A stretch of DNA of 64,000 bases from an uncultured delta proteobacterium (GCA_963716725.1 CAVQUB010000005.1:352001-416000), one strand, 5' to 3'; positions 1 to 64,000 are shown, counted from the first letter of the stretch. Translations and numbers: made by a program. The notes: generated from the sequence alone by a model not told the origin.

Positions 1-64
1 TTGTGGGCCGATGTATGTTTTTGTGCGTGCGCTCGATCTCGAAGGGCGCTACACCCTGCCCGAC

Positions 65-985
65 ATGGCAAACCGCATCCGCTTCTCGGGGCTCGCGGCG
101 CAGCTCGCCGCGCTGAGCATTCTCGTCACCGCAGCTTGCGCCGCGCCGACGTCGGTGGACGGCGAACAGGACGACGGACCTCCGCCGCCGCTCGCCGAGA
201 ACGGCTCCGGAAACAACGTCGCCACGGGCCTCGCGCCCGGCGCGGGCGGCTCGACGGCCACTGGCGGAGCCGCCGGCGAGGCGGGAGCGGGCGGCGCGCC
301 TGGTGGCGGCGGCGCGACGGCATCGGGTGGCGCACCGGCCACGACGACCCCGGGCCTCGAAGGCGCCTGGAACTTCGAGGACGTGGGCGTGACCACGACG
401 AAGGACCAGTCGGGACACGCCCACCACGGCGTGCTCGCCGGCAGCGGCGTCGGCATCGTCAACGGTGGCAAGGTCGGTTCGGCGGCCAGCTTCTCCGGTG
501 GAGACGGACGCGTCTCGATCACCTCGAACGCCAGCCTGGACTTCACGACTGCCGCCACCATCGAGCTCTGGGTCAAGCTCAGCAGCACGACGGCGGGAGC
601 CATCGTCGCTCGGCGGGGCGCGGGCGGAGACGGCGTGCGCATCGGCACCAGCCAGGGCAACGTGCAGGTCTCCTTCACCCGTCTGGGGATCGGCTCCGCG
701 ATCGTCACCAGTGATCCCGGCGCGCTCTCCAGCGGCTGGACTCACCTGGCGGTGGTCAACGACGGCTCGACGCTGAAGCTGTACATCGACGGAAAGCTGC
801 ATCGGACCGAGATCGGCGGCCAGCTCGGCTACGTGAACGGAGACCTCCTCGTTGGCAAGAGCGGCACCGATTCCGCGCTGAACGGCTACGTCGACGAGCT
901 CAAATGGTGGTCCGTCGCGCGCACCCCGCAGGAGATCTGTGGCGACGCTGCCGGCGCTTGGAACAACGGCGAATGCACGCTGTGA
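65..985 (+). CDS. Secreted or lipoprotein with LamG/concanavalin A-like domain
   Basis: Lipobox-like TAAC, Gly/Ala linker, then the LamG pattern (WNFED, TIELWVK, WTHLAVV, LYIDGK, GYVDELKWW). Start moved to ATG 65 within ORF 11..985. Confidence 0.8.
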   Translation: MANRIRFSGLAAQLAALSILVTAACAAPTSVDGEQDDGPPPPLAENGSGNNVATGLAPGAGGSTATGGAAGEAGAGGAPGGGGATASGGAPATTTPGLEGAWNFEDVGVTTTKDQSGHAHHGVLAGSGVGIVNGGKVGSAASFSGGDGRVSITSNASLDFTTAATIELWVKLSSTTAGAIVARRGAGGDGVRIGTSQGNVQVSFTRLGIGSAIVTSDPGALSSGWTHLAVVNDGSTLKLYIDGKLHRTEIGGQLGYVNGDLLVGKSGTDSALNGYVDELKWWSVARTPQEICGDAAGAWNNGECTL

Positions 986-1081
986 GCCGCATCCCGCGCC
1001 CACGCCCTTGGTGCTCCGCCCGCTGACCCCGCGGACTCGCGCCCTGAGCTGGGTGGCCACCGCCCCCAGGTCGAGCTGCCA

Positions 1082-1870
1082 GTGATCGAGATCGCCCTTC
1101 GTCCGATCGGCTTCGTCCGCTCGCCGTTCACGGAGCCCGCCCAGGCCCCACGGCAACCGGCTGCCGGGCAGGGCGTCGAGGCGACCATCGAGCTCTTGCC
1201 TGGGCGGGGCTTCGAGTTCGCCCTCGAGGACATCGAAGAGTGGCGCTACCTCTGGGTGTTGTTCTGGTTTCATCGCGCCGAGGGCTGGCGGCCCAAGGTG
1301 AGGCCCCCGCGCAGTCGTCGTCGTCGCGGTGTGTTTGCCACCCGATCGCCCCACCGGCCCAACCCCATTGGGCTCTCGGTTGTCGAGCTCGTGCGTGTGG
1401 AAGGGCTCACCCTCCACGTCCGAGACCTGGACATCCTGGACGGGTCGCCCGTGATCGATCTGAAGCCCTACGTCGCCTACTCGGACGCCGTCGCAGACGC
1501 TGGTGCCGGCTGGCTCGAGAGCGAGGCGCGGCAGGATCCGGGGCCGGTCTGGGAGGTGCGTTTCGAGCTGCGGGCGGCCGAGCAGGCGTCGTTCCTCTCG
1601 GAACGCTTCGGTATCGAGCTTCTCGATCCCGTGACCGCGGCGCTGTCTCTCGGGCCGGCGCCGCACCCCTATCGGCGCATTCGACGAGATGGGGAGACCT
1701 TCGTGCTCGCCCACAAGGAGTGGCGGGCCCGCTTCGTGGTGGAGGGCAAGACGGTTCGCGTGCGGGGCTTCGCCACTGGCTATCGCGCTCGCGAGGTCCA
1801 CAGCGCTGAGGTTGGCCAAGCGCACCGTGCCTTCGTCGAACGTTTCGGCTACCCCGGCGATGCCGGCTGA
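1082..1870 (+). CDS. trmO: tRNA (t6A37) N6-methyltransferase TrmO/TsaA
   Basis: PIGFVRSPF, GVFATRSPHRPNPIGLS and LDILDGSPVIDLKPY motifs. Confidence 0.92.
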   Translation: MIEIALRPIGFVRSPFTEPAQAPRQPAAGQGVEATIELLPGRGFEFALEDIEEWRYLWVLFWFHRAEGWRPKVRPPRSRRRRGVFATRSPHRPNPIGLSVVELVRVEGLTLHVRDLDILDGSPVIDLKPYVAYSDAVADAGAGWLESEARQDPGPVWEVRFELRAAEQASFLSERFGIELLDPVTAALSLGPAPHPYRRIRRDGETFVLAHKEWRARFVVEGKTVRVRGFATGYRAREVHSAEVGQAHRAFVERFGYPGDAG

Positions 1871-1994
1871 CAAAGTGTCGCGCCGCCCAAGAACGCGTGG
1901 CCGACGGGCGTCAGATTGTCTGGATGCCGACCGGACAAAACGCGAGATGAGCCAGAAATCCAGCTGGGCACGAGGCTTGCTCAGTGGTGCTTCG

Positions 1995-2375
1995 ATGTCT
2001 GGTCATGGTCGTCCCACGCAGAGCCGCGTCACTTGGCTCGAGCTCGTGCTGGGGGTGGGGATCACTGGCGTGGTGGTGGCCGGAGCCGTGTTTGCCTTCG
2101 CCCCGAGCGCGCAGCTGGGCGACGGCGATCTGGCGATCCGCGACGCCCAGCGCATCCGCGATGCCGCCGTCGAGTGGCGTGAGCGCGAGCCCACCGGGTG
2201 TCCGACGCTGACCCAGCTCAAGCACGAGCGAAGGCTCGCGTCCGATGCTCGCACCGACGATCCCTGGGGTGGGCGCTATCGCGTGGCCTGCTCCGGCAGT
2301 GGCGTCGTGGTGGTTTCGCCCGGACGCGACCAGACGCCCGGGACTGCCGACGACGTGCGGGTCCCGAAGGGCTGA
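1995..2375 (+). CDS. GspG-like pseudopilin
   Basis: Pilin-like VTWLELVLGVGI hydrophobic helix; DPWG..Y and SPGRD..GTADD motifs typical of the GspG C-terminus. Confidence 0.65.
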   Translation: MSGHGRPTQSRVTWLELVLGVGITGVVVAGAVFAFAPSAQLGDGDLAIRDAQRIRDAAVEWREREPTGCPTLTQLKHERRLASDARTDDPWGGRYRVACSGSGVVVVSPGRDQTPGTADDVRVPKG

Positions 2376-2378
2376 GGC

Positions 2379-3690
2379 TCAAGGCCGAGCCGGCAGCTCT
2401 CTTCGCGGCGCGCGCCCCGGGGGAGCGGTCAGCATGGCTCGAGACAGGTAGGGCGTCGCCAGCGGCACCAACTCGATGGACGAATCGAGCTGCTTGCCCA
2501 GCCCCTCGGCCACCAGCAGCGCGATGTTCACCACGGTGAACGAAGGATCGATCTGCACGCGGTGGCGCCGCAAGATGTTCATCATCCCGCTCACGGCCCG
2601 GCTGACCTCCACCTCGCCGAGCTTCTTGTGATAGAGGCCCGCCGAAATAGCTGACGACCTCGCCTTCGAAGGCGGCGTAGTCGGTGCCGATGACCGTCGG
2701 CGCGTGCATGTAGAAGAGCCGCGCGCACTCGGCGCCATCTTGCTGCGAGAGCGCGACGAAGGTCTCGACCCAGGGCCTGAGCAAGTCCGCGGGGATCTCG
2801 CTGACCATGCCGAGATCGATCAACACGACGCGGTCGTCGGGGGTCAGGATGATGTTCCCCGGGTGCAGATCGGCGTGCACGAATCCGTCGTTGAAGATCA
2901 TCTTCAGCACGGCTTCGCCGCCGAGGCGTGCCAGCCTTGCTCGATCGCCGCCGACCTTCTCGGGTTCGGTCGCCTTCACGCCTTCGACGAACTCCATGCA
3001 CAAAACGCGCTCGGTGCAGAGCTCTTCGTACAGCTTGGGCACGCTGACGCCGTCGACCTCGGCGAAGGCTTTGGCGAAGCGCCGGTTGTTGTCGGCCTCG
3101 CGCCGGAAGTCGAGTTGGCCGTGCAGCGCCTCGCCGAAACGCTCCACCGCTCCTGGCAGCGAGAGCATGCGCAGCGCCTCGAAGCGATCGAGCAACCTGG
3201 CCCAAAAGCTCAAGATCGCGAGGTCGCGCTCGATCTGCTTGGCCGCGTCGGGGCGCTGGACCTTCAGCGCAACGGTGTCGCCGGAGCGTAGCCGCGCGCG
3301 GTGCACCTGCGCGACGCTCGCGGCGGCGACCGGCAGCTCGTCAATCTCGGCGACAAGCTCCCGTTCTTTGTCCGCGCCGATCTCGGCGTCGAGCACCCGG
3401 CGCACGGCGGCGAAGGGCGCCGGCGGCACCGCGTCTTGAAGGCGAGCCAGCGGCCCGATGAAGCCGGGTCCGAGCAGATCGGGACGCGTGCTGGAGATCT
3501 GTCCGAACTTGATGAAGGTCGCGCCCAAACGCTGGAGTAGGTCTGCGACGACTTCGCCCCGCAATCTCTCGAGCTGCTCCGGGCCGATGCGTCCTGCCCA
3601 CGCCCGGCGCCACAGGTAGCGGAGTACGCCGATGGAGCAGGTCAGGAAGATGCGCGCGAAGCGCAGCCAGAGAGTGAGCAGACCGATCAC
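2379..3690 (-). CDS. ABC1/UbiB/AarF family kinase (frameshift near 2640)
   Basis: FIKFGQ..STRPD, AAASVAQVH, VALKVQRP, HADLHPGN, IDLGM. The C-terminus (..AEGLGKQLD..) continues in the 2379..2738 frame. Confidence 0.88.
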
Positions 3691-3693
3691 GAC

Positions 3694-4422
3694 TCACTGT
3701 GCGGGTTCGACCGCGTTGTCGCGGTCGGATTCCGGGGTTCCGGCCGCGCGCCGACCACACTGCCGCACCGCGATGACGATCAGCACCACGATGGCGATCA
3801 CCGCGTACCACTCCCAGCGGTGACGCGACCGCGGAGGTGCTCGCACCGAGACCGGCACGGCCCCTCGGTCCGGTCCGCTGCCGATCGCCGCTTGAATGGC
3901 GACCTGGTGGTGCTCTCGGCGCGCCGGCGGGGTCCCCTGGAACGTGATCCAGAACCACCCCGCGCGGGCCTCCGCTTCCCGCGACGCAGCGTACAACTGC
4001 ATCGCGGTGGGCAGCTCGGTTCGAAGCCAACCCGGCGCCGGAAACGTCGTGGTCTTGGTCGAGCATTGCCCGCACTCGAGGCTGTCGTCGGTGCCAGGCT
4101 CGACGAGCATGATCTCGCATCTGCACTTGTCGCAACGCGGAGCTCCCAGCGCGTAGCGCGCTGTCAGCTTGCCTTCCGCGGTCGCCTGCTCGGCCACCCG
4201 CGTGTCCGGATCGGAGTCCGGCAGGTCGAAGCTCTTCTCGTCGATCTCGCCGAAGAGTTGGGCCCAGGTCGTGCTTGCGAGCTCGACGGACTCGCCGCAG
4301 GCCGAGCACGCCAGGCGCAAGAGCGGCGCGCAGAACCCCACCGGGCGGTGGCAGGCCGCACATGAGGCTTCGATTTCCAGCCGGACGGGGCGCTGGAGGG
4401 CTGCCCGGGGCGCGCTCGACAT
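3694..4422 (-). CDS. Multi-CxxC zinc-ribbon protein with C-terminal TM helix
   Basis: Four CxxC pairs (CAAC, CSAC, CDKC, CGQC) and a hydrophobic segment WYAVIAIVVLIVIAV. Confidence 0.6.
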   Translation of the reverse strand: MSSAPRAALQRPVRLEIEASCAACHRPVGFCAPLLRLACSACGESVELASTTWAQLFGEIDEKSFDLPDSDPDTRVAEQATAEGKLTARYALGAPRCDKCRCEIMLVEPGTDDSLECGQCSTKTTTFPAPGWLRTELPTAMQLYAASREAEARAGWFWITFQGTPPARREHHQVAIQAAIGSGPDRGAVPVSVRAPPRSRHRWEWYAVIAIVVLIVIAVRQCGRRAAGTPESDRDNAVEPAQ

Positions 4423-4510
4423 CGAGTCGCATTGTATAGACCCATTCGAGCTTCCAGACAGCCAAAGAGTCGGGTAGCGGTGGGCGCTGGATGCCGTAGC
4501 ATTCCCTGGC

Positions 4511-5224
4511 GTGCGCCGACGTCGACCTCCTCTTTTCCTCGAGCCCGGCGGGCCGCTGTTCTTCCCCAACCCGGAAGCTCACGACGACGAAGGCCTGGTG
4601 GCCGTGGGCGGCGATCTGTCCCCGGCGCGGCTCCTACTCGCCTACGAGAGCGGGATCTTTCCCTGGTACGACGAGGGCATGCCGCCGCTCTGGTGGTCGC
4701 CCAATCCGCGGGCGGTGATCGAGCCAGAGCACCTCCACGTGTCGCGCAGCACCAAGCGAGTCATCCGTGCGTCGAGCTTCGAGCTCAGCTTCAACCGGGC
4801 CTTCGACGCCGTGATGCGCGCCTGCGCGGATCGCGAAGAAGGCACCTGGATCTTGCCGGAGATGCTGGCAGCGTACTCGGAGTTGCATCGCCTCGGTCAC
4901 GCCCATAGCTTCGAGGTTTGGGCCGACGGCGAGCTCGTGGGTGGGCTGTACGGGGTGCAGCGCGGTGGGCTGTTCGCCGCCGAGAGCATGTTCCACCGCG
5001 CGACCAACGCCTCGAAGCTGGCGCTGATCGCCGCGGTGAGAGCCGTGGTCGCCCGTGGGGTGCGACTCTTCGACACGCAGCTGCTCACGCCCCACCTCGA
5101 GTCCCTCGGAGCCTGCGCGATCCCCCGCCGCACCTACCTCGAGCGTCTGGCCCGCGCGAGGGGCCTGAGGGTGGACCTCTCCGGGATAGAACCGCTGGAA
5201 TTCATGCATGAAATCCAATCTTGA
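4511..5224 (+). CDS. aat: Leucyl/phenylalanyl-tRNA--protein transferase
   Basis: GGDLSP.RLL.AY..GIFPW, WWSP.PRAV, GTWI, AHSFEVW, ELVGGLYG, ESMF...NASK. Confidence 0.95.
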   Translation: MRRRRPPLFLEPGGPLFFPNPEAHDDEGLVAVGGDLSPARLLLAYESGIFPWYDEGMPPLWWSPNPRAVIEPEHLHVSRSTKRVIRASSFELSFNRAFDAVMRACADREEGTWILPEMLAAYSELHRLGHAHSFEVWADGELVGGLYGVQRGGLFAAESMFHRATNASKLALIAAVRAVVARGVRLFDTQLLTPHLESLGACAIPRRTYLERLARARGLRVDLSGIEPLEFMHEIQS

Positions 5225-5257
5225 TATTTCCGAGGAAACTAGTGCTAGATTAGCCTC

Positions 5258-6178
5258 GTGCAGCAGCCTCCGGGCCCTCGAGCTCTGACTCACCTCGCGC
5301 GCCTCGAGGCCGAGAGCATCCACATCATCCGGGAGGTCGCCGCCGAGTTCGACAACCCGGTCATGCTCTACAGCATCGGGAAGGACTCGGCGGTGATGGT
5401 CCACCTGGCGCGCAAGGCGTTCCACCCGGGTCCGTTGCCCTTTCCGCTGCTGCACATCGACACCACGTGGAAGTTCCGCGCGATGATCGAATTCCGGGAT
5501 CAGTTCTGCAAGGTGCTCGGGCTCGATCTCCGAGTGCACTCGAATCAGCAGGGGATCCACGAAGGCATCAACCCCTTCGACCACGGCAGTCAGAAGTACA
5601 CGACCGTGATGAAGACGCAGGCGCTGCTGCAGGCGCTGTCGGCGGGGGGCTACGACGCGGCCTTCGGGGGCGCGCGTCGTGACGAAGAGCGATCGCGTGC
5701 CAAGGAGCGCATCTACTCGTTCCGGGATCGCTTTGGCCAGTGGGATCCTAAGAACCAGCGGCCGGAACTCTGGAACCTGTACAACGCGAAGATCACGAAG
5801 GGCGAGAGCATTCGCGCCTTCCCGCTTTCGAATTGGACTGAGCTCGACGTTTGGCTCTACATCCACCTCGAAGAGATCCCGATCGTGCCGCTCTACTTCG
5901 CGGCAGAGCGCCCGGTGGTGGAGCGTGACGGGGCGCTGATCATGGTGGACGACGAGCGCATGCGCCTCCGGCCCGGCGAAGAGCCGCGACTCGAGAGCGT
6001 GCGCTTCCGCACCCTCGGCTGCTACCCGCTCTCGGGAGCCATCCGGTCATCGGCCACGACTCTGCCCGAGATCATCCGCGAAATGCTCTTGACCAAGCAC
6101 TCCGAGCGCCAAGGTCGCCTGATCGACTTCGACGAAGAAGGCTCGATGGAGACCAAGAAACGCGAAGGGTACTTCTGA
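5258..6178 (+). CDS. cysD: Sulfate adenylyltransferase subunit 2
   Basis: [50 protein letters not shown]. Confidence 0.97.
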
Positions 6179-6183
6179 GCGCC

Positions 6184-8037
6184 ATGGGCGACGACGAGCT
6201 GATCCAGTCCGACATCGACGAGTACCTGCGTCGTCACCAGCACAAGGCGCTCTTGCGTTTCGTCGCCGTCGGCTCGGTGGACGACGGGAAGTCCACGCTG
6301 ATCGGTCGCCTGCTGCACGACACACACGGCATCTACGAAGATCAGCTCAGCGCCGTCAAGCGCGCGACCAAACAGGGCAGCGACGAGATCGACTTCTCCC
6401 TCTTCACCGACGGGCTCAAGGCGGAGCGCGAGCAAGGCATCACCATCGACGTTGCCTACCGGTACTTCTCGACGGACAAACGCAAGTTCATCATCGCCGA
6501 CACGCCCGGGCACGTTCAGTACACCCGGAACATGGCTACCGGCGCCTCGACGGCCGACCTCGCCATCATCCTCATCGACGCGCGCCTCGGTGTCCTGCAG
6601 CAGTCGCGCCGCCACGCATTCATCGCGTCGCTTCTCGGGATACGGCACCTGTGTGTCTGCGTGAACAAGATGGACTTGGTCGCCTTCGACCAACAGGTCT
6701 ACGAGCACATCCGCGCGGAGTTCTCCCGCTTCGCCGGGCGTCTGGGCTTCGATCGAGTTGTCTTCATTCCGGTCAGCGCGCTCGCTGGCGACAACGTGGT
6801 CGACCGTAGCGCCCGGGCAGCGTGGTACTCGGGATCGACGCTGCTCGAGCACCTCGAGACCCTGAGCCTCGATGGCGCCGCGAACGAACGCTTCCGCTAT
6901 CCGGTCCAAGCCGTGCTTCGGCCGAACCTCGATTACCGGGCGTTTGCCGGGCAAATCGCCTCGGGCAGCGTGTCCGTCGGCGACGAGATCTTGGTCTTGC
7001 CGTCCCGAAAGCGTTCGCGCATCGCCGCCATCGACACCTTCGAAGGAGCGATCGAGCAGGCTCACGCGCCCATGAGCGTGGCGCTGCGGTTGACGGACGA
7101 GGTCGACGTCAGCCGGGGGGACATGCTGGTTCGACCGGACGAGCTGCCGACGGTGGCGCGTCGTTTCGAGGCGACCTTGGTCTGGATGAGCGAACGGGCG
7201 CTGGATCCCGAGCGCAGCTACTTCCTGAAACATTCGACGCAGTACGTGCGCGCGCAGATCGAGCGGGTCGTTCACACCATCGATCTCGAAACCCTCGAGC
7301 CCGTCCCGGCGACGCACCTGGAGCTGAACGACATCGGCCGCGTCGTGGTGTCTTGTCACCGACCCTTGTTCTTCGACCCTTACACCGAGAGCCGCGTCAC
7401 CGGTGCGTTCGTGCTGATCGACTCGATCACGAACAACACGGTTGCTTCTGGGATGATCGCGGCGGCGAGCGTGGGCGAGGCGGAGCGCGACGTCGGTGCT
7501 CCGATGAAGCGCCCGCGTTCGACGGTGAGCCGGGCCGAACGCCACGAACGGCTCGGGCAGTCCGGCGCTGCGATCTGGCTCTCGGGGCTGCCTGCGTCGG
7601 GGAAGAGCAGCATCGCCTACGCGCTGGAGCGCGTGCTCTTCGATCGCGGCAAGGTGGCCGTCGTGATGGACCCGAACGACGACGTGACGGGCGAGCTGGG
7701 GCCTGGCGGTGGCAGCCCGCCTCACGCGCCGGAGGTCGCGCGTCGCATGGTGGATGCGGGGCTGATCGGCATCTTTGCCTTCGAATCGCCGCTGGCCACC
7801 GACCGCGCGCAGATCCGCGAGCTGGTGGGCGCGCTGCGCTACTTCGAGGTGCACGTAGCGACCCCCTTGGCGACCTGCCGCGCTCGCGACACGCACGGCG
7901 CCTACGACGTCGCGCACGGGACGCCGGCGTTCGAGCCACCGGCGGCCCCGGATCTGGTCGTGTCCGCAGGCACCGACGACGCGGACGCCATCGCCGGGGC
8001 GATCTACCGCGCTCTCGAAGCCAAGGGCCTGGTGTGA
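6184..8037 (+). CDS. cysN: Sulfate adenylyltransferase subunit 1 fused to a divergent APS-kinase-like domain
   Basis: GSVDDGKST, EREQGITIDVAYRYF, DTPGH, NKMD; C-terminal WLSGLPASGKS P-loop. Confidence 0.95.
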   Translation: MGDDELIQSDIDEYLRRHQHKALLRFVAVGSVDDGKSTLIGRLLHDTHGIYEDQLSAVKRATKQGSDEIDFSLFTDGLKAEREQGITIDVAYRYFSTDKRKFIIADTPGHVQYTRNMATGASTADLAIILIDARLGVLQQSRRHAFIASLLGIRHLCVCVNKMDLVAFDQQVYEHIRAEFSRFAGRLGFDRVVFIPVSALAGDNVVDRSARAAWYSGSTLLEHLETLSLDGAANERFRYPVQAVLRPNLDYRAFAGQIASGSVSVGDEILVLPSRKRSRIAAIDTFEGAIEQAHAPMSVALRLTDEVDVSRGDMLVRPDELPTVARRFEATLVWMSERALDPERSYFLKHSTQYVRAQIERVVHTIDLETLEPVPATHLELNDIGRVVVSCHRPLFFDPYTESRVTGAFVLIDSITNNTVASGMIAAASVGEAERDVGAPMKRPRSTVSRAERHERLGQSGAAIWLSGLPASGKSSIAYALERVLFDRGKVAVVMDPNDDVTGELGPGGGSPPHAPEVARRMVDAGLIGIFAFESPLATDRAQIRELVGALRYFEVHVATPLATCRARDTHGAYDVAHGTPAFEPPAAPDLVVSAGTDDADAIAGAIYRALEAKGLV

Positions 8038-8053
8038 GCCCTCGCCCGCGGAG

Positions 8054-8111
8054 TGTCTCGAATTGAGGCAGGCGATCCGGGGTCGCGCGTCGGGTGTTTC
8101 GATCTGAGCCA
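8054..8111. promoter_or_regulatory. Two imperfect palindromes, candidate enhancer-binding-protein sites
   Basis: TGTCTCG-AAT-TGAGGCA (8054-8070) and TGTTTCG-ATC-TGAGCCA (8095-8111), 41 bp apart, upstream of a sigma-54 promoter. Confidence 0.6.
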
Positions 8112-8139
8112 CCCAGCGCGCGGTTTTGCCACCTGCGGG

Positions 8140-8155
8140 TGGCACGACCCCTGCA
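8140..8155 (+). promoter_or_regulatory. Sigma-54 -24/-12 promoter
   Basis: TGGCACGACCCCTGCA versus consensus TGGCACG-N4-TTGCW. Confidence 0.75.
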
Positions 8156-8167
8156 GAGCCTTAGCGC

Positions 8168-9031
8168 GTGGTGCGTGCACACAGTCGCTGGTTCCTGTTG
8201 GTGGTCTGCGGATCCTCGCTCCTTGCGTGCGGGGATGACGAGCGTCCGAAGGGGGCGGGTGCCGTGGGCGGAGGCTCCGGCAGCGGTGCGACGGGCGGCA
8301 GCGCCAGCGGCGGTGCGACCGGCGGGGGTGCCGGAGCAGCGGGGACTGGCGGAACCGCTGGAACTGGCGGAACCGGCGCCGCGGGCGCGGCAGGCGCGTC
8401 GGGTTCAGGGAGCGGCGGCGCTTCGGAGGGTGGAGTGCCGCCCGTGGATTCGGCCTGCCAAAAGAGCGTGGCCTTCTGGGCAACCGGCGCGTCGTTCACC
8501 TTCCCGACCCCGAAGAGCCTGGCCGCAGCCCTCGGCGAGCTGACCTTTGACTACGAGCAGCACCCCGTCACAGTAGTGCTGCTGACTCAGAGTGGCGGGG
8601 GCATGACGCTAGCGGTCAGCGCCACCGAGCAACAGCCGGGGGGATTCGCCGAGGTCTTCGTTCCGGGTCAGAAGCCTGGCTTCGTTCCCGCGACGGTGAC
8701 CGCCGGCGGGTTCGCGACCGGCGCGTCCCAGGCCCAAGGCTGGTTGAAGGTGAAGGACCAGTCGGGGATCAAGCAGATCGAGCTGTCCAACATCGAGCTG
8801 TCGGTCAGCACGAGCAACCAGTGCAGCGTGCTGGTGGGCGTGCTCACGGCCGTCATTCCCATCTCGCAGGGTGCCATCACCCTCGAGCTCGACAGCGGGA
8901 GCACGAGCATCGCCGCGCTGGTTGGGGGAGCTGCGGACGGCGGCCAGATCCCGGATGGCGGGACCTTGGGCTGGAACCTGCGGCTGCTGTTCTCCGCCGA
9001 GTCCACGGACTTCGACTTCACCTCACTCTGA
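8168..9031 (+). CDS. Gly-rich-linker lipoprotein
   Basis: LLAC lipobox, GGS/GGT linker, beta-rich C-terminal domain. Confidence 0.75.
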   Translation: MVRAHSRWFLLVVCGSSLLACGDDERPKGAGAVGGGSGSGATGGSASGGATGGGAGAAGTGGTAGTGGTGAAGAAGASGSGSGGASEGGVPPVDSACQKSVAFWATGASFTFPTPKSLAAALGELTFDYEQHPVTVVLLTQSGGGMTLAVSATEQQPGGFAEVFVPGQKPGFVPATVTAGGFATGASQAQGWLKVKDQSGIKQIELSNIELSVSTSNQCSVLVGVLTAVIPISQGAITLELDSGSTSIAALVGGAADGGQIPDGGTLGWNLRLLFSAESTDFDFTSL

Positions 9032-9049
9032 AGGGCTGGAACGAACGCC

Positions 9050-11371
9050 ATGCTTGTACCGCCAATCTCCGATGGATCTCAGTGCCGGCGTGCCGGCGTG
9101 CTCCTGGTCGTTGCCGTCATTTTCGCGGGCATGCTGCTGAGCCCGATGGCCTGCGGCGGCGACAAGTCACTCCCCGGATCCCCCGGAGGCGGTAGCGGAG
9201 GCTCGGCGGCGACCTGCGTCGATCGAGACGGAGACGGCTTCGGCGACGGATGTCTCTCGGGAAAAGACTGCGACGACGACGATCCCAAGTCCACCAGCGG
9301 CTGCTACGCGTGCAGCAAGCCACGTCCCGGCTGTCCTTGCTCCAACGAAGGTCAGCGGGTGGCTTGTGGTCAGATGGAAAGCAAGGTCGGGGCTCAGGTC
9401 ACCTGCGGCTACGGCGAAACGGTCTGCGAAGGCGGGTCCTACGGCGAGTGCATCATCAACAACTCAGTGACGCTGCTGCCGGGCGGAGATCCCAAGCAGA
9501 GAACGCAGTCGCTGGGTGCTCCGGGCACCTGCAGCGCCAACCCCTGCGACCCCTACTGTCAGACTTGGGTGGATGATCCGGTTGGGCTCGGCGGCGACGG
9601 TGGGATCGTGGTCACCGATGGCGGCCTGACCGTCCCGGGCAGCACCACCACTCCACCCGCGTCCACGTGCAGCGGGGGCGCCAGCGGATCGTGCGCCCAT
9701 CACATCTGCCAGACCGGCGCGAAGCTCAGCGCAGGCTGCGACGCAAGCCCGCCGGCGACGAGCTGCGTGTCGGCCATCTGCGCGGCGATGCCCGCCTGCT
9801 GCACGGGCAACTGGAGCGGCGCCTGCGTCAACGCCATTCCGACCATTTGTCCCGGTGCTTCCTGCGCCATCCAGACCTCCGGTCAGTGCGTCTTCTGTTA
9901 CGCCGACGCCGTCGATCACGACGGTGACGGCTACTCGTATGCCCAAGGCGACTGCAGGGACTGCGACCCGTTCATCAACCCGGGGGCCTACGACTTTCCT
10001 GGCGACTCCCTCGACAACGACTGTAGCGGCAGCGTCGACGACGAAGCGACGGGCTGCGACGTCGGCCTGGTGTTCAACACCAGCGACCCCAAGAAGTACG
10101 CGCAGGCCATGGATATTTGCCGCTTCCCCAACCCGACCGCCGTCGGCGTGAACAAGACCTGGGGCGTCTTGACCGACGCGCTGGTTCAGGCCAACGGTAC
10201 GAGTTCGTGCAGCAACACGCTGCAGCGTGCCGTGACGCCCCAGTTCGGGAGCGGCAACTTCCCCAAGGCGGGCCAGCGCATGGCCGTGTTCTCCTCAGGC
10301 ACCGCCCGCGACACCGACGACCCGGGCTACGTCAACCCGAATGGTCAGTCCGCCAGCTATTCAGCCGGCACCTTCGTGAGTCCGCCCGCGGGCTTTCCGA
10401 AGAACGCCGTCGGCTGCCCCAACGGCTCGGCGGCTCGAGATTCTTGCGGCTACAAGCTCAAGATCCGCGCGCCGACCAACGCCAAGTCCTTCGCCTACGA
10501 CTTCAACTTCTTCTCGAGCGAATACTCCGAGTGGATCTGCACGGCGTACAACGACGCCTTCATCGCGCTCTACTACGGAGCGCTGAACCCCTACGCAGAC
10601 AAGAACATCTCCTTCGACTCGCTGAACAACCCCGTCAGCGTCAACGTCGGCTTCTTCAGCATCCCGACCGGCCCCACCCAGACCTCCCACCCGCTGCTGA
10701 ACGGGACGGGCTTCTCCGGCTACTGCTCCAACTACGGGGCGTCGCCCAACGGGATGTGTGGCGGCTCGACGGGTTGGCTCACCACCACCGCGCCCGTGAA
10801 TCCAGGGGAAGAAATCACGCTGCACTTCTCCATCTGGGACACCGGCGACCACGCCTGGGATTCCACCGTGCTGATGGACAACTTCCGCTGGTCGGCCCAG
10901 ACCGCCACCATCCAGACGCTGCCCACGGTGCCGCCGCCGCCACCGCAGACCTACGCTGCTGGGGACTTCACCCGGGACTATGACGCGGCGAGCGCCTGTC
11001 CCGGCGGGACGAAACCGGTCTGGGGCAGCTGGTCGTGGACCACGACGACCCCGAACGACTCCCGCATCGAGTTCTACGTGAAGACGGCGACCACCCTCGC
11101 TGGACTGGACGCCGCGCCGGAAGACGCCGTCCAGTTCACCAACCCGCCCGGCCCCCTCGCGCTAGCCGGCAGCAGCGCCGTCGCCAAGACTGCGCCCACG
11201 GACACGCGCAACGGTTCGGCTGTGGTGGACAAGACCTTCGTCGCCAAGTCGCGGTTCCGCCACCACCGGTTCGCGCGCGTGCGTTCGCACTTGAAACCGT
11301 CTACGGATCTGCTGAGCGCGCCGGTCCTGCACGCATGGAACCTCGAGCTCAGCTGCACTCCCAACGAGTGA
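9050..11371 (+). CDS. Large Cys-rich lipoprotein with DxDGDG-DC metal-binding repeats and a choice-of-anchor-L-like domain
   Basis: PMAC lipobox; DRDGDGFG..DCDDDDP; DHDGDGY..DCRDCDP.INPGA..DNDC; FNFFSSEY.EW...YNDAF; IWDTGDHAWDSTVLMDNF. Confidence 0.8.
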   Translation: MLVPPISDGSQCRRAGVLLVVAVIFAGMLLSPMACGGDKSLPGSPGGGSGGSAATCVDRDGDGFGDGCLSGKDCDDDDPKSTSGCYACSKPRPGCPCSNEGQRVACGQMESKVGAQVTCGYGETVCEGGSYGECIINNSVTLLPGGDPKQRTQSLGAPGTCSANPCDPYCQTWVDDPVGLGGDGGIVVTDGGLTVPGSTTTPPASTCSGGASGSCAHHICQTGAKLSAGCDASPPATSCVSAICAAMPACCTGNWSGACVNAIPTICPGASCAIQTSGQCVFCYADAVDHDGDGYSYAQGDCRDCDPFINPGAYDFPGDSLDNDCSGSVDDEATGCDVGLVFNTSDPKKYAQAMDICRFPNPTAVGVNKTWGVLTDALVQANGTSSCSNTLQRAVTPQFGSGNFPKAGQRMAVFSSGTARDTDDPGYVNPNGQSASYSAGTFVSPPAGFPKNAVGCPNGSAARDSCGYKLKIRAPTNAKSFAYDFNFFSSEYSEWICTAYNDAFIALYYGALNPYADKNISFDSLNNPVSVNVGFFSIPTGPTQTSHPLLNGTGFSGYCSNYGASPNGMCGGSTGWLTTTAPVNPGEEITLHFSIWDTGDHAWDSTVLMDNFRWSAQTATIQTLPTVPPPPPQTYAAGDFTRDYDAASACPGGTKPVWGSWSWTTTTPNDSRIEFYVKTATTLAGLDAAPEDAVQFTNPPGPLALAGSSAVAKTAPTDTRNGSAVVDKTFVAKSRFRHHRFARVRSHLKPSTDLLSAPVLHAWNLELSCTPNE

Positions 11372-11386
11372 TCGACGACTCCCGAA

Positions 11387-11722
11387 TCACGACTCGCCGA
11401 AGTACTTGTAGAAGAGCGCTTCCTCGTCGCCGCATTCCGACCAGCTGTCACCGACGCAGAGCTGCACGCCGACGTAGCAGTTTTGGATGGAGCCGTGCTT
11501 CGGGAGCATGACCTTGCAACTCCGGGCGGCGCCCTCGGTGCAGAGCTTGGTGTCGCCTTGCTTGGGAGCCGCAGGCTCCGCCTCGTCGGGCATCGCGACG
11601 TGCTCCACCGCGGATTCTGACGGCTCGTCAGGCCCGTCGAAGGGCGCTGGACGTTCCGCCGTGCCGGAGCACGCCAAGAGCATGACAGCACCGATGAATG
11701 CCCACGACTGTGCGATCGACAT
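11387..11722 (-). CDS. Small Cys-rich lipoprotein
   Basis: LLAC lipobox; C-x-EG..C..C..G.Q.C...WSEC motif similar to a segment of the 9050..11371 protein. Confidence 0.75.
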   Translation of the reverse strand: MSIAQSWAFIGAVMLLACSGTAERPAPFDGPDEPSESAVEHVAMPDEAEPAAPKQGDTKLCTEGAARSCKVMLPKHGSIQNCYVGVQLCVGDSWSECGDEEALFYKYFGES

Positions 11723-11734
11723 GCGATGGGCTCA

Positions 11735-11750
11735 AGCAGCCGGCGTGCCA
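11735..11750 (-). promoter_or_regulatory. Sigma-54 -24/-12 promoter
   Basis: Minus strand reads TGGCACGCCGGCTGCT. Confidence 0.75.
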
Positions 11751-11792
11751 TCGCCAATACGCACTGAATTGCGCTTGATCTGGCAGTTAATG

Positions 11793-11964
11793 CGATCCAG
11801 ATTGGGACATCTGAACCGTCCGCCCGTCTCAACCTGAGACGGCTGACTCACCCTGGCATCGCTCTTGCTCGGTGAAGCTCGGGATGGATCGAAACGAGGC
11901 GAAGCGGCGGATAGACTCCGAGATCTCTCCTGCCGGCCTGTCTCACATGTCTCAATCTGCTACA
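11793..11964. promoter_or_regulatory. Cluster of TGTCTCA-N3-TGAGACA-like sites
   Basis: Perfect CCGTCTCA-ACC-TGAGACGG (11824-11842); weaker copies at 11793-11809, 11844-11860 and 11948-11964. Confidence 0.6.
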
Positions 11965-13362
11965 AGGCCCAGCATGCGTCCGGCCGAAAAGCGGGTGGTC
12001 GCCGTGGTGGACGACGATCCCACCACGCGGCGAATTCTCCGCCATTGGTTGGGTGCCGAGGGCTACGAGAGCCGCGAGTTCGCCGACGCCCCGAGCGCCC
12101 TCGCCGCCGACACGCGCGAGTTCGCGGTGGCTTGCGTGGATCTCTCGTTGGGCGAAGCGTCGGGGCTCGACGTCATGAAGGAGCTGCTGGCGCGCGACGC
12201 GGAGCTACCGATCGTGATGGTGACGGCGTCGCAACAAGTGGAGCCGGCGGTGGGCGCGCTGCGCGCCGGCGCCTACGACTACGTGACCAAGCCCCTCGAT
12301 CGTGAGCGCCTGCTTGGGTCGGTGCGCCGCGCGGCCGAGCGACGCAACCTGGCGCTCTCGGTGAGGCATCTCGAGACCGAGCTCCGCGGATCCCGGGGGC
12401 TCGGTGCGCTTGTCGGGTCGAGTTCCGCGCTTCGTCAATTGACCGATCAGGTCGGCCGGGTGCTCGAGAGCGACGTGCCCGTCAGCGTGTTTGGTGAGAG
12501 CGGCACCGGCAAGGAGCTCGTCGCTCGGGCCATTCACGACTCAGGTCATCGCCACGAGGGAGAATTCGTAGCCGTCAACTGCGGCGCCATCCCCCAGGAT
12601 CTCCAAGCCTCCGAGCTGTTCGGTCACGAACGCGGCGCATTCACCGGAGCGCAGTCCCAACATCGCGGGCGCTTCGAGCAAGCCAACGGCGGGACGCTGT
12701 TCCTCGACGAGATCGGGGAGATGAGCGCCAGCACTCAAACCGCGCTCTTGCGTGCGCTGCAAGAGCGGACCATCCAACGCGTGGGCGGACGCACGGACAT
12801 TCCGGTGGACGTCCGCGTCATCTGCGCGACCCACCGCAAGCTCGACGAACTGGTGGCCACGGGACGGTTTCGCGAAGACCTGTTCTACCGGCTGGTCGTC
12901 TTTCCAATTCATGTGCCACCACTGCGGGATCGCCGCAGTGACGTTCCGGAGCTCGTCGTCCACTTCTTGCGCAAGCTCGCGCCGGACACGCGGCGGGAGA
13001 TCAACCGGGTGAGCCCCGAAGCGCTGGACGCCTTGATGAGCTACGGCTGGCCCGGCAACGTGCGCGAGTTGGGAAACGTCCTACACCGGGCCCTGCTCTG
13101 CTGCGATGGTCCTCAGATCGAGCTCGTTCACCTGCCTCGCGAGCTCTGGCGGGGAAAGCAGAGCGAAGTCGCGCCGGCGCCGCGCGTGTCGAAGTCGCTG
13201 CCGGCACCCGCGCCCGAGACCTTTGACTTGTCCCAGATCGAACGGCGCACGATCGAGCGTGCCGTGGCCAAGACCGGCGGCAACATCACTGATGCGGCGC
13301 GCATGCTCGGCATCGGTCGTGCCACGCTCTACCGAAAACTCACGGCGTACTCGGCGCGTTGA
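11947..13362 (+). CDS. Sigma-54-dependent NtrC-family response regulator
   Basis: REC domain (VVDDD, YDYVTKP), [39 protein letters not shown], Fis-type HTH. Start uncertain (11872/11947/11974). Confidence 0.95.
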
Positions 13363-15296
13363 TCGCAGCTATGCTGTTCGCGTTGGAAAAGCGACTGCTC
13401 GATCATCTCCCGGCTCCTGTCGTTTGCGAGGACGGGGAGGGCCGGATCGTTTACACCAACCGCGCGTTTCGCCGGTTGTTCGAGCCCGAGCCTCGCGTCG
13501 AAGAAATGGGCGGTCGCTTCTTCGATCTCGTGGCGCAGCGGGGATCGCTCTTCGTTGACCCTTCGGCCTTCGAGCGGCGGGCCAGTGAACTCCTGGGCAA
13601 GTGCGAAGCCGGCTCGGTTTTCGGCGTGACCCTGAGTGACGGACGCGAGTTCGTCTGTGACTACGTTCCGCTCGGCGACGGGCAGCGGGAGGTGGCTCAC
13701 ATCTGGAGCTTTCGCGACGTGAGTGAGGCACGTCGCGACGCGGCCCTCGCCCGGGCGGCCAGGGACACGAGTGACGCAGCCATCGCCGCCCGAGACGCCT
13801 TTCTCGCGCGAATGAGCCACGATCTGCGCTCGCCGCTGGGAGTCGTGCTCGGGGCCGCGCAGCTCCTGGCCACTGGCGATGCCACTGAAGAGCAGCGCGA
13901 GTCTCTCGAAGGCATCTTCAACTCCGGACAGCTCGTGCTTCGGCTCATTGACGACGTGCTCGATTACTCGAAGCTTCGAGCGGGCCGCTTCGTGTTGGCG
14001 CCCCGAGTCGTCGATCTCTGGGCGCTCTTGGAAGAGGCAGCAAGCACTCTCAAGAGCTCCGCCTCAGCAAGAAGTCTCGCCTTCGAGCATTCGATCGATC
14101 CCGACGTGCCGCGCTGGGCTCGCGTCGATCCGGCGCGACTCCGGCAGCTTCTGATGAACGTGGGCTCCAACGCCATCAAGTACACGGATGCGGGGGCGGT
14201 TCGTCTGCATGCGGCGCGTTCCACCACGGCGGGGGAGCCGATGCTGGTACTTCGAGTCGAGGACACCGGCCAGGGCATCGGCCGGGACACCCTTCCGGTC
14301 TTGTTCGACGCCTACGCTCAGGGGCCGGGTCACGAGTCGAAAGGAACCGGGCTGGGTTTGGCCATCACCCGTGAGTTGGTGGAGTTGATGGGTGGTTCGG
14401 TGCAGGTCGAGAGCGCGCGGGGCATCGGCACGACGTTCACGTGGTCGGTGCGCATCGACCCGGCTCGCCCGAGCCACGTGATGAAGCTCAGCCGGCCGCC
14501 GATGGCAGCCCACGAACCCAGCAGCCACGCGCGCTGCAGGGTCTTGATCGCCGAGGACAACGTCTTCACTCAGGTCATCCTGAGAAAGACCGTCGAGCGC
14601 CTGGGCCACGAGGTCGAGATCGCCCGCAACGGCCTCGAGGTCCTCGATGCGCTCAGCGTGAGCGAGTTCGACGCGGTGCTCATGGATTGCCAGATGCCGC
14701 TGCTCGATGGCTACTCCACGACCGCACGACTCCGTGAAATCGGCTACGGTCGCGCCACCTTGCCGGTGATCGCGCTCACCGCCAGCGCCGTGCCCGGCGA
14801 CCGGGAGAAGTGTCTGCGATCAGGCATGAACGACTACCTGACCAAGCCCTTCACGCTGGCCGAGGTGAGCGCGACCCTCGAGCGTTGGCTGTCGGTAGCG
14901 CCGCGATCGCGACCCTCAGGCTCGTCGCCTCCCGAACAGCCAGAAAGCGACGCCATCGACGTGCGCCGACTCGAAGATCTGAGCGGCGGCGACCGAGACG
15001 TGCTCGCGGACGTGTGCGCGGTCTTCGTCGAAGACATGGGCGCGCGCCTCGAGGAGCTGAAGCGCGCCGCCCAGTGCGAGGATGCGGCCGCGCTACGCCG
15101 AGTCGCCCACGTGGTCGCGGGCTCGGCCTCCAACGTGGGAGCGTGCACGCTCGAGGCCCTGGCTCGCGACGTTGAGCTCGAGCGGGTGCAGCAGGGTGGG
15201 CTCGCCGCGCACGTTGCCGAGCTGGCAACTCAGCTCGAGCGGGCGCGCGCAGCGATGACCCGGCTCTGCGGCGGATCGCTCCCGGGAGGCAGCTGA
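13359..15296 (+). CDS. Hybrid sensor histidine kinase (PAS-HisKA-HATPase-REC-Hpt)
   Basis: MSHDLRSPL, NAIKYT, DTGQG, GTGLGL, LMDCQMP, AHVVAGSASNVG. Overlaps the regulator's stop codon. Confidence 0.93.
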   Translation: MIAAMLFALEKRLLDHLPAPVVCEDGEGRIVYTNRAFRRLFEPEPRVEEMGGRFFDLVAQRGSLFVDPSAFERRASELLGKCEAGSVFGVTLSDGREFVCDYVPLGDGQREVAHIWSFRDVSEARRDAALARAARDTSDAAIAARDAFLARMSHDLRSPLGVVLGAAQLLATGDATEEQRESLEGIFNSGQLVLRLIDDVLDYSKLRAGRFVLAPRVVDLWALLEEAASTLKSSASARSLAFEHSIDPDVPRWARVDPARLRQLLMNVGSNAIKYTDAGAVRLHAARSTTAGEPMLVLRVEDTGQGIGRDTLPVLFDAYAQGPGHESKGTGLGLAITRELVELMGGSVQVESARGIGTTFTWSVRIDPARPSHVMKLSRPPMAAHEPSSHARCRVLIAEDNVFTQVILRKTVERLGHEVEIARNGLEVLDALSVSEFDAVLMDCQMPLLDGYSTTARLREIGYGRATLPVIALTASAVPGDREKCLRSGMNDYLTKPFTLAEVSATLERWLSVAPRSRPSGSSPPEQPESDAIDVRRLEDLSGGDRDVLADVCAVFVEDMGARLEELKRAAQCEDAAALRRVAHVVAGSASNVGACTLEALARDVELERVQQGGLAAHVAELATQLERARAAMTRLCGGSLPGGS

Positions 15297-15380
15297 AGTC
15301 AGCCCGCGCTCGCGCCCGCGGCGCACGCCGCCCTTTTGTGACGGATCGAAGACTGGGCATGAGCTAGCATCAGCATCTCA

Positions 15381-15973
15381 GTGGCTGATCGCTGCGCTTC
15401 CCACGGGCTCGCTCTAGGGCCGGACGGCCGCTGCGTCCTGTGTCGGCGCGAAGCGGACTCGGCATCGAAGTCCGGGGGCGGCGGCAGATCATCACGGACC
15501 ACCGCTGCGTGGGCGACGGTGGGCGTCGTGCTGTTGCTCGGAGCCGGCTGGGCATTGAGTCGGCGGTCGAACGCCGGCGAACCAGGTGCAAAGCGTGAGG
15601 TCGTTCCGCCTCGGTCCGAGCCGGCGGAGCCCGCGGAGCCCGCGGAGCCCGCCGCACCTACGGCGCCCGCCGCTGAGCCGATCCGGCGCGGGCCGGGACC
15701 GGATGACCTGAAGGCTGCGCGACGTTCGGTGCGCGTCACGGTCTACACGACGTCTTGGTGTCCGCACTGTTCCGCGAAGTTGATGTCGTTCGCCCGCAGC
15801 CAGTTGCGTGCGCGGGTGCAAGCGCTTCAGCCCGGCGCGACCGCGATCGCATCAACCCCCAGGGGGGTGTCCCGACGGTCGACATCGACGGACAAGTGTT
15901 GACCGGCTTTGGCGAACAAAACTGGGAGCGGGCCATCGCCAGCGCTGCGCAGCGCCGACTCGAGCCGCGCTGA
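15381..15973 (+). CDS. Membrane-anchored glutaredoxin/NrdH-like protein (frameshifted ~15770-15840)
   Basis: N-terminal C..HG....C..C, TM helix, VYTTSWCPHC; next frame gives INPQGGVPTVDIDG. Confidence 0.7.
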
Positions 15974-16031
15974 TCCGGTGCGGACAGCGACGAGCGCGCG
16001 CCCAGCGGGAGGATCGAGGCCCTGCTCGCCC

Positions 16032-18743
16032 TCACGGCGCTTGCGTCGTCGTGACGAGCGACACGGGCGTCACCAACACATCGCGGGGCGTAGGCCAGAG
16101 GTTCAAGGGAACGATGCTGGGGATGAATGGGCTGACGGACATCGTACACGCGGCCTCACTCAGGCTCACCGAAGCGGACAGCGCGCCGCTCGAGAACGCG
16201 ATGCTGCCGTCCTTGGCGAACGCCTTGAGTAGCCACATGTCGCCTACACTGCTCTTGCCCGCGTTGGAAAATCCTGCCATCAGCGCACCGCCATCGTCCG
16301 TGAGTCGAAGCGTTGGAAGAGTGCTCTCCGGAGGTTGCGTGCCTGCGGCGGTCAGCTGGTAATCCCGAACCCATTGAACCCCGCCTACGGAATCCAGCCC
16401 GGCGCTGAACAGGTGGCTGGTTTCCGGATAAGCTTGGTAGCGCCCGGTCACGACGAATCCGCTCGTGGGTAGCTCGGCAATGCCGCTGATCACGGCGTAA
16501 TCGAAGCCCGACCCGCTCCACGGAAAGCTCGCGAATCCAACGGAACCATCGGGCTTGATGCGCGCGACGAAGCTCCGGAAGTACTGGCCGCCATTGCCGG
16601 CGAGGATCACGTCTCCCGAGCTGTGCACGATGCCCGTGTTGGGGATGAGGTCGGAGATGCTTCCGCAGCCCCCGTGCAAATTGGCGAATTTCACCTCTCC
16701 CGCAGCGTCGAGCGCCAGTGTGAAGCCCTGCCGTTGCACACCGCCCACTTCTTCTGTGAAGCCCGCAATGAAGAGCCCGCCCTGCCACGCGAAGAGCATC
16801 GAAGGCATGAGGTGAAGCGTCGGATGCGAGATGCGCCGCGAAGAGAGAACGATCCCGTTCTTGTCCAGGTGCAGCAGCCAGGCGCCGGTACGGTTCGACT
16901 CGTTGCCCACGTGGTGGGTCGCGACGAGCCAGCTGCCGCCCGCGCCGTCCGCGACGCCACCGGTCCACATCTGGAGTGTGACTTTGTCGCCGTACGGGCC
17001 TCCAAACTGGGTGGGCGCTTCATCAAAAGACTCTCCCCACGCCACGCCGCCACCTTGGCCGATCTTGATGACGGCGTACGGGTGCATCAAGACCAGAAGC
17101 CCTGCGTCCAGAGTGTCGACCACGCGCAGCGCTCGCATGCTCGGCAACACCGGGTCATCGAACATCTCGTAGTGGTTCGCCCACAAGAGCTTGCCTTCCG
17201 GGTTGACCTTGAAGAGAGTCTCCGATTGGCTGCTGGCGAGGGTGTAGTTCCCGTCGATGGTTTGCTCGAGTTGAATCTGTCGTAGGCCGTCGGCGGTCAC
17301 GAAGGGGTAACTCACGAAGGGTGACGAGTAGGTGCGTGACCAAGGGGTGAACGCCGGGTTGAGCAGCGTGTTGTTGTCAGGACCGCTGCCTGGCGGAAGC
17401 GAGGACTGACCCGGCTTTGGCAGCTGGCACGCGCCGCTGGCAATGGACTCGTCGACGATGGGAATCACCAGGTCATCGGTCTTCACCAGCGTGACCTCGC
17501 CGAGCCCCGGCAACTTTGCGCTGATCTTGAAGCCGAGTCGCCCTTCCACTCCGGCATGCAGATCCCAGCAAGGGCTTTGCGACTGATCCGCCGTCAACTC
17601 GGCGTAGGCGTGCAGACCGGCCTTCGGTCCGACGAAATCGTAGAGCCGCATGTGAAGATCGGCGCCAATCGAGGCCTTGGCGGAGGCCGCCAGCGTGACC
17701 TCCGTGGTCGGCGCCGTGAACGATTGGGAATAGGTCGGGGTCTTGAAGCTGGCTCCGTGCCTGCTCGAGAGGGCCACGCCCGCGGACAACGTCGCGTCTG
17801 CCGTGGTCTCCAACGCAAACTGGCTCGAGGCTGCGCCTGCGATCCTGCCGGTGATCTCGACCGACGGAAATATCACCAGGGGACCGATGGGGATCTGAGG
17901 CAAGGGGATGTCGCCGATGGAATAGTCGGCTTCGTACTTCTTGAAGGCAGCCCCCTCGAACGCGAGCTTCGCGTTGAGCTCTCCGCTCATGACCAGGCTA
18001 GCCTTCATTTCGGGGATGAGCGCTGCAATGGAGCAATCGGGCAGCTGGCCGAAAACGACCTCGAGCGCTGCTTCGATGCAGGCCTTCAGCGCGCTGGGAT
18101 ACGCCGCCACTCCACCCCAGTCGATGTCGACGGTCAGCGTGTAATCGAACCCACCACCCAATTCGCCTTTGACACGGACCTGGTCGTCCTTGGTGGAGAG
18201 ATCCTTGTCGCCGTCGAAGGCAACGATGTCGAGCGGCAGCGTCGGATGCTTGCCGCCTGTGTAACTCGCGAAGGGGCGACTCCCCGCCGACAACGGAGTC
18301 AGGTCGTTCTTCAACCAGTCGGAAGCTCCGATCTCCGGCGTCTTCCTGGGGGCGAGCTCGATGTGCAGCTGGCGAAACGCCAGCTGCAGAGGAGCGTTCA
18401 TCGTCGTGATGCGGACGCCCGCCCCGTTGGGCTCGACGCTTCGAACGATGCGCAGCAGGCCCTTTGGCGTGGCCGCGGACTGCCCAGCGACGATGACGCT
18501 GGCGCGCTCGACCTTGGCCAAGGCGCTCGGTGTGGTCTTGAATACGAGGATCCCATCGCCGGTTTCGGGCTCGAGCTGACTGAGCGCGCTCTTGTCGAGC
18601 AAGATCGCCGAGTCGAACAGCTCGTAGCGGATCTTGTCTTTGGTCTTTTCGGGAGCGTCCAGGCCATCGCTGCCCGAGCACGCCAGCGCGGAGATGAGCG
18701 GGATCAGAAGCAAGACCGCGCTTCGGCGAAATCCTTCGGACAT
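16032..18743 (-). CDS. Large lipoprotein with C-terminal beta-propeller-like repeats
   Basis: ALAC lipobox after ATG 18743; recurring K/L-x-x-x-G..W...Y blades in the C-terminal half. Confidence 0.75.
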   Translation of the reverse strand: MSEGFRRSAVLLLIPLISALACSGSDGLDAPEKTKDKIRYELFDSAILLDKSALSQLEPETGDGILVFKTTPSALAKVERASVIVAGQSAATPKGLLRIVRSVEPNGAGVRITTMNAPLQLAFRQLHIELAPRKTPEIGASDWLKNDLTPLSAGSRPFASYTGGKHPTLPLDIVAFDGDKDLSTKDDQVRVKGELGGGFDYTLTVDIDWGGVAAYPSALKACIEAALEVVFGQLPDCSIAALIPEMKASLVMSGELNAKLAFEGAAFKKYEADYSIGDIPLPQIPIGPLVIFPSVEITGRIAGAASSQFALETTADATLSAGVALSSRHGASFKTPTYSQSFTAPTTEVTLAASAKASIGADLHMRLYDFVGPKAGLHAYAELTADQSQSPCWDLHAGVEGRLGFKISAKLPGLGEVTLVKTDDLVIPIVDESIASGACQLPKPGQSSLPPGSGPDNNTLLNPAFTPWSRTYSSPFVSYPFVTADGLRQIQLEQTIDGNYTLASSQSETLFKVNPEGKLLWANHYEMFDDPVLPSMRALRVVDTLDAGLLVLMHPYAVIKIGQGGGVAWGESFDEAPTQFGGPYGDKVTLQMWTGGVADGAGGSWLVATHHVGNESNRTGAWLLHLDKNGIVLSSRRISHPTLHLMPSMLFAWQGGLFIAGFTEEVGGVQRQGFTLALDAAGEVKFANLHGGCGSISDLIPNTGIVHSSGDVILAGNGGQYFRSFVARIKPDGSVGFASFPWSGSGFDYAVISGIAELPTSGFVVTGRYQAYPETSHLFSAGLDSVGGVQWVRDYQLTAAGTQPPESTLPTLRLTDDGGALMAGFSNAGKSSVGDMWLLKAFAKDGSIAFSSGALSASVSLSEAACTMSVSPFIPSIVPLNLWPTPRDVLVTPVSLVTTTQAP

Positions 18744-18919
18744 GCTCCGATCATCGAGCTCGTCGTGGCACTTGGCAAGCGTCCCGCCGGCGGCCGCTCG
18801 CGGCGAGTCAAGTCGAGCGCCAGCTAGGGTTTTTCGGAACACCAGCGAAAGACCTGGTACGACGACCTGGCGGCTAGAACGAAGGTCGATCGCCGGTGGA
18901 AACGCTTCCCCCGTGGCGA

Positions 18920-19321
18920 TCAGGAATTCGTCGAGACATGGCGCCCGAGGCGTGGACTTCTCCGAGAGGTACTGAGTCGACGCGCGACCATCGCGAGCGT
19001 GACGGCGATCATGATCACGCCCACGCCTCCTGCGCCCGCCGCGCCCAGGATTACGGTGACGGTGCGATCGGTGACGTCGCTCACCCGGCCGTCGATCTCG
19101 CACAGCACACGATGATCCGTTCCGTGCTGGCCGGGCTTATACGAGTACTTTTGCTTCGAGATCCGAACCTGGCCCGAGCATACCTGCTCACCTGCCGCGA
19201 CCAACGGGCCCCCCATCATCATCACGACGGCGGCAGCGGCGGCAAACAGCCCCAAGAGCACCGCGACGATGGCCAGCCCTGAAATCATCAGCGTTCGGAG
19301 ATTGACCTGTTGGGGTTGCAT
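18920..19321 (-). CDS. Small two-TM membrane protein
   Basis: Two hydrophobic helices flanking a loop with two Cys. Confidence 0.5.
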   Translation of the reverse strand: MQPQQVNLRTLMISGLAIVAVLLGLFAAAAAVVMMMGGPLVAAGEQVCSGQVRISKQKYSYKPGQHGTDHRVLCEIDGRVSDVTDRTVTVILGAAGAGGVGVIMIAVTLAMVARRLSTSRRSPRLGRHVSTNS

Positions 19322-19650
19322 GAAGGCCTCAGTGTGAGATGGGACCGGTCGCGATCACGACTTCGTCGAAGTAGGTGGACTCGTCGTTGGTGGCAGCCCA
19401 CTCCGCGCCGCCACGATTCCGTCGCGCTGCCCGGGAGCGTTCATCACGAAGTGGTTGCACCCACTCACTCGGAGTGAAGACGCGCTGGCGCAAAGGGGAA
19501 GCGCAAAGGGGAAGTGGACTGTCAAAAGCTACCAGCAACGAACCTACACCCTGCCGTCGGAAGCGCACAATATGAACGTGTGGAACCAGCCTCTTCCGAC
19601 GCTGGCCCGGATGGATTGTGCTCGCGACCAGCGCCGAGCTAGCATCGACC

Positions 19651-20379
19651 ATGTTTAACGTTAGAATCTCGAGACCCATCTGGGCGTTCGTGCTGGTTTC
19701 CGCCGTGGGGTGTTCGGGTGAAGACGCGGCCGGTGGCACCGGCGGTTCAGCTGGCACCGGTGGTTCGGCTGGCACCGGTGGTTCAGCTGGCACCGGTGGT
19801 TCAGCTGGCACCGGTGGTTCGGCTGGCGCCGGTGGTTCAGCTGGCACCGGCGGAGCGGTTGGCACCGGCGGAGCGGTTGGCACCGGCGGAGCGGTTGGCA
19901 CCGGTGGTTCGGCTGGCACCGGTGGTTCGGCTGGCACCGGTGGTTCAGCTGGCGCCGGCCAGTCGGATGGCATCTGCAATACGCAGCCGAACATCGCGCC
20001 CTTCGTGCAGCCCATGAGCGTCGCCGGTACCCCCGACGCCCCGACAGGCGGCACCATCGTAGACGGTACGTACGTCGCCACCTCGGTTTCGAACTACGGG
20101 TTCGGCACAACGGGTCCGCTCGGGAATCCGATACGCCAAACCTGGGTGATCAGTGGGGGCAACACGATCCAGGGCGTGGACCGCTCAGAGAAGTCGGGTG
20201 ATCCAGACCGATCCTACACCCTGTCGTTCACGACCTCCGGAACGGGCTACACCCAGAGCATGAAGTGCCCGAGCGCCAACTCGCTTCCGCTGCTCTCCTT
20301 CACTGCGACGGCGACGGGGTTCACCCTGTTCCAGAGCTCGGGGAGCTACTCGGTGGCGCAGGTGTACACGAAGAAGTAG
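19651..20379 (+). CDS. Lipoprotein with GGSAGT tandem repeat
   Basis: AVGC lipobox, 12 hexapeptide repeats, then a domain containing GGTIVDGTY. Confidence 0.8.
   Translation: MFNVRISRPIWAFVLVSAVGCSGEDAAGGTGGSAGTGGSAGTGGSAGTGGSAGTGGSAGAGGSAGTGGAVGTGGAVGTGGAVGTGGSAGTGGSAGTGGSAGAGQSDGICNTQPNIAPFVQPMSVAGTPDAPTGGTIVDGTYVATSVSNYGFGTTGPLGNPIRQTWVISGGNTIQGVDRSEKSGDPDRSYTLSFTTSGTGYTQSMKCPSANSLPLLSFTATATGFTLFQSSGSYSVAQVYTKK
19741..19956 (+). repeat. 18-bp coding tandem repeat x12
   Basis: Units GGTGGTTC(A/G)GCTGGCACC and GGCGGAGCGGTTGGCACC, encoding GGSAGT/GGAVGT. Confidence 0.95.
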
Positions 20380-20604
20380 CGAAGTCGCTCGCCCGGCTCA
20401 TTCGTCGGCCTCGTCCTCCACCGTCTCCTGCGCCTGGTCCACCCACGAGTGGTCGGTGAAGTCATCGTCGACCTTCGCGGCCTTCTTCCCGGCGTCACCG
20501 CCCGGGTCGACCGCGTCGGTGGCTAGCCAAACCAAACCTGTTGGGCGTGGCCAGGCGAGTGGAGCGCTGGGCAAGAAGTCGACAAATGCAACGTCTTGGG
20601 TCCG

Positions 20605-21705
20605 TCACGGAGGGGATTTGGGACTCCGTGGCGCGCCGAAGTACCGAGCCAGCGCCCGCGCCGCAACGGGATACATCGCCAGTTGCGCGCAGTGATCGCG
20701 CTTGCCACCACCCGCGTAGCCGCGCAAATGGAAGTTTCCGCGATCGAAGAGCTCGATCAGCCGGAGGCCGAGCGCATCTTCGCGCTCGACGGCCAGTGGT
20801 TTTCCGCCGAGCTCCGACGCCAAGAAGTGCATCGTCTCGGTCGTGGACGCGTAGGTGTCCGTGTCGACCGACGAGTGACTCACGAACATGAAGGCTTTGC
20901 CGTCGGCAGCCCGCTCGGCGAAGCGCAAGAAGGGGCCGAGCTGCTTGGGCATCATGGCGGGGTCTCGTGAGCAGTGCAGACCGTCCAGCAAGACGACCGC
21001 ATCGACGCGATCGCGGGACGCCGAGCGCTCGAGGAGCACGCCGATCGCGTCGTAGCCGCCGCTCCACGCGGCGAGCGCAACATGTCGAGCGCGCGCCGGG
21101 CGCCCCGCCGTCTTCGAAGCGACCTGCTCCACTGCGGCGAGCAGTTGGTCCAGGGACTCCGGTCCGCCGAACTCCCCGCGATAGTCCGTCAGCGTCGTGC
21201 CATAGAGCACGAGGGGAACCTCGGCCTCCGCCAGCATGGTCCAGGCTACGTCGTGGCCGTGGAAGATCAGCATGGCGTCGAAGGCGCCGCTCGAGTCGAA
21301 CGCCGAGGGCTCCGGAAACGCCACGTAGCCGCGAGCCGCGATCGACTGCCAAGCACCGAACGCCGATCGCTTTGCCTTGGGCAGCGCGCAAGGGTCGACT
21401 CCCCCGCGTTCCTCTGCCGTGCGCTCGTGGCGGTAGGCTGGATCTGGGCGGGCGGCCACCCAACTCGTGTCGTCCACTGCGCGAGCCGCCGTACCGTGGA
21501 ACGCTGCGTCCCTCGGGCCCAACGCGAACGCAGGTCGCTCCGGAGTCAGTGCATCTTGCACGACGCGTGTCTCCGTCGCGAGCGCGCGCACGCCGCGCCC
21601 GAGCACCAAGGGGATGGGGCGCACGGGACGCTGGAGCCAGGCGACGGCGCCAAGCACGGCACACGCCGCAAGAAGACCGGCGGCAAGAGAGCTGGAGCGA
21701 GCCAT
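20605..21705 (-). CDS. Alpha/beta-hydrolase-like exported protein
   Basis: N-terminal TM, IFHG, nucleophile-elbow-like AAWSGGY, VLLDGLH, late His (RDHC). Confidence 0.65.
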   Translation of the reverse strand: MARSSSLAAGLLAACAVLGAVAWLQRPVRPIPLVLGRGVRALATETRVVQDALTPERPAFALGPRDAAFHGTAARAVDDTSWVAARPDPAYRHERTAEERGGVDPCALPKAKRSAFGAWQSIAARGYVAFPEPSAFDSSGAFDAMLIFHGHDVAWTMLAEAEVPLVLYGTTLTDYRGEFGGPESLDQLLAAVEQVASKTAGRPARARHVALAAWSGGYDAIGVLLERSASRDRVDAVVLLDGLHCSRDPAMMPKQLGPFLRFAERAADGKAFMFVSHSSVDTDTYASTTETMHFLASELGGKPLAVEREDALGLRLIELFDRGNFHLRGYAGGGKRDHCAQLAMYPVAARALARYFGAPRSPKSPP

Positions 21706-22265
21706 GTGCCTGCGCGGACGTTAACACGCGCCGGGCGTGCGCCGAATGCGCGACGTCATCCGATGCGGCTTCACCGCTCGCTCGCCTGGTAGGCGAGGGC
21801 GGCGTGGGATCGCCGTGGGCTGCCACGCACGAGCTGACCCGCAACCAGGGCCGCCGCCACGGTACCGCGCCGGTCGAGCGCGCGCTCCACGTCCTCGATC
21901 AACGCCTCGCTCACGTTGCGATCGTCGTAGAACGCCTGCGCGATCTTGTCCTCGGATCGCTCGGCGTAGAACGCGCCGAACAGCATCTCCCCGAGCCCCG
22001 TGCCCTCGTCGAGGTAGCGCACCCCTCGTGAACGACGCAGCGCCCATTCGCCAACACTCTGGCCAGGACGCGATGAACCCACCTGACGACTACCGTGAGC
22101 ACGCCGCAGTTCTCTGCCCCGACACCGGCCAGTTCAAGTCTTGTTCGGCGCGGATTGCGGAGCGGTAGAATGGCACTTGGCGACTCCTCGCAGACCACCA
22201 CCGCTGGCCCAATACACGTCGCCCGCACTGCACACACATGACCGGAGCCGAGATCCGCAGCGCAC

Positions 22266-22685
22266 ATGAAATGCAAGTCCCCCCTCGCGAAGCAGTGGTT
22301 CGAAATTGAGCGTGTCCTCGCGCCGGCTGTGCGCCGCGAGCAGCACACCGACTCGCGCCCCTCGGTGGATTGGGGTCACATCGATCGCCACGTGCGACTG
22401 GGTGCTCTCGCCATTGGCTGTGCCATGCTCGAGGATGCCGGTCGGAAGGGGGTGGACGAACATGTCGACGTGCTCTTCGAGATCCGGAATGCCCTCATTC
22501 ACAACGCTGGGGACCTTGCGAAGAACAGGAATTCAAGAGCGGTGGACATGGCTCGGACGTATCTTCGAGAGGCCCGCCACAGCTCGCTTTCGACGAACAT
22601 TCCAGCGGCGTTCTTCAGCCTAACCGGCACCGTCGTCACGCTCCAAGCGAACGTGTTCCTCGCACTTCGGATATGCATGCTGTAG
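22266..22685 (+). CDS. Small helical protein with HEPN-like RxxxxH motif
   Basis: LFEIRNALIHNAG. True start may be ATG 22238 (MTGAEIR) with an indel near 22260. Confidence 0.55.
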   Translation: MKCKSPLAKQWFEIERVLAPAVRREQHTDSRPSVDWGHIDRHVRLGALAIGCAMLEDAGRKGVDEHVDVLFEIRNALIHNAGDLAKNRNSRAVDMARTYLREARHSSLSTNIPAAFFSLTGTVVTLQANVFLALRICML

Positions 22686-22708
22686 GCCGCAAGCTCACTA
22701 GGCTCCAC

Positions 22709-23869
22709 ATGGCCATCGACGTCCTCGCCCCGGAATCCGACTTCATCACCGCGTTGACCACAGCATCCGAGTTTCGGAGAGGGCTAGTCCGCGACGGCCA
22801 CGCCGCCGCTTCTCCCGCCGACGCGTTACTGGCGAGCCGCTCGAGTCTCGCGTTGCTGGTAAACACTCTCTTTTGGACGAGCGTTGCCGCCGAGGAGGGG
22901 CGTCCAGTGGTCGGGTCGCTCTGCATTTGCTCACCCGCAGAAGCTCCCCGTTCGCGAGCCTTTGATTCCGCCGTGGCCCTCACATCAAGGAATTTGATCG
23001 CGCTCCTGACGGCATCTCCGGAAGCTCCCCTGGCAGTCCACTTGGAAGGCAAAGACCTGCAGGTCTGGGGCGTTCTCGACTCGAGAACCTTGGGTGGCGT
23101 CAGTCTTCGCATAGGTGGACCTGGGACCATCGTTGCCCTCAAGGATCGAGCAACCGTTGCGCTGCTCCACGAGGGCTGTGTGCACGTTCTCGGAGGGCTC
23201 CCCCACGAGAGCACCGGCCTCGCCCTTCTCTTGATGAATACCCTTGACCCAAAGAACTCGTTTCCGGAGCGGCTGCGACTGGCGAGCAGTCTGACCAAGG
23301 CCGTCGTCGCGATGCACGGTCACCATCATGGGGGAGCCATCGTTATCACTCCCGTGGGAGGCGACGACTGGCGCGAGTCCGTAGACCTGCGCTTCGCCTT
23401 CGCTCCCGCATCGACTCGCGCGCTCGCGGATCCCCCATCGGATCTCGAGCAAGCCAGGTCGGCCGGGAACGCCTGGGTGGCGGATGTCAACGTGGTGGAT
23501 GCCAATCTCGCGATGCTCCACAAGACGCTTCGAGCCGTTGGCCAGCTCACGGCGATCGACGGCGCTGTAGTGTTGACGGAGGATCTCGTCGTGCTCGGCT
23601 TTGGCGCCAAACTCAACTGCCCGGCCGCGAATTTCACGGTGTCTCGGTTCAACGCGACCACTCAAGAACTGCGGCAACACCGCCCCATCTCCGAGGTGGG
23701 TGGAACGAGGCACCAATCCGCGGCGCGCTTCGTTCAAAGGCACCACGAATGCGCCGTGGTGGCCTCATCTCAGGACGGACGATTGACCCTGTTTGCGTGG
23801 GTTCGCGATCCTGGCAACGTTGTTGCGCTCTCCGGACTCGAGCATTTCGTCTGGGGGGAGTTGCTCTAG
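22709..23869 (+). CDS. Diadenylate cyclase (DisA_N/DAC) domain protein with N-terminal putative sensor domain
   Basis: C-terminal HGGAIVI, AIDGAVVL, FGAKL, GGTRHQSA, SSQDG; N-terminal FWTS.AAEEGR motif; no TM or HhH domain. Confidence 0.8.
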   Translation: MAIDVLAPESDFITALTTASEFRRGLVRDGHAAASPADALLASRSSLALLVNTLFWTSVAAEEGRPVVGSLCICSPAEAPRSRAFDSAVALTSRNLIALLTASPEAPLAVHLEGKDLQVWGVLDSRTLGGVSLRIGGPGTIVALKDRATVALLHEGCVHVLGGLPHESTGLALLLMNTLDPKNSFPERLRLASSLTKAVVAMHGHHHGGAIVITPVGGDDWRESVDLRFAFAPASTRALADPPSDLEQARSAGNAWVADVNVVDANLAMLHKTLRAVGQLTAIDGAVVLTEDLVVLGFGAKLNCPAANFTVSRFNATTQELRQHRPISEVGGTRHQSAARFVQRHHECAVVASSQDGRLTLFAWVRDPGNVVALSGLEHFVWGELL

Positions 23870-24443
23870 CCGCCGAACGTGGAGTTTGCCCCACGACGGC
23901 GCTCGATCGCTTCGCTCAGCCCGGAATTCGCGGGACATCACCGGCATCGTAGGTTGCCGAGCATGGCACTGCGATGTGGGGCAACACTCACGATGCTTGT
24001 TGCCGCACTGCCCAGTTGCTGTTCGAGTCCGCCCGACGACGTCGACTCCAACGACGCGGCCGTGATCAGCGACTCCTCGTCGGGCGACGTTGCCGTCGAC
24101 TCGGAGGCGGGCGGCGCAGCGGGCTGTCCCTCCCCCATGCAGTCCCGGCCAGAGACCGCGCGCCGTGCGCCACGGCGCACTTCTTCGAGCACGTTCGCTG
24201 GCGAACACCCACGCGTGGATCGGGCCGGAACCATCGGCGACAGATCGCTCACGGACGTTTGGCGGCCATCCCACAATCGTCGCCCGACCGGGCGCGAAGC
24301 ACCGCCAAACACGTCCGCGCGCTGCGCCGGTGGTCTCATTCTCGCGAGCAGGGGCGGGTCGTTTCTCGCAAGCGTCGAAGCGGTGCGCGTTCGAGGCAAT
24401 CTCCTGCAGTGATCAGACACGCTACATGGCGGGGCCGCCAGCG

Positions 24444-24707
24444 CTACGCTTCGCCCGCAGGAGTCCCTGGTTTTGGGTTGCCCATCTTTGCCTGGACTGC
24501 AACGACTCGGGCGCGCGCATCGGCGTGACTGGGGTCTACCCGCAGCACGAGTTCGAACTCAGCGGCGGCGTCCGCGAACATCCCAATCTCCTGGTAAGCG
24601 ATCCCGAGATCGAAGTGGGTCGCAACGTCGTCGCTCCGCACCTGCTCCTTGATGCCCTGCTTGAACTGCTCGAACACGCTCTTCACGTCTAGCTCGTCGT
24701 TCGCCAC
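24444..24707 (-). CDS. Small TPR protein
   Basis: VFEQFKQGIKEQV..DD..THFDLGIAYQEIGMF.DA..EF; GTG start at 24707 inferred. Confidence 0.65.
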   Translation of the reverse strand: MANDELDVKSVFEQFKQGIKEQVRSDDVATHFDLGIAYQEIGMFADAAAEFELVLRVDPSHADARARVVAVQAKMGNPKPGTPAGEA

Positions 24708-24809
24708 AACCCGTAGTGTCGCACCAGCCCTTCGACTCGACCAGCGACCGCTCCGCTGTTCGACTTGCCGTTCCACCCGTCGAGCGCCGGTCTTCCCCCT
24801 CTCACCCGT

Positions 24810-24833
24810 CCTCCCCCTTCGACAACGCAAACG
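24810..24833. repeat. 24-bp direct repeat, copy 1 (displaced phoU 3' end)
   Basis: CCTCCCCCTTCGACAACGCAAACG, identical to 26893-26916. Confidence 0.9.
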
Positions 24834-24850
24834 TGTGCCGCACCCGTGTT

Positions 24851-24925
24851 GCCCCCCCTCGCCGCCGCTGCGCGGCGTCGGTCCCCCCCAAATTCGCGCT
24901 GTCGCGCGAAAGGGGGGACGCGTTG
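24851..24925. repeat. REP-like GC-rich palindromic element
   Basis: CCCCCCCTC-GCCGC..GCGGC stem, then GTCCCCCC..TTCGCGC-TGTC-GCGCGAA..GGGGGGAC hairpin. Confidence 0.6.
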
Positions 24926-25165
24926 CGCCGAGTTCGTTGGCGGCGTCGTCGAGCGCGTGCGTGCGTGCCCTGTGTTGCTCGCCCCGGCGCGCTGTGCGGG
25001 CCCCGCTCGTTGGCGCACGCTCTGCGCCACGCCGCCCGGTGACGTGAAGCGGAGTGCCGCGCGGGACCGCGAGTGCGCGCAGCAACGTGCCGCAGGCGGC
25101 GCGTCACAGATCGTGCGCCTGGGGTCGCGAAGCCCGCCCATCACGCCGGGTCTTCGGAGGAACCC

Positions 25166-25531
25166 ATGCTCGCTCGTCAACGCACGCAGCTCCGTCGTCA
25201 GCAACTTCTCGCCCAGCGCGCCGCTGAGATGCGTGCGCAGCCCACCCGGTCGGAGGCCGCGCTCTGGGGAGCGCTACGCGCGCGCCGGTGTGGCGTAGAG
25301 GTGCGTCGGCAGGTGGTGCTCGGCGATGCGATCGCGGACTTCGTCGTGCCGTCGGCTCGCTTGGTCATCGAGGTCGATGGGGCGTCCCATCGCACGCGGG
25401 GTGGGGCGGATGCCGCGCGGGACCGCAAGCTCGCGAGGCTCGGCTACCGCGTGCTCCGGCTCGACGCCGAGCTCGTCGAGCGCGCGTTGCCAGAGGCGCT
25501 GGCGTGGGTGCGGGAGGCGCTGGGCGTCTGA
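25166..25531 (+). CDS. DUF559 / Vsr-like PD-(D/E)xK endonuclease
   Basis: GGAGG RBS; MR..PT.SEA.LW..LR, RRQ, IADF, LVIEVDG.SH, D..RD..L...GYRVLR. Confidence 0.9.
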   Translation: MLARQRTQLRRQQLLAQRAAEMRAQPTRSEAALWGALRARRCGVEVRRQVVLGDAIADFVVPSARLVIEVDGASHRTRGGADAARDRKLARLGYRVLRLDAELVERALPEALAWVREALGV

Positions 25532-25637
25532 GCTAGCGCCCGCGGCCGTGTCTGCCGCTGCTCGCCGTCTGCTATTATCGCTATCGCCATCGGCGTTCGA
25601 GGGAGAACGCCAGCCAGGCGGACCATCTGGAGTTGAC

Positions 25638-26426
25638 ATGTTGGTGTTCGAAATCGTGACCCCGGGAACTCGGTTGGATTACGCCGACCGCGCTTGGTCG
25701 TGGAACGTCCAGAATCAACTTCAACTGCTCGAATCACAGTTTTTTGAAGCGAACGCCGCGCTCAATCTGTTCATCGACACGCAGGCCATCCGTCCATCGT
25801 TTGCGCGACAAGACACATGGGAGCGTGACTCGCAACGCCGCGCAGAACTCCAACGTCAGGTCGAAGCGGAACGCGGCGGACTGGGCTCCCACGAACACCG
25901 GGACGAGATGCGTTTTGAGGTCGAACTGCGACTCAAACGCGACAAGTGGGCGAATGGTGGCCTGCCTCGCGAGTTCGAACATAATTTGCCGTTTATCTAC
26001 GCGCGCGCCTTTCTATATGCGCTCGATGTATTCGACAAGGTTCTCGGCGTGCTCGCACAACAATCTGGCGTGCCCACGGACCTCGCAGAGTTTCATGAGC
26101 AGGTCGCGCTAGATTTCCCCAACCTTCGGGGTGTACGCAACACCATGCAACACCTTGAGGATCGCGCTCGTGGGCTGGGCGCAGGCAGGCCCCCGCAGCC
26201 CCTCGATCTAAAGCCGATCGCGAGCAAAGTTATTAGTGCGCCGAGCGGAGGAGCGCTCGTCCTGAACTGCCTGAACGGCACGAAGTATTCTTGCACGATG
26301 TCGGACGGCCACCTTGGCGAGGTTGACGTGTCGCCGGAATCCATGCGGCGTCTCCAATCGATTCTGGAGGGTGTCCTAAAAGCGTTCAAGTGGCGTGGTC
26401 CCAAGCAACACGCACCGGGTACTTGA
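25638..26426 (+). CDS. Cassette-like hypothetical protein with HEPN-like RxxxxH motif
   Basis: FPNLRGVRNTMQHLEDR; visibly more AT-rich codon use; followed by an attC site. Confidence 0.65.
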   Translation: MLVFEIVTPGTRLDYADRAWSWNVQNQLQLLESQFFEANAALNLFIDTQAIRPSFARQDTWERDSQRRAELQRQVEAERGGLGSHEHRDEMRFEVELRLKRDKWANGGLPREFEHNLPFIYARAFLYALDVFDKVLGVLAQQSGVPTDLAEFHEQVALDFPNLRGVRNTMQHLEDRARGLGAGRPPQPLDLKPIASKVISAPSGGALVLNCLNGTKYSCTMSDGHLGEVDVSPESMRRLQSILEGVLKAFKWRGPKQHAPGT

Positions 26427-26465
26427 ACCGAGGACGGCCACGCCGCACCTGCAATGCCGCAAGCC

Positions 26466-26647
26466 GCCTAACATTGATTGCAGGAGTCGGGCGCGTGCCA
26501 GGTGTTCTGTTGATGCCTTCCGCCTGGCGCGCGGGGTTCTGCATCGAGCATCGTACGATGCGTTCGACGCAGCCCGGGCGCCCGCTGCGTGACAGCATCT
26601 AGAAAGGTTGTGCCTGGCGCCCGCTGCTGAACGCCAGGTCGTTGGGC
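26466..26647 (+). mobile_element. Integron attC-like recombination site
   Basis: R'' GCCTAAC and R' GTTGGGC. L arms TT[G]CAGGAG[T]CGGGCGC and GCGCCCGCTGCTGAA pair with two bulged bases. Confidence 0.8.
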
Positions 26648-26657
26648 GGACGACCAG

Positions 26658-26887
26658 ATGCTCTCTGCACGCGAGGCCGACCTCCTGCCCCCTAGTCATT
26701 GCATGAACCTCGGCCTTTGCCTCCTTACCGACGCCCAATCGCGCCTCAAGGAGAATCCCCCGGACAGAGTCACGGAGCTTGTTCACGCCGTGTTCGTCGC
26801 GGGGGGATTGGAATCATCAACCGCAGAGCGTCACCTTCACAGAAAGGTCACCGCCGTGGTCACCGCCGCATTTCGCGTCGGCGCTCC
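26658..26887 (+). pseudogene. Degraded or truncated cassette ORF
   Basis: ATG 10 nt after R'; MLSAREADLL..AVFVAGGLE..; runs without a stop into the phoU repeat. Confidence 0.45.
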
Positions 26888-27583
26888 TCACCCCTCCCCC
26901 TTCGACAACGCAAACGCGTGTCTCACATCCTTGCCTCTCACCAGGAACACCACCATTTCGGCGATGTTGGTGGCGTGGTCGGCCACTCGCTCGAGGTACT
27001 TGGCGATGGATTGCAGACGGGTGGCGCGGAAGACGCTGCCGGAGTCCTTCATCATCAGCTGGAGCAGCTCGGGGAAGAGCTGCGCGTAGTAGGCGTCGAC
27101 TTGGCCGTCGCGCTCGATCACCTCTTCGGCTTGCACGGTGTTGCCGGCGACGTAGGCGTCGAGGGCGTCGTGCAGCATGGCGAGGGCCGCTTCGGCGATC
27201 CGCGTGACGCTCTGGGTCGCGGGCAGCGGGGGCTCGGCAGAGAGCTCGACCACACGCTCGCAGATGTTGACGCCGAGATCGCCGATGCGCTCGAGATCGG
27301 TCACGAGCTTCATGGTGGTGGTGATGAAGCGCAGATCGCTGGCGACCGGCTGGCGTCGGGCCAGGATGCGGAGGCACAGCTGGTCGATGTCGAGCTCGAG
27401 CTGATCGATCTGTCGATCGATGCCGATGGTCGCGTTGGCGGCGGCGGCGTCGCGGTCGACGAAGGCGCGCATCGCCTGGGAGAGCAGCGCTTCGGTGCGA
27501 GCGCCCATCAGCAGCAGGCGCTCCTTCAACTTCTCGAGCTCGGCCTCGTACTCGCGATCGGTGTGTTTCTGTAGCGTGCTCAT
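26888..27583 (-). CDS. phoU: Phosphate signalling protein PhoU
   Basis: [29 protein letters not shown]. Confidence 0.96.
26893..26916. repeat. 24-bp direct repeat, copy 2 (within phoU 3' end)
   Basis: Identical to 24810-24833. Confidence 0.9.
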
Positions 27584-28452
27584 CCAAACCGCCCCGTGAT
27601 GTAGTCCTCGGTCTTCTTCTCGCTCGGCCCCGTGAAAATCACGTCCGTGCGGTCGTATTCCACCAGCTCACCCAAGTAGAAGAACGCCGTGAAGTCGGCG
27701 ACGCGGGCCGCCTGCTGCATGTTGTGGGTGACGATCACGATCGTGTAGCGCTCGCGCAGCTCGTGGATCAGCTCTTCGACCCGCGCCGTAGCGATGGGAT
27801 CGAGGGCCGAGCAGGGCTCGTCCATCAGCAGGACCTCGGGCTCGAGGGCCAGGGAGCGAGCGATGCACAGGCGCTGCTGCTGGCCGCCGCTCAGGCTGGT
27901 GCCGGCGCGGCCGAGCACGTCCTTCACCTCGTCCCAGAGCGCGACTTGCCGCAGCGTGCGCTCCACCAGCTCGTTCGGATCCTTGGGGCGGATGCCGTTG
28001 AGCTTCAAACCGGCCAGCACGTTCTCCCGGATGGTCATGGTCGGGAAGGGGTTGGGCTTCTGGAACACCATGCCCACCCGACGCCGCACCCGGACCGGGT
28101 CGACGTCTTTTGCGTAGATGTCCTGGTGATCGAGCCAGACCCTGCCGGTGACCCGGGCGCCGCCCACGACCTCGTGCATTCGGTTCAGGCAGCGGATGAA
28201 GGTCGACTTGCCGCAGCCCGATGGCCCGATGATGGCGGTGACCGTCTTGGCTTCGACCGGCAAGGTCACGCCCTTCAGGACCTCGGTTGTACCGAAGTAC
28301 GCCTTCAGCGCCTCTGCACGCAGCTTTGGTAGATTGGAGCTCGGTGGTGTGCTGGGCCGGGCGCGGGACGTCGCGGAGGCGCTCGGGACGGAGTCGCGCC
28401 TCGAGTGGGCGGGGCGAACCAAGGGGATCGAGGTGGGCAGAAGCTGAGTCAT
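27580..28452 (-). CDS. pstB: Phosphate ABC transporter ATPase
   Basis: [49 protein letters not shown]. Confidence 0.97.
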
Positions 28453-29345
28453 CGGATCCTCACGCGGTGGCGTACGAGCAGGCGAGCTGAGATGTTCAGG
28501 ATCAGGACCATGCCGACCAGGACCATGGCTGCGGCCCAGGCCTTCCTGTGCCAGTCGTCGTAGGGTGAGACCGCGTAGGTGTAGATCTGCACCGGCAGCG
28601 AGGCCGTCGGTTGTGTGAGGCCGGCGGGCCAGAACGAGTTGTTGAAGGCCGTGAACAGCAGCGGCGCCGTCTCGCCGGCGACCCGCGCGATGGCGAGCAT
28701 GATGCCCGTCGCGATGCCTGGCGCTGCCGTGCGCAGCACGACTTGGAGTGTCGCTCGCCACTTGGGAACCCCGAGACCGAGCGCGGCTTCGCGCAGCGAT
28801 GCGGGCACGAGCCGGAGCAGCTCTTCGGTGGTGCGAGTGACCGTCGGCAGCATCAAGACGGCGAGGGCGATCCCGCCGGCGTAAGCCGAGAAGCTCTTGG
28901 TGCGCAGCACGATCAGCGTGTAGACGAAGATCCCGACCGTGATGCTCGGCACGCCGGACATCACGTCCGCCGAGAAGCGAACCAACGTGGCGAAGCGGTT
29001 CTGCCCGAACTCCGCCAGGTAGATCCCGGCCAGCACGCCCGGCGGGATGCCGAACACGCAGGCGAGCCCGACCAGCTCGAGGGTGCCGACCAGCGCGTTG
29101 GCCATGCCGCCGCCCTCTTCGCCGACCGGCTTCGGCAACTCGGTGAAGAACGCCAGATCGATGCCGCCGATCCCCCGCGAGGTCACGTAGTAGAGGACGA
29201 GCCCCAGCGGGATCAGGGCGAGCACCGTCGCGACGAGGCAGAGGCCGCGCACCAGGGCATCGATGATCTTGCGCCGGCTGTGGCGCTCGGTCAGCGGCTC
29301 CCGCGGCGCGGGCGGCTCTCTCGGCGCGGGCGTCGAGGGCGTCAT
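28449..29345 (-). CDS. pstA: Phosphate ABC transporter permease
   Basis: [27 protein letters not shown]. Confidence 0.96.
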
Positions 29346-30328
29346 GCTCGGGCTCCTTCCGGCGGGCGGCCCACACGCCACACCAGCGCGCGCGCGACGA
29401 TGTTCAGGATCAGCGTCAGCGCGAAGAGCAGGAGGCCGATCTCCGCCAGGGCGCCCAGGTGGATGTCGCCCGTGGCCTCGGTGAACTCGTTGGCGATGAC
29501 GCTCGCCATGGTGTACCCGGGCGCGAAGAGCGAGACGCTGATGTCGGCGCGATTGCCGATCACCATGGTGATGGCCATGGTCTCGCCCAGCGCGCGGCCG
29601 AGCCCCAGGATGATCGCGCCGACGATGCCCGATCGGGCGTAGGGCAGAATGGCGTAGCGCAGGGCCTCCCAGCGGGTTGATCCGAGGGCGAAGGCGCCTT
29701 CACGCAGCGTGTCGGGCACGGCGCGCAGCACCTCGCGCGACACGCTGGAGATGGTCGGCGTGATCATGATCGCCAAGATGATCCCACCGGCGAGCATGCC
29801 GAAGCCTTGGTGCGGGCCGCGAAAGAGCGGCAGAAATCCCAGCGCGTTGCCCAGGAAGGGCTCGGCGTGATTCCTGAGGAAGGGCGCCAGGGCGAAGATG
29901 CCCCAGAGGCCGTAGATCACGCTGGGCACCGCCGCGAGTAACTCGACCAAGAAGCTCACCGGAGATCGGAGCCAAGGGGGCGCGAACTCGGTGAGGAAGA
30001 TGGCGACACCGAGCGAGATCGGGACCGCGATGCAGAGCGCGAGGATCGAAGAGACCAGCGTACCGTAGATGAAGGGCAGCGCGCCAAAGGAGTCCCGCAC
30101 CGGATCCCAGTCGCGTCCGACGATGAATCGCCAGCCCGAGTGGGCGATGGAGGGACGCGCCGCGATCCACATCTCCATGGTCATCGCGCCGAGCACGAGC
30201 ACGATCGAGAGGCCGAAGAGCGCGGCGACCGAGCGGAACAGCACGTCACCCAGGTTCACCTCCGAGCCGAGTAGCGCGAGCAGGCGCGGTCTGCGCCGAG
30301 TCAGAGGCACGTCCGTCCGCGGGGCCAT
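29342..30328 (-). CDS. pstC: Phosphate ABC transporter permease
   Basis: [30 protein letters not shown]. Confidence 0.96.
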
Positions 30329-30329
30329 G

Positions 30330-31430
30330 TCATCCGCCTGGGTTCAGCTTCTCGGTGCCCGATCGCAGCGACCGGAGGCGCTCCTCGGTCTTCTCGATGA
30401 GCGGGGCGGGGAGCGGCGCGTAGTCGAGGTCAGCCGCGAACTTCTGGCCGTCGTGAATGGCCCACCACAGGAACTTCGCCAGGGCCTGACCCTTGTCCTT
30501 GTCCTTCGCGTCCTCGTAGACCAAGAGGTAGGTGAACGACGAGATGGGGTAGGCGTTGGCGCCCGCGGGATCAGTCAGCGAAGCCGTGAGCGACTCGCCG
30601 ACCTCGACGCCAGCGGCGGCGGCCGTGATGCTCTCGGCCGTCGGCTGCACGAACTTGCCAGCCTTGTTCTTCAGCTGCGCGATGGGCAGCTTGTTCTGGC
30701 GGGCGTAAGCCAGCTCGACGTAGCCGATGGTGAAGGGCGTGGTCTTCACCTGACCGGTCACGCCTTCGTTGCCCTTGGCGCCCAGGCCGACCGGCCACTT
30801 CACGCTCTTTCCCGCTCCGACCCTGTCCTTGTATTCGCTCGAGACCTTCGCCAAGTAGTCGGTGAACACCGCGGTCGTGCCGCTGCCATCGGAGCGGTAG
30901 ACGACGGCGATGGATTGGTCGGGCAGCTTGGCGCCGGGATTCTCCGCGGCGAGCTTGGGGTCGTTCCACTTCTTGATGGTGCCGAGGTAGACGCCGGCGA
31001 TCGCATCAGCGCTCAGCTTCAGCGGCGAGCTCAGCTCCGGAAGGTTGTAGGTGAGCACTACTGCGCCGAGCGTCGTGGGGATGTGATGCAGCTTGGCCGG
31101 TGCCTTCTGCGCTTCGTCGGCGGTCATCGGCGCGTCCGTCGCGCCGAAGTCGACGGTCTTCGCGCTGATCTGCCGGATGCCTCCGCCGGAGCCGATGGAC
31201 TGGTAGTTGATCCGGATGGTCGGGTTCGCCTTGTTGTATTCGCTCATCCACTTGCTGTAGAGCGGGTACGGGAAGGTCGCGCCGGCGCCGTTGAGTGTCA
31301 CCGCGCCGGTGACCGTGGGGCCGCCCGATCCGCTCCCCGGCCGAGTGGACGAGTCGGGCTTCGAGCAAGCGAACACAGCAGCGAGCGGCAGGCAGGCGAG
31401 ACCGAGAACCAGATTTCTTCGAGCGATCAT
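30330..31430 (-). CDS. pstS: Phosphate-binding lipoprotein
   Basis: GAGATFP, YQSIGSGGG, DFGATD, RSDGSGTT, GAKGNEGV, IGYVE. Confidence 0.97.
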   Translation of the reverse strand: MIARRNLVLGLACLPLAAVFACSKPDSSTRPGSGSGGPTVTGAVTLNGAGATFPYPLYSKWMSEYNKANPTIRINYQSIGSGGGIRQISAKTVDFGATDAPMTADEAQKAPAKLHHIPTTLGAVVLTYNLPELSSPLKLSADAIAGVYLGTIKKWNDPKLAAENPGAKLPDQSIAVVYRSDGSGTTAVFTDYLAKVSSEYKDRVGAGKSVKWPVGLGAKGNEGVTGQVKTTPFTIGYVELAYARQNKLPIAQLKNKAGKFVQPTAESITAAAAGVEVGESLTASLTDPAGANAYPISSFTYLLVYEDAKDKDKGQALAKFLWWAIHDGQKFAADLDYAPLPAPLIEKTEERLRSLRSGTEKLNPGG

Positions 31431-31466
31431 GGTCCGACTCTCTTAGCCGTCGAGAGCGGCGCGCCT

Positions 31467-31494
31467 GCGACAAGCGCGTGACGATTGGGTGACG
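31467..31494 (-). promoter_or_regulatory. Pho box array upstream of pstS
   Basis: Minus-strand CGTCAC, CGTCAC, TGTCGC at exact 11-bp spacing (plus positions 31489, 31478, 31467). Confidence 0.75.
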
Positions 31495-31499
31495 CTCGC

Positions 31500-32730
31500 T
31501 CAGAAGGCGACTTGCGCGGCCAGGATCAGCTCGTGGCGAGTCGTGGCGAGGTCGGAGTCGAACACGCTGTAGCTCGCCTGGAGCTTCATCTCGTGCTTCC
31601 TCAAGTAGTAGTTGAAGCCGCCTTCATACACCCAGGACTCGTCCTCCTTGGCGGTCGAGTCCTCTTTGGTGTTCGGGTCGATGAAGCCGATGCGCGCGAT
31701 GGGCTGCAGGCGGTCGAAGAAGGTGTAGCCCGCGGCCGCGTAGAATCCTTGACCGGGGATGCGATCCGCTCCGGTTACCGGCACGTCCCAGGAACGGACG
31801 TACTCGGCCTGCAGCAGCGCGCCGGCCGCCTCGACGCGGAGCTCGCCGTCGACGCGGTCCTTGGTGCCGGCACGATCTCGCTCGGTGACGCCCATGTACC
31901 CGACCGCGCCCAGCATGATCTGTTTGATAGGGTAGGCTTCGACTCGGAGGCCGACGTCCTTCTGGTTGTTCGAGTCCGCCTTGTTTTGCCCCTCGCCGTT
32001 CAACACGCTGAGCGAGTAGTAGAGCTTGTCGCCGAAGAGCTTCTTGTCGACGCGCAGTCCGATGTCGCGCTTGTCGCCAAAACGGCGCACGACCGCCGCA
32101 CGCTCCGGGAACAGCAGCTTCGACGACCCGTTGTAGCCTTCCCAGGTCACCGGCATCTTGAACTGTCCGAAGGAGACATCGGCGTAGTCGCTCATGAAGG
32201 TGACGAAGAAGTCCTGCAAGATCGAGATGGTGCTCTGGCTCGCCGGCTGTTGCTGGACCGCGACGCTGGTCGAGCCGTCTGCGGTGGGCGCCGTGGTCTT
32301 CTGCGGTTCGAGCACCTTGGCTGGATCGATCATGAGCTGATACGCGACGCGCATCGGCACGATCTCGCCCTTGATGCGGATCTCAGCGCGGCGCAGCCGG
32401 AAGGTCGAGGGCGCCTTCACACCCTTCTGCCGCGGCACGAACAACCAGCCTTGGAGCAGCGCGCCGGGTTGGAACCACCCCTCTTTGCCCACGGACAGCT
32501 TCGACGGCTCGTCGCTCCGCTCAAGCGGCGGCGGGGGCTCGGGGGCCGACGGCGGGAGTGCCGGCGCGAGTGAGGGAGCAGCTTCCGCAGCTGCTGCGGC
32601 GGGAGGATCCGCGGCCGGAGGAGCGGGCTCGGTCAGGATCGGGCTCCGGGGCCGGCTCGCCCTGGGCGAATGCGGGGACGGTGTGGCATAGCGCGAGCAG
32701 GACGCCCGCTGTCGACAGGGAGATGCGCAT
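31500..32730 (-). CDS. Phosphate-selective porin, OprO/OprP-like (frameshift near 32635)
   Basis: Signal peptide MRISLSTAG..AFAQ; FRLRRAEI, GQFKMP, RDIG, terminal QVAF; located in the pst cluster. Confidence 0.8.
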
Positions 32731-32764
32731 GGTGTTGACCTCTCGGTGCTTTTGCTCGCCTCGT

Positions 32765-32792
32765 GTGACGGCGACGTGACAAGGGCGTGAGA
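32765..32792 (-). promoter_or_regulatory. Pho box array upstream of the porin
   Basis: Minus-strand TCTCAC-N5-TGTCAC-N5-CGTCAC, 11-bp period. Confidence 0.8.
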
Positions 32793-32829
32793 TTCGAGAA
32801 AAATGAGCGGTTCGACGGGAGAGACGGTG

Positions 32830-33348
32830 ATGAACTACCTCAGCTGCGTGGCGATTGCGACGGCCGCGTGGCTCGCCGTAGGCTGCGGTTGTGCGGCATC
32901 GAACGAGCGCCAATCGGAACGGGGGGCGACCATCGGGGCCCCGAAGCACGAGGCGTGGGGCGCCTACTTCTCGCTCCCGCCCGGGTTCAGCGGCGGAGAG
33001 AACGACGCTGGCGGCATCGAGCTGACCGATGGCGAGATCGCCGTCATGGTCGGTCGTCACCCGATCGACGAAGGTGAGTCGTTCGAGAGTTTTGCCGAGG
33101 CGAGACGCCGTTCCCTCGCCGACCTCGGCGCTGCGTCGACGCTGCTGCGGTCGGCGCACCGGATCGGCGATCGCGACGGTTTCGTCTTCTCGGGGCGCGG
33201 CGCCGACGGCGTCGAGCTGCGCCTCTTGCTCGTGCCGCTCGATCCGCGCACCGGCCTCAGTTTCTTGCTGGTCGGCGAGGCCGGTCGGGCCGGTCGCCTG
33301 GACCTCGCTTGGACGACGCTGCTCGGCTCCCTCGAGCTGCCGAAGTGA
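32830..33348 (+). CDS. Hypothetical lipoprotein
   Basis: AVGC lipobox-like motif; host-like codon use. Confidence 0.6.
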   Translation: MNYLSCVAIATAAWLAVGCGCAASNERQSERGATIGAPKHEAWGAYFSLPPGFSGGENDAGGIELTDGEIAVMVGRHPIDEGESFESFAEARRRSLADLGAASTLLRSAHRIGDRDGFVFSGRGADGVELRLLLVPLDPRTGLSFLLVGEAGRAGRLDLAWTTLLGSLELPK

Positions 33349-33391
33349 ACGATTCGCGCTCCGCGGCGGCGCTTGCTATGGTCGGGGCTCG

Positions 33392-33757
33392 GTGACAGAA
33401 CCCAAGAACGACGAGGGCTTGGACACCGCGGCCATCGACGATGGCTGGGGTGATGACGACCCTGGAAAGTACCCGGAGGGGCACCCCGAGCTGGTGCCGG
33501 CGGAGAGCCCTGCGCCAGCGCTCCCGAAGCCCGTCATCGAAGCGGTTCACAAGCCGGTGCCCCGTGCGCCTGCAGCGCCGCTTCCCTCCGCCTCGGCGGC
33601 GTCCGACGACGACATCGAGTTCGAACAAGACGTCATCGCGCGTGATTCGATGCCGACCGTTCAGCACCCGAACCCGCTCCAGTTCGATCAGGATCCCGAC
33701 GCAAAGACCCGGGTGCCCAAGCCGCCGCCGCTGCCGAAGTTCAGGAAGAAGCGCTAG
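33392..33757 (+). CDS. Acidic Pro-rich hypothetical protein
   Basis: IDDGW and KTRVP motifs; low complexity. Confidence 0.5.
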   Translation: MTEPKNDEGLDTAAIDDGWGDDDPGKYPEGHPELVPAESPAPALPKPVIEAVHKPVPRAPAAPLPSASAASDDDIEFEQDVIARDSMPTVQHPNPLQFDQDPDAKTRVPKPPPLPKFRKKR

Positions 33758-35567
33758 TCTCGCCGCCGGCCGCTGCGGTGGATGCCGGACGCTCGACCGC
33801 AGGCGGCAGCGTCGTGCGTAGGGTGAATGAGAACCGTGCTCCCTTGCCGTGTTCGCTCTCCACTCGCGTCGCTCCGCCCATGGCCTCGACCAGGTGCTTG
33901 ACGATGGAGAGGCCGAGCCCCGTGCCCCCGAGCTCTCGCGACCGCCCGGCGTCCACGCGGTAGAAGCGTTCGAACAGCCGTGGCAAATGGCGCGCCTCGA
34001 TGCCGGGACCGTCGTCCGCGACCTCGACTCGGATGAGGTCGCCCTCCTCGCGAGCGCCGATCGTGATCGTCGAGCCGCTAGCGCAGTACTTGACAGCGTT
34101 GTCGACGAGATTGGTGAGCACGTGCTCGAGTGCCTTCTCGTCCACCACGACCTTGGGCAGCGATTCGAGCACCGCGCACACCAGTCGAACGCCCTTCTTG
34201 TCCGCGCGGTCGCGGAACAAAGCGATCACACTCTCCGTCCGTCGCTGGAGATGCACGGGCGAGAAGCGGAGCTGGTAGGTCTGGGACTCGATGCGGGAAA
34301 GATCCAGGAGGTCTTCGACCAGCTCGCGGAGGCGCTCGGCGTTGCGATCGATCATGGCCAAGAAGTGCCGTGCAGCCTCGGGATCCCGCTCCAGGGCCCC
34401 GTCCAGCGTCTCGGCGGCCGAGCGAATGGCCGTCACCGGTGTGCGAAGCTCGTGGGACACGTTGGCCACGAAGTCTCGCCGCATGGTCTCGAGCCGACGC
34501 GTGTCGGTGACGTCCACGAACACAGCGAGGGTGCCGCCTTGCTCGCCCGGCAGTGGAGCGGCTCGCACCAAGAGGCGGCGCGGTTTGAGCCCGCCGACCT
34601 CGATCTCGCGCGACCGGGTCTGGTCATGCTCCGAGCACTCGTCCAGTAGGGACTTCAGCTCCGCGTGGCGGATCACTTCCAGCGGGGTCTGGCCTTGGGC
34701 GTCCGACGGCAGCAGGAGCATTTCGCGCAGCGCGGGATTGACCAGCGCGACGCGCCCGTCGCGGTCGACGAGCAGCACGCCTTCGGCCATCCCGCTCAAG
34801 ATCCCGGCCACGCGATCGCGCTCGACACGCAGTTCCGTGAGCGTCGAGCTCAAGCTGGAAGCGAGCTGATCTAGAGCGCGTCCCAACTCGCCGATCTCGT
34901 CCTGCTCGGATTGCCGAGTCCGCGTCTCGAGGTCTCCCGCTGCCATTCGGCGAGCCGCCTCGGTCAACGCATGGGCGTCTCTCCAGACGAGCTGCGCTGC
35001 GGCGCTCGAAAGCACGATGGCGATGGCGATGGCCATCAGCGCTGCAACGGTGGCGAGCCGCTGCAGGCCGGAGACGACTGCGTCCACTCGCTCGAGCGAT
35101 ACGGACAGGCGAGCCACTCCCACGAGCTTGCTGCCCTGCTGCACCGGCTCCGCCAGGTAGAGCATGCGTCGTCCGACCGTCGCGCTCAGTCGGACCTCCT
35201 CGCCGGGCAGACCGGCGATCGCGGCCTTGACCTCGGGTCGGTCGCGGTGGTTCTCGACCCTCGAAATCTCGGCGTGGTTCAGCTCGGAATCGCCGAACAC
35301 CGCGCCGTTGGGTGAAATCAGCGTTACCCGCGCCTCGGCGCGCTGCCCGAGGATTTGCGCCAGTGTCTGCCACTGGTCTGGCGAGCGCGCCTTCGAATCG
35401 CCGATTTCTCGGGCGACCAGCCGCGCCCGTACCCGCAGATCGGAGCGCACGCTGGCCAGCGTGGACTGCTCCAACGCGCCCCGCAGGTAGGCGTAGCTCA
35501 CGAAGACCGGAACCAGGATCAGGCCGAGGGACAGCAAGAAGAGCTTGGCACGGATGCCCAGCTTCAA
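33741..35567 (-). CDS. phoR: Phosphate regulon sensor kinase
   Basis: TM-ENH..RPE-TM-HAMP-PAS; DFVANVSHELRTP; RLFERFYRVD; GGTGLGLSIVKH. Confidence 0.93.
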   Translation of the reverse strand: MKLGIRAKLFLLSLGLILVPVFVSYAYLRGALEQSTLASVRSDLRVRARLVAREIGDSKARSPDQWQTLAQILGQRAEARVTLISPNGAVFGDSELNHAEISRVENHRDRPEVKAAIAGLPGEEVRLSATVGRRMLYLAEPVQQGSKLVGVARLSVSLERVDAVVSGLQRLATVAALMAIAIAIVLSSAAAQLVWRDAHALTEAARRMAAGDLETRTRQSEQDEIGELGRALDQLASSLSSTLTELRVERDRVAGILSGMAEGVLLVDRDGRVALVNPALREMLLLPSDAQGQTPLEVIRHAELKSLLDECSEHDQTRSREIEVGGLKPRRLLVRAAPLPGEQGGTLAVFVDVTDTRRLETMRRDFVANVSHELRTPVTAIRSAAETLDGALERDPEAARHFLAMIDRNAERLRELVEDLLDLSRIESQTYQLRFSPVHLQRRTESVIALFRDRADKKGVRLVCAVLESLPKVVVDEKALEHVLTNLVDNAVKYCASGSTITIGAREEGDLIRVEVADDGPGIEARHLPRLFERFYRVDAGRSRELGGTGLGLSIVKHLVEAMGGATRVESEHGKGARFSFTLRTTLPPAVERPASTAAAGGETSASS

Positions 35568-36271
35568 GTCGAGCCCTCGTCGGGAGCGTCCCGGAAGCGA
35601 TAGCCGACGCCGCGCACCGTCTCCACGTAGTCGCGGGCGCTCTCCAGCTTCTCGCGCAGACGCTTGACGTGCGTGTCCACGGTGCGCGTCGTGATGTCCG
35701 CTTGGATGCCCCAGACGTCATCGAGCAGCGCAGCCCGGGTCTGCACGCGATTCTTCCGATCGTAGAGCGTGACCAGAAGGCGGAACTCCAGGGCGGTCAG
35801 CTCGATTTCGCTTTCGTCGACCCAGACACGGTGCGCCCCTCGATCGATCCTGAGCGATCCGAACTCGATGCTGGCCGTGGTGGCTGGCGGTCGCTCACTG
35901 CTCGAGGCGCGGCGCAAGATGGCCTGAATGCGGAGCAGGAGCTCGCGCACGCTGAAGGGTTTGACGATGTAGTCGTCGACGCCGAGTTCGAAGCCGACGA
36001 CGCGGTCGATCTCTTCGCCGCGCGCCGTCAGCATCACCACCGGAATCGCGCGCGTCGTCGGATCGTCCTTCAGCGCCCGGCAGACCTCGGTGCCGGCGAG
36101 GTCGGGCAGCATCAGGTCCAGCAAGATCAGGTCCGGCGCCTCGGCGCGCGCCAAGCGCAACCCGTCCGCGCCTCGTCCGGCGGAGATGGCTTCGTGTCCC
36201 GCTCCGCGCAGGTTGTACGTCAGCACCTGCTGCAGGTCTGGTTCGTCCTCGATGACGAGCACTTTGGCCAT
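35564..36271 (-). CDS. phoB: Phosphate regulon response regulator
   Basis: LLDLMLP, MLTARGEE.DRV.G, RTVDTHVKRLR.KL, ETVRGVGYRF. Confidence 0.93.
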   Translation of the reverse strand: MAKVLVIEDEPDLQQVLTYNLRGAGHEAISAGRGADGLRLARAEAPDLILLDLMLPDLAGTEVCRALKDDPTTRAIPVVMLTARGEEIDRVVGFELGVDDYIVKPFSVRELLLRIQAILRRASSSERPPATTASIEFGSLRIDRGAHRVWVDESEIELTALEFRLLVTLYDRKNRVQTRAALLDDVWGIQADITTRTVDTHVKRLREKLESARDYVETVRGVGYRFRDAPDEGST

Positions 36272-36294
36272 CGCCCCTTCAGTACCCCGAGTCT

Positions 36295-36311
36295 GTGACG
36301 AACGGGTGACG
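36295..36311 (-). promoter_or_regulatory. Pho box upstream of phoB
   Basis: CGTCAC-N5-CGTCAC on the minus strand. Confidence 0.7.
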
Positions 36312-36548
36312 ACGTCCGCGAGGGGCAGAATCATACTCCGACAGCGCGCGAAAGTCCGTGCGTTCTGCGGTCGCGGGTGGCGTTCCCGACCGCAATTGCT
36401 GCGCGTCTCGCCCGTGGCGCGAAGCGCGGGATTCCGGTCTGGCTCGGGTCCCATTTCGAGCGTACTCTCGAAGCATATTCTCGTGTCGGGGGACCGGCGC
36501 GTCTCTTTCGTTGGCTTCGCAGCGCGTGGCAACCGGGAGGTGATGGCG

Positions 36549-36932
36549 ATGGCATTTGAAGGAATCGAGCGACGGTCGAACCGGCGTGTCGACGTTCCGG
36601 CGACGGCGACGTTGGTGCGTGGAGGGGCGACCGCGAGTCGCTTCATCGTGGCGAATCTCTCCGCCGCAGGTGCGCTCTTGATCGGCGACAGCGAGCTGGG
36701 TCGAGGCGACTCGGCCCTGATGCGGATCGAGTCGCCGGGCTGCGAGCCGGTGCTCGTGAGAGCGCGCATCCTGCGCGGCGGCAACGGCGACGGCGTGAAC
36801 GCCCTGGCGGTCGAGTTCCGACACCGGAGCCCCGATACCGAGGACGCCATTCAAGACGTCGTGCTCTGTGCGCTCGAGGCGGAGGCCCGGTCGTATCGCC
36901 ACCCGTCGGACGTGGTGGACGCGTTCGTCTGA
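36549..36932 (+). CDS. PilZ domain protein
   Basis: ERRSNRR (RxxxR) and NLSAAG (D/NxSxxG); GGAGG RBS. Confidence 0.85.
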   Translation: MAFEGIERRSNRRVDVPATATLVRGGATASRFIVANLSAAGALLIGDSELGRGDSALMRIESPGCEPVLVRARILRGGNGDGVNALAVEFRHRSPDTEDAIQDVVLCALEAEARSYRHPSDVVDAFV

Positions 36933-37206
36933 AGGCGTGTCGAAAAGTGGCGGAGAGCAAGCCGGCGGAGCCGGCCCACCCCGTCGAGTGTCGCGCAGCG
37001 CGTCGCGTGGGGTGGGGAGGCCCAGCGCTCCGAATCCGATGCAAGCGCGTGCGAACTGGCTGCGACTCATCCGACCTCTAGCGCGCGCAACGAAAAGAAA
37101 CCGAAGGCGACCGCACGACGCTGTCCAAGCGAGCCTCGCCGCCCGAACAGCAGAGGGTGCCCACGCTCGACAGTTGAACCGGAGCGAGGTGCTGCGCTGC
37201 TGGCGA

Positions 37207-37735
37207 TCAGCCGTCGAGCATTTCCTGAAGCGCGTAGAGCGTCTTCTGCGGAAACCTCGCGAGCGGGTAGAACCGCTCGAGAAGCTCCAGCGCTGCCTCG
37301 TACGCCGCCAAATTCAGGTAGCGGAGCAAGTAGCGAATGTCCGCTTCATCGTGAAATTCGGGTCCTAGCCGCATGGCCAGGCACTTCATCGCCAGCAGGT
37401 ACTCCGGCGTGGCGGTTGAAACCGTGAGGTTCGGCAAGACGAGATACGGGGCGAAAGAGCCGCGCGCACTGAGGTATCCCTTGGCTGCGTCGTTCAGCCA
37501 GTCCGCTGCCAGCCCGTGCTCGTGCCCGACTCGAGCCGCTGCCTCTCTCAGCTCCCGCGTGGGAGCAAACAGCGCGTCCACGTCGCGTGTCGCCTCCCGC
37601 GCCCCGTATACTAGGCACATCACGGCGCCGCCAATCACGTAGAATCTCACCGTGCACGTTGCGCGTGCCGAGGGCGCCGTCGAGCGCGCTGAACAACACT
37701 CTGATTTGCGCCGCGGTGAGCGCACTCTCGCTCAC
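37207..37735 (-). CDS. Nucleotidyltransferase-fold toxin candidate (DUF6036/AbiEii-like; frameshift ~37645)
   Basis: YVIGGAVM, ATRDVD, WLND, YLLAMKC..R...D..D. The GTG start overlaps the upstream stop codon. Confidence 0.75.
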
Positions 37736-38223
37736 ACGCGGCCTCCGACCGATGTGTCGACGAACAAGTTGCGGCGGCGGAACGCGGGCGGTGAGCTCGC
37801 CAGCAGGTGCAAGCGAAGACTCCGGAGCTCGGTTGCAAACCACGGCGTTGGGAGGGCAGCAGTTCCGAGCACCCACTCCGGCACACGCGCGTGCTTCAGT
37901 GAAGCCGCGTGCTCGATCATCGCCGCCACGAGCGCGTCGTCGGGGCTCGCCAGCCGCAGCGGCGCCGGGTCTTCGAGCACCCGGTAAAGCTCTTCCGAGC
38001 CGAGACCGCCAAAGAAGTCGTGCAGGGCAGCGAGGCTGAGCGACCGGCGCTCGCCAGCCGCAAGCTCGCGCAAGAGTCGCTCGAACTGCGCTCGCTTGGG
38101 CGGAAAGGCCACGGAGAGCACCCACTCCGACACGCTCATTCCGGCGGCTCGGGCCCGCTGCCGCAGCAGCGCCTTCTGTCGCGAGGAAACGCGGATCTGT
38201 AGCTGAGAACCCTTGGTTTCCAT
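37732..38223 (-). CDS. Ribbon-helix-helix antitoxin/regulator candidate
   Basis: SQLQIRVS..QK..L...A..AGMSVSEWV; C-terminal SPPAFRRRNLFV. Confidence 0.75.
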   Translation of the reverse strand: METKGSQLQIRVSSRQKALLRQRARAAGMSVSEWVLSVAFPPKRAQFERLLRELAAGERRSLSLAALHDFFGGLGSEELYRVLEDPAPLRLASPDDALVAAMIEHAASLKHARVPEWVLGTAALPTPWFATELRSLRLHLLASSPPAFRRRNLFVDTSVGGRV

Positions 38224-38231
38224 GCCACTTC

Positions 38232-38276
38232 AGGGTGCGCCCAGCCTCGGTCGATGTCAATACTCCTGTATTGACA
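38232..38276 (-). promoter_or_regulatory. Sigma-70-type promoter with overlapping palindromic operator
   Basis: Perfect inverted repeat TGTCAATAC-TCCT-GTATTGACA (38255-38276); minus-strand TTGACA-17bp-CACCCT just before ATG 38223. Confidence 0.75.
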
Positions 38277-38376
38277 GGCTGTAAGACGAAGCCAACTCGC
38301 GCCCCTCGCGTTCGACGGTCGCCAGACGAGAGACGGTGGGGTCCGACCTGCTGTTGGTCGAGAGTTCGTGAGCGTG

Positions 38377-39531
38377 CTACCGACCTGACCCCGCACACTC
38401 GGTCAGAACTTCTCGCGCGGCCGCGACCAGATCTCGCGGCGCGCCGCCCTCCTCCTGGCGTGGGTCCCAACCCGTGAGTCGCACGAGCGTCGCGAGGGGC
38501 TGCTCGAGCCGGCGCTTCCACACGGTCTGCTTCCGCTCGTCGGACGACTCGCGCTCGCCCTCGCGGAGGCCGCTCTCGACCACGCTCACCAGTGCGGGCA
38601 CCAGCTCCGGCGTGCCCAGGTGTTCGGCCAAGGCGACGTAGCGCTCGCGCACCCACCAGGCGAAGGGCTCGTCGAAGCGAGGGGCCGCCTGGAGGAAGCT
38701 CTGCACGAAGAACTCGCGCTCGTCGGCGCTCGCGACGGATGGTTCGAGCGGAACCTTGTCGAGCAGCGGGTCGAGCGCTGCCCGGGCGGCTTGCAGGCCC
38801 AAGTAGCGGGTCTGACCGCTGCTGCCTGGGTACCCGGTGAAGTGGCGCACGAGCTCGTGCGAGCCCCCGCTGAGCCGGAAGTAGAGGTGGAAGTTGCCGC
38901 TCGACGTCGAGAAGCTGCGCCCCCACATGCCGTTGGGCGGCGGCGGCGGCTCGATCTCGCGGATCCGCACCGTCAGCGCGGGGCGCGCAATGGTGAGGGC
39001 CTTGGACAGCGTCTTCTCGCTGAGGCGTCCGCGTCCGATGCGCACTGGCGACTCTCCCGCCTTCGCCGCCGTGTAGTAGCCGTGGTTGGCGATGGCGAGC
39101 ACCTCGAAGTCGGTCCCGCCACGTTCCCTTCGTAGGCGCCAGAGCTCGAGGCCACCGCCGTGTCCCGAGCCGGTCTCGACCACGATTTCGTCCACGTCGG
39201 TTGTGAAGGGATCACAATCGAAGCTCACGTCGACCACGCTGCCGTTGACCGACCGATCGTAGTCTTTGACGATCTGCTTGGCGACCAGCTTCTCCGCCCG
39301 CCGATGGTCGACGCAGGTGTCGGCCTCGTAGATCTTTGCCGCGGCTCGGGCCTTGGGCGGGCCGTCCGGCATGCAGCGATTCGGCTTTGGCCTCCTGGGC
39401 GGCGGGGCCAGCGCCCGGGTCGGGGCGGGAGCAACCATGGGGACCGGTGGCAACGGCGCCTGGGGGGCTCGGACGACGGGCTGCGTGGCGCAGCCAGCGA
39501 GGATCAACGTCAATACGAGCGCCCGGTGCAT
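38377..39531 (-). CDS. Hypothetical lipoprotein
   Basis: MHRALVLTLILAGC lipobox. Confidence 0.7.
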   Translation of the reverse strand: MHRALVLTLILAGCATQPVVRAPQAPLPPVPMVAPAPTRALAPPPRRPKPNRCMPDGPPKARAAAKIYEADTCVDHRRAEKLVAKQIVKDYDRSVNGSVVDVSFDCDPFTTDVDEIVVETGSGHGGGLELWRLRRERGGTDFEVLAIANHGYYTAAKAGESPVRIGRGRLSEKTLSKALTIARPALTVRIREIEPPPPPNGMWGRSFSTSSGNFHLYFRLSGGSHELVRHFTGYPGSSGQTRYLGLQAARAALDPLLDKVPLEPSVASADEREFFVQSFLQAAPRFDEPFAWWVRERYVALAEHLGTPELVPALVSVVESGLREGERESSDERKQTVWKRRLEQPLATLVRLTGWDPRQEEGGAPRDLVAAAREVLTECAGSGR

Positions 39532-39740
39532 GCTCGAAGGAACACCGTGTGGCCCATAGGTTCCCGAAGGCCGGAGCTTCATCTACACCAGCGGCCGGGC
39601 ATCGGCGAATCGGGGCAACCCCCGCCGTGTCGAGGCGGCGACGCCGGGGGGCGATCCCCCCCATGCGCCGGGAATTGCCGAGGACCCGCCTGCCGAGTTG
39701 ACAACCGCGGTGCGCGGTAAGAATTTGCGGCGCCGACAAC

Positions 39741-40604
39741 TTGGAGGTTCTCGTGATCCTGAAGCGTCTCGTTGCATCTTTTCTGGTTCTGACCGCCGTT
39801 CAGGGCTGCGGCTACTCCGAGGACGAGTGGCAGGCCCAGCTCGCCAAATACGGACAGCTCGACCAACAATACAAGGGCGAGCAGTCCGATCACGCGAAGA
39901 CTCGCGCCGAGTTCGAGAAGACTCAGAAGCGTGTTTCGGACCTTACGGATCAGCTCAAGCGCATGGGCGTCGACATGGATCAGCTCAACAAAGCCCTCGA
40001 GCAGACCGGCACCGAGAAGGATCGCCTCGCTGCGAATGTCTCCGATCTCAACAAGGCGCTCAGCGAGTACAAGGCGCGCGCTGAGCAGCTCGAGCGGATC
40101 AAGCAGCGCTTCGAGCTGCTCCGAGATCGACTCAAGAAATTGACGAACCTCGGGCTCAAGGTCGAGGTGCGGCGCAACCGCATGGTGATTCGCTTGCCCG
40201 GCGACGTGCTCTTCGCATCCGGCAAGGACGATCTGAAAGGCGAAGGCGAGAAGGTGCTGCAAGCCGTCGCGGACGTGATCCGAGGGGACGAGCAGCTCAA
40301 GAAGCGCTTCTTCCAGGTGGCGGGCCATACCGACAACAAGCCGCTCAAGGGCGGGCAGTTCGGAGACAACTGGGGCCTCAGCGTGATGCGGGCCCGGCGA
40401 GTGCTGCTCTATTTGGTTGCGGCGACCGACGCGAAGAACGGCGGCGGCGGCCTCGACACCAACAACTTGCACGCCGCGGGCTACGGTGAGACTGACCCCG
40501 TCGCGGACAACGCCAACGATCCGGGGCGGCAGTCGAACCGCCGCGTCGAGCTGGTGATCATGCCCGACGTCGAAGAGATGCTGGACCTCAAGACCCTGAT
40601 TTGA
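39741..40604 (+). CDS. Coiled-coil OmpA/MotB-family peptidoglycan-binding lipoprotein
   Basis: VQGC lipobox, coiled coil, VLF.SG, AGHTD, NWGLS..RA, AAGYGE, NRRVE. Confidence 0.9.
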   Translation: MEVLVILKRLVASFLVLTAVQGCGYSEDEWQAQLAKYGQLDQQYKGEQSDHAKTRAEFEKTQKRVSDLTDQLKRMGVDMDQLNKALEQTGTEKDRLAANVSDLNKALSEYKARAEQLERIKQRFELLRDRLKKLTNLGLKVEVRRNRMVIRLPGDVLFASGKDDLKGEGEKVLQAVADVIRGDEQLKKRFFQVAGHTDNKPLKGGQFGDNWGLSVMRARRVLLYLVAATDAKNGGGGLDTNNLHAAGYGETDPVADNANDPGRQSNRRVELVIMPDVEEMLDLKTLI

Positions 40605-40765
40605 GCGGGATTTCCTCGAAGGTCTTGGGGGGGGCCGACGAGTTCGTCGGCCTCGAAACTCGGGGCGACCTGCGGGCGTAGTCGTATGTGTGGCCGGACT
40701 CGATTCAGCTCTCCTTCGCCGCTGAGGCCGGCCTCAGCGTGCCCCGGCTGTGGGCGAGGCTCGAG

Positions 40766-41317
40766 GTGACCGCGCCCGCGGACACGACGCTCGAAGCGCT
40801 CATGGAGCGCTACGTGGACGGAGACGAGGCCGCCTTCGACGCTCTGTATCAGCGCTCCTCGTCCCGGCTGTTTGGCTACCTGCTGCGGCTGACCCGAAGT
40901 CGGGAGCGGGCAGAAGATCTCCTCCAGGTGACCTACTCGAAGGTCCACCGAGCCCGTGGCAGCTACCTCCGAGGCGCGCCGGTCATGCCTTGGTTCATCG
41001 CCATCGCCCGCCGCTCATTTCTCGACGAGCGCCGATCCGCCAAGGTACGAAAAGAAGATCTGAGTTCCGACGGGACCCTGCCCGAGCCGAGCAGCGTGAA
41101 CCAGGACGTCGGCGACGACGTGGCCGACGCTCTCGAGCGTGCCTTGGATTCGCTGCCCGAGAATTATCGGGAGGCGATCGTCTTGACCAAGGTCACCGGG
41201 CTTTCGCTGGCGGAGGCTTCCGAGGTCTTGGGGGCCACCCCCACGGCGTTGAAGCTCCGCGTGCATCGCGGTTACGTGAAGCTGCGCGAACGCCTCGACC
41301 AGTACAAACGCCAATGA
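40766..41317 (+). CDS. ECF RNA polymerase sigma factor
   Basis: GD..AF..LY, AEDLLQ, W...IAR, LP..YRE, LK.R.HR. Start uncertain. Confidence 0.92.
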   Translation: MTAPADTTLEALMERYVDGDEAAFDALYQRSSSRLFGYLLRLTRSRERAEDLLQVTYSKVHRARGSYLRGAPVMPWFIAIARRSFLDERRSAKVRKEDLSSDGTLPEPSSVNQDVGDDVADALERALDSLPENYREAIVLTKVTGLSLAEASEVLGATPTALKLRVHRGYVKLRERLDQYKRQ

Positions 41318-42009
41318 CCTCCCCGCACGAATCCCTTCCAGAGCTACAGTGGCGCGAGCCTCCCGCCCCCGGTGCGGAGGTGTCAGCCGCGATCCGAAAG
41401 ACCTGCACTCAGGACCTGAGCAAGGGTCGCGGCCTCGCGGCGTGGCAGCGCTCGGTGCTGTCGGTCGTCGTGTCCGGGGGCGTCGTCGCGGCGCTGATTG
41501 GTCTGTTCCTGCCCAAGGCGAGGGATTCGGAGACCCTCCGCGCGACCTTGCTCGCGGCCGCGGGCTGGGGCGTCGTTCACCTGGCAGTGCTCCTGGCGGG
41601 GCTGGCCCGACCCCCCGGCAAGCGCGGATCGCGGGAGCTGCGTTGGGCCATCGCATTGGGGCTGCCCCTGGCCTTCTTCGGCTACCTCGCGCTGGCTGCC
41701 CACACCACGCTGCCCTTCGCGCGCTTCCTTCAAGAAGACACCCACGCGCCGACTTGTGGCCTCTTCACGCTGATGTTCGGTGCCGCCGCGGCCGGGGGCA
41801 CGCTCTTGGCCTGGCGACGGACTGATCCGCTGACGCCGGGCGTCTCGGGAGCGCTCGCGGGGCTGTGTGGAGGGTTGGCGGCGGCGGCCGGCATCGGGGT
41901 CGCGTGTCCGTCCCACGAGGCCTGGCACTTGTGGCTGGCCCACGGTTCGACCGTGGTGATCTTCGTGGCGGTGGGCTGGGCCGTAGGCCGGAAGTGGCTC
42001 ACGCCCTGA
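41314..42009 (+). CDS. Membrane anti-sigma factor (NrsF/DUF1109-like)
   Basis: About six TMs; C-terminal GA.AGL, ACP..E..HLWLAH; ATGA-coupled to the sigma gene. Confidence 0.7.
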   Translation: MTSPHESLPELQWREPPAPGAEVSAAIRKTCTQDLSKGRGLAAWQRSVLSVVVSGGVVAALIGLFLPKARDSETLRATLLAAAGWGVVHLAVLLAGLARPPGKRGSRELRWAIALGLPLAFFGYLALAAHTTLPFARFLQEDTHAPTCGLFTLMFGAAAAGGTLLAWRRTDPLTPGVSGALAGLCGGLAAAAGIGVACPSHEAWHLWLAHGSTVVIFVAVGWAVGRKWLTP

Positions 42010-42814
42010 CGTGAGCGGTCAGGGCGCGGCGCTCGGCGCGGGCGCGGGCGCCGCGGAGCCCGATGGCGCGGGCGGTGGATCGGGCGCCTTGGGCGGAGGC
42101 GGATTCTGCAGCGCCTCGGCCGCTCACCTTCCACTGGGCGCCTTCTTGCTCCAACGTGTAGACCACGGTCTCGTTGCCGCCGGCGCCACCCCGAGACGCG
42201 ACCCGCACCTTGGCGCTGCCCGGAGCGCGGGAGAGCAGAGCTGCTGTCGCGAGGGCTTGCCCCTCGACTGCCTTCTTCTTGGCGTCGCAGCCTGCGCTGT
42301 CCTTCTCGCAGTCCCCTTGGGCTTTCTGAAGCTCGTCGGCGATGCTGCCCTTGGCGAGCTCGAGGGCTCCCTTGAAGTCGTAGGAGTTCCATCGCTGCTG
42401 AAGCTCGAGTGCCGCACCCTTCGGATCGCGTGAGAGATCTGCGGTGGTCACCTCGCGGGGCTTGCGCGTCTGCGCGGGGTGAGCGTTGCAGGCGAAGCGC
42501 GCCGAGCCCCACATGATCAGCGTCGCGCCGGCCATGACACCCAACATGATCAGTGTTTGGCGGCTGGGGGCAGCGATCTCCTTTTCCGGCGGGAGCGCCT
42601 GCCTGGCCGGTTCGGAGCGACGTCGCTTCGGCTCGCGCGGCGCGGTCGCCGTCGCGTTCGATGCCCGCTTCTTGGCTGGGGGGGAGGGTTCGTCGTCGTC
42701 GTCGTCGTCGTCGCGGTCGACTGCCTTGGCGGGCGCGTCTTCACGCTCGTCTTCGGCCTCGTCGGCCTCGTCGGCCTCGTCGTCGTCGCGTCCGCGGTCC
42801 TGCTCGTCCGCCAT
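41999..42814 (-). CDS. Membrane-anchored protein with acidic N-terminus
   Basis: Asp/Glu-rich N-terminus, TM, IMWGSARFACN. Probable frameshift ~42120 with a Pro-rich tail ending at 42019. Confidence 0.6.
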   Translation of the reverse strand: MADEQDRGRDDDEADEADEAEDEREDAPAKAVDRDDDDDDDEPSPPAKKRASNATATAPREPKRRRSEPARQALPPEKEIAAPSRQTLIMLGVMAGATLIMWGSARFACNAHPAQTRKPREVTTADLSRDPKGAALELQQRWNSYDFKGALELAKGSIADELQKAQGDCEKDSAGCDAKKKAVEGQALATAALLSRAPGSAKVRVASRGGAGGNETVVYTLEQEGAQWKVSGRGAAESASAQGARSTARAIGLRGARARAERRALTAHVRA

Positions 42815-42964
42815 GGGGCACGAAGCATCTATGGACCGGGGCCCTTGCGCAACCGGATTCCGTGAACCGGCACCACCCGGTTTTTCCTTTGGTTTCCAAG
42901 ACTTGAGTTGGCGCTCGAAGAAAATCGGAAACCCGCGACCGCCACGTGCCGACCGAGAGCGCAA

Positions 42965-43888
42965 ATGCGTGCCTCCCTCACTTGGCTCGTCGGGGTGTTC
43001 CTTGCGTCTTTGTTCGGCTGCAAGGGCGCCGCGCCGCTGCCGCCAAAGGCCATCGAGCTGAACCGCGCCGGGGTCGAGGCCCTCGAGCAAGGCGATCTCG
43101 AGACGGCCGACGCTCGCTTCGCGCTGGCGCTCGAGTACAACCCTCGCTTCGTCGAGGCCTTGGTCAATCAGGGTCTGGTCGAGCTGCAGCGGGGTAACTT
43201 TCGCCACGCACGCCAGCTGTTGACGCGCGCGCGCAGAATCAACCCGGATGTCGCGCAGCCGCATCACGGCCTCGGCGTCCTCGCCGAACGCGAGCGCCGA
43301 CCCGACATTGCCGCCAAACACTACGACGAGGCACTGAAGGTCGATCCGGGTTTTTCCGCTGCCCGCACCAACCTCGCTCGCCTACTCTTCGAAGCAGGCC
43401 GCTACGAACATGCGCGTGTGCAGTTCAAGCGCCTCACGGAGGTGGCACCGCTCGACCCGGCCGGCTTCGTGGGCCTGACCGAGAGCCTACTGCAACTCGG
43501 TCGCCGCGACGAAGCAGACGCTCTGGTCGCCGTTGGAGCGAAGCGTTTTCCGGAGTCCGCCCCGTTGAAGATCCTCTCGGCTCGTCGGCTCCTGCGCAAC
43601 AACGACATCGGCGGGGCCATCACGCTCCTCCTGCCCCTGGCGGCTGCACGGGACGACACGGCGGTAGCGGCGCTCGGCTGGCTCGCTACCGCCGAGCTGG
43701 CGCGAGGGCGCACGCGCCACGCAGTCGGCGCTGCGGAGCGGGCCCTGGCCCTCGACCCCCAAGATCCCGTCGCCGTGTACGCGATGGCCGCTGCGCTGAC
43801 CGAGCTTCGGGACCCGGGCGCGCGGACCTGGGTCGATCGGGCCGAGCAGCTGGCGCCCGGAGTCGCACGGAACATCCCGCCGCGCTAG
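42965..43888 (+). CDS. TPR lipoprotein
   Basis: LFGC lipobox; repeated AL..NP/DP....A..NL TPR units. Confidence 0.85.
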   Translation: MRASLTWLVGVFLASLFGCKGAAPLPPKAIELNRAGVEALEQGDLETADARFALALEYNPRFVEALVNQGLVELQRGNFRHARQLLTRARRINPDVAQPHHGLGVLAERERRPDIAAKHYDEALKVDPGFSAARTNLARLLFEAGRYEHARVQFKRLTEVAPLDPAGFVGLTESLLQLGRRDEADALVAVGAKRFPESAPLKILSARRLLRNNDIGGAITLLLPLAAARDDTAVAALGWLATAELARGRTRHAVGAAERALALDPQDPVAVYAMAAALTELRDPGARTWVDRAEQLAPGVARNIPPR

Positions 43889-43909
43889 GTCGAGTATGCT
43901 GCGCCGGCC

Positions 43910-44596
43910 GTGGCCACCGCCGCCCTCCGCCCTGCTGCCTCGTCCGCGAGGCGACGAAGCCTTCTGCCTCTGGTGAGGCTCCACGACACCTGCCTGCGGA
44001 GTCGGCTCGGCGCGCAGTTCGGGAAGCTCGCCGCGTGGGCGGTCACCCTCGGCTATCTGATCGCGATGCCCTTCGGCGCCCGTGCCCTGTCGGGGGACGC
44101 GTCGGACAAGGTCGTGGGGAGCGCCTTGGCTTGGCTGACCTGGCTCGTGGGCTCCGCGCTGGCGCTCTCGGCGGTCTCGCGCGGCACCGACGAAGCGCCG
44201 GTGCGTGCCCTCGCGCTGTCGCGCGGGTTCTCGCTTCGAGCCAGCGAGCGAGCTGAGCTCTTGGCCGTTGGCCGGCGCATGCTGCGAGTGGTCGGGCTGC
44301 CGGCCATGCTGCTTGCCGTCTTCGCGCTGTCGCTGTCGCGCAACCTGCATACGGCCGTGGCCCGAGCGCTCCTCGTGCTGGGTGTCTTGGGCTACGTCCT
44401 TTTGATCTGCGTGCTCGTCGTGGTGCTGGTGCGGGTCGCCCGCGTGCTTGGCAGCCGTCGCCCGCGGTCGGCGTTGCTTGCGTTGGTCATTCTGCCCGAC
44501 ATGTTGAGGGGGCTGTTCCCGAGCGTCCCGAGCGTGCCGGCGCTGACGGGCTTCCTGGCCACCGAGCTGATGCGGATCGGAGCTCACCTCCGATGA
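43910..44596 (+). CDS. Multi-TM membrane protein (ABC-2 permease-like)
   Basis: About six hydrophobic helices; coupled to the downstream ATPase-like gene. Confidence 0.55.
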   Translation: MATAALRPAASSARRRSLLPLVRLHDTCLRSRLGAQFGKLAAWAVTLGYLIAMPFGARALSGDASDKVVGSALAWLTWLVGSALALSAVSRGTDEAPVRALALSRGFSLRASERAELLAVGRRMLRVVGLPAMLLAVFALSLSRNLHTAVARALLVLGVLGYVLLICVLVVVLVRVARVLGSRRPRSALLALVILPDMLRGLFPSVPSVPALTGFLATELMRIGAHLR

Positions 44597-45622
44597 CCGA
44601 ACTCGTGCTCGAAGGGGTGTTCCAGGGCGCGCTCGCTGGCGCGTCGCTGTCCGCCACCGCAGGGCTCAACGTGGTCCTCGCGGCTCCGTCCGACGGCGCT
44701 GCGGATTTCGGCTGCGGTGATCGGCGGGCTCGTCGTGCCTCGACGCGGGGTGGTGCGCGTGGGCGGAGTCGATCCAGCGCGCTCACCCGAGACGCGAGCG
44801 CGGATCGGCTTGGTCCTGTCGAGCGAACCTGCCTTCCTTGCGCGAAGTACCGCCGAAGCGGTGCGCCAGGTGCTCGAGTTGCGCGGCCAGAGCCAAGATC
44901 CCGGGGCGATGCTCGCCGATCACGGTCTGGGGTCCATCGCGAACGTGCCGCCCGCGCGCCTCGATCTTCGCATGCGCCGACGGGTCGCGTGGGCCCTGGC
45001 GCTCTCGATCCCAGAACCGCTCGCGCTGGTCATTCACGAGCCGTTTTCGCTGGGCGTCGAAGGCGTCGCCCGCGCAATGAGCCTCCGTGCCGAGGCCGGA
45101 ACGATCGTCGTGGCCATGACCTCGAGCCCGCGCGACGCCTCCGAGTTGGGCGGATCGTTGGTGCTGCTCGACCGCGGTCGCTTCGTGCGCCGACCCGGGA
45201 CCCCGCTCTCCGCCGAGCTCGCGCCCGGGGCGCGCGCGACGTTGCGCGTGCGTACTTCCGCTGCGCGTGCGCTGGCCCACGCGCTGGTGGTGGACCCGGA
45301 TGTCGAGTCCCTCGACTGGGACGAGGCGCAGCGCTCGGGCGAGCTCCGTGTGCGCGGTCCGGAGCTGGAGCGGATTTCCTTGGCAGTGCTTCGGAACGCG
45401 CGTGCGGTGAACGCGCCGTTGATCTCCGTCGAGGCCGGCTTGCCCGCGCTCGACGAGGTGCGAGCCGCGACCGAGGGGCTCTGGCGGGCCGCCTACGACA
45501 ACGCCGTGCGTGCCGCCGCCGCCCATGGTCGCGAGCGTGAAGAACGCGGGCGCTTGGCAGCGCTGCCTGCGGCTGCGCCTTCGTCGCCGCCACCGGACGC
45601 CAATGAGGGTCCGACCTCATGA
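44593..45622 (+). CDS. Degenerate ABC ATPase-like protein (frameshift ~44715)
   Basis: GGLVVPRRGVVRVGGVDP, RARIG, RRVAWALAL, LVIHEPF, LLDRGR; canonical Walker A absent. Confidence 0.65.
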
Positions 45623-46305
45623 GCGCCTTCGTCGCAGGCGTCCGGCTGGTGCGCTTTCGCCTCGCGTCGCGTTCCAGCGTGCTCGGGCTTGCGTTGGCGG
45701 TCGCCGCCGTGTCCGTCGCGGCCTGGCTCGAACGTCGTTCCGGCTCCAACGTCGCCGCCGATCGCGCGCTCACGGGCGTCGCCCTAGGGCTCGTGCTGCC
45801 GCTGCTTTCCCACGGCACCGTCGCGCGCGCCTTGGCGGGCACGCACTTCGAGACGTCGCTCTCGGAGCTGGCTCGCTTTGGTGGAAACCGACGGGTCATC
45901 GCCCTTGGTGTGGGCATGGCCCTGGCGCTGGTGCTCGCGATCTCCGGCGCACTGGTGGCCGCGGCCGCCGTCGTCGTGGTGCGTGCGCCCGCGGATCCCG
46001 CACTGGTCCAGGACCTGGTCACCAGCACCTGGATCGGGGCTCTCGCGGGCGCGAGCTATGCCGCCTGGTTCGGTCTGGGATCGACGATTGGGCGCGCCGG
46101 CGGTGGGCGGACCGCGCTCCTGATCATCGACTTCATCGCGGGGGCCAGCGCGGGACTCTCCGCGATGTTCTGGCCTCGGGGCCACATCCGTAACTTGCTG
46201 GGCGGTGAGCCGGTGTGGGCGATGCCGCAGTGGAGTGCCACGCTGGCACTGCTCTTGCTCACGGCCGCCTATTTCGCGTTGAGTCTATGGCGTGTGCGGC
46301 GGTGA
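45619..46305 (+). CDS. Multi-TM membrane protein (ABC-2 permease-like)
   Basis: About six TMs; WPRGHIRNLLG near the C-terminus. Confidence 0.6.
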   Translation: MSAFVAGVRLVRFRLASRSSVLGLALAVAAVSVAAWLERRSGSNVAADRALTGVALGLVLPLLSHGTVARALAGTHFETSLSELARFGGNRRVIALGVGMALALVLAISGALVAAAAVVVVRAPADPALVQDLVTSTWIGALAGASYAAWFGLGSTIGRAGGGRTALLIIDFIAGASAGLSAMFWPRGHIRNLLGGEPVWAMPQWSATLALLLLTAAYFALSLWRVRR

Positions 46306-46375
46306 GCCCGCGGCTCCTCGTCGCCAGGGCAGGGAGCTGGCCCGGACAGAGTGGGCGCGCTAGGCTTCCGCGGCC

Positions 46376-47101
46376 GTGAGGGGCATCATCCTACAAGCCG
46401 AAAGCCACGATTCGCTCGCGCTGCAAATGGAGGCCGGTGGGGACGAGCAGGAGCTCGAGCTGCCCTGCGCCGACGGCCTCAGGGACGGCGAGTGGGTGCT
46501 CGCGACCTTTTCGGTCGGAGAAGAGTCCACTGCGGTGGCGGCCTGTGTGGTCGATCGCGGCGACGGGCTGAGACTCGCGCTCACCGAGCGTGACTGGTCG
46601 CGGCTCTGGCAATTCGCCAATTCGGACGAGCCGCCGTCGATTCCGCCGCCGAGCATGCCCCTGCCGGCCTTCGAGGTGCGCGCACCAATGGATGCCTGCG
46701 TATTGATCGTCGACGATGACGCCGACCTGCAAAACGTCGTGTGCGCCATGCTCAAGTCGGCGGGCTTTCGCACCTCGGCGGTGTCCAGCGCTGAAGAGGC
46801 CTTCGACCTGCTGCGCGAGTCCCGTCCGGACCTGATGGTGCTGGACTGGAACCTGCCCGGGATGAGCGGGGTCGAATTCTGCCGCCGTCTGCGGAAAGAG
46901 CCACGCCTGGGCCGCCTGCCGGTGTTGTTCCTGACGGCTCACTCATCCACGAGCGACATCGTAGAGGCGTTTTCGGCGGGCGCGGATGACTTCGTGAGCA
47001 AGCCCTTTCGCGCGCCCGAGCTGGCGGCGCGGGTCCTTGGACTGATCCGGCGCGCGCAGATGCCGCCGCAGTCGGTGCGCAGCGGCGCCTCGAGTCCCTG
47101 A
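46376..47101 (+). CDS. Response regulator receiver protein with N-terminal extra domain
   Basis: LIVDDD, VLDWNLPGMSG, FLTA, GADDFVSKPF; no output domain. Confidence 0.88.
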   Translation: MRGIILQAESHDSLALQMEAGGDEQELELPCADGLRDGEWVLATFSVGEESTAVAACVVDRGDGLRLALTERDWSRLWQFANSDEPPSIPPPSMPLPAFEVRAPMDACVLIVDDDADLQNVVCAMLKSAGFRTSAVSSAEEAFDLLRESRPDLMVLDWNLPGMSGVEFCRRLRKEPRLGRLPVLFLTAHSSTSDIVEAFSAGADDFVSKPFRAPELAARVLGLIRRAQMPPQSVRSGASSP

Positions 47102-47104
47102 GAC

Positions 47105-48735
47105 TCACTGCTGTTCGCGGAAGGCTTCGGCTGGCCGGAGCCGCGAGGCGTACATCGCCGGCCAGACGGTGGCCGCAAGGCACACCAGGACCGCGAACAC
47201 GCCGATCATCGCGAACTCGAAGGGTTTCACCTGAACAGGAAGACGCGAAATGAAATACACCTTTGGGTCGAGCGGGAAGCCGTAGATCAACAGCCCCTTG
47301 CAGAACAAGAGGCCGAGGCCGAGGCCTATCGATGCGCCGATCAGGCCGATGATGGCGCCCTGGTACAAGAACGAACGAAGCAACGCCGAGTCGCTCGCCC
47401 CCATGGCCTTCATCACGGCGATCTCCTTCTTCTTGTCGAGCACTACCATGATCAAGGTCGCGATGACGGTGAACGCGGCGACCACGATGATCAGAGCAAG
47501 CACCAGGCTCATCAGAATCTGCTGGATACGCAGCGCGGTGAACAAGCCGTGGTTCAGCTCTTCCCAGTCCATGGTGTGGTAGATGCCGTCCGCTAGTCTT
47601 TCGTCGAGCTGGCGCGCGACCTCGCGGGCCTGTTCGATGTCCTTCACCTTCATTTCGATGCCGGTGACGCTGTCTCCGGAGTCGCCGAACACCTGCGCTT
47701 CGTACAGGTCGGTGTAGACCAGCTTCGAGTCGTACTGATCGAAACCCGCGTCGAACACGGCGATCACCCGGAACTGCTTGGCGACGGGCGCGAGCACGGC
47801 GCCGTGCGAATAGGCGTAACCCACCGTGGGAGAGGTCACCTGCACACACGAGCCGAGCTCGAGTTGCAGGTTCTCTTTCAACGTCTTGCCCACGATGATG
47901 CCCGGGAGGCGCTTCACGCTGGCCGGATCCCGGCAGGGGTCTGGGTCCACGTCGGCGGGCAATAGGTCCTCGTCCGGCAGCGCCGTCGCAAAGCCTCCAT
48001 CGGGCTCGATGGCGCCCGCCGGCGCGCCGCCGTCGAGGTCGTCAGCGGCGGGCTCGCCCTCCGACGCTTCGTCGTCGTGCACAGCGAGCGTGCTGGTGTC
48101 GTCCGCTGCTGCGCCCGCGCCCGCGCTCGCCCCCGGTCGCCCGCGCCCGCGTCGCCCGCGCCCACGCCCGCGTCCTCAGCAAGCACGATCTGCTTTTCGA
48201 TCTCGAGCAGCAGCGGGTTCCTCCCGCCGTCGACGCCGCTCTTCTTCGGGCTGGGTATCGAGGGGTCGTCGAAGAGGCTCTTGCGTCGTCGCGCCGGCGG
48301 CGTCGAGTTGGCGAGGCGCAGCCCCTCGACGTTGCCCTCGACGATGTGCCGCGGAAGATCGAGCACGGTGGGCATCCGGACCGGATCGACGCCCTTCAAC
48401 AAGACGCCGGTGGCAGACCGCTCACCGTGCGTGACCATCATCGGGTTGATGACGAAGGGCGCAATGCCGGTGATGCCCGGAAGGTCCTCCACCTTCTGCA
48501 TCACCTCGCGGTACTCGCGGAAGTCGCTCGAGTACTTCAAGATCAGTACGTGCGCGTTGACGCCGAGGACCTTCTCGCGAAACTGCGCGCGAAAGCCGCC
48601 GGTCACGCTCATCACCGTCGCGAGGGCGGCTACTCCGAGCGCGACGCCCAGAATGGCGAAGACGGTGCCGACGGAGACAAACGCCCGCTTCTTCGACCGC
48701 ATGTACCGGAGAGCGAGGTCGAGAGGGAATCCCAT
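47105..48735 (-). CDS. Lipoprotein-releasing ABC permease LolC/E (frameshift ~48100-48150)
   Basis: ALRYMRSKK, GVALGVAAL..VMSV..GF, LG.NAH; IIVVAAFTVIATLIMVV.DKKKEIAVMKAMGA; VYFISRLP. Confidence 0.9.
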
Positions 48736-48951
48736 CTTAGCGGCCCATGTAGCAGACGGTGCGCGGAGGACGACAGCCCAAACTAGCCCCGCATTCCCGC
48801 GCAATTAGCCGGCGCTCGCTCGGGCAGGCGCTCTCCGACCCACCCGCGGTGCGCTCGATGAACCCATGAGCAGTGCCCTCGCGGGCCGTCATCCCGTGAA
48901 AAGTGGAGTAAGATTAGAGCCTCGCGTAGCTTTTCTCGGACCCTCCCCCGC

Positions 48952-50610
48952 ATGAGTGACGGCATCGACAGACGAGCGCCCGGCGCCCCAGCCCAGGCGG
49001 CCCCCGCTGCCCCGGCCAGCGAGCAGGCGCCGCTCAAGTTGGTCACGGTGGTCACTTCTTCGATCGTGGACTTCGAGTCCGAGACCAGTCAGGTCACGCG
49101 AGTTCCGACGGAAAAGGAGCGGTCGGATCCGTACATCGGCACCACCATCGATGGACGCTACCGCGTCGAGCGCATCATCGGCGAAGGCGGGATGGGCGTC
49201 GTCTACCGCTGCATTCACACGATCATCGGCAAGAAGGTCGCGATGAAAGTGCTGCGGGCAGACCTGGCTCGCGACAAAGAAGTGACCGAGCGTTTCTTGA
49301 ACGAAGCGCGGGCCGCCTCGGCTATCGGCAACGAGCACATCATCGACATCAGCGACTTCGGTCTCTTGCCCGACGGCTCCACCTACTTCGTGATGGAGTT
49401 CCTCGAAGGAGACCCGCTCACGAGCATCGTCGGGGGCGGCTCGCCGGTCCCGGTGAAGCGCCTGGTCGGTATCGCCCGCCAGCTCGCCGAGGGCCTGGCG
49501 GCCGCTCATGCTGCGGGCATCGTTCATCGCGACCTGAAGCCCGACAACATCCACCTGATCAACCGCGGTGGCGAAAAAGACTTCGTCAAGATCCTGGACT
49601 TCGGCATCGCCAAGGTGACGACCAGCGCCGAGGGTCGCCTGACCCGCGCCGGCGCGGTCTTCGGCACCCCGCACTACATGGCGCCCGAACAGGCCGCCGG
49701 CGCTCCCGTCGACCACCGCGGCGACATCTACTCATTCGGCGTGATTCTCTACGAGCTCGCCAGCGGCAAAGTGCCCTTCGACGCCGACAACTTCATGGGG
49801 ATCCTCACCCAGCACATGTACAAAGCGCCGGTCCCCATCCGCGCGCTCGTGCCTCAGCCTCAAGAGGTTCCGCCGGGGCTCGAGGCCATCGTGCTCAAAT
49901 GCCTCTCGAAGCGCCCCGAACAGCGCTATCAGTCGATGGCGGAGATCACCGAAGATCTCGACAAACTGACGGCGGGTGGGATCCCCGCGGCGGTCCCCGA
50001 GATGATGAACCGCTCCGGCGGGTTCAACGTCCCGGCGGACTACTTCAAGACCGGTGCCGCGGCGGGCATGCCCGCGCCGATCCCGGCGTCTCCGCCCGAG
50101 CTCGGCTTCACTCGCTCCAAGTGGCCCCTCTACGCTGGCGTCGCCGGCGTGCTCACCGCGGTCGGCATCGTCGTGGGCATCTTCGCTTTTGGCTCGGACA
50201 GCACCGCTCAGCCCGACGCCACCGTGACCGCGGCGCCTGTGTCTCCGCCTCCGCCGCTGCCTCCCGAGCCCCCGGCCAAACCCGCCAAGCCGTCGACCAC
50301 GCAGGTCGTGATCGCCATCGAACCCATCGACGCGGAGGTGTTCGTGGGCGACAAGAACCTGGGGTCGAGCCCCGTGCTCCTCGAGCTCGCCGAGGGAGAG
50401 AAGAAGCAGGTCGAGATCAAGCGCGCCGGTTTCAAACCCAAGTCGCTCACGGTCGACGCGTCGGAGCCCAAGCTGTCCGTCAAGCTCGCGCGCGTCCCCG
50501 GCGCTCGTTACATCCCGCCGGTCAAGAAGCCGGAAGAAAAGAAGCCGGGCGGCAAGCCCGGAGGCAAGCCCGGCGGCGGGGATCCGGCCATCGTCAATCC
50601 GTGGAAGTGA
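48952..50610 (+). CDS. Transmembrane Ser/Thr protein kinase with PEGA-like domain
   Basis: GEGGMG, VAMK, HRDLKPDN, DFGIAK, GTPHYMAPE, TM helix. Confidence 0.95.
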   Translation: MSDGIDRRAPGAPAQAAPAAPASEQAPLKLVTVVTSSIVDFESETSQVTRVPTEKERSDPYIGTTIDGRYRVERIIGEGGMGVVYRCIHTIIGKKVAMKVLRADLARDKEVTERFLNEARAASAIGNEHIIDISDFGLLPDGSTYFVMEFLEGDPLTSIVGGGSPVPVKRLVGIARQLAEGLAAAHAAGIVHRDLKPDNIHLINRGGEKDFVKILDFGIAKVTTSAEGRLTRAGAVFGTPHYMAPEQAAGAPVDHRGDIYSFGVILYELASGKVPFDADNFMGILTQHMYKAPVPIRALVPQPQEVPPGLEAIVLKCLSKRPEQRYQSMAEITEDLDKLTAGGIPAAVPEMMNRSGGFNVPADYFKTGAAAGMPAPIPASPPELGFTRSKWPLYAGVAGVLTAVGIVVGIFAFGSDSTAQPDATVTAAPVSPPPPLPPEPPAKPAKPSTTQVVIAIEPIDAEVFVGDKNLGSSPVLLELAEGEKKQVEIKRAGFKPKSLTVDASEPKLSVKLARVPGARYIPPVKKPEEKKPGGKPGGKPGGGDPAIVNPWK

Positions 50611-50635
50611 CCTGCCGCCGTCCCAGAGGTGCCGC

Positions 50636-52039
50636 GTGAGCGCAGTTCCCACACGTGCGCTCGAGCGCTCGCTGCCCCAAGAGCTGCGCGGCCTGTGTCA
50701 GCGACTGCGCGAGGCCGGCTATCGCTCGTGGGTGGTCGGGGGCTGCGTCCGCGACCACGTGCTCGAGGAGCTCCGGGGCGCGAGCTTCGGGGGCGTGCGC
50801 AACGACTGGGACGTCGCCACCAACGCGCTGCCAGAGGCGGTCATGAGCCTGTTTCGCCGTGTCGTGCCCACGGGCATCAAGCACGGCACCGTGACCGTGC
50901 TGCTCGACGGTGTCGGCTACGAAGTGACCACGCTGCGCGGCGAAACGAGCTACTCCGACGGCAGGCGCCCGGACTCGGTGTACTTCGTCGACGACATCGT
51001 CGCCGATCTCGCGCGGCGCGACTTCACCATCAACGCGATGGCCTTCGACCCGTTGGAGGGCTCGCTGATCGACCCCTTTGACGGCATGGGCGACCTGAAG
51101 ATGGGCATGCTCCGCGCCGTGGGCAATGCGGCGGAGCGCTTTGCCGAGGACGGGCTGCGCGTGCTGCGCGCCGCGCGCTTCGCCGCGACCCTCGAGGTCG
51201 AGATCGAGCCGGCGACCGCTCGCGCCATCGAGCCTTCGCTCGCGAGCTACGCCAAAGTCAGCCCCGAGCGCATCCGAGACGAGTGGATGAAGAGCATGAA
51301 GGCGGCTCGTCCGAGCCGGGCCTTCGAGGTGATGAAGGACCACGGGCTCTTGGCCATCAGCGCTCCGGAGCTCCTCGAATCCGTGGACTGTCAGCAGAAC
51401 CGCCATCACCACTTCGATGTTTGGGGACACAGCATGGCCTGTCTCGATGCGTGCCCAGAGAGCCCCGTGCTGCGAGTCGCGGGTCTGTTGCACGACGTCG
51501 GAAAGCCACGCTCGCGAGCATTCAGCGACAAGACCAACGACTACACTTTCTACGAGCACGAGCGCATCGGCGCCGAAATCGCCGAGCCGCTGCTGGCGCG
51601 CCTGCGCTTCTCCAACGACGAACGTGCCCGGATCGTCGGCCTCGTGCGCCACCACCTGATTTGCTACGAAGACTCGTGGTCCGACGCTGCGGTGCGCCGC
51701 TGGATCAAGCGAGTTTCTCCGGATTTGTTGCTGGAGCTCTACGAGCTCAACCGAGCCGACGTCCTGGGCAAGGGGCGCGACGCGAGCGACGATCTCGACC
51801 GGCTGAGCTCGCTCAAAGCGCGAGTGGCCCGGCTGATGGCCGCCGGCGCGGCAATGTCGCCCAAAGACCTTGCCGTCAATGGCCACGACCTGATGAACGA
51901 GCTGGGCATCAGGGGCGGGCCGGAGCTAGGTCGGGTGCTCGTGACGTTGCTCGACGAGGTGATCGAGACGCCCGAGCTCAACCAACGAGAGACGCTCATC
52001 GAGCGCGCTCGCGAACTCTTGAGCGGTGGTGGAGCGTGA
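50636..52039 (+). CDS. tRNA nucleotidyltransferase/poly(A) polymerase family protein with HD domain
   Basis: VVGGCVRD, DWDVAT, RRDFTINAMA, EDGLRVLRAARF, LLHDVGK. Confidence 0.93.
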   Translation: MSAVPTRALERSLPQELRGLCQRLREAGYRSWVVGGCVRDHVLEELRGASFGGVRNDWDVATNALPEAVMSLFRRVVPTGIKHGTVTVLLDGVGYEVTTLRGETSYSDGRRPDSVYFVDDIVADLARRDFTINAMAFDPLEGSLIDPFDGMGDLKMGMLRAVGNAAERFAEDGLRVLRAARFAATLEVEIEPATARAIEPSLASYAKVSPERIRDEWMKSMKAARPSRAFEVMKDHGLLAISAPELLESVDCQQNRHHHFDVWGHSMACLDACPESPVLRVAGLLHDVGKPRSRAFSDKTNDYTFYEHERIGAEIAEPLLARLRFSNDERARIVGLVRHHLICYEDSWSDAAVRRWIKRVSPDLLLELYELNRADVLGKGRDASDDLDRLSSLKARVARLMAAGAAMSPKDLAVNGHDLMNELGIRGGPELGRVLVTLLDEVIETPELNQRETLIERARELLSGGGA

Positions 52040-52149
52040 TCCGGGCGCGTTGGCTCGCCGTGGCTGCAGGCGAGCAGCTCAGCCACTTCCTCCGGCCCGA
52101 TGCCAAGCTGGAGACGAACTGCAGCGCCGTCTGCGATCCCGAGTGAGCT

Positions 52150-54087
<1,938 letters not shown>

Positions 54088-54201
54088 TGAGGGACCTCGG
54101 GACCAGAAGACGTCTATTGATGATCGGCGCAGGTGGGGCCGACCCCATGGAGCATACGATTATGAACGGCGTCCGTCGATTTGGTGGCCGTCAAAGGCTG
54201 A

Positions 54202-55110
54202 TTAATCACTTTTTCGACGGATGGCAGCCCCTCTCGGTGGCGCCGGATCGACCTGGGCGGTTCCGGTGCTGGGATCGAAGCGGACCGAGCGGCCCCCTGG
54301 CAGCCAGATTTCCGCTTTTGGGTCGCGACTTCCGAGCAGGCCGACGAGGGCCCGAGCGTGGGCCCGGCCGAGCGTGATCGCTGCCCCGTCGGCGCCCTGC
54401 AGGGTCGGCGCTCCCGGGTCGGAGAGCTGATCGGCGAGCGCGTTGAGGTGATCGACGATTCGGGGCGAGATCGACTCGAGCAGCGGGAGGAGCTCCTGCC
54501 GCACCCGCGTGCGCAAGAAGCGTGGGCTCGTATTGGTCGGATCCGTCGCGAATCCGAGGCCGTGGCGGCGGAGGTGGGCCTGCACATCCGTTCTTCGTGC
54601 GCGGATCATCGGGCGAAGGAGCGAGTCGGCGCGTGCCGGCAGGACCGCAAGACCCCGCGGTCCTGCTCCACGACACAAGCGGAGCAGGACCGTCTCGGCC
54701 CGGTCGTCCGCGTGGTGCGCCGTCGCCACGAAGGTGGCCCCGAACGCAGCAGCGGCCCGGGCCAGCTCTCCATAGCGCGCGGTCCGCGCCCGCTGCATCA
54801 GGTTGCCGCCGGGAGCGAGGCCGATGCGCGACCTCCCGAAGGGGATCGCCTCGCGGCGCGCCAGCTCCTCGCACAGGTCGAGCTCCGCCGGGGCTTCGGC
54901 CCTGAGGCCGTGATCGACGCCGTGAGCAAAGAGCGCGAAGCCCAGGCGCGGGGCCAGTCGGGCCAACACGTGGAGCAATGCCTGGGAATCGCCGCCGCCG
55001 GAGACGCCGAGGAGAATACCGGCTCCGGTGGGCAGGCGACACTCGGTCTTCAGCGTGCGCTCGACAATCTTGAGCAAGGTCGGCGGATGTGACCGCCGAA
55101 CGCGGGTCAT
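54202..55110 (-). CDS. tilS: tRNA(Ile)-lysidine synthetase (short form)
   Basis: SGGGDS, VDHGLR, ARTARY, TAHHADDRAET, DPTN; upstream of ftsH. Confidence 0.93.
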   Translation of the reverse strand: MTRVRRSHPPTLLKIVERTLKTECRLPTGAGILLGVSGGGDSQALLHVLARLAPRLGFALFAHGVDHGLRAEAPAELDLCEELARREAIPFGRSRIGLAPGGNLMQRARTARYGELARAAAAFGATFVATAHHADDRAETVLLRLCRGAGPRGLAVLPARADSLLRPMIRARRTDVQAHLRRHGLGFATDPTNTSPRFLRTRVRQELLPLLESISPRIVDHLNALADQLSDPGAPTLQGADGAAITLGRAHARALVGLLGSRDPKAEIWLPGGRSVRFDPSTGTAQVDPAPPRGAAIRRKSD

Positions 55111-55301
55111 GCGAGCTCGAAGTCCTTGCAGAACGCCATTTCGCCGACCAGCTCCAAGCGCACGCCGCGGTGGGGTTCTACTGGGTAGCCGTTGCCGCAG
55201 GCAGCGCGATCCTCGGCGAAGTGAGCGCAATCTTCACAGCAGAACTTGAGCGCGAGGTCCTTGGCCTCGCGTCGGAGCTGGTTGCTCACGCGCGTGATCA
55301 C
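55107..55301 (-). CDS. Small Cys-rich protein
   Basis: FCCEDCAHF..C..GYP..FCKDFEL; stop overlaps the tilS ATG. Confidence 0.7.
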   Translation of the reverse strand: MITRVSNQLRREAKDLALKFCCEDCAHFAEDRAACGNGYPVEPHRGVRLELVGEMAFCKDFELA

Positions 55302-55308
55302 GTCCGGC

Positions 55309-56958
55309 CTATTCCGCGCAGCGCAGCAGGGCCCATCCGCCGGTGGGATCCGTCGACTCGAGGGTGGCCTTGGTGATCCAAGTGACGGCGACGCGGTTGC
55401 GGGCCGCCGCCATCGCGATACGGACTCCGTCGAACGTGGTCAGGTTTGCGGGGCCGAAGGAGGCAGGGAAGTCCATCGAGACCGCTGCTTTGTTCGCTAA
55501 CAGCCCGTCGGCTCCATCGACCCGATGCACGGTGATGCCGCCGCTCCGCCCCTGGGCCACCAGCAAGTGATTTCGAAGCACGGCCAAGGCGCCGCCGCTG
55601 ACCGTTCCCGCGCCGATCAGCACCGAGGCCTTTGGGCTGATGGCGCCGCCGGTAAACTCCGCGGGTTGAATCGTCATGCCGACACCTGCCGGGATCGCCG
55701 CGGCGACTCTGTTGTTCCACGCGACCAGCGCCGCCCACGGCGCGGTCTGAGGCAGGGCGAACTCGGCGGAGAGGTCGAGCGTGTCGCTCGAACGGTCGCC
55801 AACTTTGATCACCGTGATGCTCCCGCCCTCGGTCTGTACCGGCGCCAAGAAGGCGCGGAGCTGCGGGCTGGTGGCCACGAGGGAGTAGACTGCGTCTTCG
55901 TCACCGAAGGGCTTGGCGATGGGCACCGTGCCTTTGAACGCTGCGCCCTGGAGCACCACCCGCTCGATCCAGGGTGAGCCCGCTTCATGCTGCACGCGGT
56001 ACACGAGCTCCCAATCGCCGGCGCCGGCGGCGGGAGCGATGGCGCCGCCTTGCGACATCCACAGGTTCTTGAAGGCTTTGTTGCGCGGTCCCGACGCCTG
56101 CTCGATCTGCCCGTTCGACTTGAAGGGGATGAACACGGCGCCCGCGCCTTGCCCGCAGTCGGGCAGGCTCGTGGTCATCATGCCGGAACCGCCCGCGAAG
56201 GCCATGCCGACTCCGTCCTCGGGCAGCTGGTTGGAACAGCCACCGAGGTCGAAGTTCTGGGCCGGAGTCAGCTCCCCATCGTCCTTGAGGAAGGCGGCGA
56301 CCGCACGCAGCGTGTCGCCGCTCTGATCGCGGTAGCCCAGCATGAAGCCGTCGTCCGTGGCGACGATGCTAGGCCCGGACAGCCTCGCCGTGGGCGCAAT
56401 GGGAGTTGGCAACGCGCCTGCTTGCTCGATGACCAGGCTGCAGCCACCGGGGTCCGGCGTCGTCGGCTTCTTGCACGCACCCTCCTCGCAGACGGTGGGC
56501 GGGAAGCAGCCGCCTCCCTTGAGCAGCTGGCAGTTGCATCTCGCCGCTGGCTCGTCGTGGTTCGACCAGTCACAGGCGGCGATCTTCACGCCGCTGATGC
56601 TCTCGAGATCGGCGACGGTGCAGCCGTAGCCGAGCACGGTGCACTCCTTGTCCCGCAAGATGACCGCGAAGCCGAACTTCGACTGGGGCAGGTCTCCCAC
56701 GTCGGGCAGGCCTCCGTCCGCCGCCACGGTCCATGTCTGTTTGGCGCCACGCGTATCACCCGCTGCGAGTTTGTCGTCCCCCGGGCAAGCGTTGGGGAAC
56801 ACGGCAAACTGCACGAAGTCCGCGGCCTCGCGGAACGAGGTCCCGCTCGAGGCGCACGCGTCGAGCAGCTCGATCGTCACCGCGCGCTGCTTTGCGCAGG
56901 ACGAAGAGACCACCAACCCAAGAAAGAGCAAAAGGGCGACCGAGCCCGCTTTTCTCAT
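55309..56958 (-). CDS. Hypothetical Cys-containing lipoprotein
   Basis: SSSC lipobox-like motif; beta-rich body. Confidence 0.75.
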   Translation of the reverse strand: MRKAGSVALLLFLGLVVSSSCAKQRAVTIELLDACASSGTSFREAADFVQFAVFPNACPGDDKLAAGDTRGAKQTWTVAADGGLPDVGDLPQSKFGFAVILRDKECTVLGYGCTVADLESISGVKIAACDWSNHDEPAARCNCQLLKGGGCFPPTVCEEGACKKPTTPDPGGCSLVIEQAGALPTPIAPTARLSGPSIVATDDGFMLGYRDQSGDTLRAVAAFLKDDGELTPAQNFDLGGCSNQLPEDGVGMAFAGGSGMMTTSLPDCGQGAGAVFIPFKSNGQIEQASGPRNKAFKNLWMSQGGAIAPAAGAGDWELVYRVQHEAGSPWIERVVLQGAAFKGTVPIAKPFGDEDAVYSLVATSPQLRAFLAPVQTEGGSITVIKVGDRSSDTLDLSAEFALPQTAPWAALVAWNNRVAAAIPAGVGMTIQPAEFTGGAISPKASVLIGAGTVSGGALAVLRNHLLVAQGRSGGITVHRVDGADGLLANKAAVSMDFPASFGPANLTTFDGVRIAMAAARNRVAVTWITKATLESTDPTGGWALLRCAE

Positions 56959-56961
56959 GAT

Positions 56962-59388
56962 TCATTCCATCGTTACGCGGCGAGCCGTGGTCTGGCCAGA
57001 GACGATCGTCACGCCCAGCGACTTCTTGACCGAACCGTAGCGCAAACCCACCCCGTGGTTGCCCGGGGGCAGCGCCGCTCGGACCACGGGCGACGGCCCG
57101 AGGCTGCGCCCCCCGGCGCTGACCGAGTCGCAGCCGGGCACGCACATGACCGTCAGGTAGCCGGGCTCGCCCTTGCCCGTGGTGGCGACCGGCGGTTTTG
57201 GCGTCGGTGCCGCCGTCGGCGTCCAGGCGGGCTTCGGCGTCGGTCCTGTCGGCGGGGCCGGGGTCGGGGTCGCGACCGGCGCCTCCTTGGGCAAGCTGTC
57301 GGGATTCACAGCCTCGGTCGTGGCGGTGGGCGTCGGCGCCGCGGTCACGACCGGCGCTGCCGTCGGAATGGTCGTTGGCGACGGTGTCGGCGTCGGAGTC
57401 GGGGCGGTGACCGGTGCCGCCGTGGCGGTCTTCTGGTCCTTGGGGCTGTCGGTGATCCGAAGCACCACCAGCGCGGTGAGCGTGAGCGCAATGAGCGTCG
57501 TTGCCGCCGCGATGACCGCGATCAGCACGTTCGACCGCTGCTGCTCCGGATGCTGCAGGCTCGGCGGAGCGGTGGGCAGCGGGTAGGACGCCTCGGGATA
57601 GCCGATGTGTCGAATCGTTCCTGTCGCCGCCGGCATCGCACGCTGCGCCGAGTGATCACCGAGCAGCAAGGTGGGAGCCACGACGATCGCGTCGTCGGGG
57701 CTCGGCGCCGGCTGCCGGCTCTTTGCGGGCTCGTGAACGGTGCTGATGGTGTGGGACTCTTCTTCGATGTCCATCACCGTCGTGACGAGGTCTTCGTCTT
57801 CGGCGGCGTAGTCGTGCATGACGCCCGAGGGCGGCGGCGGCGCGGGTTCGCCCGTGAAGCTCGGCAGCGGCAGCGTATGACCCCGCGGCGGCCCCAGCCC
57901 GAGCATCGTCGGGTTGGGCGGAGGCGGCGCGCCGGCCGCAGGTGGCGGGGCGGCTTGGGGCGAAGATCGGTGCGGCATCACCACGCGAGTCTTCGCGAGC
58001 TCGTCGTCCTCTTCGGGCTCGAGCAGGTCTTCGGTGCCCGTCTGACTCGTGCTCTCGAAAGCGGGCAGCGGCCGCGTCGGCGCGGCGGGAGAGGGCGGAC
58101 CGGGTCGCGGGGCCGGCGCCGGTCGCGGCAGCGGCGCGGTCACCGCGCGTGCGTGGGACGCTGCGGGGGTGGGTCCTCCCGTACGATTGGGCATGCCGGC
58201 TGCCGGCCGCGGGCCGCGCGGCACCTCTTGCACGTCGGACTCGTAGGTGAGCATCGAGGCTTCTTCACCCGTGATGGCACCCGAGCGCTCGAGCGCGCCG
58301 AGCGAAACGGTTTGAGTGACCTCGGCGGCCCACTGCAGGTGCGCCTCGCGTTTCTGGAAGCGCTCCGAGAGCACGTGTTTGACGTAGGCGCCGATCTCTT
58401 CAGGTCCAACGAACGCGCCGGCGCGCATCACGTACTGCTGCAGCGCGCGCGACATGTCGCGGGCGGAGGCAAAGCGCCGATTGGGGTCCTTGGCCAGCGC
58501 GCGCATCACGATCGATTCGAGTTCGACCGGGTAGTTGTCGATGATGCTGGAGGGCGGCGGAACGACGCAGGACTGCACCCGCTCCAGCGTCTCGAGGTCG
58601 CTGTCCATGCGGAATAGACGGCGCCCGGTGGTGAGCTCCCAGAGCACCACGCCCAGCGCAAAAATGTCGGTGCGCCGGTCGATGGAGATGCCGTGGACCT
58701 GCTCCGGGCTCATGTACGCGAGCTTGCCCTTCAGCGTCCCCGCGCGTGTGGTCGACAGCCGACCAGTGACCTTGGCGATGCCGAAGTCCACCACCTTGAC
58801 CGCGCCGTCGTAGGTGAGAAACAGGTTGTGCGGCGTGACGTCGCGATGCACCAGGTTGAGGAGCTTGCCGTCCTTGTCTCGGAGTTCGTGCGCGGCGTGC
58901 AGACCCTCGGCCGCATCTGAGATCACTTTGGCGGCGAGGTGTGCGCCCATGGTGGGCGCGCCGCCTTCCTCGACCGCGCGCATGATCTCGCGCAGCGGTT
59001 CGCCGTGCAGGTACTCCATGGCGATCCAGTAGGTGTCGCCTTGCTTCCCGAGGTCGAACACTTGCGCGACGTTCGGGTGGGAGATGCGCGCCGCGATTCG
59101 CGCCTCGTCCAAGAACATGCGGATGAACTGCTCGTCTTCGGCGAGGTGCCGGTGGATGCGCTTGATCGCGACCCACTTCTGGAATCCGCCCGGACCGTCG
59201 GCGCGCGCCAGGTGCACGGCGGCCATCCCGCCGACGCCGATCTCGTCGACGACTCGATAGCGGCCCAGGAAGTACGTGCCCCCCGAGGGCACGCTCGGTT
59301 CACTGCCCTCGGCCATGCGTCGCTCGCGATCGTCCGGCCCTCCGAGCTTCGGGCGGTGCGGGTTGCCGGGGACCATGTCGTTCGCCAT
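56962..59388 (-). CDS. Transmembrane Ser/Thr protein kinase
   Basis: GVGGMA, VAIK, HRDVTPHN, DFGIAK, KGKLAYMSPE, Pro-rich linker, TM, PEGA-like end. Confidence 0.95.
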   Translation of the reverse strand: MANDMVPGNPHRPKLGGPDDRERRMAEGSEPSVPSGGTYFLGRYRVVDEIGVGGMAAVHLARADGPGGFQKWVAIKRIHRHLAEDEQFIRMFLDEARIAARISHPNVAQVFDLGKQGDTYWIAMEYLHGEPLREIMRAVEEGGAPTMGAHLAAKVISDAAEGLHAAHELRDKDGKLLNLVHRDVTPHNLFLTYDGAVKVVDFGIAKVTGRLSTTRAGTLKGKLAYMSPEQVHGISIDRRTDIFALGVVLWELTTGRRLFRMDSDLETLERVQSCVVPPPSSIIDNYPVELESIVMRALAKDPNRRFASARDMSRALQQYVMRAGAFVGPEEIGAYVKHVLSERFQKREAHLQWAAEVTQTVSLGALERSGAITGEEASMLTYESDVQEVPRGPRPAAGMPNRTGGPTPAASHARAVTAPLPRPAPAPRPGPPSPAAPTRPLPAFESTSQTGTEDLLEPEEDDELAKTRVVMPHRSSPQAAPPPAAGAPPPPNPTMLGLGPPRGHTLPLPSFTGEPAPPPPSGVMHDYAAEDEDLVTTVMDIEEESHTISTVHEPAKSRQPAPSPDDAIVVAPTLLLGDHSAQRAMPAATGTIRHIGYPEASYPLPTAPPSLQHPEQQRSNVLIAVIAAATTLIALTLTALVVLRITDSPKDQKTATAAPVTAPTPTPTPSPTTIPTAAPVVTAAPTPTATTEAVNPDSLPKEAPVATPTPAPPTGPTPKPAWTPTAAPTPKPPVATTGKGEPGYLTVMCVPGCDSVSAGGRSLGPSPVVRAALPPGNHGVGLRYGSVKKSLGVTIVSGQTTARRVTME

Positions 59389-59391
59389 CGC

Positions 59392-60282
59392 CTACTTTTT
59401 CCAGGCGGGCGAGCCCACGCTCACGTCGGCGGGCTTGCGCGTGACGGCGTAGGCGACGATGCCTCCGACGATCAGCGCGCCGCCGATGATCCACGGCAAT
59501 GGGCCGGCGAAGAAACCGCCGCCGCCCTTGTCCTTTTCTGGCGGCTTGGTCGGCTCCGGCATGGGCTCGTCGTCCATCCCGCCTTCGCTCGTGCGGGTGC
59601 CCTCGACTCGGATCTTTCCCTCGGTGATCGTCCAGGCGTTGTTCTGCGCGTCGACCGCCGAGGCCTTCACTTTGAGGCGAGCGCCCGACATGGCGACACG
59701 CTTGGGGAAATCGAAGGTGAGGGAAGGCTCGGAGCTCTTCTTGCGCTTCCACTTCTTGCCGCTCACCGGATCCTCGATGGCGACGATAACCTCGGACACC
59801 AACACCGCGAACCCCGGTGGGATCTCCGTCTCGAGCGTGAAGCCCTGGTTGGCCGGGATGGTGTCGGGTGCCTTCAGCGTGATGCTGAGCTTCTCTCCGC
59901 CCTGTTGCTGGGACTCTTTGCGGGCTTGCTGGAAAAGCTTCTTGGCTTTTGGCCCGCTCTCCGCCGGCAGCTCGAAACGAGGGTCGATGGCGGCGGCGAC
60001 GCGGAACGAACTCAATGCACCGTTGGTGTCGTTGATGGCCGCCTTCACCGTGCCCACACGAGAGTGAGCGAGGACGACGTCGGTGGGATCCAACCCGCCC
60101 GCAGCCAACGCCTTCTCGTAGAGGTCCTTGGCCTTCTCGAGCTCGCCCTGGTGCCACGCCGCGTCGGCTTGACCGAAGGACTTGGGCGCGGCCACGGCTG
60201 TCGTCGCGAACAACGCGATCAGCACCAGCGCCGCGGCAACGACGCGGACTGTCGCGAGCAGGGCTTGTGCTCGGAATACCAT
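59392..60282 (-). CDS. Exported TPR protein with C-terminal TM
   Basis: Signal peptide, TPR-like helices, PWIIGGALIVGG. Confidence 0.7.
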   Translation of the reverse strand: MVFRAQALLATVRVVAAALVLIALFATTAVAAPKSFGQADAAWHQGELEKAKDLYEKALAAGGLDPTDVVLAHSRVGTVKAAINDTNGALSSFRVAAAIDPRFELPAESGPKAKKLFQQARKESQQQGGEKLSITLKAPDTIPANQGFTLETEIPPGFAVLVSEVIVAIEDPVSGKKWKRKKSSEPSLTFDFPKRVAMSGARLKVKASAVDAQNNAWTITEGKIRVEGTRTSEGGMDDEPMPEPTKPPEKDKGGGGFFAGPLPWIIGGALIVGGIVAYAVTRKPADVSVGSPAWKK

Positions 60283-60408
60283 CGAAATCTTCGCTCAGCG
60301 TACTGGGGTGGGAGGGCCGAATCAACCAAGCCACTCGGGCCCGGTCAGTCTAGCACGTGCCGTCCGCCGGGGGCCGTGAGGGTCGATGTGCGACAGTGTG
60401 TGGAGGGC

Positions 60409-61029
60409 TCAGGGAAACGGCTGTGCAGGCTGGCCGCGCTGGAAGAAGAAGCGGAACCAACCGGTGACCAGGCTCGTTCGCTCGGGGTCGATGCTGCCAT
60501 CGGGCAAGATGTGCCGCGGATCGGCGAAGGTCGCAGTGAAGCGCGCTTCGCTAAGTCGGTCGTCGGCGTTGCCTTCGTTGGGGTCGCCGCTGAAGAGGGA
60601 GTCGAAGCTGATCTTTCCGTCGACGGAGTACAGGGTCCCGTTCTGCTCGTGGCACGTGTCGTGGAGGTAGAGCGAGAGGTGGACCCGGGGCGGATCCGGA
60701 TTCAGCGTCACTGGCACTCCTGGCGGGGTCACGCCCGCGGGCATCCCGACGGGCAGGTCGGTGCCCAGCGACTCGTCTCGGATCTTGTCGACATCGTGGA
60801 CCAGAACGATCAAGCCGTCGGACACCTCTTCCAGGTTGTCGCCGCGTTGGATGCGATTCGTGATCGTATTTCGATACGGGTTGGCGCCGAAGAACGTCGG
60901 CCCGAGATCGAAGGGACCGTTCCAGCAGTCTTCAACGTACAGGCGATCGCTCTTCACCTCGCCTTCACCTTCGGCGGTGGAGCAGCCCAGGGCGGCGAGC
61001 GCCATCGCGAGACCGAGCGCACACCTCAT
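60409..61029 (-). CDS. Hypothetical lipoprotein
   Basis: ALGC lipobox; ends FQRGQPAQPFP; coupled to mnmA. Confidence 0.75.
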   Translation of the reverse strand: MRCALGLAMALAALGCSTAEGEGEVKSDRLYVEDCWNGPFDLGPTFFGANPYRNTITNRIQRGDNLEEVSDGLIVLVHDVDKIRDESLGTDLPVGMPAGVTPPGVPVTLNPDPPRVHLSLYLHDTCHEQNGTLYSVDGKISFDSLFSGDPNEGNADDRLSEARFTATFADPRHILPDGSIDPERTSLVTGWFRFFFQRGQPAQPFP

Positions 61030-62117
61030 GACGACCCCAGCTTGGTGTTCGAGCAGATGCGCCCTCCGCCGAGCACCCGATCGCCGCGGTAGAAGACCGC
61101 GAATTGGCCCGGCACCACCGCGCGGACCGGGGCTTCGAAGGCGACCTCGGCGCCACCCCCGGGTCGCGGGCGGATTTCGGCCGGGTGGGCCGCGCCGCGG
61201 TAGCGCACGGCGACGCTGGCGCGGAGCGGCAAGCGCACATCTGCCGCCAAGCTGAGCTCGTCCAGCTCGGCGAGCCGCGAGTCGAGCGCCTCGCGCGAAC
61301 CGAGGCGCACGGTGGACGACGGGGCATCGATGTCGACCACGAACGCGCGCTCACCCAGCGCGACGCCCAGGTTCCTGCGCTGCCCGAGGGTGAAGCGATG
61401 AACCCCCTCGTGCGAGCCGACCACACGGCCTTCCGCATCGACGATGGCTCCAGGGCGAATTCGGTCGCTGGCGCGAGCGCTCACCAGCTCATCGTAGCGG
61501 CCCGTCGGCACGAAGCACAGCTCTTGGCTCTCACCCTTGCCCGCGCCGGGCAGGCCGAGGCGCTCCGCCTCGCTCCGGACCTCCTGCTTTTCGCGGTCAC
61601 CCAGGGGAAAACAGAGCCGGCTCAGCTGCTCTCTATCGAGCATGTGCAGGAAGTAGCTCTGGTCCTTCGATGCATCGCGGGCACGATACAGCCCCAGCAC
61701 GCCGTCTTCGTCCCGAATCCTGGCGTAGTGTCCTGTGGCAACGCGCTCCGCTCCGAGCTCGTCCGCAAGATGAAGGAGCTCCTTCATCTTGACTCCGCGG
61801 TTGCAGCGCACGCAGGGGCTCGGCGTCTCGCCGTCGAGGTAGCTCTGGACGAAGGGGGCGACGATCTCTCGCTCGAACTCCCGCCGGCGATCGAAGGCGT
61901 AGTGCGGGATGCCCAGCACGTCGGCCACCCGGCGGGCGTCGTGAACGTCTTCCGGCGCGCAGCACCGACCGCGCACGGTGCCGTCGTCGGGCGTGTCCCA
62001 GAGATGGAGGGTGACGCCGATGACTTCGTAGCCGTCCGCGACCAGACGCGCCGCCGCCACCGAGGAATCGACTCCTCCACTCATGGCGATCAGGACCCGG
62101 CCCGGCATGCCCGGCAT
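61026..62117 (-). CDS. mnmA: tRNA 2-thiouridine synthase
   Basis: AMSGGVDSS, PCVRCN, ATGHYA, KDQSYFL, ESQELCF, PGQFAVFY. Confidence 0.97.
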   Translation of the reverse strand: MPGMPGRVLIAMSGGVDSSVAAARLVADGYEVIGVTLHLWDTPDDGTVRGRCCAPEDVHDARRVADVLGIPHYAFDRRREFEREIVAPFVQSYLDGETPSPCVRCNRGVKMKELLHLADELGAERVATGHYARIRDEDGVLGLYRARDASKDQSYFLHMLDREQLSRLCFPLGDREKQEVRSEAERLGLPGAGKGESQELCFVPTGRYDELVSARASDRIRPGAIVDAEGRVVGSHEGVHRFTLGQRRNLGVALGERAFVVDIDAPSSTVRLGSREALDSRLAELDELSLAADVRLPLRASVAVRYRGAAHPAEIRPRPGGGAEVAFEAPVRAVVPGQFAVFYRGDRVLGGGRICSNTKLGSS

Positions 62118-62170
62118 TATGACCCGAAGAATTCAGGAAACTCGGCCTGGGCATGGGCCGATGGGCGCCC

Positions 62171-62494
62171 ATGATCGAAAAGCCGCGCGGAAATCCAGGG
62201 CTCGAAGCTCGAGAAACGCCCCCGGCGGCCCCACGCTCGGGCCGCTCCGGCCATCACGAGCGGGTCGGTGGCCAGTCCTTCGCCGAGGTCCTCGAGCGCC
62301 TCGGCTCGCAGATCGATCGGGGCGAGGCGTTGGTGAAACGCGCCGTGTCGGGCAGCGGCACTCGCGACGCGGGTGATCTGATCGCGCTGCAAGCCGGGAT
62401 TTATCGCTACACCGAGGCCGTCGATCTCGCGGCCAAGCTGGTGGACCGCACCACCGCGGCGGTCAAGACGACGCTGCAAGGTTCCGGTGGTTGA
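62171..62494 (+). CDS. SctI/EscI-like type III secretion inner-rod-like small protein
   Basis: C-terminal DLIALQAGIYRYTEAVDLAAKLVDRTTAAVKTTL. Confidence 0.55.
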   Translation: MIEKPRGNPGLEARETPPAAPRSGRSGHHERVGGQSFAEVLERLGSQIDRGEALVKRAVSGSGTRDAGDLIALQAGIYRYTEAVDLAAKLVDRTTAAVKTTLQGSGG

Positions 62495-62553
62495 GCGCAC
62501 GCCGCCAAGCCGCTTGGTGAGCCGATGCGCGTCGCGACCTGCGATCCGGGCGC

Positions 62554-64000
62554 TCACCGCGCGGCCAGGCTCAGCTCTTTGTGCAAGGGATACAGCGAGC
62601 TCTCTTCGGCTTGCATGCGCGCGGCCAAGGCGTCGAGCACGTCCGCCCACTCGGCGCCGGCCTCTGCCATGTCGCTCACGTCGCCGTGCCGCTGGAAGAA
62701 GCCGCTCAGCACCTCGCCGATGTCGGCCATGCCCGCGGCGAACTCGTCGACCAGCGCGACCATGTCGCTGTCGCCACCGCGCTCGGCCAAGACCCGCAGC
62801 TCGGGGTAGAGCCGCGCGTCTTCCTGCTCGATGTGCGTGGCCAGCGTCTCGCGCAGGCGCTTCATCAGGGCCTTGGCCTGTGCCGCATCGCCGGCATCGA
62901 GCGCGACGCCGATTTGCTTGGCCGTGAGCTTGAGCGTGAGGTGGTGGCCTTTCAAAGTCGAGATCAGCGTGAGCGATGAGCGCGAGTCGATGGTGCTGCG
63001 CTCGAAGCTGCGGGACTTGCTGCTGCTCGTCTTGGGCGAAGAGCCGCCCACGCGGCTGGGCTCGGAGTCTTCTTTGGTGAAGGCCGCGGGCACGTGGCGG
63101 GTCGGGTCATCGGAGAACGCCGGCCCGGCCACCGTCGCTGTGGGCGAGCTCGGCCCAACCACGGTCAGGGGCGAGACCTCCAGCGTACGCTGGATGCGGG
63201 CGAGCGAGCGCAGCCCGCGGTCGCTGGCCAGGGGGCCGAGCGCCCGGCCGAGGTCCCCAACGTCGCGGTAGCGGAGCTTGGGAGCTTTCTCCAGGCAGCG
63301 CTGGATCACCGGCAGGAGCTCGCGGGGCACGCGCTGCCCTTGCTCACTGCCGTCGGGAACGGGCGCGTTCACGATCTGCATGACGAGCGCCGGCAGGGTC
63401 TTGGCGTCGTACGGGCGACGCCCAACCACCATCTGATAGAGGATGATCCCGAGGGACCAGATGTCGGAGCGACCATCGACCTCCGAGGCGTTGGCGATCT
63501 GCTCGGGCGACATGTACGCGGGCGACCCCATCAGCTCGTGGGCGGCGGTGAGCGCTGGCTCCATGCCCTCGGTGCGCAGCTTGCTGATGCCGAAGTCCAA
63601 GATCTTGATCGCGTCTTCGCCATCGGGCCCGCGCACCAAGAACAGGTTTGCCGGCTTCAAGTCGCGGTGGATCATGCCCAGAGTGTGCGCTTCAGCTAGG
63701 GCTTCACAGGCCTGAAGCAGGAGGTCCGCGGCCTCGCGCACCCCGAGTGGGCCGCGGGTCTGAATGCGGGCCTGCAGGTCGTCCCCCTCGAGCAGCTCCA
63801 TCACGAGGTAAGGCGCTCCATCGGGGAGCGAATCGACATCGAAGATCCGCGCGACCCGGTCGCTCTTGATCTTCACCGCGGAGCGGCCTTCGCGCAGGAA
63901 GCGCACCACCATGTCGGGGCGCTTGCACTGCTCCGCGAGCAGGAACTTCACCGCCACCACGTCGTCGAGGTGGATGCGTCGCGCGGCCACCACCACGCCC
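62554..64000 (-). CDS. Cytoplasmic Ser/Thr kinase with C-terminal hemerythrin-like domain (5' end outside the window)
   Basis: VAVK, HRDLKPAN, DFGISK, GSPAYMSPE; then LKGHH, THIEQED..LYP, RMQAEE..LYP. Confidence 0.9.
   Translation of the reverse strand, partial: GVVVAARRIHLDDVVAVKFLLAEQCKRPDMVVRFLREGRSAVKIKSDRVARIFDVDSLPDGAPYLVMELLEGDDLQARIQTRGPLGVREAADLLLQACEALAEAHTLGMIHRDLKPANLFLVRGPDGEDAIKILDFGISKLRTEGMEPALTAAHELMGSPAYMSPEQIANASEVDGRSDIWSLGIILYQMVVGRRPYDAKTLPALVMQIVNAPVPDGSEQGQRVPRELLPVIQRCLEKAPKLRYRDVGDLGRALGPLASDRGLRSLARIQRTLEVSPLTVVGPSSPTATVAGPAFSDDPTRHVPAAFTKEDSEPSRVGGSSPKTSSSKSRSFERSTIDSRSSLTLISTLKGHHLTLKLTAKQIGVALDAGDAAQAKALMKRLRETLATHIEQEDARLYPELRVLAERGGDSDMVALVDEFAAGMADIGEVLSGFFQRHGDVSDMAEAGAEWADVLDALAARMQAEESSLYPLHKELSLAAR

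Follow-up and report, generated by a model that had tools for sequence, protein, structure and literature searches.

A DUF559 gene, a three-block hairpin and a duplicated phoU end in an uncultured delta proteobacterium, and recurrence of the arrangement at other gene ends

The locus downstream of phoU

The window, which is the whole stretch of 64,000 nucleotides analysed here (GCA_963716725.1 CAVQUB010000005.1:352001-416000), belongs to a MAG of an uncultured delta proteobacterium with 84% completeness and 3.9% contamination (genome G000 below). The features around its phoU gene are listed in Table 1. The PhoU protein shows 89, 88, 87, 85, 83 and 74% identity to those of genus relatives, and the final 13 codons and the stop of the gene fall inside one copy of a repeat, the second copy of which is an orphan phoU end. 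The two copies frame an insert of 2.04 kb (24844-26886), the phoU-nearest part of a variable region of ~11.6 kb that starts at a conserved histidine-kinase gene. The distance from the histidine-kinase gene to phoU is 0.7 kb in G001 and 2.3 kb in G005, and in these two genomes the genes that occupy 11.9-15.3 kb of the window are found again at 0.7-2.3 kb from phoU.

Table 1. Features between the conserved histidine-kinase gene and the start of phoU, in coordinates of the window.
Feature	Position	Strand	Basis or remarks
Variable region, conserved histidine-kinase gene to phoU	15297..26887	.	comparison with G001 and G005
Short TPR ORF or fragment adjoining the orphan end	24444..24752	-	weak TPR matches (Pfam)
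Orphan copy of the phoU end, reads VRHTFALSKGEDG and stop	24801..24843	-	holds 24-mer 24810-24833; alignment
Three-block compound hairpin	24846..24924	+	repeat search, folding, covariation
Hairpin block 1, C7	24852-24858		
Small stem-loop between blocks 1 and 2	24860-24878		
Hairpin block 2, GTCCCCCCC	24881-24889		
Inner stem-loop between blocks 2 and 3	24893-24910		
Hairpin block 3, GGGGGGAC	24912-24919		
Conserved non-coding leader, ends GGAGG then ATG	24925..25165	+	75-78% identity between copies
DUF559 nuclease gene (Vsr-like PD-(D/E)XK), 121 aa from ATG, convergent with phoU	25166..25531	+	PF04480
Tail of the unit, with small hairpin 25592-25611	25532..25618	+	comparison of unit copies
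Cargo gene, 262 aa	25638..26426	+	homologues in other lineages; no family match
Spacer between cargo gene and phoU stop	26427..26886	.	holds claimed attC and start of ORF 26658
Current copy of the duplicated phoU end	26887..26926	-	holds 24-mer 26893-26916; alignment
phoU, intact, 231 aa	26888..27583	-	Pfam PhoU, E 9.4e-46

The 24-mer CCTCCCCCTTCGACAACGCAAACG, on which the original prediction of an insertion was founded, is indeed identical in the two copies; none of 100 shuffles gave a match with 3 mismatches allowed, and a search of the whole 7.9-Mb assembly returned these two copies only. In a gapped alignment the likeness of the copies grows to ~43 nt with a 3-nt indel, the identical stretch being limited to 24 bases. 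The minus-strand translations also agree with those given before, namely VRHTFALSKGEDG and a stop for the end of the orphan and the stated 12-residue tail for the current phoU. As noted earlier, AGA occurs twice among the final 17 phoU codons, and the orphan has CGG at the only one of those positions that it keeps. The orphan begins at most 7 nt from the outer edge of the hairpin, and the TPR ORF beyond it matches positions 873-920 of the 1065 positions of the SgmX model, far below the cut-off.

The origin of the sequence from a MAG, and a hairpin that is itself a repeat, would be compatible with a chimeric assembly join at a short repeat, and among the matches listed no contig crosses the hairpin or 24844-26887, a gap in cover that proves nothing. 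However, contigs of two independent studies (26697-27052 and 26844-27206) cross the junction of cargo and phoU without differences, a contig of one public run (24343-24851) spans from the TPR ORF into the orphan, and the same layout occurs in four other assemblies. We regard an assembly artefact as extremely improbable.

The DUF559 gene and the three-block hairpin

The product of the gene convergent with phoU is, as predicted, a DUF559 protein (PF04480, E 2.8e-23; 82.3 bits vs a cut-off of 20.6), and it matches PDB entry 3hrl, an "endonuclease-like protein" (E 6e-10). It carries the signature IADFVVP..LVIEVDGASH, and the string DF..EVDG..H is present in all four aligned copies and in 3hrl; the DF...E-x-D-G-x-x-H residues we take to be catalytic. 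ORF calling places the start of the gene at GTG 25073 instead of ATG 25166. Values of dN/dS between copies range from 0.22 to 0.35, and the gene is kept by purifying selection. The leader in front of it retains 75-78% identity among copies whose DUF559 genes differ with dS of 0.6-0.9. When unit copies are compared, homology starts at 24832-24850 and ends at 25613-25618. In the parts of the DUF559 literature accessible to us, we found neither a role in gene mobility nor a nuclease activity or cleavage site for any DUF559 protein.

The REP-like hairpin of the original prediction proved to be real: it is a dispersed repeat, with 17 copies in this genome, and it folds better than all of 200 shuffles (200/200; z -3.5 and -4.5). 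The hairpin shows three-way covariation of the triplex type. Blocks 2 and 3 are Watson-Crick paired in 26 of 29 copies, and block 1 tracks block 3 by a simple rule (G to C, A to A) in 19 of 26 copies, the copies forming four sequence classes; when blocks were combined across classes as a control, the rule was obeyed in 0 of 87 cases. A search of Rfam with 24300-27100 gave whalefall-1 as the sole match, which is sub-threshold and at chance level (19 bits vs 37).

The cargo segment

The segment between the DUF559 gene and phoU had been described as cargo picked up in the form of integron cassettes. The cargo part of this claim stands: GC content is 58-61%, against 70-74% for the DUF559 unit, and nine genomes from other lineages have homologues of the cargo gene, at 37-72% identity. 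The attC and cassette wording does not. DNA likeness around the homologues stops at the bounds of the ORF, and no DUF559 gene was found near them in the nine genomes. The supposed attC runs from GCCTAAC at 26467 to GTTGGGC at 26647, with RYYYAAC/GTTRRRY ends 181 bp apart; this sequence has no second copy in the genome, and at eight homologous loci DNA likeness ends with the ORF. Judged by copy number and conservation, 26467-26647 was rejected as an integron site, having neither copies in the genome nor conservation beside the homologues. The stretch 26455-26655 has a raw folding energy of -50 kcal/mol.

Two further gene calls could not be upheld. The assignment of the cargo gene to HEPN depends on the string RNTMQH, and its product has no match in Pfam, NCBIfam or PADLOC; a search of the ESM Atlas returned unnamed clusters only (best score 0.96). 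The ORF at 26658, which had been called truncated, matches no family, and a search among longer proteins gave no homologue, which is weak evidence.

Recurrence of the unit and of the gene-end duplication

The proposal that DUF559 and the hairpin form a unit is borne out. The unit is discrete and multi-copy, and sister species as well as unrelated genes show the same layout. Nine DUF559 domains and the 17 hairpins are found in this genome; an intact DUF559 gene accompanies 5 of the 17 hairpins at a fixed spacing of 282-306 nt, and the other 12 are solo, without an intact DUF559. Over the four genomes examined, a hairpin lies upstream in 23 of 35 DUF559 loci. In G002, units of ~800 bp that are 99% identical stand at at least three loci and have sharp ends. 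The recurring layout consists of a gene, its current end, optional cargo, a convergent DUF559 gene, the three-block hairpin and an orphan gene end, and in G000 it is found at four target genes: phoU, purC, a Ser/Thr-kinase gene and a TPR gene.

Duplicated gene 3' ends at other DUF559 loci had been suggested as a check, and they are present. The outer flank copies the 3' part of a gene at 8 of the 17 hairpins in this genome (purC 4, the kinase gene 2, phoU 1, the TPR gene 1); five of the remaining flanks are nested unit fragments, and for four no second copy exists. As a control for these flanks, 300 random 120-mers were taken, of which 39 had a second copy of any kind. Of the 23 DUF559 loci with a hairpin, 16 have a second copy of the flank downstream of the DUF559 gene, and in 7 of these 16 that copy covers the stop of a convergent ORF. 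The other 7 of the 23 show no such repeat, and among them are two of the G002 units with 99% identity; therefore, the gene-end duplication is not obligatory. Nine of the 16 loci with a flank repeat belong to long tandem arrays, and in five of these nine a control segment 1 kb outward is also repeated, so tandem amplification could contribute at those arrays. The duplications measure 43, 53, 63-70, 80 and 114-270 nt and ~1.15 kb, a variation that makes them unlike the target-site duplications of transposases or a fixed att site. For the recent G002 copies A and D, a position at the end of a convergent gene was considered and rejected: no coding-like convergent ORF of at least 100 codons reaches either junction.

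The purC end is occupied and has an orphan in three species: G002, G003 and G000, the last with a serial array that extends as far as the Tex gene. It is plain in G004 and G006, where no orphan was found within 3.1 and 4.6 kb, respectively, and DUF559 is absent nearby. Presence/absence polymorphism at one gene end among relatives is thus seen for purC, and phoU is occupied in G000 only. Arrays of the layout sometimes hold toxin-antitoxin and defence-type cargo. When the phoU orphan and its downstream sequence were aligned to the flank beside the solo hairpin at C34:147746, the score was 85 and the best of the shuffles reached 83, which is suggestive only.

Recombinases, islands and REP sequences

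The 2.04-kb segment was said to lack an integrase or transposase, and the Pfam search agrees; no recombinase domain was detected in any ORF between 15.3 and 26.9 kb. The tyrosine-recombinase family PF00589 has 19 matches in the genome, none of them on contigs C5, C13 and C34, and the serine-recombinase family PF00239 has no match in the whole genome.

Integrative islands at gene 3' ends bring in DNA that restores the gene end, with direct repeats at the borders. Such islands and integron arrays share with the present loci the restored gene end and the serial small defence or toxin-antitoxin cargo behind one anchor gene. The insert might accordingly be the remnant of an integrase-borne island whose recombinase was lost or acts in trans; the two repeat copies would be attL and attR, left by an attP that mimicked the phoU 3' end, and DUF559 would be a passenger. 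Direct repeats with an identical core over a gene 3' end are typical att scars, the ~11.6 kb downstream of phoU vary relative to G001 and G005, and the 19 tyrosine-recombinase matches exist elsewhere in the genome. However, neither the insert nor the three contigs carry a recombinase domain, no common attC-like site was found, and there is no fixed att core, the repeats ranging from 43 nt to ~1.15 kb at four unrelated targets; moreover, the junction is always the hairpin edge of the DUF559 unit. We consider an island remnant decidedly unlikely.

REP and REPIN sequences are short dispersed palindromes downstream of genes that are tied to the RAYT (Y1) transposase. The present hairpins are like them in being palindromic repeats behind genes and linked to one dedicated protein gene; they differ in that the partner is a DUF559 gene of the PD-(D/E)XK type, the hairpin stands on one side only, and long gene-end duplications occur. 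Two genes for Y1 transposases (RAYT or IS200-like, PF01797) exist, at C5:165.6 kb and C5:499.5 kb. Neither is tied to the repeats in position, as the distance from either to the nearest hairpin on C5 exceeds 120 kb, but they could act on hairpins in trans. It is conceivable, then, that DUF559 is not the agent at all: the REP-like hairpin would settle behind convergent genes, perhaps moved in trans by Y1/RAYT, and the duplications would stem from homologous recombination of the ordinary kind, or from tandem amplification, in variable hot spots that receive DNA from relatives. The 12 solo hairpins, the two Y1 genes on C5, the long tandem arrays with their repeated control segments, and the recent G002 copies that lack flank repeats are all consistent with this. 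On the other hand, hairpin, leader and DUF559 are co-conserved at fixed spacing, the mobile 0.8-kb unit of G002 contains the gene, DUF559 is under purifying selection, and the orphan always starts at the outer edge of the hairpin, at four different genes. This explanation appears rather unlikely to us.

The native phoU end and the search for an empty site

The orphan copy had been taken as the ancestral phoU end and the current tail as a recoded replacement, and on this point the evidence is split. Codon usage favours it: the CTG, AGA, GAT and AGA of the current tail are found in none of six genus relatives, and the CGG of the orphan is genus-like and common to G003 and G004. Against it, the orphan has Thr in place of a genus-invariant Ala, plus one extra codon. 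An environmental relative shares AGG at both positions as well as Leu, but differs downstream. Orphan ends also move with solo hairpins to other loci. At purC of G002, other species are nearer to the orphan (IGRMRRNL) than to the current tail (IARMRRSL).

Searches with blastn and tblastx of the 8-20 kb that follow phoU in G001-G006, G008 and G021 did not find the empty phoU allele that had been expected; in these genomes homology to the window stops at the phoU end and the downstream DNA is unrelated. No DUF559 gene lies near phoU in any of six relatives, and the 24-mer has no exact match in the JGI metagenome contigs that were scanned.

The orphan ends may also be viewed as silent cassettes, donors for swaps of the C-terminus by gene conversion that DUF559 would initiate. 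The orphan 3' copies of the TPR gene in G003 fit such a role, being ~850 nt of open coding sequence that is 17-19% different from the expressed copy, and a homologue of this gene is a target in G000 too. The phoU and purC orphans do not: they copy just 13-19 codons with nearly unchanged residues, and the phoU orphan alters the genus-invariant Ala, as a decaying copy would. A cassette system therefore seems very improbable as the explanation of the locus.

Comparison with described insertions and repeats

The insert is best read, by analogy, as resembling the mobile ORFs (mORFs) of fungal mitochondria and the restriction-modification (RM) unit insertions of Kobayashi. The accessible text of Beaudet et al. 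(2013, PMC3630166) describes mORFs with C-terminal duplication at atp6 of Allomyces and at atp6, atp9, cox2 and nad3 of Glomus, and ascribes their mobility to the encoded nuclease, which cuts ORF-less alleles. As there, a housekeeping gene is followed at its 3' end by a free-standing endonuclease gene, with an in-frame completing tail and, downstream, a displaced tail, which in mORFs is the native one. However, the mORF nucleases are LAGLIDADG or GIY-YIG enzymes instead of DUF559/Vsr-like ones, and mORFs read in the direction of the host gene, often in phase, whereas the nuclease gene here is convergent. A hairpin module, cargo and arrays, all present here, do not appear for mORFs in the text we could access. 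The test for the native tail, closeness to relatives, is decisive for mORFs, whereas the 43 nt here give a split answer.

Insertions of RM units with long target duplication (Furuta, Abe and Kobayashi 2010, PMC2853133; portions accessible to us) are similar in that the insert is below 20 kb, has no transposase or integrase and encodes a nuclease, and in that the direct repeats occur nowhere else in the genome, span tens to hundreds of bp and sometimes lie over a gene 3' end. By the size and repeat limits of that study (<20 kb, no other mobility gene, repeat >30 bp), the phoU insert would be counted, with a repeat of ~43 nt that includes a 3-nt gap and 24 identical bases. In contrast, RM units are pairs of R and M genes that, in those portions, share no common non-coding module, whereas here one small unit occupies many sites and forms arrays; and for each RM-unit case described there a sister genome offers the empty site, whereas none was found for the phoU insert among the relatives searched.

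The hairpin itself recalls the BoxC/PIT/TMECO repeats of E. coli and other bacteria, described as intrastrand triplexes (Holder et al. 2015, PMC4666352). According to the accessible part of that paper, these repeats are tied to locally higher genetic variability without an adjacent transposase or integrase, and have been without known function since the 1990s. Common to both are three G/C-rich blocks with Y-R-R logic on one strand, and an intergenic, dispersed and highly conserved occurrence; the TMECO type of covariation, a duplex plus a third strand, is also displayed by the blocks here. The TMECO consensus, CCCTCNCCC N3-6 GGGNGAGGG N3 GGGNGAGGG, is not matched by C7/GTCCCCCCC/GGGGGGAC or the three other classes, and the loops of ~20-24 nt, themselves stem-loops, are unlike the N3-6 and N3 of TMECO. 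That part of the paper names no partner protein, whereas here a DUF559 gene lies at a fixed distance.

A candidate route of insertion and its implications

Since the unit recurs, its hairpin covaries, its gene is under selection, 99%-identical copies exist and no recombinase is found on the contigs concerned, the idea of a mobile unit is supported. We hold it moderately probable that 24844-26886 is a compound insert, consisting of the unit and foreign cargo, that entered the phoU 3' end by a break- or nick-dependent, homology-using route with long target duplication. The first part would be a selfish unit of ~0.77 kb made up of the three-block hairpin, the conserved leader, the DUF559 gene and a short tail, and the second part 1.27 kb of foreign cargo. 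DUF559 would make a cut or nick at the target. The duplicated end may represent a homology arm, through ends-in or Campbell-like integration of a copy borne by the element, or alternatively widely staggered nicks that were filled in; the phoU end left on both sides would be a long target duplication of variable length. Cargo would then build up between the 3' end of DUF559 and the new end of the gene.

More tentatively, DUF559 and triplex-type hairpins might constitute a widespread and undescribed class of mobile elements, without transposase or integrase, that use a nuclease break and a carried gene end and build integron-like arrays of defence and toxin-antitoxin genes behind housekeeping genes by repeated entry. 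We found no published description of such DUF559-hairpin units at gene ends, and the observations suggest a route of insertion at gene ends that has so far not been described.

For annotation, a gene that ends beside DUF559 may have a hybrid 3' end, and spare gene ends in the vicinity would be scars, not genes. If the proposed route is true, the BoxC/PIT/TMECO triplex-type repeats would gain a protein partner, and the question of their function would become testable. The large DUF559 family would gain a role in gene mobility. Nuclease plus homology would be a third way of building islands at gene ends, beside integrases and transposases, and would account for some of the "integrase-less" hot spots of defence and toxin-antitoxin genes.

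Duplicated phoU end and the insert behind it

The original prediction of a 24-bp repeat with two minus-strand readings was borne out: the 24-mer CCTCCCCCTTCGACAACGCAAACG lies at 24810-24833 and 26893-26916, and none of 100 shuffles contained any match at up to three mismatches. The whole 7.9-Mb assembly holds two copies, both at the phoU locus, and with a 3-nt gap allowed the two sites (24801-24843 versus 26887-26926) are alike over about 43 nt. The upper copy forms the 3' end of an intact phoU, while the lower, orphan copy reads ..VRHTFALSKGEDG* on the minus strand and is part of no continuing gene. Between them lie, in order, a dispersed hairpin, a DUF559 gene, a 262-aa ORF and 460 bp without assignment.

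Profile searches upheld the DUF559 call, and the most likely start of the gene is an ATG preceded by GGAGG. In contrast, the other contents read from the sequence found little backing. The 262-aa ORF, taken for a HEPN gene, does contain an RNTMQH string, but no family was matched in Pfam, NCBIfam or PADLOC, and the protein atlas returned unnamed clusters only. Its homologues (37-72% identity, loci L077-L085) come from MAGs and isolates labelled Gammaproteobacteria, Sulfuriferula, Rhodoferax, Ramlibacter, Desulfuromonadales, Syntrophales and Methylomirabilia; this cargo looks like a widely exchanged gene. The supposed attC is bounded by heptamers of integron type, 181 bp apart; its sequence, however, is single-copy in the genome and is not conserved next to eight homologous loci of the ORF in other lineages, where DNA likeness ends with the ORF. 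The "truncated ORF" at 26658 has neither a family nor a homologue. The predicted lack of an integrase or transposase held, since no such domain was found in the ORFs of 15.3-26.9 kb, PF00589 had no match on C5, the contig of the window, and PF00239 had none in the genome.

Regarding the assembly, the cargo/phoU junction is crossed with 0 differences by contigs of runs from two studies (26697-27052 and 26844-27206), and the join of the TPR ORF to the orphan lies on one contig (24343-24851). Among the contigs listed, none extends across the hairpin, itself a repeat, or omits 24844-26887. The best-holding run may be the source sample.

Coordinates of the phoU locus, its variable region and the other target genes (plain numbers, window positions; C13 and C34, further contigs of the same genome)
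Feature	Location	Strand	Remarks
phoU	26888-27583	-	Pfam PhoU, E 9.4e-46
DUF559 gene	probable start 25166		PF04480, E 2.8e-23
1023-aa ORF, variable region	16032-19103	-	no family match in Pfam, NCBIfam or PADLOC
366-aa ORF, variable region	20605-21705	-	no family match in Pfam, NCBIfam or PADLOC
purC	C34:137687-138688		orphan ends 143113-143192, 145004-145260 and 150530-150781, each next to a hairpin's outer edge
Ser/Thr-kinase/AAA/TPR gene, 1250 aa	C13:77599-81351		last 117 nt recur past a unit without cargo
TPR gene	C34:1435-2520		internal 63-70-nt piece recurs past a unit; cargo is an Mrr-type restriction gene

phoU in related genomes

In six genomes of the same genus, the PhoU protein is 74-89% identical, and DNA homology to the window ends at the phoU stop in all six. 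The histidine-kinase and NtrC-type genes found at 11.9-15.3 kb of the window lie 0.7 and 2.3 kb from phoU in G001 and G005, respectively, indicating that about 11.6 kb (15297-26887) is variable in the window genome; the 2.04-kb insert is the phoU-proximal part of this region. Within this region, two ORFs at 22266-23869 on the plus strand overlap and are possibly a nucleotide-signalling conflict pair. The first, of 139 aa, has a weak PADLOC match to DRT-associated HEPN (RTasHEPN, E 5.7e-4) and runs into the start of the second, of 499 aa, which matches a DACNV sensor domain (E 7.7e-13) and, weakly and under the cut-off, a DisA-type DAC domain (E 1.8e-5). The expected empty site, a ..SKGEDG end joined to the TPR ORF, occurs in none of the relatives' genomes, and an exact scan of metagenome contigs found no 24-mer.

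On the proposal that the orphan is the ancestral phoU end and the current tail a recoded one, the evidence is divided. In its favor, CTG, AGA, GAT and AGA of the current tail occur in none of the six relatives, which have ATG, CGN and GAC; the orphan CGG is shared with G003 and G004, and AGA accounts for six of 188 Arg codons in five window genes, with two of those six in the current tail. However, Thr in the orphan replaces the Ala of all relatives, one codon is additional, and the last 15 codons differ no more than codons 41-55 (0.87 versus 0.89 differences per codon), all of which counts against the proposal. So does a phoU end on a wastewater-run contig, about 90% like the window, which has the identical 24-mer with AGG at both Arg positions, Leu and GAC. 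Its match to the window (26882-26983) ends 6 nt beyond the phoU stop, and the allele may be empty or occupied in another way. Recombination between an element-borne copy and the chromosomal end would have left both copies hybrid, with the native part set by the crossover point.

A discrete multi-copy element with a covarying hairpin

The genome encodes nine DUF559 domains. A blastn search with 24780-25700 returned a copy family with homology beginning at 24832-24850 and ending at 25486-25618; therefore, the unit starts no more than 7 nt from the last base of the orphan. The hairpin profile found 17 copies, with an intact DUF559 domain 282-306 nt further on in five. The DUF559 gene is under selection (dN/dS 0.22-0.35 between four intact copies), and its protein matches PDB 3hrl (E 6e-10) with the DF..EVDG..H string retained. 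The 240-nt leader from hairpin to ATG (24925-25165) is 75-78% identical between copies whose DUF559 dS is 0.6-0.9, a conservation above that of the gene's synonymous sites, suggesting that it is likely functional too; it could contain a promoter, an operator or a small RNA, and Rfam had no match in it.

The hairpin folds into two stem-loops with one block left unpaired (z -3.5 and -4.5; none of 200 shuffles as good). A comparison of 29 distinct copies, drawn from four genomes, showed pairing between block 2 (GTC plus six pyrimidines) and block 3 in 26; in 19 of these 26, block 1, at constant offset, equals block 3 read in parallel under G to C and A to A. This covariation holds across four classes (C7, CCCCAAC, CCCACCC and CCCCCAC), whereas the block 1 predicted from another class was present in 0 of 87 comparisons. 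On the opposite strand, the blocks are in turn pyrimidine, purine and G/T-rich, the last of them antiparallel to the purine block; this predicted arrangement follows the scheme of a purine-motif intrastrand triplex. BoxC/PIT/TMECO repeats are described likewise in PMC4666352, but the hairpin does not match the TMECO consensus.

Units at no fewer than three loci of the sister species G002 are 99% identical; they measure about 800 bp and extend from the first hairpin block to a microsatellite-like tail. This points to a discrete element that moved recently. At 1.15-1.34 Mb of G002:C1 (L054, L055, L056, L064), two of them are in head-to-tail order; on the right they end in a (TCT)n run with CGTGGCGT-like repeats after it, and a variant left end (CCCCCGTCTTATGCC) replaces block 1 in some copies. 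At 16-152 kb of G002:C2 (L060-L063), a 2.2-2.8-kb segment, 98-100% identical at four loci, contains a DUF559 gene followed by about 1.7 kb that ends in an IS-like terminus, and may be an insertion sequence with the gene taken along.

Recurrence at other gene ends

The same layout recurs at other genes of this genome: along the target gene come the gene, its current end, optional cargo, an antisense DUF559 gene, the hairpin and the orphan gene end. The purC orphans lie inside an array of about 19 kb extending to the Tex gene, in which ORFs match DUF1828, DUF3800 (weakly), a CAP12-type TIR domain, ParE, a methyltransferase, SUFU, a transposase fragment and, under the cut-off, HicB. This array (L047/L048, C34:138.7-157.9 kb) also contains a DUF6910/DUF6929 match; its TIR domain is of CAP12/Pycsar type, and nearly all its ORFs run antisense to purC. 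Overall, the outer flank is a copy of the 3' part of a gene elsewhere in eight of the 17 hairpins, five flanks are fragments of other units and four have no second copy; 39 of 300 random 120-mers had any second copy. Solo hairpins account for two of the eight, with the purC end (53 nt, 98%) at C5:22.8 kb, on a contig other than that of purC, and the kinase-gene end (60 nt, 100%) at C13:144.7 kb, 63 kb from its gene, suggesting that orphan ends are able to travel with hairpins.

We compared 35 DUF559 loci, 26 from G002, G003 and G006 and nine from the window genome. A hairpin lies upstream of DUF559 in 23, and its outer flank recurs downstream of the gene in 16 of these and is absent there in seven. 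The flank copy spans the stop of a convergent ORF of at least 100 codons in seven of the 16; the other nine are parts of longer duplications or arrays, and in five of them a control segment 1 kb outward recurs as well. purC is occupied in both G002 (80-nt duplication, no cargo) and G003 (53 nt). No purC orphan was found within 3.1 kb in G004 or 4.6 kb in G006, nor any DUF559 nearby, and contig ends interrupt the region in G001 and G005. Plain purC ends in other species are closer to the G002 orphan, ..EEPIGRMRRNLRLAG*, than to the G002 current end, ..EEPIARMRRSLGLAG*.

Possible mode of insertion

A transposase or dedicated integrase is disfavored by duplications of 43 nt to about 1.15 kb, unrelated targets and the lack of a recombinase on the contigs. 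Two known patterns fit the layout. In fungal mitochondrial mobile ORFs, an inserted C-terminal, an endonuclease gene and the native C-terminal follow each other, and the nuclease cuts ORF-less alleles (PMC3630166). Restriction-modification units show "insertion with long target duplication", with repeats of 46 to about 420 bp, some over gene 3' ends, and no other mobility gene (PMC2853133). Among the full-text literature matches listed, no title or abstract opening links DUF559 to mobility.

DUF559 may nick or cut the target end or the hairpin, or close by. The insert could then enter by recombination through a carried gene-end copy, ends-in or Campbell-like, or by fill-in of widely staggered nicks. 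Cargo would collect behind the DUF559 gene, between its 3' end and the new end of the target gene, and repeated entry at one gene would give arrays. The layout, its recurrence, the selection on DUF559 and the hairpin covariation are observations, whereas the steps of this route are inferred. G003 has four tandem 3.2-kb blocks, each carrying a unit and roughly 850 nt from the 3' portion of a TPR gene; these 3' parts (L051, G003:C6:150001-170000, 6434-20000) are open and 17-19% off the expressed copy. The tandem blocks look like a store of alternative C-termini.
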